The position numbers were made by a program, and so were the translations under genes. Shown here piece after piece: positions 1 to 19,188 of a stretch of 19,188 nt of DNA (position 1 is its first letter; every line of letters starts with the position of its first letter). Source of the DNA: Candidatus Thorarchaeota archaeon (GTDB lineage Archaea; Asgardarchaeota; Thorarchaeia; Thorarchaeales; Thorarchaeaceae); assembly GCA_048882485.1 (NCBI GenBank), contig JBHLRP010000057.1, forward strand, positions 1 to 19,188, read 5' to 3'. The notes beneath the pieces are model-generated. The model worked only from the letters and a program-made list of their open reading frames with translations. It ran no database searches and was not told the origin of the DNA.

Positions 1-237
1 GCAAGAAACTGGAATAAGTCATCTTGTATATCCAAGCCAATACTGGGTTAATATTCAGGATATGTCCCTGACAAGATATGGCTGCATATCTACACATAGT
101 GTCGACAGGTCACGATGTTTCGTTCGTCAATAGATTCAATCTCCCGTGCTTGTCAGATTTCTTTAGTGAAAGCTAATACATTTATGCAGCCCATTGTCAC
201 CGAGGTCCGCATTTATCATATAACATGAGGTGAATCA

Positions 238-1002
238 ATGGCAACAGATACTGAAGGCAAGTCGGATGCCGCTGGTGAAGCCAAGGATGATGTTAAGGTT
301 GTTCAGGAAATGCAATCCTTGAAGCTCATCCGTGATAGACGTTCTATACGTGAATTCACTGGCGAGAAACTACCCGACGAGCATTTAGAGATGATTCTTG
401 AAGCTGCCAGACATGCGCCAAGTCCCGAGAACATGCTCATGATTCGTTTTGTTGTAATACGAGACGATGAAGACATGAAAGTGTTCCTTGCTGACATAGC
501 ACAGGAGATGGCTCAATCAGCTTTTGGTGGAGCCCCCTTTGAGCTGACAAGCGGTAGGAACTGGTTCATCAACGATCCTTATCGGGCGGCTGTCTATGCT
601 AGGCTAAGAGATGGGGAGCTTTTCAGATATCCTGAGAAGAGTGACGCTGTAATAATTGTGTGTGCCAGCGAAATGTGGCATGATGCAGGGTATCAGTATC
701 CCAACGAGCTTTTCGGGTCCGTAGTTGCGGGTATGGCAATTCAAAATATGTGGCTGACGGCAACTGAACTCGGATATGGCTGCGGGTATGAGGCACTGGT
801 CTGCTCCGACCCGCGTCATGCAATGCTCATTCGTGACAGACTTGGAATTCCACCAACATGGACGCCCTTGACTGCGTTCTGCATTGGGACGCGAGTATCA
901 CCGCGTGCACTTGGACCCAGCAGACCACCTCTCGAGGGTCTAATGTACCAAGAGCGTTGGGGACTGCCATGGAAACGTTTAGCGTTCAGGAAGAAGAGGT
1001 GA
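238..1002 (+). CDS. Nitroreductase-family FMN-dependent oxidoreductase
   Basis: Nitroreductase motifs IRDRRSIREF, ILEAARHAPSPEN and GMAIQNMWLTATELGYG. RBS GAGGTGA at 227-233, ATG at 238. Confidence 0.9.
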   Translation: MATDTEGKSDAAGEAKDDVKVVQEMQSLKLIRDRRSIREFTGEKLPDEHLEMILEAARHAPSPENMLMIRFVVIRDDEDMKVFLADIAQEMAQSAFGGAPFELTSGRNWFINDPYRAAVYARLRDGELFRYPEKSDAVIIVCASEMWHDAGYQYPNELFGSVVAGMAIQNMWLTATELGYGCGYEALVCSDPRHAMLIRDRLGIPPTWTPLTAFCIGTRVSPRALGPSRPPLEGLMYQERWGLPWKRLAFRKKR

Positions 1003-1006
1003 TATC

Positions 1007-1534
1007 ATGGAAGTCAATTTCGAAGGAAAGACTCTGGAGAATATGAAGGAACTTGCAGAGGAAGCTGGATTGACTCCTGAAGGGTTCATTGAGGTTGTCA
1101 TGGAGCAATTCTGTGACAATAAGGGTGGACGAGTCTACACAGGTAGATGGTCCAAAGGCGAGGTTGATGGTGAGAAGGGATTCCGCTATGTGCCTCAATG
1201 GCCATTCAGACCCGGGTTCAAGGAAGCCACAGGCGACCTAGTCAAGAAATGGAAATCCGGAGGAAAGAAGTTTCGACCTCATCCTACCGGTGAGTGGCCG
1301 TTCTATCCACGCCTCAAGGAAGGCGATATCGAGCACGAGTATTGGACGTCAAAGAAGATGTACCATCAGGCGTTCTTGGAGGATAGGAAGGGACGAGTCG
1401 TCGTCACCATGGAAGGTGACCGCTATGATGAGTTTCTCCGCATAGTGAAGCAAAAGAAAGGGAATATCTGGACAGTCAGTGTTGATGCAGCGATGCAGGA
1501 AGCAGTCACTGACTGGATGACAAAGGAGGAATGA
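1007..1534 (+). CDS. Hypothetical protein, probably with two RHH-like DNA-binding domains (N- and C-terminal)
   Basis: RBS GAGGTGA at 996-1002 overlaps the upstream stop; the gene is packed in an operon. MEVNFEGKTLENMKELAEEAGLTPEGFIEVVMEQF and RVVVTMEGDRYDEFLRIVKQKKG...VDAAMQEAVTDWM each fit a strand-helix-helix pattern. The gene is well supported; the fold is an inference. Confidence 0.7.
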   Translation: MEVNFEGKTLENMKELAEEAGLTPEGFIEVVMEQFCDNKGGRVYTGRWSKGEVDGEKGFRYVPQWPFRPGFKEATGDLVKKWKSGGKKFRPHPTGEWPFYPRLKEGDIEHEYWTSKKMYHQAFLEDRKGRVVVTMEGDRYDEFLRIVKQKKGNIWTVSVDAAMQEAVTDWMTKEE

Positions 1535-1538
1535 GATA

Positions 1539-1898
1539 GTGTCACAATTACAGGAGTTCTTCAAATTTCTTTCTTCCAAGACCAATGAGAAGGAAGACCT
1601 CAAGAAAATGGTAGCGGACTGGATTGGCCCCTATGACGGAAAAATCCTGCAGGTACATACTGAAGAAGGTGACCAATACATGGTGGTCACCAAAGAAGGA
1701 ATGACACTTCATGAGGGTATCTATCCAAGTCCGGATGTGATATACAAAGCCAATTCTGCAACTCTCCTTGGCATCTTCACCGGTGAAGTGCCCTTCAAGG
1801 ACACAATGAGAGATGGCAGCCTCGAGGTCATAGGCAATGCACATGAGAGTGACTTTTTGGCCAATCTAATCCTTGCAGCCATGATGGGTGCGATGTAG
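1539..1898 (+). CDS. SCP2 sterol/lipid-binding domain protein
   Basis: GTG start after GGAGGA (1525-1530). 119 aa with an SCP2-like pattern: EGIYPSPDVIYKANSATLLGIFTGEVPFKDTMRDGSLEVIGN. Confidence 0.85.
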   Translation: MSQLQEFFKFLSSKTNEKEDLKKMVADWIGPYDGKILQVHTEEGDQYMVVTKEGMTLHEGIYPSPDVIYKANSATLLGIFTGEVPFKDTMRDGSLEVIGNAHESDFLANLILAAMMGAM

Positions 1899-1909
1899 GA
1901 GGGTCTGTT

Positions 1910-3034
1910 ATGGAAGTCAAGAAAATTGCAGTCATTGGCTCGGGTCTAATGGGTGCTGGAATTGCATATGTGTCCGCGTGGAATGGGTACGAGGTCACCA
2001 TGGTCGACATCAATCAGGACCTTGTGGACAAAGGCATGGAAAGGCTTCGAACCGATGTCATGACAGGCATTGACAAGGGCAAGATGACAATCACTGAAGC
2101 TGAGGGTCTAATGTCGAGACTGAGCGGGACAACTGACACTGAGGCTGCGGTGAAAGATGCTGACCTTGTTATCGAGGCAATTTTTGAGAACATGGAAGTC
2201 AAGAAGGAGGTCTTCGCCAAAATAGATGCGGTTGCACCGGCCCATTGCATCCTTGCGACAAACACGTCATCCCTCAGCATTGACGAACTAGCAACTGCTA
2301 CTGGTCGTCCTGACAAATTCATAGGAATGCACTATTTCTCTCCAGTCCCTGCAATGAAGTTGCTAGAAATAGTGCTCGGTGAGAAGACAAGCGAAGAAAC
2401 TATCAATGTCGCGAAGGCTGTTGGCCAAAAGCAAGGCAAGAAGACCGTTATTGCCAAAAATAGCCCTGGCTTCATCGTCAATCGTCTCCTAATGCCCGGG
2501 ATGCGTGAGGCAATCCTGATGCTAGAACGCGGTGAGGCTACGAAGGAAGAGATCGACACAGCAATGGTCAGCATAGGAAAGGCTCCTGCTGGTCCTTTCT
2601 CGCTGGGTGACTTTGTTGGATTGGACATTGCCTTTAACGCTATGTCCACACTCTACCGAGAGATTGGAGACTGCTTCAAGCCTCCTGACACCTTAGCAAA
2701 GCTAGTTGAATCTGGTGCTATAGGTATGAAGTCCAAGAAGGGATTCTATGACTATGCTGCTGACGATGTCCAACCTGAAGCGGCGAAGGGAGCTGACCCT
2801 GCTTGGATTGTGGAACGGCTGAACATGCCAGCGATTAGAGAAGCTATGATACTTGTTGACGATGAAATCGCCAACAAGGAAGACATTGACATGGCAATGA
2901 AGCTTGGTGCTAGCTGGCCTATGGGTCCATTTGAGATGGCTGACCAATATGGCTTAGATAGGTGTAGGGAATCCATCGGAAAGCTCGAGTCTGAGCTTGG
3001 TGAATGCTATAGCGTGCCCAAGTACCTGAAGTAG
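1910..3034 (+). CDS. 3-hydroxyacyl-CoA dehydrogenase (NAD-binding), with duplicated C-terminal domain
   Basis: Rossmann motif IAVIGSGLMGAGIA, then DLVIEAIFENMEVKKEVF, ATNTSSL, catalytic GMHYFSP...LLEIV and PGFIVNRLL. A second C-domain copy reads ERLNMPAIREA...DIDMAMKLGASWPMGPF. RBS GGAGG about 1898-1902. Confidence 0.96.
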   Translation: MEVKKIAVIGSGLMGAGIAYVSAWNGYEVTMVDINQDLVDKGMERLRTDVMTGIDKGKMTITEAEGLMSRLSGTTDTEAAVKDADLVIEAIFENMEVKKEVFAKIDAVAPAHCILATNTSSLSIDELATATGRPDKFIGMHYFSPVPAMKLLEIVLGEKTSEETINVAKAVGQKQGKKTVIAKNSPGFIVNRLLMPGMREAILMLERGEATKEEIDTAMVSIGKAPAGPFSLGDFVGLDIAFNAMSTLYREIGDCFKPPDTLAKLVESGAIGMKSKKGFYDYAADDVQPEAAKGADPAWIVERLNMPAIREAMILVDDEIANKEDIDMAMKLGASWPMGPFEMADQYGLDRCRESIGKLESELGECYSVPKYLK

Positions 3035-3043
3035 ATTTGAAAT

Positions 3044-3075
3044 GCAGGGCAAAACGCCCTGCCTTCCCCCTTTTT
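3044..3075 (+). terminator. Putative stem-loop terminator
   Basis: GCAGGGC (3044-3050) pairs with GCCCTGC (3056-3062), followed by CTTCCCCCTTTTT, starting 10 nt after the stop at 3034. Confidence 0.6.
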
Positions 3076-3118
3076 ACTATATCATCCCCTCTCACAGAAA
3101 TGGTATTTTAGGAGCGGA

Positions 3119-3126
3119 TTTTTAAG
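3119..3126 (+). promoter_or_regulatory. Putative archaeal TATA box for the enoyl-CoA hydratase gene
   Basis: TTTTTAAG about 35 nt upstream of RBS AGGTGA (3160-3165). Confidence 0.4.
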
Positions 3127-3170
3127 TAGGGCATATCCCAAACAGCTCAGATTTTCAACAGGTGATTGAA

Positions 3171-3983
3171 ATGCCAGAATTCGAAACAATGCTGTATAGC
3201 AAAGAGGGATCTTTCCTCTCCCCTGTGAAGAACACAGCGGTCATCAAGATGAACCGACTTGATGCACTCAATGCGATAAATGATCAATTCCTTCAAGACT
3301 TCAGCGATGCTCTAGATGAGGCCGAGAAGGATCCAGATATTCGCTCTATCGTGATTGCATCAAATCATGATAAGGTCTATTGCACTGGTGCTGACGTAAA
3401 GATGGCTCAGACGTTGCTGAGTGACCCAAGTAATGTAGGCGACCTCATAGCTCAAGGTCAGCAAATCGTTGATCGACTTGCCACAATGGACAAAGTGACT
3501 ATTGCTGCAATCAACGGACTGGCTCTCGGTGGTGGACTTGAGATTGCTCTAGCATGCGACATTAGGATTGCCGAGAAGGAAGCCAAACTGGGAACGCCTG
3601 AGGTGAGCTTAGGACTATTTCCTGCTTGGGGTGGATGCATGCGGCTACCCAGAATTGTGGGTCTTGGAAAAGCCATGGAACTGATTCTGACTGGTGGACA
3701 GGTGACAGCCGATGAAGCCATGGCCATGGGACTTGTGAGCAAAGTCGTGTCCAAGGATGAGCTTCTCAGCCAAGCAATGTGGTATGGTGCAAAGGTAGGA
3801 GGAAATGCTCCCATAGCGGTGAAGCTTGCTAAGAAGGCTACTCATTTGGCTCTGGAAGAGGGAACTGAACAGAACTTCAAATATGAAGTAGAAGCTTGTA
3901 CTGAGTGCTTTAAGACCAAGGACCTAGCTGAGGGAATCTCAGCTCTCCTAGAAAAGCGTCGAGGCAAATTCACAGGCGAGTAG
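3171..3983 (+). CDS. Enoyl-CoA hydratase (crotonase family)
   Basis: MNRLDALNAI, YCTGADVK, IAAINGLALGGGLEIALACDIRIA and LGTPEVSLGLFPAWGG; both catalytic Glu present. ATG 3171 is preferred over the track's GTG 3162 because that GTG lies inside the RBS AGGTGA. Confidence 0.95.
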   Translation: MPEFETMLYSKEGSFLSPVKNTAVIKMNRLDALNAINDQFLQDFSDALDEAEKDPDIRSIVIASNHDKVYCTGADVKMAQTLLSDPSNVGDLIAQGQQIVDRLATMDKVTIAAINGLALGGGLEIALACDIRIAEKEAKLGTPEVSLGLFPAWGGCMRLPRIVGLGKAMELILTGGQVTADEAMAMGLVSKVVSKDELLSQAMWYGAKVGGNAPIAVKLAKKATHLALEEGTEQNFKYEVEACTECFKTKDLAEGISALLEKRRGKFTGE

Positions 3984-3990
3984 AATTGTT

Positions 3991-4025
3991 GGTCCTCTCA
4001 CTAGGGAGGACCCCCCTCTTTCTTT
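3991..4025 (+). terminator. Putative stem-loop terminator between convergent genes
   Basis: GGTCCTCTC (3991-3999) pairs with GGGAGGACC (4004-4012): 9 bp with one G-U, loop ACTA, then CCCCTCTTTCTTT. Confidence 0.6.
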
Positions 4026-4057
4026 ATGCGGTGTGTAGTCACTGGACCAATTGGCAT

Positions 4058-5002
4058 CTAGCTATACCATTTCTTCAACCAGTTTAGAACTTCGTATCTT
4101 CTTAGCTCCTTGAATCCAATAGAGTCGTAAAGATGCTTTGCTGGATTCTCAAGGGTCACATCTAGGCGAACCCCACCAAGATCACTATAGGATGCCATCA
4201 GCCGCTTTAGTGTGTGTACCAGCAAAGCCCTTCCCAGACCCATTCGTCGTAGGTCCGGATCAATGCAAATGTCGGGTATATACGCATAGTTGCCTCGAAT
4301 TGTTATCAAGCATACGCCAACAAGAATATCAGCTTTCAACAAGACTCTTGAATCATCGGGGCTTCTGAATTCTCCATATCGATTCTCAATTGTGTTCTCA
4401 ATTAGCTTAATGGCAAGTTCTTCGGTGCTAAAGAACATAGGAAAGACATCCAAATCTATTGATCCCGCGTGACCTCTGAAAATTAGGTTACCAAGGGCTT
4501 CCTTCATTTCATCCTCAAAAGGAAGAAACGAAAAATCATCGCTTAATGGAGAATCATTTATCCTCTCCAGTACATCCCTGGTAATCTCCATCGAAGTGCG
4601 CTCGAAGCCTCTGAATCCTAAACCCTTTGCATGTTCACGCATACTGCCTTCAAGTGTACCACTTGTTTGAATCCAATCTCCCGTCGTCTTGAGACGGTTA
4701 AGTCCAGCTTCCAAGAGATCCTTCTGAATATCCTGAACTAGATGCCTGTCTAGAGCCTGGGCAGCTTCAGTCATGAAGATGATGCTTATGTTGTTAGATA
4801 CCAATCCGAGTACCACAATGCCAAGAATCTGATTCTCAGCATCCAACTTCGCATAAATTTCGATTGCCCGGCTATTCCAATTCTCGATGACTTGATCAAT
4901 AAAGGTTGGCGGGGGTTTCCGATTCTCTTCTAGAGATGCTAGATACTCTTCCAAAACTGACCTAACATCGTCGCGTCTGTCAAGTTCAAGGAGCTCTATC
5001 AT
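4058..5002 (-). CDS. GNAT-family N-acetyltransferase (probably tandem GNAT folds, N-terminal one degenerate)
   Basis: Acetyl-CoA motif A ICIDPDLRRMGLGRALL and motif B LDVTLENPAKHLYDSIGF in the C-terminal half; the N-terminal half ends in a similar AKGLGFRGFER segment. Confidence 0.88.
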   Translation of the reverse strand: MIELLELDRRDDVRSVLEEYLASLEENRKPPPTFIDQVIENWNSRAIEIYAKLDAENQILGIVVLGLVSNNISIIFMTEAAQALDRHLVQDIQKDLLEAGLNRLKTTGDWIQTSGTLEGSMREHAKGLGFRGFERTSMEITRDVLERINDSPLSDDFSFLPFEDEMKEALGNLIFRGHAGSIDLDVFPMFFSTEELAIKLIENTIENRYGEFRSPDDSRVLLKADILVGVCLITIRGNYAYIPDICIDPDLRRMGLGRALLVHTLKRLMASYSDLGGVRLDVTLENPAKHLYDSIGFKELRRYEVLNWLKKWYS

Positions 5003-5158
5003 AATTTCAAACCATGACTGAGGGTTCTAAGTGATTTGGTTCAGCGCAATTGCATGGAATTGCCACAAACACTAAGATAATGCCCTTCAAAACGAATCTT
5101 CTTCTAATCGTCAACCTTAAGTCCTCGTTGAATGAGAAATCGCGAGTAGTTACGGATT

Positions 5159-5191
5159 GAAAAAACCTGTTTTATGTTCCATAAGCAGGTT
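5159..5191 (+). promoter_or_regulatory. Putative BRE/TATA promoter of the thiolase operon, overlapped by an inverted repeat
   Basis: A-run (5160-5165) then TTTTAT (5170-5175), about 37 nt before ATG 5212. Imperfect inverted repeat AACCTGTTTTATG-ttc-CATAAGCAGGTT at 5164-5191. Confidence 0.45.
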
Positions 5192-5211
5192 CTGACACCG
5201 GAGGAAAAGAA

Positions 5212-6378
5212 ATGGCAAGAAAAGTTGCTGTCGTTGCTGGCGGCCACAGCAAATTCGGAAAACGGTACGATGCCACCATGAGAGAATTGTGTGCGGAAGC
5301 ATACAAGCCAATCTATGATGAAGGTATAACTCAAGACAAGATTGACGCCTCAGTTCTCTCCTATGCTGCATCTCAGTTCACTGGGCAGGGTGCCGGTTCA
5401 GCTCTAATAGCAGACTATATCGGGCTTCACGACAAGCCACATCTTAGGGTTGAATCAGCATGTACCACTGGCACAGCCTCACTGAGAGCTGCATGGGGCA
5501 TGGTAGCCGCTGGGCTTTATGATGTGATGTTGGTGCTTGGAGTAGAACAGATGAACAGGGTGTCATCTGCCACTGCTACTGAGTATATGAGTCAGGCAGG
5601 TGATATGCGCTGGGAATATCCCTTTGGAATCAGTTTCCCTGCATTCTATGCCTTAATGGCTTCGAAGTATATGGCTGAGTACAATATGCCGCACGACATA
5701 TTGGCGAAAATAGCAGTGAAATCTCACCATTATGGTGCTCAAAACCCGAAGGCACATCTCCCAAAAGAGGTGTCATTTGAGGAGGCGAACAACGCTGTTC
5801 CAATCTGCAGACCTTTGAATCTATATGACTGCAGTCTCATAACAGATGGTGCTGCTGCTGTCGTGATTGCCGCTGAAGACCGTGTGAAGGAGTTCACTGA
5901 CCGGCCAATGTGGATCAAAGGCATTGGAGCTGGAGCATCTGAGATGATGATTCAGGACCGTCCAAGCTTGACCTCAATTCCAGGAGCGAAAAGAGCCGGA
6001 AAGGCTGCCTACGAGATGGCGGGAATTGGTCCAGAGGACATCAACATGGCTCAGGTTCACGACTGTTTCACGATTGCTGAGCTCATTGCATATGAAGACC
6101 TAGGATTCGTTGAACCAGGAAAGGGCCCCGAGTTTGTCGAAAGCAAAGAGATGTATCACGATGGTAGACTGCCCGTAAATGTTGATGGCGGACTGAAGAG
6201 TAAGGGCCACCCGCTTGGCGCAACGGGAGTGTCAATGACATATGAGATACTGAAACAAATGCGTGGCGAGGCTGAGAAACCGTCACGCCAGATAAAGGAC
6301 GTTCAATATGGTTTGGCACACAACGTTGGGCAGAGCGGCCAGTTCGTCAACGTCTTTATCTTTGAGAGGGGATTCTAG
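5212..6378 (+). CDS. Archaeal thiolase (acetyl-CoA C-acyltransferase, SCP2-thiolase-like HDCF type)
   Basis: Active-site RVESACTTG, then VHDCFTIAE, NVDGGLKSKGHPLGATG and C-terminal AHNVG. RBS GGAGG about 5200-5204. Confidence 0.95.
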   Translation: MARKVAVVAGGHSKFGKRYDATMRELCAEAYKPIYDEGITQDKIDASVLSYAASQFTGQGAGSALIADYIGLHDKPHLRVESACTTGTASLRAAWGMVAAGLYDVMLVLGVEQMNRVSSATATEYMSQAGDMRWEYPFGISFPAFYALMASKYMAEYNMPHDILAKIAVKSHHYGAQNPKAHLPKEVSFEEANNAVPICRPLNLYDCSLITDGAAAVVIAAEDRVKEFTDRPMWIKGIGAGASEMMIQDRPSLTSIPGAKRAGKAAYEMAGIGPEDINMAQVHDCFTIAELIAYEDLGFVEPGKGPEFVESKEMYHDGRLPVNVDGGLKSKGHPLGATGVSMTYEILKQMRGEAEKPSRQIKDVQYGLAHNVGQSGQFVNVFIFERGF

Positions 6379-6794
6379 TGGCAGAGAAGAAGGAGCTTTA
6401 CCTGGGATACTCGTCGGATCGAGCTATGACCCCAATGCTTCAAGAATTTAATGAAGCTCTTGATCAAGAGAAGCTGATGAAGAGTGTCTGTACTAGTTGT
6501 GGTGCAGAGTATCTCCCTCCAAGGCAACACTGTCAGAAGTGTCTCAGCCAGTGTACGCTAGAGGAGTTCACTGAGCGTGAGGCTAAACTTGTTTCCTATG
6601 TGGTTGTCGAGTTTGCTCCTGAGAGTCTCTCAGCAAAAGCTCCCTACGTGGTGGCTATTGGAGAGTTTCCATCTGGGCGTAGACTCACAGCCCACATTAC
6701 GAATCTCATGAGCATGCCTGAAGTCGGAATGACTCTGAAGCTCGGCTTCGAACACATAGATGAGAAACGTCTAACCTACAAATGGCTAGTATAG
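6378..6794 (+). CDS. DUF35-family Zn-ribbon/OB-fold acyl-CoA-binding partner of the thiolase
   Basis: CTSCG...PPRQHCQKC Zn ribbon and APYVVAIGEF OB-fold motif. The GTG start overlaps the thiolase TAG (TAGTG). Confidence 0.93.
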   Translation: MAEKKELYLGYSSDRAMTPMLQEFNEALDQEKLMKSVCTSCGAEYLPPRQHCQKCLSQCTLEEFTEREAKLVSYVVVEFAPESLSAKAPYVVAIGEFPSGRRLTAHITNLMSMPEVGMTLKLGFEHIDEKRLTYKWLV

Positions 6795-6798
6795 AAGA

Positions 6799-6832
6799 AT
6801 GAGGGCTCTCAGCCCTCATGAATTTCTTTTTC
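6799..6832. terminator. Perfect 9-bp hairpin plus T-rich tract; probable terminator of the thiolase-DUF35 operon, possibly bidirectional
   Basis: ATGAGGGCT (6799-6807), loop CTC, AGCCCTCAT (6811-6819), then GAATTTCTTTTTCT. Confidence 0.65.
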
Positions 6833-9800
6833 TGTCTTTCCTAATAATAGCTTGGCCTTTTTCACTACGTTTGGATTTCGTTTCATCCAACCAAAGAGCT
6901 TGGCTCGTTTCTTTCGATCATTTGGCGGTGCTATCAGTCCCAATAGGGCCGCATGTAATTTCCGTCCAGCTTTGATTGTCCAATGGGCTGATACTCTTCC
7001 TGTAACCTCAGAATAATTCAAACCCATGAAATATTCTCTGGCGGCCATACCGTTATTCCTCAGGAGATTCTTTTCATCCATGAGTAGTGTGGGTGGAGTT
7101 AACGGAATCACCTCAATAATCTCGGCAGCTATTCGTGCGATTAATCCGTCCTTCCTCTTTGCAAGTCTGGATAATCGGGTTGGGGTCATAAACCAATACC
7201 TGCGACCCGCTATTCTCTTCTCTTCACTGAATTTCTCAACGAGATTTGCATGGTATTCTCCAAGTGGATTCTTGGAGCGCTTTTTCGGATCATAAAGTAC
7301 AACTGCTCTTCCAATTCCGAATTCTAATCCCTTTTTTGATTTCATGATTCTCACCCATCCTTCCTCAGGTATGACCTCTTCCAGATATGCGCGTTGAACC
7401 TCCATAGGGCCATCCAATATGAACGATGGCAAGTGCATTCCCTTTAGGACCTTATCTCCTGTTGGAATCCCAAAGCTGTGCATCAGCCTTCCTAAAACCG
7501 GAGGCAGACTGAAACCAACAACTTCTCCATCCTCGGTTAAGTCTCGAGTGTAGACATCTCCCAAAGCACCAAGCCACTTTCTGACAATGGCACGTCGATG
7601 TGCGTTTCTCTCAGAATAGGATGTTGCGAAATCATCAGCAATGTGGCCATCAGATGCCAAAATTGCGAATAGGCGAGCGGCAATCACAAGGAAATCCTGT
7701 TTCGAGAGAATCTTAGGATTTGATAATTGGTTTCTCTTTCCTATAGCCGCTATCTGATCCTCAACATCAAAAATAGACTTGTCATTTGCCTCGAGGATGA
7801 ACCTCAGGGTTTGCCCAATGAGATAATCTGTATCGAACCTGAGATCTGAATTTGTGCCACTCTCGGGAAGCTCGTCCACACGCCCGACATCTGTCATCTG
7901 TCTAACTAGTTTGCTGAGGTTGAATTGGCCTACCCCGCCAAGAGCCTTCATTGCATCTCGAATGAGCGTTTCTTTGAAAGCTTGGTCAAAGTAGAAAAGT
8001 TCTGAACCCAACAACTGGAAGTAATCAAGCGGGTCATCCTCGACCTTTCGAATGAAGAGCGTGTTTTCGACAATCCCCACGCGAAGACCGTTCTCGCTCC
8101 TCACTCTCATCAATCTCTCGATATCTCCTCTGTTCTCAAATATGAACTTGGCAAGTTCTGTTAGCCACCTCGGGTTTTCGTGATTGTAAGATCTCAGCTT
8201 AGCAAATGAAATGGGCCGTGTCAAATCCTCAGTCAATTTTAGGAGTGAGTTAGCGACCTTTCTCACAGTCAGATGCTCTCTCTTTCTGAATCGTTTGAGA
8301 GATTGATACAACTGTTCGGATGGAATCAAATTCATTCTCGCATTCTCTGAAAGGGCATTCTCGTACTCCCTACGTTTCCTTTCATTATTTGCTAGCTGAA
8401 CCAGAAATGGAGACTGCAATCCTTTGTGGAACCAATTTGTAACAGTCCCGGCTGGTTGTCCGACACGTCGGGCTATCTCTCTGTATGACATCTCAGGGTA
8501 GCGTTTCTTCAATTCCAAGGAAGCAAAGTACGCTCTCACTCGCTCGTTTCTGTCATTGAAATCTAGCAAATCATGGAGATATGGATGTCGCTTCAGAATC
8601 CTCTTATACTCGGTCCACGTTCTAATTCTGTGAGCATCAGAGACTTTCGACGGCCTAGGGGTGGCAATTCCCGATTCTCTCTCGGCAACCTGTCGTAGGA
8701 GGATTGGAATCCGTTTGCCGCGTCCCCAATCATTGACCGTAGGAGCTGAGAGACCGTGCTTTTGTGCATATGCTCTAGCAAGGGCTTGTAATGGCATTCC
8801 AACATTCTCTAATGCAAAGTCAAAGAAGCCATAATACAGCTTGACTCTCTTTCTGCGTTGAAGGAAATCCTTTGATTTCTTCAAATCAGAATGCTTTCTG
8901 AGAACTTTGAGAAATTCTGAATATAATCTGGGGATTCCTGGAAGGAACATTGGTGTACTGACACTGACATCACTCTCCATCCTCTTGCGGAGCACGGAGA
9001 CAAGATAAGGGGCAGTTTCTCCCTTGACCCATCTTCGAAGAGTTCCTCTATTAACCTTGAACTTAGCTGCGATTTTCTTGAGTTGTTCTGGAGAGGGTTC
9101 ATCAGCTATCACGCCAGCATCTTTGGCAGTCATGACCTCTACCCACGTCCTATACTCCCTGTACCACCTGCCGAAGTCTGCCCTTTCCTTGAGGTCTGGA
9201 ATTAGCTCCAGCATCTTGTCTACAACTTCAGGCATCCACTCCGCGGTGACGCTAGGCTCATGTAGGGGTTCATCATCTTCTATTTCGGAGAACTCTTTGG
9301 CCAGCTTCAGCAACGCCAGCCATCTGCGCTCTGCAATGAACTTCTGAAGGTCGACTATCAGTTTGGGTGGTTTACTCTCAGCTTTCTCATCCTCTGACTT
9401 GCTGAGATATTCAATAGCATCTCTCTGTGCAGCAAGAAAATCGCTGTCATCCCATACCTCAGGGACCTGTTTCAACGCCTCTCCCAAGTCTTCCTCAGAG
9501 TCAATGTCCTTGAATAGCAGAGGCCTGATCTTCTCCCGTTCTTCTTCACTTAGGCTCTCCCATATTTCCCCTAAGACTCGACTCAATCTCTCCTCCCGCG
9601 ATTCAGGAAACATCGAGGGTGCATGCATCCCTTCTTCGATATATAGCTCACCGGACCACAGGTCTCGTTTGACAGACGGATGGTCTGTCAGGACATCCAG
9701 AATCTCGGCGAGTCCTTGCTCTTGCTCCTCGTCAGATTCAGTTTCGCCTTGTTCAGCTTCAGTTTCTTTTGTGTCGACCTGTGACTCATTCGAGTCGTCT

Positions 9801-10864
9801 AAACTGGTTTCACTTCCCTCATCTTGGACAACGTTAGAAGCGTCATCCTGTGACTCATGATCAGGTGCTTCTATTTCCTCGGATTGGTCTTCATTGTCAG
9901 ACTGTGGTTCAGCGAATTCATCAGGTGCATCCGGATCTGAATGGTCAGCGTCTTCTAAATCTGTTGAGGAATCATCGACTTCCCGAGAGGAAGACTGGTC
10001 TTCTTCCAAATCATGCACTGATTCAGTTCCCTCATTCGAGGAAGTTTCAGTCGCATCTTGAGTGTCCTCTGAGGACTCCTTTGCGGTTTCATCATGCTCA
10101 GCGAACTCATCTAAGGTAGATTGCTTGGTTTCCTGACTTCCTCTGGTTGACTGGCTCCTTTCTAAATCACCCTCACCGACTCCGCGCATTGGAGCTTCTT
10201 CAGGATTATCATTGAATGATTTTGGACTTCTAGCTTCAGTTGCTTCTTCTGAGGGTTCTGGAGCAGGAGATTGCTCACTGGTGTCTTCTTGCTCCGGTTC
10301 AGGTTCTGCTTCCTCAGAAAGCTGGCCTTTGTTAGAAGATTGACTCTTTTCAGTATCTTTTTCCGATTCAGGAGTTTCTTCAGTTTCAAGCTCCGACTCA
10401 CTCTCTGCTTTCTGGACCTGCATGGTCCCATCGCCAGAGTCATGATAGCTGTCTGTAGTTTCTGTGGGGTCTGCTTCTTTCTCCGCCCTCTCAGTTCCAT
10501 AATAGCGTCTAGCTTCCTCAGAGAATGCCTCTTTTGCAGGGCATTTCTCATGCATTTCGTGGACATACTGGTCATGAAGGTCTTCTCTGGCTTCAGACAT
10601 ATTGTTTAAGACTTCCTGTGATTCTGCATCTACCTCTTTCGCAGCCTCACCGGTATCTTTCTCATCTTCCTCGTACCATTCACGCTCAAGCTGGTCAGAT
10701 AGCTCTCTCATTTGTCTGCTGGCTTCCTCATTCTCCCGCGCTTCGTCCTCCTCCATCGCTTCCTTGAGCCTTTCAGCCAGCTCTCGCATTCGTTCTTTGG
10801 ACTCGTCATCCAAGTCTTCATCCGTTTCTCTCGGATCAGAGTACTCCCGGCCCTCACTACTCAT
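6809..10864 (-). CDS. 1351-aa multidomain protein: acidic disordered N-terminus, tandem HTH-containing repeats, C-terminal LAGLIDADG (DOD) endonuclease-like domain
   Basis: aa ~1-385 are strongly D/E/S-rich. Three HTH-like motifs end at W612, W713 and W811. LAGLIDADG-like blocks: RLFAILASDGHI (D1072), GIPTGDKVLKGMHLPSFIL (K1138), QRAYLEEVIPEEGWV (E1168). Starts 10 nt after the ATPase stop, with a G-rich RBS. Confidence 0.8.
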   Translation of the reverse strand: MSSEGREYSDPRETDEDLDDESKERMRELAERLKEAMEEDEARENEEASRQMRELSDQLEREWYEEDEKDTGEAAKEVDAESQEVLNNMSEAREDLHDQYVHEMHEKCPAKEAFSEEARRYYGTERAEKEADPTETTDSYHDSGDGTMQVQKAESESELETEETPESEKDTEKSQSSNKGQLSEEAEPEPEQEDTSEQSPAPEPSEEATEARSPKSFNDNPEEAPMRGVGEGDLERSQSTRGSQETKQSTLDEFAEHDETAKESSEDTQDATETSSNEGTESVHDLEEDQSSSREVDDSSTDLEDADHSDPDAPDEFAEPQSDNEDQSEEIEAPDHESQDDASNVVQDEGSETSLDDSNESQVDTKETEAEQGETESDEEQEQGLAEILDVLTDHPSVKRDLWSGELYIEEGMHAPSMFPESREERLSRVLGEIWESLSEEEREKIRPLLFKDIDSEEDLGEALKQVPEVWDDSDFLAAQRDAIEYLSKSEDEKAESKPPKLIVDLQKFIAERRWLALLKLAKEFSEIEDDEPLHEPSVTAEWMPEVVDKMLELIPDLKERADFGRWYREYRTWVEVMTAKDAGVIADEPSPEQLKKIAAKFKVNRGTLRRWVKGETAPYLVSVLRKRMESDVSVSTPMFLPGIPRLYSEFLKVLRKHSDLKKSKDFLQRRKRVKLYYGFFDFALENVGMPLQALARAYAQKHGLSAPTVNDWGRGKRIPILLRQVAERESGIATPRPSKVSDAHRIRTWTEYKRILKRHPYLHDLLDFNDRNERVRAYFASLELKKRYPEMSYREIARRVGQPAGTVTNWFHKGLQSPFLVQLANNERKRREYENALSENARMNLIPSEQLYQSLKRFRKREHLTVRKVANSLLKLTEDLTRPISFAKLRSYNHENPRWLTELAKFIFENRGDIERLMRVRSENGLRVGIVENTLFIRKVEDDPLDYFQLLGSELFYFDQAFKETLIRDAMKALGGVGQFNLSKLVRQMTDVGRVDELPESGTNSDLRFDTDYLIGQTLRFILEANDKSIFDVEDQIAAIGKRNQLSNPKILSKQDFLVIAARLFAILASDGHIADDFATSYSERNAHRRAIVRKWLGALGDVYTRDLTEDGEVVGFSLPPVLGRLMHSFGIPTGDKVLKGMHLPSFILDGPMEVQRAYLEEVIPEEGWVRIMKSKKGLEFGIGRAVVLYDPKKRSKNPLGEYHANLVEKFSEEKRIAGRRYWFMTPTRLSRLAKRKDGLIARIAAEIIEVIPLTPPTLLMDEKNLLRNNGMAAREYFMGLNYSEVTGRVSAHWTIKAGRKLHAALLGLIAPPNDRKKRAKLFGWMKRNPNVVKKAKLLLGKTEKEIHEG

Positions 10865-10874
10865 TCCAATCCCC

Positions 10875-13800
10875 CTATGCTGTAGCCTTCTCTAACTCTG
10901 TGTGCACGTCTGACAACAATGGCTCATCGACTGGATTGCTGTACTCTTCTGAAGCAAGCTGAATGACCTTGACAGCCAGGGGAAGAAGAGCATCATCACC
11001 AGCCGCACCTATCTTGGCTGTTTCAACTGCTAGTCGAACAATGTACTGCAACTTCCCTGTCCTTGCCTTTTCCACAGCAATGTGATAGACTCTCTCAAAC
11101 TCTGGATTCCTCACAAGACGCAATAAGGCATGCACAGTTTCATTATCCAAGATGAAAGACATCTTTGACTCCCGAAGCTCAAGAGTCTTGAGAATGTGCT
11201 CGGGCAGTTTCTCATGAATGAAACGTTCTGGCTCACGTTCAAAGAAGTCTTTCATTAACTCAGTGACCTTGGTATTAGGCCATCTCTGTTCATAGGGTGA
11301 CGCAACGAGAATATCTCTCAAACTGAATACCTGAACGTTCAAAGGAGAGTCATGTCGGTCTAGAAGAACGATCGCTTCACCTGTTTCAAGTCCCCCGATG
11401 TGCAATTTCTGGCTCTCATCACACCTCGTGAGACTGGTTGCTAGGTCCACCTCTTCATGTCTGACCTTGTGAATTATCACATTCTTTGGAATTGTCAGAG
11501 CCTCCTCTACTAACAGTCCTGGCAGCTGGTCGATGAGAAGTAGCCCGAGTCCATTGCCACCTATGACTCGGAGCATTCTAATGATGCTGTCCATGGCCTG
11601 TTCTGTTGCGGACTGTCTACCATCAGTCCTACGAGCGACTTTCTTCAACAGTGTATGTGCCTCTTCAAGGACCAAGACATTCTCAATAGTATTTGCAGGA
11701 TTCGCCATTCGATACTCACTGATTCCGCCAGTCAAGATGCCCATGAGAAGCTCTGCGTGAAGGTCACTAAGTCCTTCTATCTCGATGATGGTTGGATGCT
11801 CCAGCAACTCTCTGAAGGTCACACCTCCCCTCGTGTTGAACATCCTCACAAACTCCGGATTCATGAGGATAGCCTTCATCCTGGTTCTTAGCGCACCAGC
11901 AAAGTTTCTGGACACCTCGTCACCATACTTTAGGTCATTCTCAATATAGTACTCGATCGCATCATGGAGGTCAGAGAGAAGGATAGGCCTTCCTCTCTTG
12001 TTCGAGTTGACATCCCATTTGCAGATCTGGTATGCACGCTGGAGGATGAGCTTGAAGTGCATGGTTATGACATCCTCGTTAGGCAACCATGCATGAAACA
12101 CGTCAGAGAGCCTCTCGATCCACTTCACAAGCGAGACCCCGTCAGGAGGCTCCCAGAAGTTGAGGAGAAATGGTGATGTGTCAGGGTCTCCAGCGGTGAA
12201 TATCCGAATGTCTGGGAATAACGACCGTAGTAAACGCCAGTCACGGACCTTGTGTGGGACAATGATGATGGGCTTGACACCAATGTAGATCATCTGGGCA
12301 ACTATGCAGACTGACGTCCATGTCTTGCCAGTCCCCGTTGTTCCAAAGACGGCAAAGTGGCCCCGCATGTCCGATGGCTTCAGCCATACTGGGTTCCCAT
12401 GGTCAGGCCTTCCACTGATGGTCAGTGGGAATCCCAAGAGGACTACACCACACGGGTCATGCCTCCACCATCGGTCTTCGTGGACCTCTATGAGACGCTG
12501 CCTAGTATATTCCAACTCGCCCTTTGCATCAAAACGGATATGACTGACTGGAATTTCTGGAAAGGCTGTGGGGAATGACTGTCTCCTTGATATCTTGATA
12601 CCCATTGTTCCTCGGGGCAGGACTATCAAAGAGGCTGCTTCAGATAGATGCATTAGTGTGGCGCTGCCATGGGGCAGTCCATCAACTACTCTTAGGACAG
12701 CATCCTTCTGCTTTATTGCCGTCAGTTGAAGATCACGTTTCTCATCTGCAGGCCTTATGCTACTCACCAGGGTGTGCCCCAACTGGCTGACAGCTCTCTC
12801 CGCCTTTGCGGCCCTTGGTGCCCATGCCACCAAATTGACACGCACATTGCACGCAACCAATGCTTCTTGTCGTCGCAACTCGGATGCATGACGTCTTGCC
12901 GTCATTGATGCAACGGTGTCGACCTCGGTATAGGTGTCTTCACCTCTTGCTCTACTCTTCTTTGACTTCCTGAGTTCGGACTCCAGTCCTCTTCGAGCCC
13001 ACCATTCCTGAAGCATTCCGCCTCTTGTAGGATCAATCCAGACCTGCACGATTCCATTCTCTATTCCTTGAAGAGCATCAGCTATGGCAGTTAGTCCATT
13101 CACAGTTTGCCGATTGTCCTCGACGGATAGAGGCTCTCCTTGAAGCATCAGACCACGCACTTCTATGTTGGAAATGACAGTTGTTTTTGGAAATCTGTCA
13201 TGAACGATGACTCGAAAAGCTCCGAGGCTTGTCTGAACCTTTCCCACCAGACTCAGGACATTTTGACTGAGTGTTCTGCTATCAGAGGCGCGGCTGAGTA
13301 GGAACACACGTGTCCTTCGATTAACCCTCTGAATCCTGACTCCAAATGGAATGCCAGAATGCGTCACAGCCTTGAGAAGGTTGTAGAAGGGTTCTGCAAG
13401 GATCCACCTGTCTGTGTGCTGTGCCTGTGGAAGGAGGTGGTCCTGTGGTATCTCTACTACTTCAACTCCTCCCACATAGCCGTCAGCAAGAGAGGCGTCA
13501 TTTTGGACTATGTTCTTGATTGACTGAACAATCCCTCGCCTCTGAATGGGCAACGATTGTGTCTGATTTCGGTATTGAAATACTAGAACACCCATCACGA
13601 TTATTCCAGTGGATATGATGAGCGCCACAAACGATGGGATGGAGGGAAAGAGAGCCTCGATCAGACTCATTGGTATACCAACAAGGAAGACCCCAATGGT
13701 GCCAAGCACTACCGCTGGTCCAGAGTAATCCTTGAGGATGTTCCAGTTGTCCTGGAAGGCTCCGGCATACAGACCTCCTCCAATGCATACTAGAGTGATT

Positions 13801-13934
13801 AGAAATCCTAGACTACTTAGTCCCTCATTCATGAATGGATTCAGCGCAACCAGCACCGCTTTGACTATTGACGCTGAGATAAGGGCACCGCCTGCACAAA
13901 CCGCTAGTTTCAGCAGTGAACCTACTACACCCAT
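10875..13934 (-). CDS. Membrane-anchored HerA/VirB4/FtsK-superfamily (DUF87-like) P-loop ATPase
   Basis: About four hydrophobic helices in aa 1-120. HFAVFGTTGTGKT Walker A (12321-12344), VLVLEEAH Walker B (11655-11678), and LLLIDQLP conserved-Gln strand. RBS GGAGG at 13942-13946 (minus). Confidence 0.88.
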   Translation of the reverse strand: MGVVGSLLKLAVCAGGALISASIVKAVLVALNPFMNEGLSSLGFLITLVCIGGGLYAGAFQDNWNILKDYSGPAVVLGTIGVFLVGIPMSLIEALFPSIPSFVALIISTGIIVMGVLVFQYRNQTQSLPIQRRGIVQSIKNIVQNDASLADGYVGGVEVVEIPQDHLLPQAQHTDRWILAEPFYNLLKAVTHSGIPFGVRIQRVNRRTRVFLLSRASDSRTLSQNVLSLVGKVQTSLGAFRVIVHDRFPKTTVISNIEVRGLMLQGEPLSVEDNRQTVNGLTAIADALQGIENGIVQVWIDPTRGGMLQEWWARRGLESELRKSKKSRARGEDTYTEVDTVASMTARRHASELRRQEALVACNVRVNLVAWAPRAAKAERAVSQLGHTLVSSIRPADEKRDLQLTAIKQKDAVLRVVDGLPHGSATLMHLSEAASLIVLPRGTMGIKISRRQSFPTAFPEIPVSHIRFDAKGELEYTRQRLIEVHEDRWWRHDPCGVVLLGFPLTISGRPDHGNPVWLKPSDMRGHFAVFGTTGTGKTWTSVCIVAQMIYIGVKPIIIVPHKVRDWRLLRSLFPDIRIFTAGDPDTSPFLLNFWEPPDGVSLVKWIERLSDVFHAWLPNEDVITMHFKLILQRAYQICKWDVNSNKRGRPILLSDLHDAIEYYIENDLKYGDEVSRNFAGALRTRMKAILMNPEFVRMFNTRGGVTFRELLEHPTIIEIEGLSDLHAELLMGILTGGISEYRMANPANTIENVLVLEEAHTLLKKVARRTDGRQSATEQAMDSIIRMLRVIGGNGLGLLLIDQLPGLLVEEALTIPKNVIIHKVRHEEVDLATSLTRCDESQKLHIGGLETGEAIVLLDRHDSPLNVQVFSLRDILVASPYEQRWPNTKVTELMKDFFEREPERFIHEKLPEHILKTLELRESKMSFILDNETVHALLRLVRNPEFERVYHIAVEKARTGKLQYIVRLAVETAKIGAAGDDALLPLAVKVIQLASEEYSNPVDEPLLSDVHTELEKATA

Positions 13935-14173
13935 CTTGTGGCCTCCGTATCCAGATACTCCCAGAGTCTGCGAGGCTTCCGACAGGACATAATGTCCATC
14001 ATGTAGCTCCGTTCTATAGGTCTGACAATGAGTCCTTTAGAGTCCTCTTTTCTTGGTACCAGCGCAGGGCTTCCTGACGATGGATATAGAGTGACTCTGA
14101 CATGGAGCTGCGTTTCCGCATCTTCATTCTTCTCCTCTATTGCATCCACCATAGTTGATCGTAGCCTCGACAT
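13925..14173 (-). CDS. Small hypothetical protein, first gene of the ATPase-endonuclease operon
   Basis: RBS GGGTGA about 6 nt before ATG 14173. The 3' end overlaps the ATPase start by 10 nt and contains the ATPase RBS. Confidence 0.55.
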   Translation of the reverse strand: MSRLRSTMVDAIEEKNEDAETQLHVRVTLYPSSGSPALVPRKEDSKGLIVRPIERSYMMDIMSCRKPRRLWEYLDTEATRWV

Positions 14174-14276
14174 CTACTCTCACCCTAGTGTAAGACAAGA
14201 CACTTGGAATAGTAAGGTTTACTTACAAGGCCAAAATCTGCTCAAACCTGTGATAAAATGAGAAACGCACCATATA

Positions 14277-14290
14277 ACGCCCTAGGGCGT
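14277..14290. repeat. Perfect 14-bp palindrome ACGCCCTAGGGCGT
   Basis: Identical to its own reverse complement; abuts a minus-strand TTATATG (14277-14271). Function unknown. Confidence 0.6.
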
Positions 14291-14721
14291 GAACTAGACC
14301 CTTATTATCTCATATTCATTCAAAATGGATATTAGATGTTGTTTTCTGGTTATGAATTGAGGAAAAATGACCCATGTATGTATTGTGTATCTCGTCGAAC
14401 TTGTTGAAATCTCGTGACCCTCTACAAACCACCTTTCATCTTTCACTTCTACAAAGCAGATTAGACCAAAGAGTAAACTGCCGAGAGTGAATGCTATTAT
14501 CCTGCCCTCTATAGCGCTCCACGCTGGTGTTGGCGAGGCCTGACTCCATAATATCTCATGCATGGCCGGATACTTTTCAATCCATGCCAATGGACTCAAT
14601 TCCTTACGATGTCACTGGTGAGGGTATCAAGCGTGTAGCTTCCCCTACCCTATTGCGTCAAGGAGAACCGGAACCCACATATCGCGCTGTTTTCATGCAG
14701 GGAACGTATGTGGAGGTATAG

Positions 14722-16506
14722 GTGATAGGAGATACGAGGATGATGAAGACGAGATTGGCTGGCTTCGCGATGTTTGTAGTCCTGATGAGCATCACAAATC
14801 CACTTAGTCTGTCGGCAACATGCCTCACCATAACTATGGATACTGAGCCTCTACATGTTTCAGCTCAACAGGCTCCAATTGAAATAAACCACAATGACAA
14901 CTTCACAACTCAAGGATGGCCGGGGAGTGGGACTGCTATTGATCCTTTCATCATAGAAGGGCTCTCCATCCTTACCTATGACGGAATCTCAATATCCATC
15001 AGTGGGACGACTGTACATTTTGTCATCCTTGATTGCGAGCTCAACAGTATCTCCTTTTCCTCCCTAGAGCATGGAGTGGTTGAGAACTGCTCTTTCGACA
15101 GCAATGGTGCTGCAAGCATTCTCATCGAAGATTCCGACAACTGTACCATTCGAAACAACATCATTTTTGGATATGCAGAAAATGGCTTACTCCTCGATAA
15201 CAGCACTCACACAAGCATCTTGGACTGCATCATACATGGTATGGGATATGGCATTCATTTCAAAAATAGGTATGCCGCCCCCTATGGCAACATTGTCGAT
15301 AGCAATCGCATCTATGGCTGTAATGCTCTAGGTGGTATCGCTTTGACCAACATTCAAGGTGTTCTAATCAGAAACAACACCGTGTATTCGAATAATCAGA
15401 ATGGCATATATCTGGGAAGAGATGCCGTTGCAAATATGGTTACAGGAAACCACCTTGGCTGGAATGGAGAGAGCTACTACAACGCCTATGACTTCGAGGG
15501 AGCTTCAGCAAACAACAATTGGAGTGGAAACTACTACAGCGACTATAGCGGTTCAGGTGACTATCTTGTACATACCCCTGGTATTACTGTTAGAGACCAG
15601 ACACCCGGACTCTGGGAGTACGATGGCATCCCGACTATCAATTCTATTCCTGACTTCTCAGTGGAATGGAGCATAGGTGGGTTTTTCCTCTACTGGTATC
15701 CCGAAGATCGTTTCCCCTCGCGATATGAAATCTTGGACAATGGAACACACGAGTATTTTGACACTTGGGACCATCGAGGCATTGAGTTTCATGTACGAGG
15801 CGCTGTATATGATATAGGCGTTCACAACTTCACCATTATCGTCTCTAACGCTGTGGGGAACTCGACCTCAGATACAGTCTTTGTGAACATCCGACCTCAG
15901 AAGCATAACCTTCGCTGGGCAGTGGAGAACGGGACTAGACTGGACTATGAAGTGCAAATTCGAGGCAGTCACTCTCAAAATCGGACTGGTGAGCTGTATC
16001 TCTTGGTCGATGAGCCACCAGAGATATCTCCTACCCTTGGTGGATTGCCTCTTCTAACGGCCAGAGGGTACTGGTCAGGGAATGACTCAGAGATCGAGGA
16101 CTGGTATGACCCGCCATCAAGCAAAAACCACTTCCCTCTGGCAGTAGTCATGCCCATAGGAAATTGGTCTCAACTCACTGTCGTATTGACTGCATATGGG
16201 AAAAGCTTCAATCAATCACAGATTGGAGAGCATGTCTTCTATCTTCTCGAAACCGAGTCAACTTGGGGCTATCGATATGTCACATTAGACAATGATGCCG
16301 TTGTGGAAACCGTAGTGCTTTGGTCTAAGGATGATGGGGCTCTGGAAAGCATTGAGGCGTTGATGGAGTATAACACTGGTACTTGGGCTAGTTATGTACT
16401 CCAGAGGATAGAACGGCCAATCATACCTATCCCTATCCTACTCTCAGTTTCACTTGGAATCCTGGCCATAGTGGTGGCTATTGTAGTAATACGGAAGCGA
16501 AGATAG
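14722..16506 (+). CDS. Cell-surface protein: signal peptide, NosD-like parallel beta-helix, Ig-like domain, C-terminal membrane anchor
   Basis: Hydrophobic N-terminus, GWPGSGTAIDPFIIEGLSI cap, beta-helix repeats (NCTIRNNII, IRNNTVYSNNQNGIYL), Ig-like GVHNFTIIVSNAVGNSTSDTVFVNI, many N-x-S/T sequons, and a C-terminal TM helix plus IRKRR. RBS GGAGG at 14712-14716; alternative ATG starts at 14740/14743. Confidence 0.88.
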   Translation: MIGDTRMMKTRLAGFAMFVVLMSITNPLSLSATCLTITMDTEPLHVSAQQAPIEINHNDNFTTQGWPGSGTAIDPFIIEGLSILTYDGISISISGTTVHFVILDCELNSISFSSLEHGVVENCSFDSNGAASILIEDSDNCTIRNNIIFGYAENGLLLDNSTHTSILDCIIHGMGYGIHFKNRYAAPYGNIVDSNRIYGCNALGGIALTNIQGVLIRNNTVYSNNQNGIYLGRDAVANMVTGNHLGWNGESYYNAYDFEGASANNNWSGNYYSDYSGSGDYLVHTPGITVRDQTPGLWEYDGIPTINSIPDFSVEWSIGGFFLYWYPEDRFPSRYEILDNGTHEYFDTWDHRGIEFHVRGAVYDIGVHNFTIIVSNAVGNSTSDTVFVNIRPQKHNLRWAVENGTRLDYEVQIRGSHSQNRTGELYLLVDEPPEISPTLGGLPLLTARGYWSGNDSEIEDWYDPPSSKNHFPLAVVMPIGNWSQLTVVLTAYGKSFNQSQIGEHVFYLLETESTWGYRYVTLDNDAVVETVVLWSKDDGALESIEALMEYNTGTWASYVLQRIERPIIPIPILLSVSLGILAIVVAIVVIRKRR

Positions 16507-16582
16507 CTACGATTCAGTCTTTAATCCGGTTTCCCTATCAGCATTCCCAATGCAAAGCAAGTAGGATCGGAATTCAGCAGGA

Positions 16583-16633
16583 CTACAGGACTTGGCGCTT
16601 GCCGCAATAGATGCATGTCTGTATGCCTCCCTT
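16583..16633 (-). pseudogene. Relic 3' end of a paralogue of the 16735-17652 gene
   Basis: Translates KGGIQTCIYCGKRQVL*, versus ERGVTTCPNCGKRQVL* in the intact gene. 30 of 39 nt are identical between 16580-16618 and 16732-16770. No start codon in the open frame. Confidence 0.7.
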
Positions 16634-16734
16634 ACAGACAAAAAGAGAGCCAGAAGAAACTTTGTTGAATCTTACATCTTGGCGATGGCAAGGATTACAA
16701 CAGGATACATCAATTGAACCAACTATGCTGTGGA

Positions 16735-17652
16735 CTACAATACTTGCCTCTTACCGCAATTGGGACATGTAGTGACTCCTCTCTCTTCCTTCGGAATCAG
16801 CATCTCTCTACCGCATTCGGAACAAGTGCGCACATGATGAGTTGCAGTCCGCTCGGACTCTCTAATCATTTCAATGTCCTCAGCGGTTGCTTCAACGTGA
16901 GAGATCATCCGCCCCAGACCGTCTCCTATCAGGACGGGGAAGAATGCAGCCACATAGGCATAACCGACCAAAATCAACAGGTATGGACTCCATCCTTCCA
17001 GGAGTACTGCATAGGCAATCAAAGGAAGTGCAACTATAAGAGTCAGCGCATAAGTGAACTGATTGTTTCGTTTCTCAATCAATAGCTCCTTTCTCATCCA
17101 CAGGTAGGCAATCATTGTCTTGCTCCATCTGCGTTCCTTCCTAGTGGCAATAGCCAATCCCACACTGCCGAAGAATCCCATCATGGCCTCACCCAGAAAG
17201 AGGTCGTTGAAGTCATAGTCCTCCCATACTGGACTGGTTTCAATGTTGAACGAAATTACACCTTCCACTGGACATGTGTTCATAGTTGATGGATTGCTCA
17301 GGACCACATGCCACTCACTCTCCCAAGGCACCACTATCTCCAATCGTGTTGGCTCCTCGTCAGATATGCGCGTTTCATTCAGTGCGTCATAGACTCGACC
17401 ATCCGCCCAGTTCTCATACTCGGAAGCGTTGAGAACAAGAATGTCCAAGAAGTGTCCCTGAGTGTCCAGCTCATAGGCAATCTTGTTTGCTGCATCAACG
17501 TGCCCAGACCATACCGTATGGCCTGACGCTTCTATATTCTCCGCATTGAATGTTTCGACCTGATTCATCCTCTCAAAGACGATGAGTCCACTCAGAATAC
17601 CAATGGTGACTATGAACGCGGCAAGAAGAGCTGCAGGTATTCTTCGATTCAC
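16735..17652 (-). CDS. Membrane protein: N-terminal TM, beta-rich (probably extracellular) domain, three TMs, C-terminal Zn ribbon
   Basis: GTG start with RBS GGAGTG (17666-17661), four hydrophobic segments, C-terminal CSECG...CPNCG. Confidence 0.8.
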   Translation of the reverse strand: MNRRIPAALLAAFIVTIGILSGLIVFERMNQVETFNAENIEASGHTVWSGHVDAANKIAYELDTQGHFLDILVLNASEYENWADGRVYDALNETRISDEEPTRLEIVVPWESEWHVVLSNPSTMNTCPVEGVISFNIETSPVWEDYDFNDLFLGEAMMGFFGSVGLAIATRKERRWSKTMIAYLWMRKELLIEKRNNQFTYALTLIVALPLIAYAVLLEGWSPYLLILVGYAYVAAFFPVLIGDGLGRMISHVEATAEDIEMIRESERTATHHVRTCSECGREMLIPKEERGVTTCPNCGKRQVL

Positions 17653-17676
17653 AGACGAAACACTCCGGGCTAGTTA

Positions 17677-18069
17677 TTATTGAAGTCGCTTGGGTTTGTG
17701 CTTCCAAGCCAGATACGAGAAGACCATTGTTAGAATGACTGCAGGATACAACATGATGTAAATCGTCCAATAGGCAGCATATGTCAAGGTCACGAAAAAG
17801 AACGCTGCCGCTGAATACCATGCATGGGACCGTTCCTTCTTCTCCTCTCTGATTGCCCGTTCCTCAGGTGTCAACATCCTCTCCGTCGAGGGTGGGACAA
17901 TCTCCGTCATCGACAGAACCACGTTTATGTCGTTGACCTCAGCCTCAATCCATTGACGGAACTCTGGCGGTGGAGCATTGGTGGACTCTGTGATGAGCAC
18001 CTCAGTGGTGGTGAAGTCCTTGTGCCGAAGGGTCACCCTTGTGCGATTCTCTTCTTCTACTTTCCTCAC
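17677..18069 (-). CDS. Hypothetical membrane protein with two C-terminal TM helices; true start may be TTG 18096 with an in-frame TGA
   Basis: Hydrophilic N-terminal region, two hydrophobic helices and a basic tail; 24 nt from the next gene. Confidence 0.65.
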   Translation of the reverse strand: MRKVEEENRTRVTLRHKDFTTTEVLITESTNAPPPEFRQWIEAEVNDINVVLSMTEIVPPSTERMLTPEERAIREEKKERSHAWYSAAAFFFVTLTYAAYWTIYIMLYPAVILTMVFSYLAWKHKPKRLQ

Positions 18070-18126
18070 GACCTTCCCTCATAGGATACGACTCAAAGCC
18101 CATACCACTCCTAGAACTACTTAATG

Positions 18127-18145
18127 GACTTCTGAAATATAAGTC
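18127..18145 (-). promoter_or_regulatory. Putative TATA box (TTATATTT, 18142-18135) framed by inverted repeat GACTT-N9-AAGTC
   Basis: About 24 nt upstream of RBS GGAGTGG (18111-18105). Repeat arms at 18127-18131 and 18141-18145. Confidence 0.4.
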
Positions 18146-18728
18146 ATCCCAGAAAGTCGTTGAGGTCCGTTTCTTTCATTTATTGACTCGGGACATGAAA
18201 TGCCTCAGAAGTGTAAGAAACAGCAGTTCCGTTCTACCGCGCTCTGTTGGTCTTATGGGAAGGTTGACTCTGAGCGATTGAAGATTGCCCGTTGGTAGTG
18301 GTGGCTTAATACCCTAAACCAGCCAAGAGCTGTATGAGTGTTCTGAGAACGTGCCGCGTGATGACGGTGCGGGTCTGTCAAGCTCTCAGGGTGCCCTTTC
18401 TCCTCCTGCCTAGCTTTTCAACCTTCCAAAGGGGAAACGATTTTCCACCGGTTTCCGAGTCATCATTTCTCCTCTGGATACAGAAACTAAATCCCACTTA
18501 TGAAAGAAGGCTATACTCCAACTGAAGAATAAGACTGTTAAATGGGTGGCAATAAACGACACTGATGTGACTCTAAACGGCTAAGCATACACCAAGAGAG
18601 CGGTAGAAGCCACTGAGATGAAAGCCTTGGTCTATTAGGACACTTAAGAAGGCTTAACCTGTGAGGGGAAGTCATCCTTCTACTCGTACGGATTACTCAC
18701 GAAACTCATGCGATTCTTTTCAGGAGAG

Positions 18729-19188
18729 CTACGAGGGAATTATGCTTGTATATCCGTCCCATCTACGAATACCTGTAGGGCCATTTGCAAGGACACCTAC
18801 GTATACATGTGACAGATTATGAAGATCAAAAGAGGTCTGAAATGTCAAGCTGACTTTTTCATTAACAGCTAGAGAAAAATCACCATCAATTACAGTTATC
18901 TCACTCGTAGTCTTTATCTCACCAAGTGACGAATTGAAGTCTATCAGTCTGTCCTCAACACATATGATTGCCTTTTCGATATGATAGAGATCACCTTGTG
19001 GGATTGGATAGTTCTTGAAGCTCTCAACCATACAAATAACAGTAAATGATACAGTTCCATTACTATAGACCGCTTTGTCAGTGATCTTGAGGTATAAGAC
19101 AAGTCGGGGAAGCTCACCATCATCAGGCGAAGGACTGACTAGATAGAGAGTGAGCCCTCCACTGACTATGCAAGCGATAATTATGCAA
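18729..19188 (-). CDS. Partial (5'-truncated) membrane-anchored or secreted protein with a beta-rich domain
   Basis: The frame of the track ORF 18729..19031 stays open to the window end and adds CIIIACIVSGGLTLYLVSPSPDDGELPRLVLYLKITDKAVYSNGTVSFTVIC, a hydrophobic signal/anchor. The real start is therefore probably outside the window. Confidence 0.7.
   Translation of the reverse strand, partial: CIIIACIVSGGLTLYLVSPSPDDGELPRLVLYLKITDKAVYSNGTVSFTVICMVESFKNYPIPQGDLYHIEKAIICVEDRLIDFNSSLGEIKTTSEITVIDGDFSLAVNEKVSLTFQTSFDLHNLSHVYVGVLANGPTGIRRWDGYTSIIPS

Follow-up and report, generated by a model that had tools for sequence, protein, structure and literature searches.

A VirB4-like membrane ATPase paired with a tip-swapping, homing-type nuclease, a candidate mobile-element engine of Asgard archaea

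Here, we describe two adjacent genes in a 19,188-nt stretch of a Thorarchaeote contig (hereafter, the window), which encode a membrane ATPase and a giant nuclease protein with an acidic arm. We lean toward reading the pair as what drives a homing-type, integrase-free mobile element in Asgard archaea, with the ATPase as its transfer motor. Support comes from the obligate pairing of the two genes, the endonuclease fold, the swaps of the nuclease tip, the replaced DUF35 segment at the window locus and duplicated host-gene ends elsewhere. The wider proposal is more tentative and in our judgment falls somewhat short of even: a new self-mobilizing class in which a swappable homing endonuclease stands in for integrase and relaxase, and a single leader-gripping, VirB4-like pump carries the element, along with a re-spelled host-gene end, between cells and species.

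The pair and an 82-aa ORF lie co-oriented and convergent with a thiolase-DUF35 operon (Table 1). The first-pass annotation had reported a 10-nt overlap between the 82-aa ORF and the ATPase gene, a 10-nt gap between the ATPase and giant genes, and an RBS for each, all of which the sequence bore out, with RBS-like purine-rich motifs (GGTGA, GGAGG and GGGGG) preceding the three ORFs. Counting the 82-aa ORF as a third gene was excessive, since it is not conserved: its last ~53 aa share 47% identity with the C-terminus of a 302-aa multi-TM protein (family F5), whose gene is intact at three related loci and absent from most. On this homology, the ORF is a truncated remnant of the F5 membrane gene, and a 74-aa version precedes a paralogous copy. 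Homology of F5 to the ATPase N-terminus was not supported by hhalign. The DUF35/giant junction is bridged with zero differences by contigs from three public runs, which may be source samples. Island-specific DNA starts just past the hairpin at this junction, and the hairpin also occurs in relatives without the island. At the other end, the upstream region marks the left limit of a duplicated unit and contains a 14-nt palindrome at 14277-14290. The DNA beyond it is probably island cargo, and the far island junction probably falls just past the contig end; beta-helix genes were found close to the module at 9 loci. Within the window there were no terminal repeats of note, and GC and GC3 showed no difference from core genes.

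Table 1. Coordinates of the features discussed in the text (window positions unless given as residues)
Feature	Position	Strand	Remark
Replaced (donor-type) DUF35/OB-fold segment	6405..6794	+	codon ~10 to stop of gene 6378-6794
Hairpin, 9-bp stem	6799..6819		thiolase-DUF35 operon end; overlaps last giant-gene codons
Arm-nuclease protein, 1351 aa	6809..10864	-	ORF listing
Two-motif LAGLIDADG endonuclease domain, tip type A	6847..7708	-	about aa 1053-1340; predicted from fold matches
Three ~95-aa HTH-containing repeats	8360..9220	-	aa 549-835, net charge +25
Acidic arm	9695..10864	-	conserved leader + low-complexity stretch
Membrane ATPase, 1019 aa	10875..13934	-	ORF listing
VirB4-NTD/DUF8128-like domain	ATPase aa about 153-450
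FtsK-HerA-superfamily motor	ATPase aa about 495-900		helical tail after
82-aa ORF	14173-13925	-	ORF listing
Upstream region	14174..14418		84% nt identity with second module copy, near-identical genome
Candidate island cargo	14419..19188		beta-helix/NosD protein, Zn-ribbon membrane protein, small ORFs

The module had been described as unrelated to its neighbors, a claim that did not survive comparison with the closest relative (G005), as the end of the adjacent DUF35 gene appears to have been acquired together with the module. The window differs from G005 at 32 of 1193 nt before position 6405 and at 97 of 390 nt after it (2.7% vs 24.9%, a fall from 97% to 75% nucleotide identity at about 6405). 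The changes after the break are mostly silent, and protein identity to G005 is still 88%. Replacement of an adjacent host-gene segment by donor-type sequence, which marks intronless homing, was thus found at the window locus, together with duplicated ends elsewhere. DUF35 is probably the homing target gene and the replaced segment its co-conversion tract, and this co-conversion-like signature may indirectly reflect site-specific cleavage of the element-free allele. Against this, the exchanged DUF35 allele could be that of G005 instead of the window's, only the last 60 nt singling out the window. At locus L041, an island occupies the same DUF35 gene and a displaced DUF35 tail (aa 92-138) lies on its far side; no such tail was found in the window genome (G000). 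Elsewhere, an OB-fold gene tail is duplicated in L136 (358 bp, 84%), and gene starts are duplicated in L077 (gcvT), L188 (urocanase) and L134. The islands at L034 and L037 carry duplicated 3' ends that are tRNA-like by eye, as ARAGORN calls no complete tRNA there. Duplicated host ends were detected in about 8 of the 47 loci tested, where flanks are short. The downstream gene is convergent in 25 of 47 loci against a genome baseline of 40%, an unconvincing orientation signal.

The ATPase begins with four predicted TM helices (aa 1-125), and its overall architecture is closest to VirB4 and DUF8128/TrwB-type proteins. Its motor displays the features of the FtsK-HerA superfamily, with Walker A at 531-538, Walker B at 754-760, the residues K537, E757-E758 and Q803 (the conserved Gln), and a DUF87 match above cut-off. 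The usual arginine-finger position is taken by Gly792, with Arg789 close by that might substitute, and Gly occupies this position in 31 of 54 close homologs, the window's included. The dN/dS ratio of 0.07-0.22 was obtained for the ATPase. The earlier label of a membrane HerA/VirB4-like ATPase holds for the membrane location, the VirB4 likeness and the FtsK-HerA motor but not for HerA proper. Canonical HerA is soluble with an N-terminal HAS barrel, in place of which this protein has the TM helices and a VirB4-aligning alpha/beta domain; membership of a canonical HerA system was likewise rejected, as there is no NurA, Sir2 or DUF4297 partner and no catalogued system. The ATPase is VirB4/coupling-protein-like, not HerA proper.

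The giant partner opens with a conserved leader (aa 1-160) starting M-x-x-E-G-x-E, followed by a low-complexity stretch (aa 161-390; 35% D+E, 15% hydrophobic), and carries, besides its three HTH repeats, an extra Xre-like HTH at about aa 958-1040. Pfam returned only HTH matches and no LAGLIDADG; the type A domain was missed by sequence searches (Pfam, PDB profile) and found by fold search only. Residues 882-1351 were modeled by AlphaFold at pLDDT 88, and the predicted structure matched the intein-type two-motif LAGLIDADG 7qsu (Z 17.6, rmsd 2.5, 191 residues), as well as I-Tsp061I (Z 17.0) and PI-PfuI (Z 16.6), with a Foldseek E of 1e-5. Acidic residues end the motif helices, namely D1072 (ASDG) and E1168 (PEEG), whose catalytic role is assigned by motif position; every full-length type A tip keeps the first acid, and almost every one has D or E at the second position. 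On the predicted model, the C-terminus is a two-motif LAGLIDADG endonuclease fold with both putative catalytic acids kept, in agreement with the first-pass description of a giant multi-HTH LAGLIDADG protein with an acidic arm. An intein- or intron-encoded endonuclease was rejected, as no HINT family appeared in the Pfam matches and the domain terminates its own ORF.

The two genes sit side by side at every one of the 71 non-redundant loci with room, and 67 partners have an acidic start (vs 5% of background ORFs). The ATPase is present in 36 of 70 same-family genomes, and the pair is patchy, multi-copy and located at variable loci; conserved adjacency, patchiness and variable surroundings, for which the first-pass annotation had proposed a survey of homologs, were therefore all found. 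Viral contigs contained distant ATPases only, without an arm-nuclease partner. Neither integrase nor relaxase was seen in the window or among the best 25 of 110 families matched by at least two of 98 neighbors, and channel (VirB6/CedA) or pilin genes did not recur among the neighbor matches listed. TrbL/VirB6 was not found in the window genome, which is 90.5% complete, and divergent components elsewhere are possible. DNA import is the role of the membrane-bound FtsK-HerA ATPases CedB and CedD (PMC11823120), and the NCBIfam CedD model matches our ATPase weakly (35 bits, cut-off 600), which would suit a domesticated, Ced/Ted-like host machine for DNA uptake or exchange with a processing nuclease. 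Such a machine is very unlikely in our estimate, as the ATPase was not found in about half of the same-family genomes, the loci vary, the tips turn over rapidly, and CedA or pilin neighbors are lacking among the matches listed.

Patchy, multi-copy and island-located genes are equally what a membrane-tethered defense system would predict, in which a HerA-like motor feeds or activates the nuclease against viral or plasmid DNA and an arms race diversifies the tips; the motor core moreover resembles DndH-C (Z 29.9) and defense HerAs. Of the three options offered at first pass, this was the weakest, and we regard it as improbable: TM helices and a VirB4-like N-domain replace the HAS barrel, neighbors among the matches listed are mostly metabolic instead of defense genes, and the gene-end replacement is left unexplained. 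PADLOC and NCBIfam gave no system above cut-off, only weak partial PADLOC matches, so that the locus agrees with no catalogued system.

Each of the 56 complete partners ends in a tip of defined type, of which 38 are A, 10 B, 3 C, 2 D, 2 E and 1 F. Tips are swapped between LAGLIDADG types, HNH and unknown domains even where the ATPases are 86-92% identical, with sharp swap points in the comparisons L023/L032, L077/L134, L025/L169 and window/L052. The identifiable tips are all homing-endonuclease types accompanied by DNA-binding arrays (LAGLIDADG_3, NUMOD3+HNH and multi-HTH+HNH-like), while tip E has no assigned family and is PD-(D/E)XK-like by eye only. Tips also follow their targets: L023, L044 and L188 all precede urocanase with tips 38-48% identical, the L023 and L044 ATPases sharing 31%, and the mutual best tips of L189 and G000:C136 both lie upstream of the same gene. 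The earlier reading had missed both the tip polymorphism and the host-gene-end replacement. Given the frequent swaps, the free-standing and broken (pseudogene) tips that mix with fused ones in the tip tree, and the replaced or duplicated flanking host-gene ends, the nuclease looks selfish, not domesticated. Of the three first-pass options, the DNA-transfer module that cuts at specific sites comes closest, minus its "domesticated" nuclease. Common free-standing tips would also be expected if independent selfish homing genes repeatedly fused to the arm and hitch-hiked on an ATPase-arm pair with an unrelated job. This is the least probable alternative we considered, as tip-less arm alleles number 0 of 56, and ATPase, arm and upstream DNA travel together between loci (L077/L134, 90% nucleotide identity over 5.5 kb).

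The main rival, retained from the first-pass option of an exporter with nuclease cargo, is polymorphic toxin export, which we rate as unlikely but above the other alternatives. Here the ATPase would recognize the acidic leader and deliver a variable nuclease to kill neighbors, with free tips as orphan cassettes and the small gene F2 encoding an immunity protein. Constant N-termini, recombined C-terminal effectors and stand-alone cassettes were all found and match the definition in PMC3482391. F2 lies behind 15 of 33 type A tips, placed as an immunity gene would be, and goes with type A subclades whether the tips are fused or free. The ATPase N-domain modestly matches an ESX-3 subunit (6lar_G, Z 9.7), and one distant ATPase homolog is partnered by an acidic protein whose tip is weakly zincin-like (ATLF, below cut-off) instead of a nuclease. 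However, F2 is absent from the window genome, where no cognate immunity gene lies downstream of the giant gene, and from behind B, C, D or E tips; it has no match in Pfam, PADLOC or atlas. The tips belong to rare-cutter types and carry long DNA-binding arrays, and the available part of the PMC3482391 text has 0 mentions of LAGLIDADG, NUMOD or "homing endonuclease". No WXG100/LXG domain was found in the giant protein or the incomplete window genome, and toxin export leaves the replaced gene ends and the tip-target match unexplained.

In the homing-type mechanism that we favor, the HTH array and LAGLIDADG domain would recognize and cut an extended site within a conserved host gene on an element-free chromosome, at the window locus probably DUF35. 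Host recombination would repair the break from the donor copy, so that the island and the donor's diverged gene-end allele are acquired together; since that allele would resist cutting, an immunity gene would be unnecessary. Recombination inside the arm or HTH repeats could exchange the tip and retarget the element to a new gene. The VirB4/coupling-type ATPase may engage the constant acidic leader and move either nuclease-bound DNA or the nuclease itself into another cell, in place of relaxase and integrase. This transfer step is the least supported. Complex prediction for ATPase 153-990 with leader 1-158 scored 0.13 against a mark of 0.32, which speaks neither for nor against it. Weighing against the mechanism as a whole are the Gly at the arginine-finger position, channel and pilin genes that do not recur among the neighbor matches listed, the DUF35 tail missing from G000, the share of about 8 in 47 loci with a duplicated host end, F2 behind type A tips and the zincin-like tip.

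The first-pass annotation knew of no system joining such a motor to a LAGLIDADG protein, and we found no paper describing the pair; Makarova 2019 mBio (archaeal polymorphic toxins) lies outside this comparison. The Atabeyarchaeia MGE paper leaves HerA, VirB4 and LAGLIDADG unmentioned, 2026 papers on the Asgard defensome and archaeal immunity held nothing relevant for the terms searched, and no Thorarchaeote gene-transfer machine appeared in the literature searched. If correct, our reading would reveal a previously undescribed jumping element, which cuts a host gene and then mends it with a re-spelled version of its own, and a meganuclease family, retargeted in nature, whose HTH arrays are modular and whose targets can be predicted.

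Among known systems, VirB4, VirD4-TrwB, CedB/CedD and Patescibacteria DUF8128-TraG/D share the N-terminal TM region, VirB4-like two-domain body and Walker A/B motor, whereas the present module has no VirB6/CedA, pilin or relaxase genes, has a homing-type nuclease partner, and belongs to an ATPase clade that may have lost the arginine finger. ICE/IME likewise form islands at gene or tRNA ends with a restoring duplicate and bring their own coupling-type ATPase; here, however, no integrase or relaxase was found, and the duplicates are long and diverged (63-84%) instead of short att cores. Polymorphic toxin systems, T7SS among them (EssC/EccC with LXG/WXG toxins; PMC3482391), similarly combine an FtsK-HerA-superfamily ATPase, a constant N-terminus, swapped nucleases and orphan tips, but the present pair has a single motor domain and rare-cutter tips, without WXG/LXG or a universal immunity gene. 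The "HerA/FtsK capture" systems HerA-NurA, Sir2-HerA, HerA-DUF4297 and DndH (PMC10853773) also couple an FtsK-HerA motor to a nuclease, yet are soluble, with NurA, Sir2, DUF4297 or REase domains as partners and not LAGLIDADG. Aloposons (PMC8813620) were rejected, differing in their 3,000-6,000-aa proteins, ParA-like ATPase and tRNA sites. Fungal mitochondrial free-standing homing ORFs (PMC7487136) adjoin duplicated or displaced host-gene ends (atp6, atp9 and cox1 partial duplications), as here, but are organellar and have neither a motor protein nor modular tip exchange. Intronless homing accompanied by co-conversion is already established as a mechanism (PMC2988022), and the free-standing seg/mob endonucleases of phage T4 would resemble our element in that a site-specific nuclease cuts a conserved neighboring gene, repair from the donor co-converts the flanks, tRNA regions are among the targets, and neither integrase nor immunity gene is involved. 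Unlike them, the present nuclease forms one protein with a long acidic arm and is always accompanied by a membrane ATPase; it resides in cellular chromosomes, brings kilobases of cargo and switches from one nuclease family to another.

Inspection of homologous loci revealed that the membrane ATPase gene is consistently coupled to an acidic partner. When near-duplicate loci were taken out and only loci with room downstream were counted, a co-oriented partner lay directly downstream of the ATPase in 71 of 71 loci, with an N-terminus of at least 20% Asp and Glu in 67 of them, versus 5% of background ORFs; a held-out locus set displayed the same pairing behavior. The ATPase was identified in 36 of the 70 same-family genomes searched, often in at least two copies each, and in five genomes from three other Asgard families. 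Flanking genes mostly differ from locus to locus, and ten same-genus genomes carry genes other than the module downstream of DUF35, in line with the conserved adjacency, patchy spread, and variable loci for which the first-pass annotation had proposed to check its candidate system. The acidic partner is absent from most of the distant bacterial-type homologs. Two distant homologs with other acidic partners are listed in the table.

The first description of the three ORFs holds, down to the overlap, gap, and RBS-like motifs, except that the 82-aa ORF, then counted as a gene, derives from a 302-aa membrane gene (family F5), of which it is a fragment and which is intact in a few relatives. Contigs of public runs, which may be the source samples, span the junction of DUF35 with the giant gene. 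Close homologs are labeled Candidatus Thorarchaeota. Judged by sequence features, the genes ending in DUF35 appear to form an ordinary beta-oxidation cluster, and a separate operon with an F5 homolog (L162) may serve DNA repair or uptake.

Coordinates of features in the window, its genome (G000), and homologous loci (L)
Location	Feature
Window 238-6794	Nitroreductase-like, SCP2-like, hydroxyacyl-CoA dehydrogenase, crotonase, divergent GNAT, thiolase, DUF35 (named from sequence features)
Window 14277-14290	Perfect 14-nt palindrome, operon upstream side, inside stretch common to paralogous copy
Window 16729-17026	95% copy at G000:C34:27881-28178, part of Zn-ribbon membrane gene
Window 18711-19188	89% copy of G000:C17:58614-59103, which adjoins genes normally after DUF35
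G000:C14:1-2427	Further tip
G000:C136:1527-3611	Further tip
G000:C26:171-1736	Further tip
G000:C20:246-850	Further tip
G000:C4:102400-102600	Further tip
L162 (G000:C22:20000-30500)	329-aa F5 homolog with DEAD-box helicase, RecA-like ATPase, Rad51-like, XPG/FEN1-like nuclease
L163:8429-12202 (G000:C21)	Second, genus-wide 1257-aa DUF87 ATPase; N-terminal region weakly related; no acidic partner
L167:5659-7680	Distant ATPase homolog; acidic partner 673 aa, weak zincin-like (ATLF) match
L179:1304-1417	Fragment resembling post-tip gene, upstream of ATPase, module orientation
L181:1189-1326	Same, resembling tail of F2 (small gene after some type A tips)
L197:2600-8542	Distant ATPase homolog; acidic partner 1696-aa unknown protein, then HEAT-repeat gene

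In the predicted ATPase structure (pLDDT 82), four TM helices at the N-terminus are followed by an alpha/beta domain (~153-450), then the motor domain, and finally a helical tail. Its top Foldseek matches are R388 VirB4, with an alignment covering both domains (148-888); the motor core scored Z 29.9 against DndH-C, 28.3 against VirB4, 25.2 against HerA, and 23.0 against TrwB, while a DUF8128/TrwB/TraG-D cluster stood among the atlas matches (TM 0.61-0.64). On these grounds, the modeled protein groups with secretion/coupling ATPases more than with HAS-barrel HerA, so that within the proposed HerA/VirB4-like label, VirB4 is favored over HerA proper. The N-domain matched an ESX-3 chain (Z 9.7). 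Both Walker motifs (A and B) and Q803 are preserved, but Gly occupies the usual arginine-finger position in this ATPase clade; dN/dS is 0.07-0.22. A sister subfamily (L147, L194, L195, and L196) has a hydrophobic 265-292-aa gene upstream, with no Pfam match.

The giant protein runs from a conserved acidic leader through a low-complexity acidic stretch, a helical region, three HTH repeats of ~95 aa each, and an Xre-like HTH to a two-motif LAGLIDADG domain with a strong fold match (Z 17.6, rmsd 2.5), bearing out its description as a multi-HTH LAGLIDADG protein. Fused and free-standing relatives alike keep both catalytic-position acids, which would point to an active enzyme rather than a WhiA-like domesticated fold. 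A further role of the acidic arm may be damping of the basic DNA-binding body.

This C-terminal tip is swappable. Of the complete partners, 38 terminate in type A LAGLIDADG and 10 in canonical LAGLIDADG_3; multi-HTH plus HNH-like tips are found on 3, NUMOD3 plus HNH on 2, and an unknown domain on 2, while 1 carries a third LAGLIDADG-like type. Different tips occur on near-identical ATPases (window/L052, 86%; L023/L032, 88%; L077/L134, 91%; L025/L169, 92%); in the second and third pairs, arm identity of 64-94% drops suddenly to ~15-25%. The ATPase tree requires 12 tip changes versus a minimum of 6, with two truncated tips typed from their pre-tip domain. Tips are also found free-standing, beside tRNA genes, and broken. 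Free-standing type A endonuclease genes lie 12-160 nt from tRNA-Phe, tRNA-Thr, and tRNA-Glu genes (L062, L064, and L069), and six distant type A endonuclease genes (L053-L058) occur in G036, a closed genome from a different Asgard family. The window's genome has five further tips (one of type A, one of type B, one C-like, and two broken copies of type A); those on C14 and C136 may be unassembled modules, since both lie at contig ends.

Host-gene ends are replaced or duplicated at several loci. Identity between the window and its closest relative (G005) is 97% across thiolase and the opening ~10 codons of DUF35, then 75% over the rest of DUF35 to its stop, with mostly silent changes (32/1193 differences before the break versus 97/390 after); far-side genes of the normal DUF35 locus return to 94%. 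Which of the two genomes holds the exchanged allele is inferred, chiefly on the evidence of the last 60 nt and of where the island lies. A displaced DUF35 tail (aa 92-138) lies on the far side of an island at DUF35 in another lineage (L041); none was found in the window's own genome. At L136, a full OB-fold gene adjoins the HNH tip, with a displaced 358-bp tail upstream. Gene starts are duplicated in L077 (gcvT), L188 (urocanase), and L134 (another gene), and tRNA-like ends in L034 and L037; most loci showed no host-gene duplicate within the short flanks searched. Related type B tips with unrelated ATPases have a target in common: urocanase in three cases, another gene in two. The copy at the window's end suggests a far junction, a rearrangement, or a strain mixture. 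L136 has two displaced tails; these and the L179 and L181 fragments suggest that elements may have serially replaced one another at a single site.

Gene-end replacement and shared tip targets are as expected from intronless homing with co-conversion (PMC2988022). Here, the nuclease would probably cut the element-free allele, the break being repaired from the donor copy, with retargeting through tip swaps; the genomic data support these steps indirectly. Such homing would also explain the rare-cutter tips and the lack of an integrase and, at the window locus, of an immunity gene. Alternatively, the module could be a polymorphic toxin, a reading that F2 and one distant relative with a non-nuclease tip keep in play and that we consider unlikely. 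From its family and obligate linkage, the ATPase may be a cell-to-cell transfer motor that engages the acidic leader; no channel genes were found alongside it. Homing combined with this motor is an account we favor slightly.

No description of the ATPase-giant pair was found in the literature searched, one relevant review lying outside coverage, which agrees with the initial view that pairing a motor with a LAGLIDADG protein was undescribed. The parts are already known, but the combination and its proposed modular retargeting are not known to have been described; the pairing census, tip-swap pairs, DUF35 breakpoint, and tip-target correlation are new. The module does not fit the definitions of ICE/IME, T4SS/Ced, T7SS toxins, and HerA defense systems; its island structure is IME-like, and it would work like free-standing homing endonucleases.
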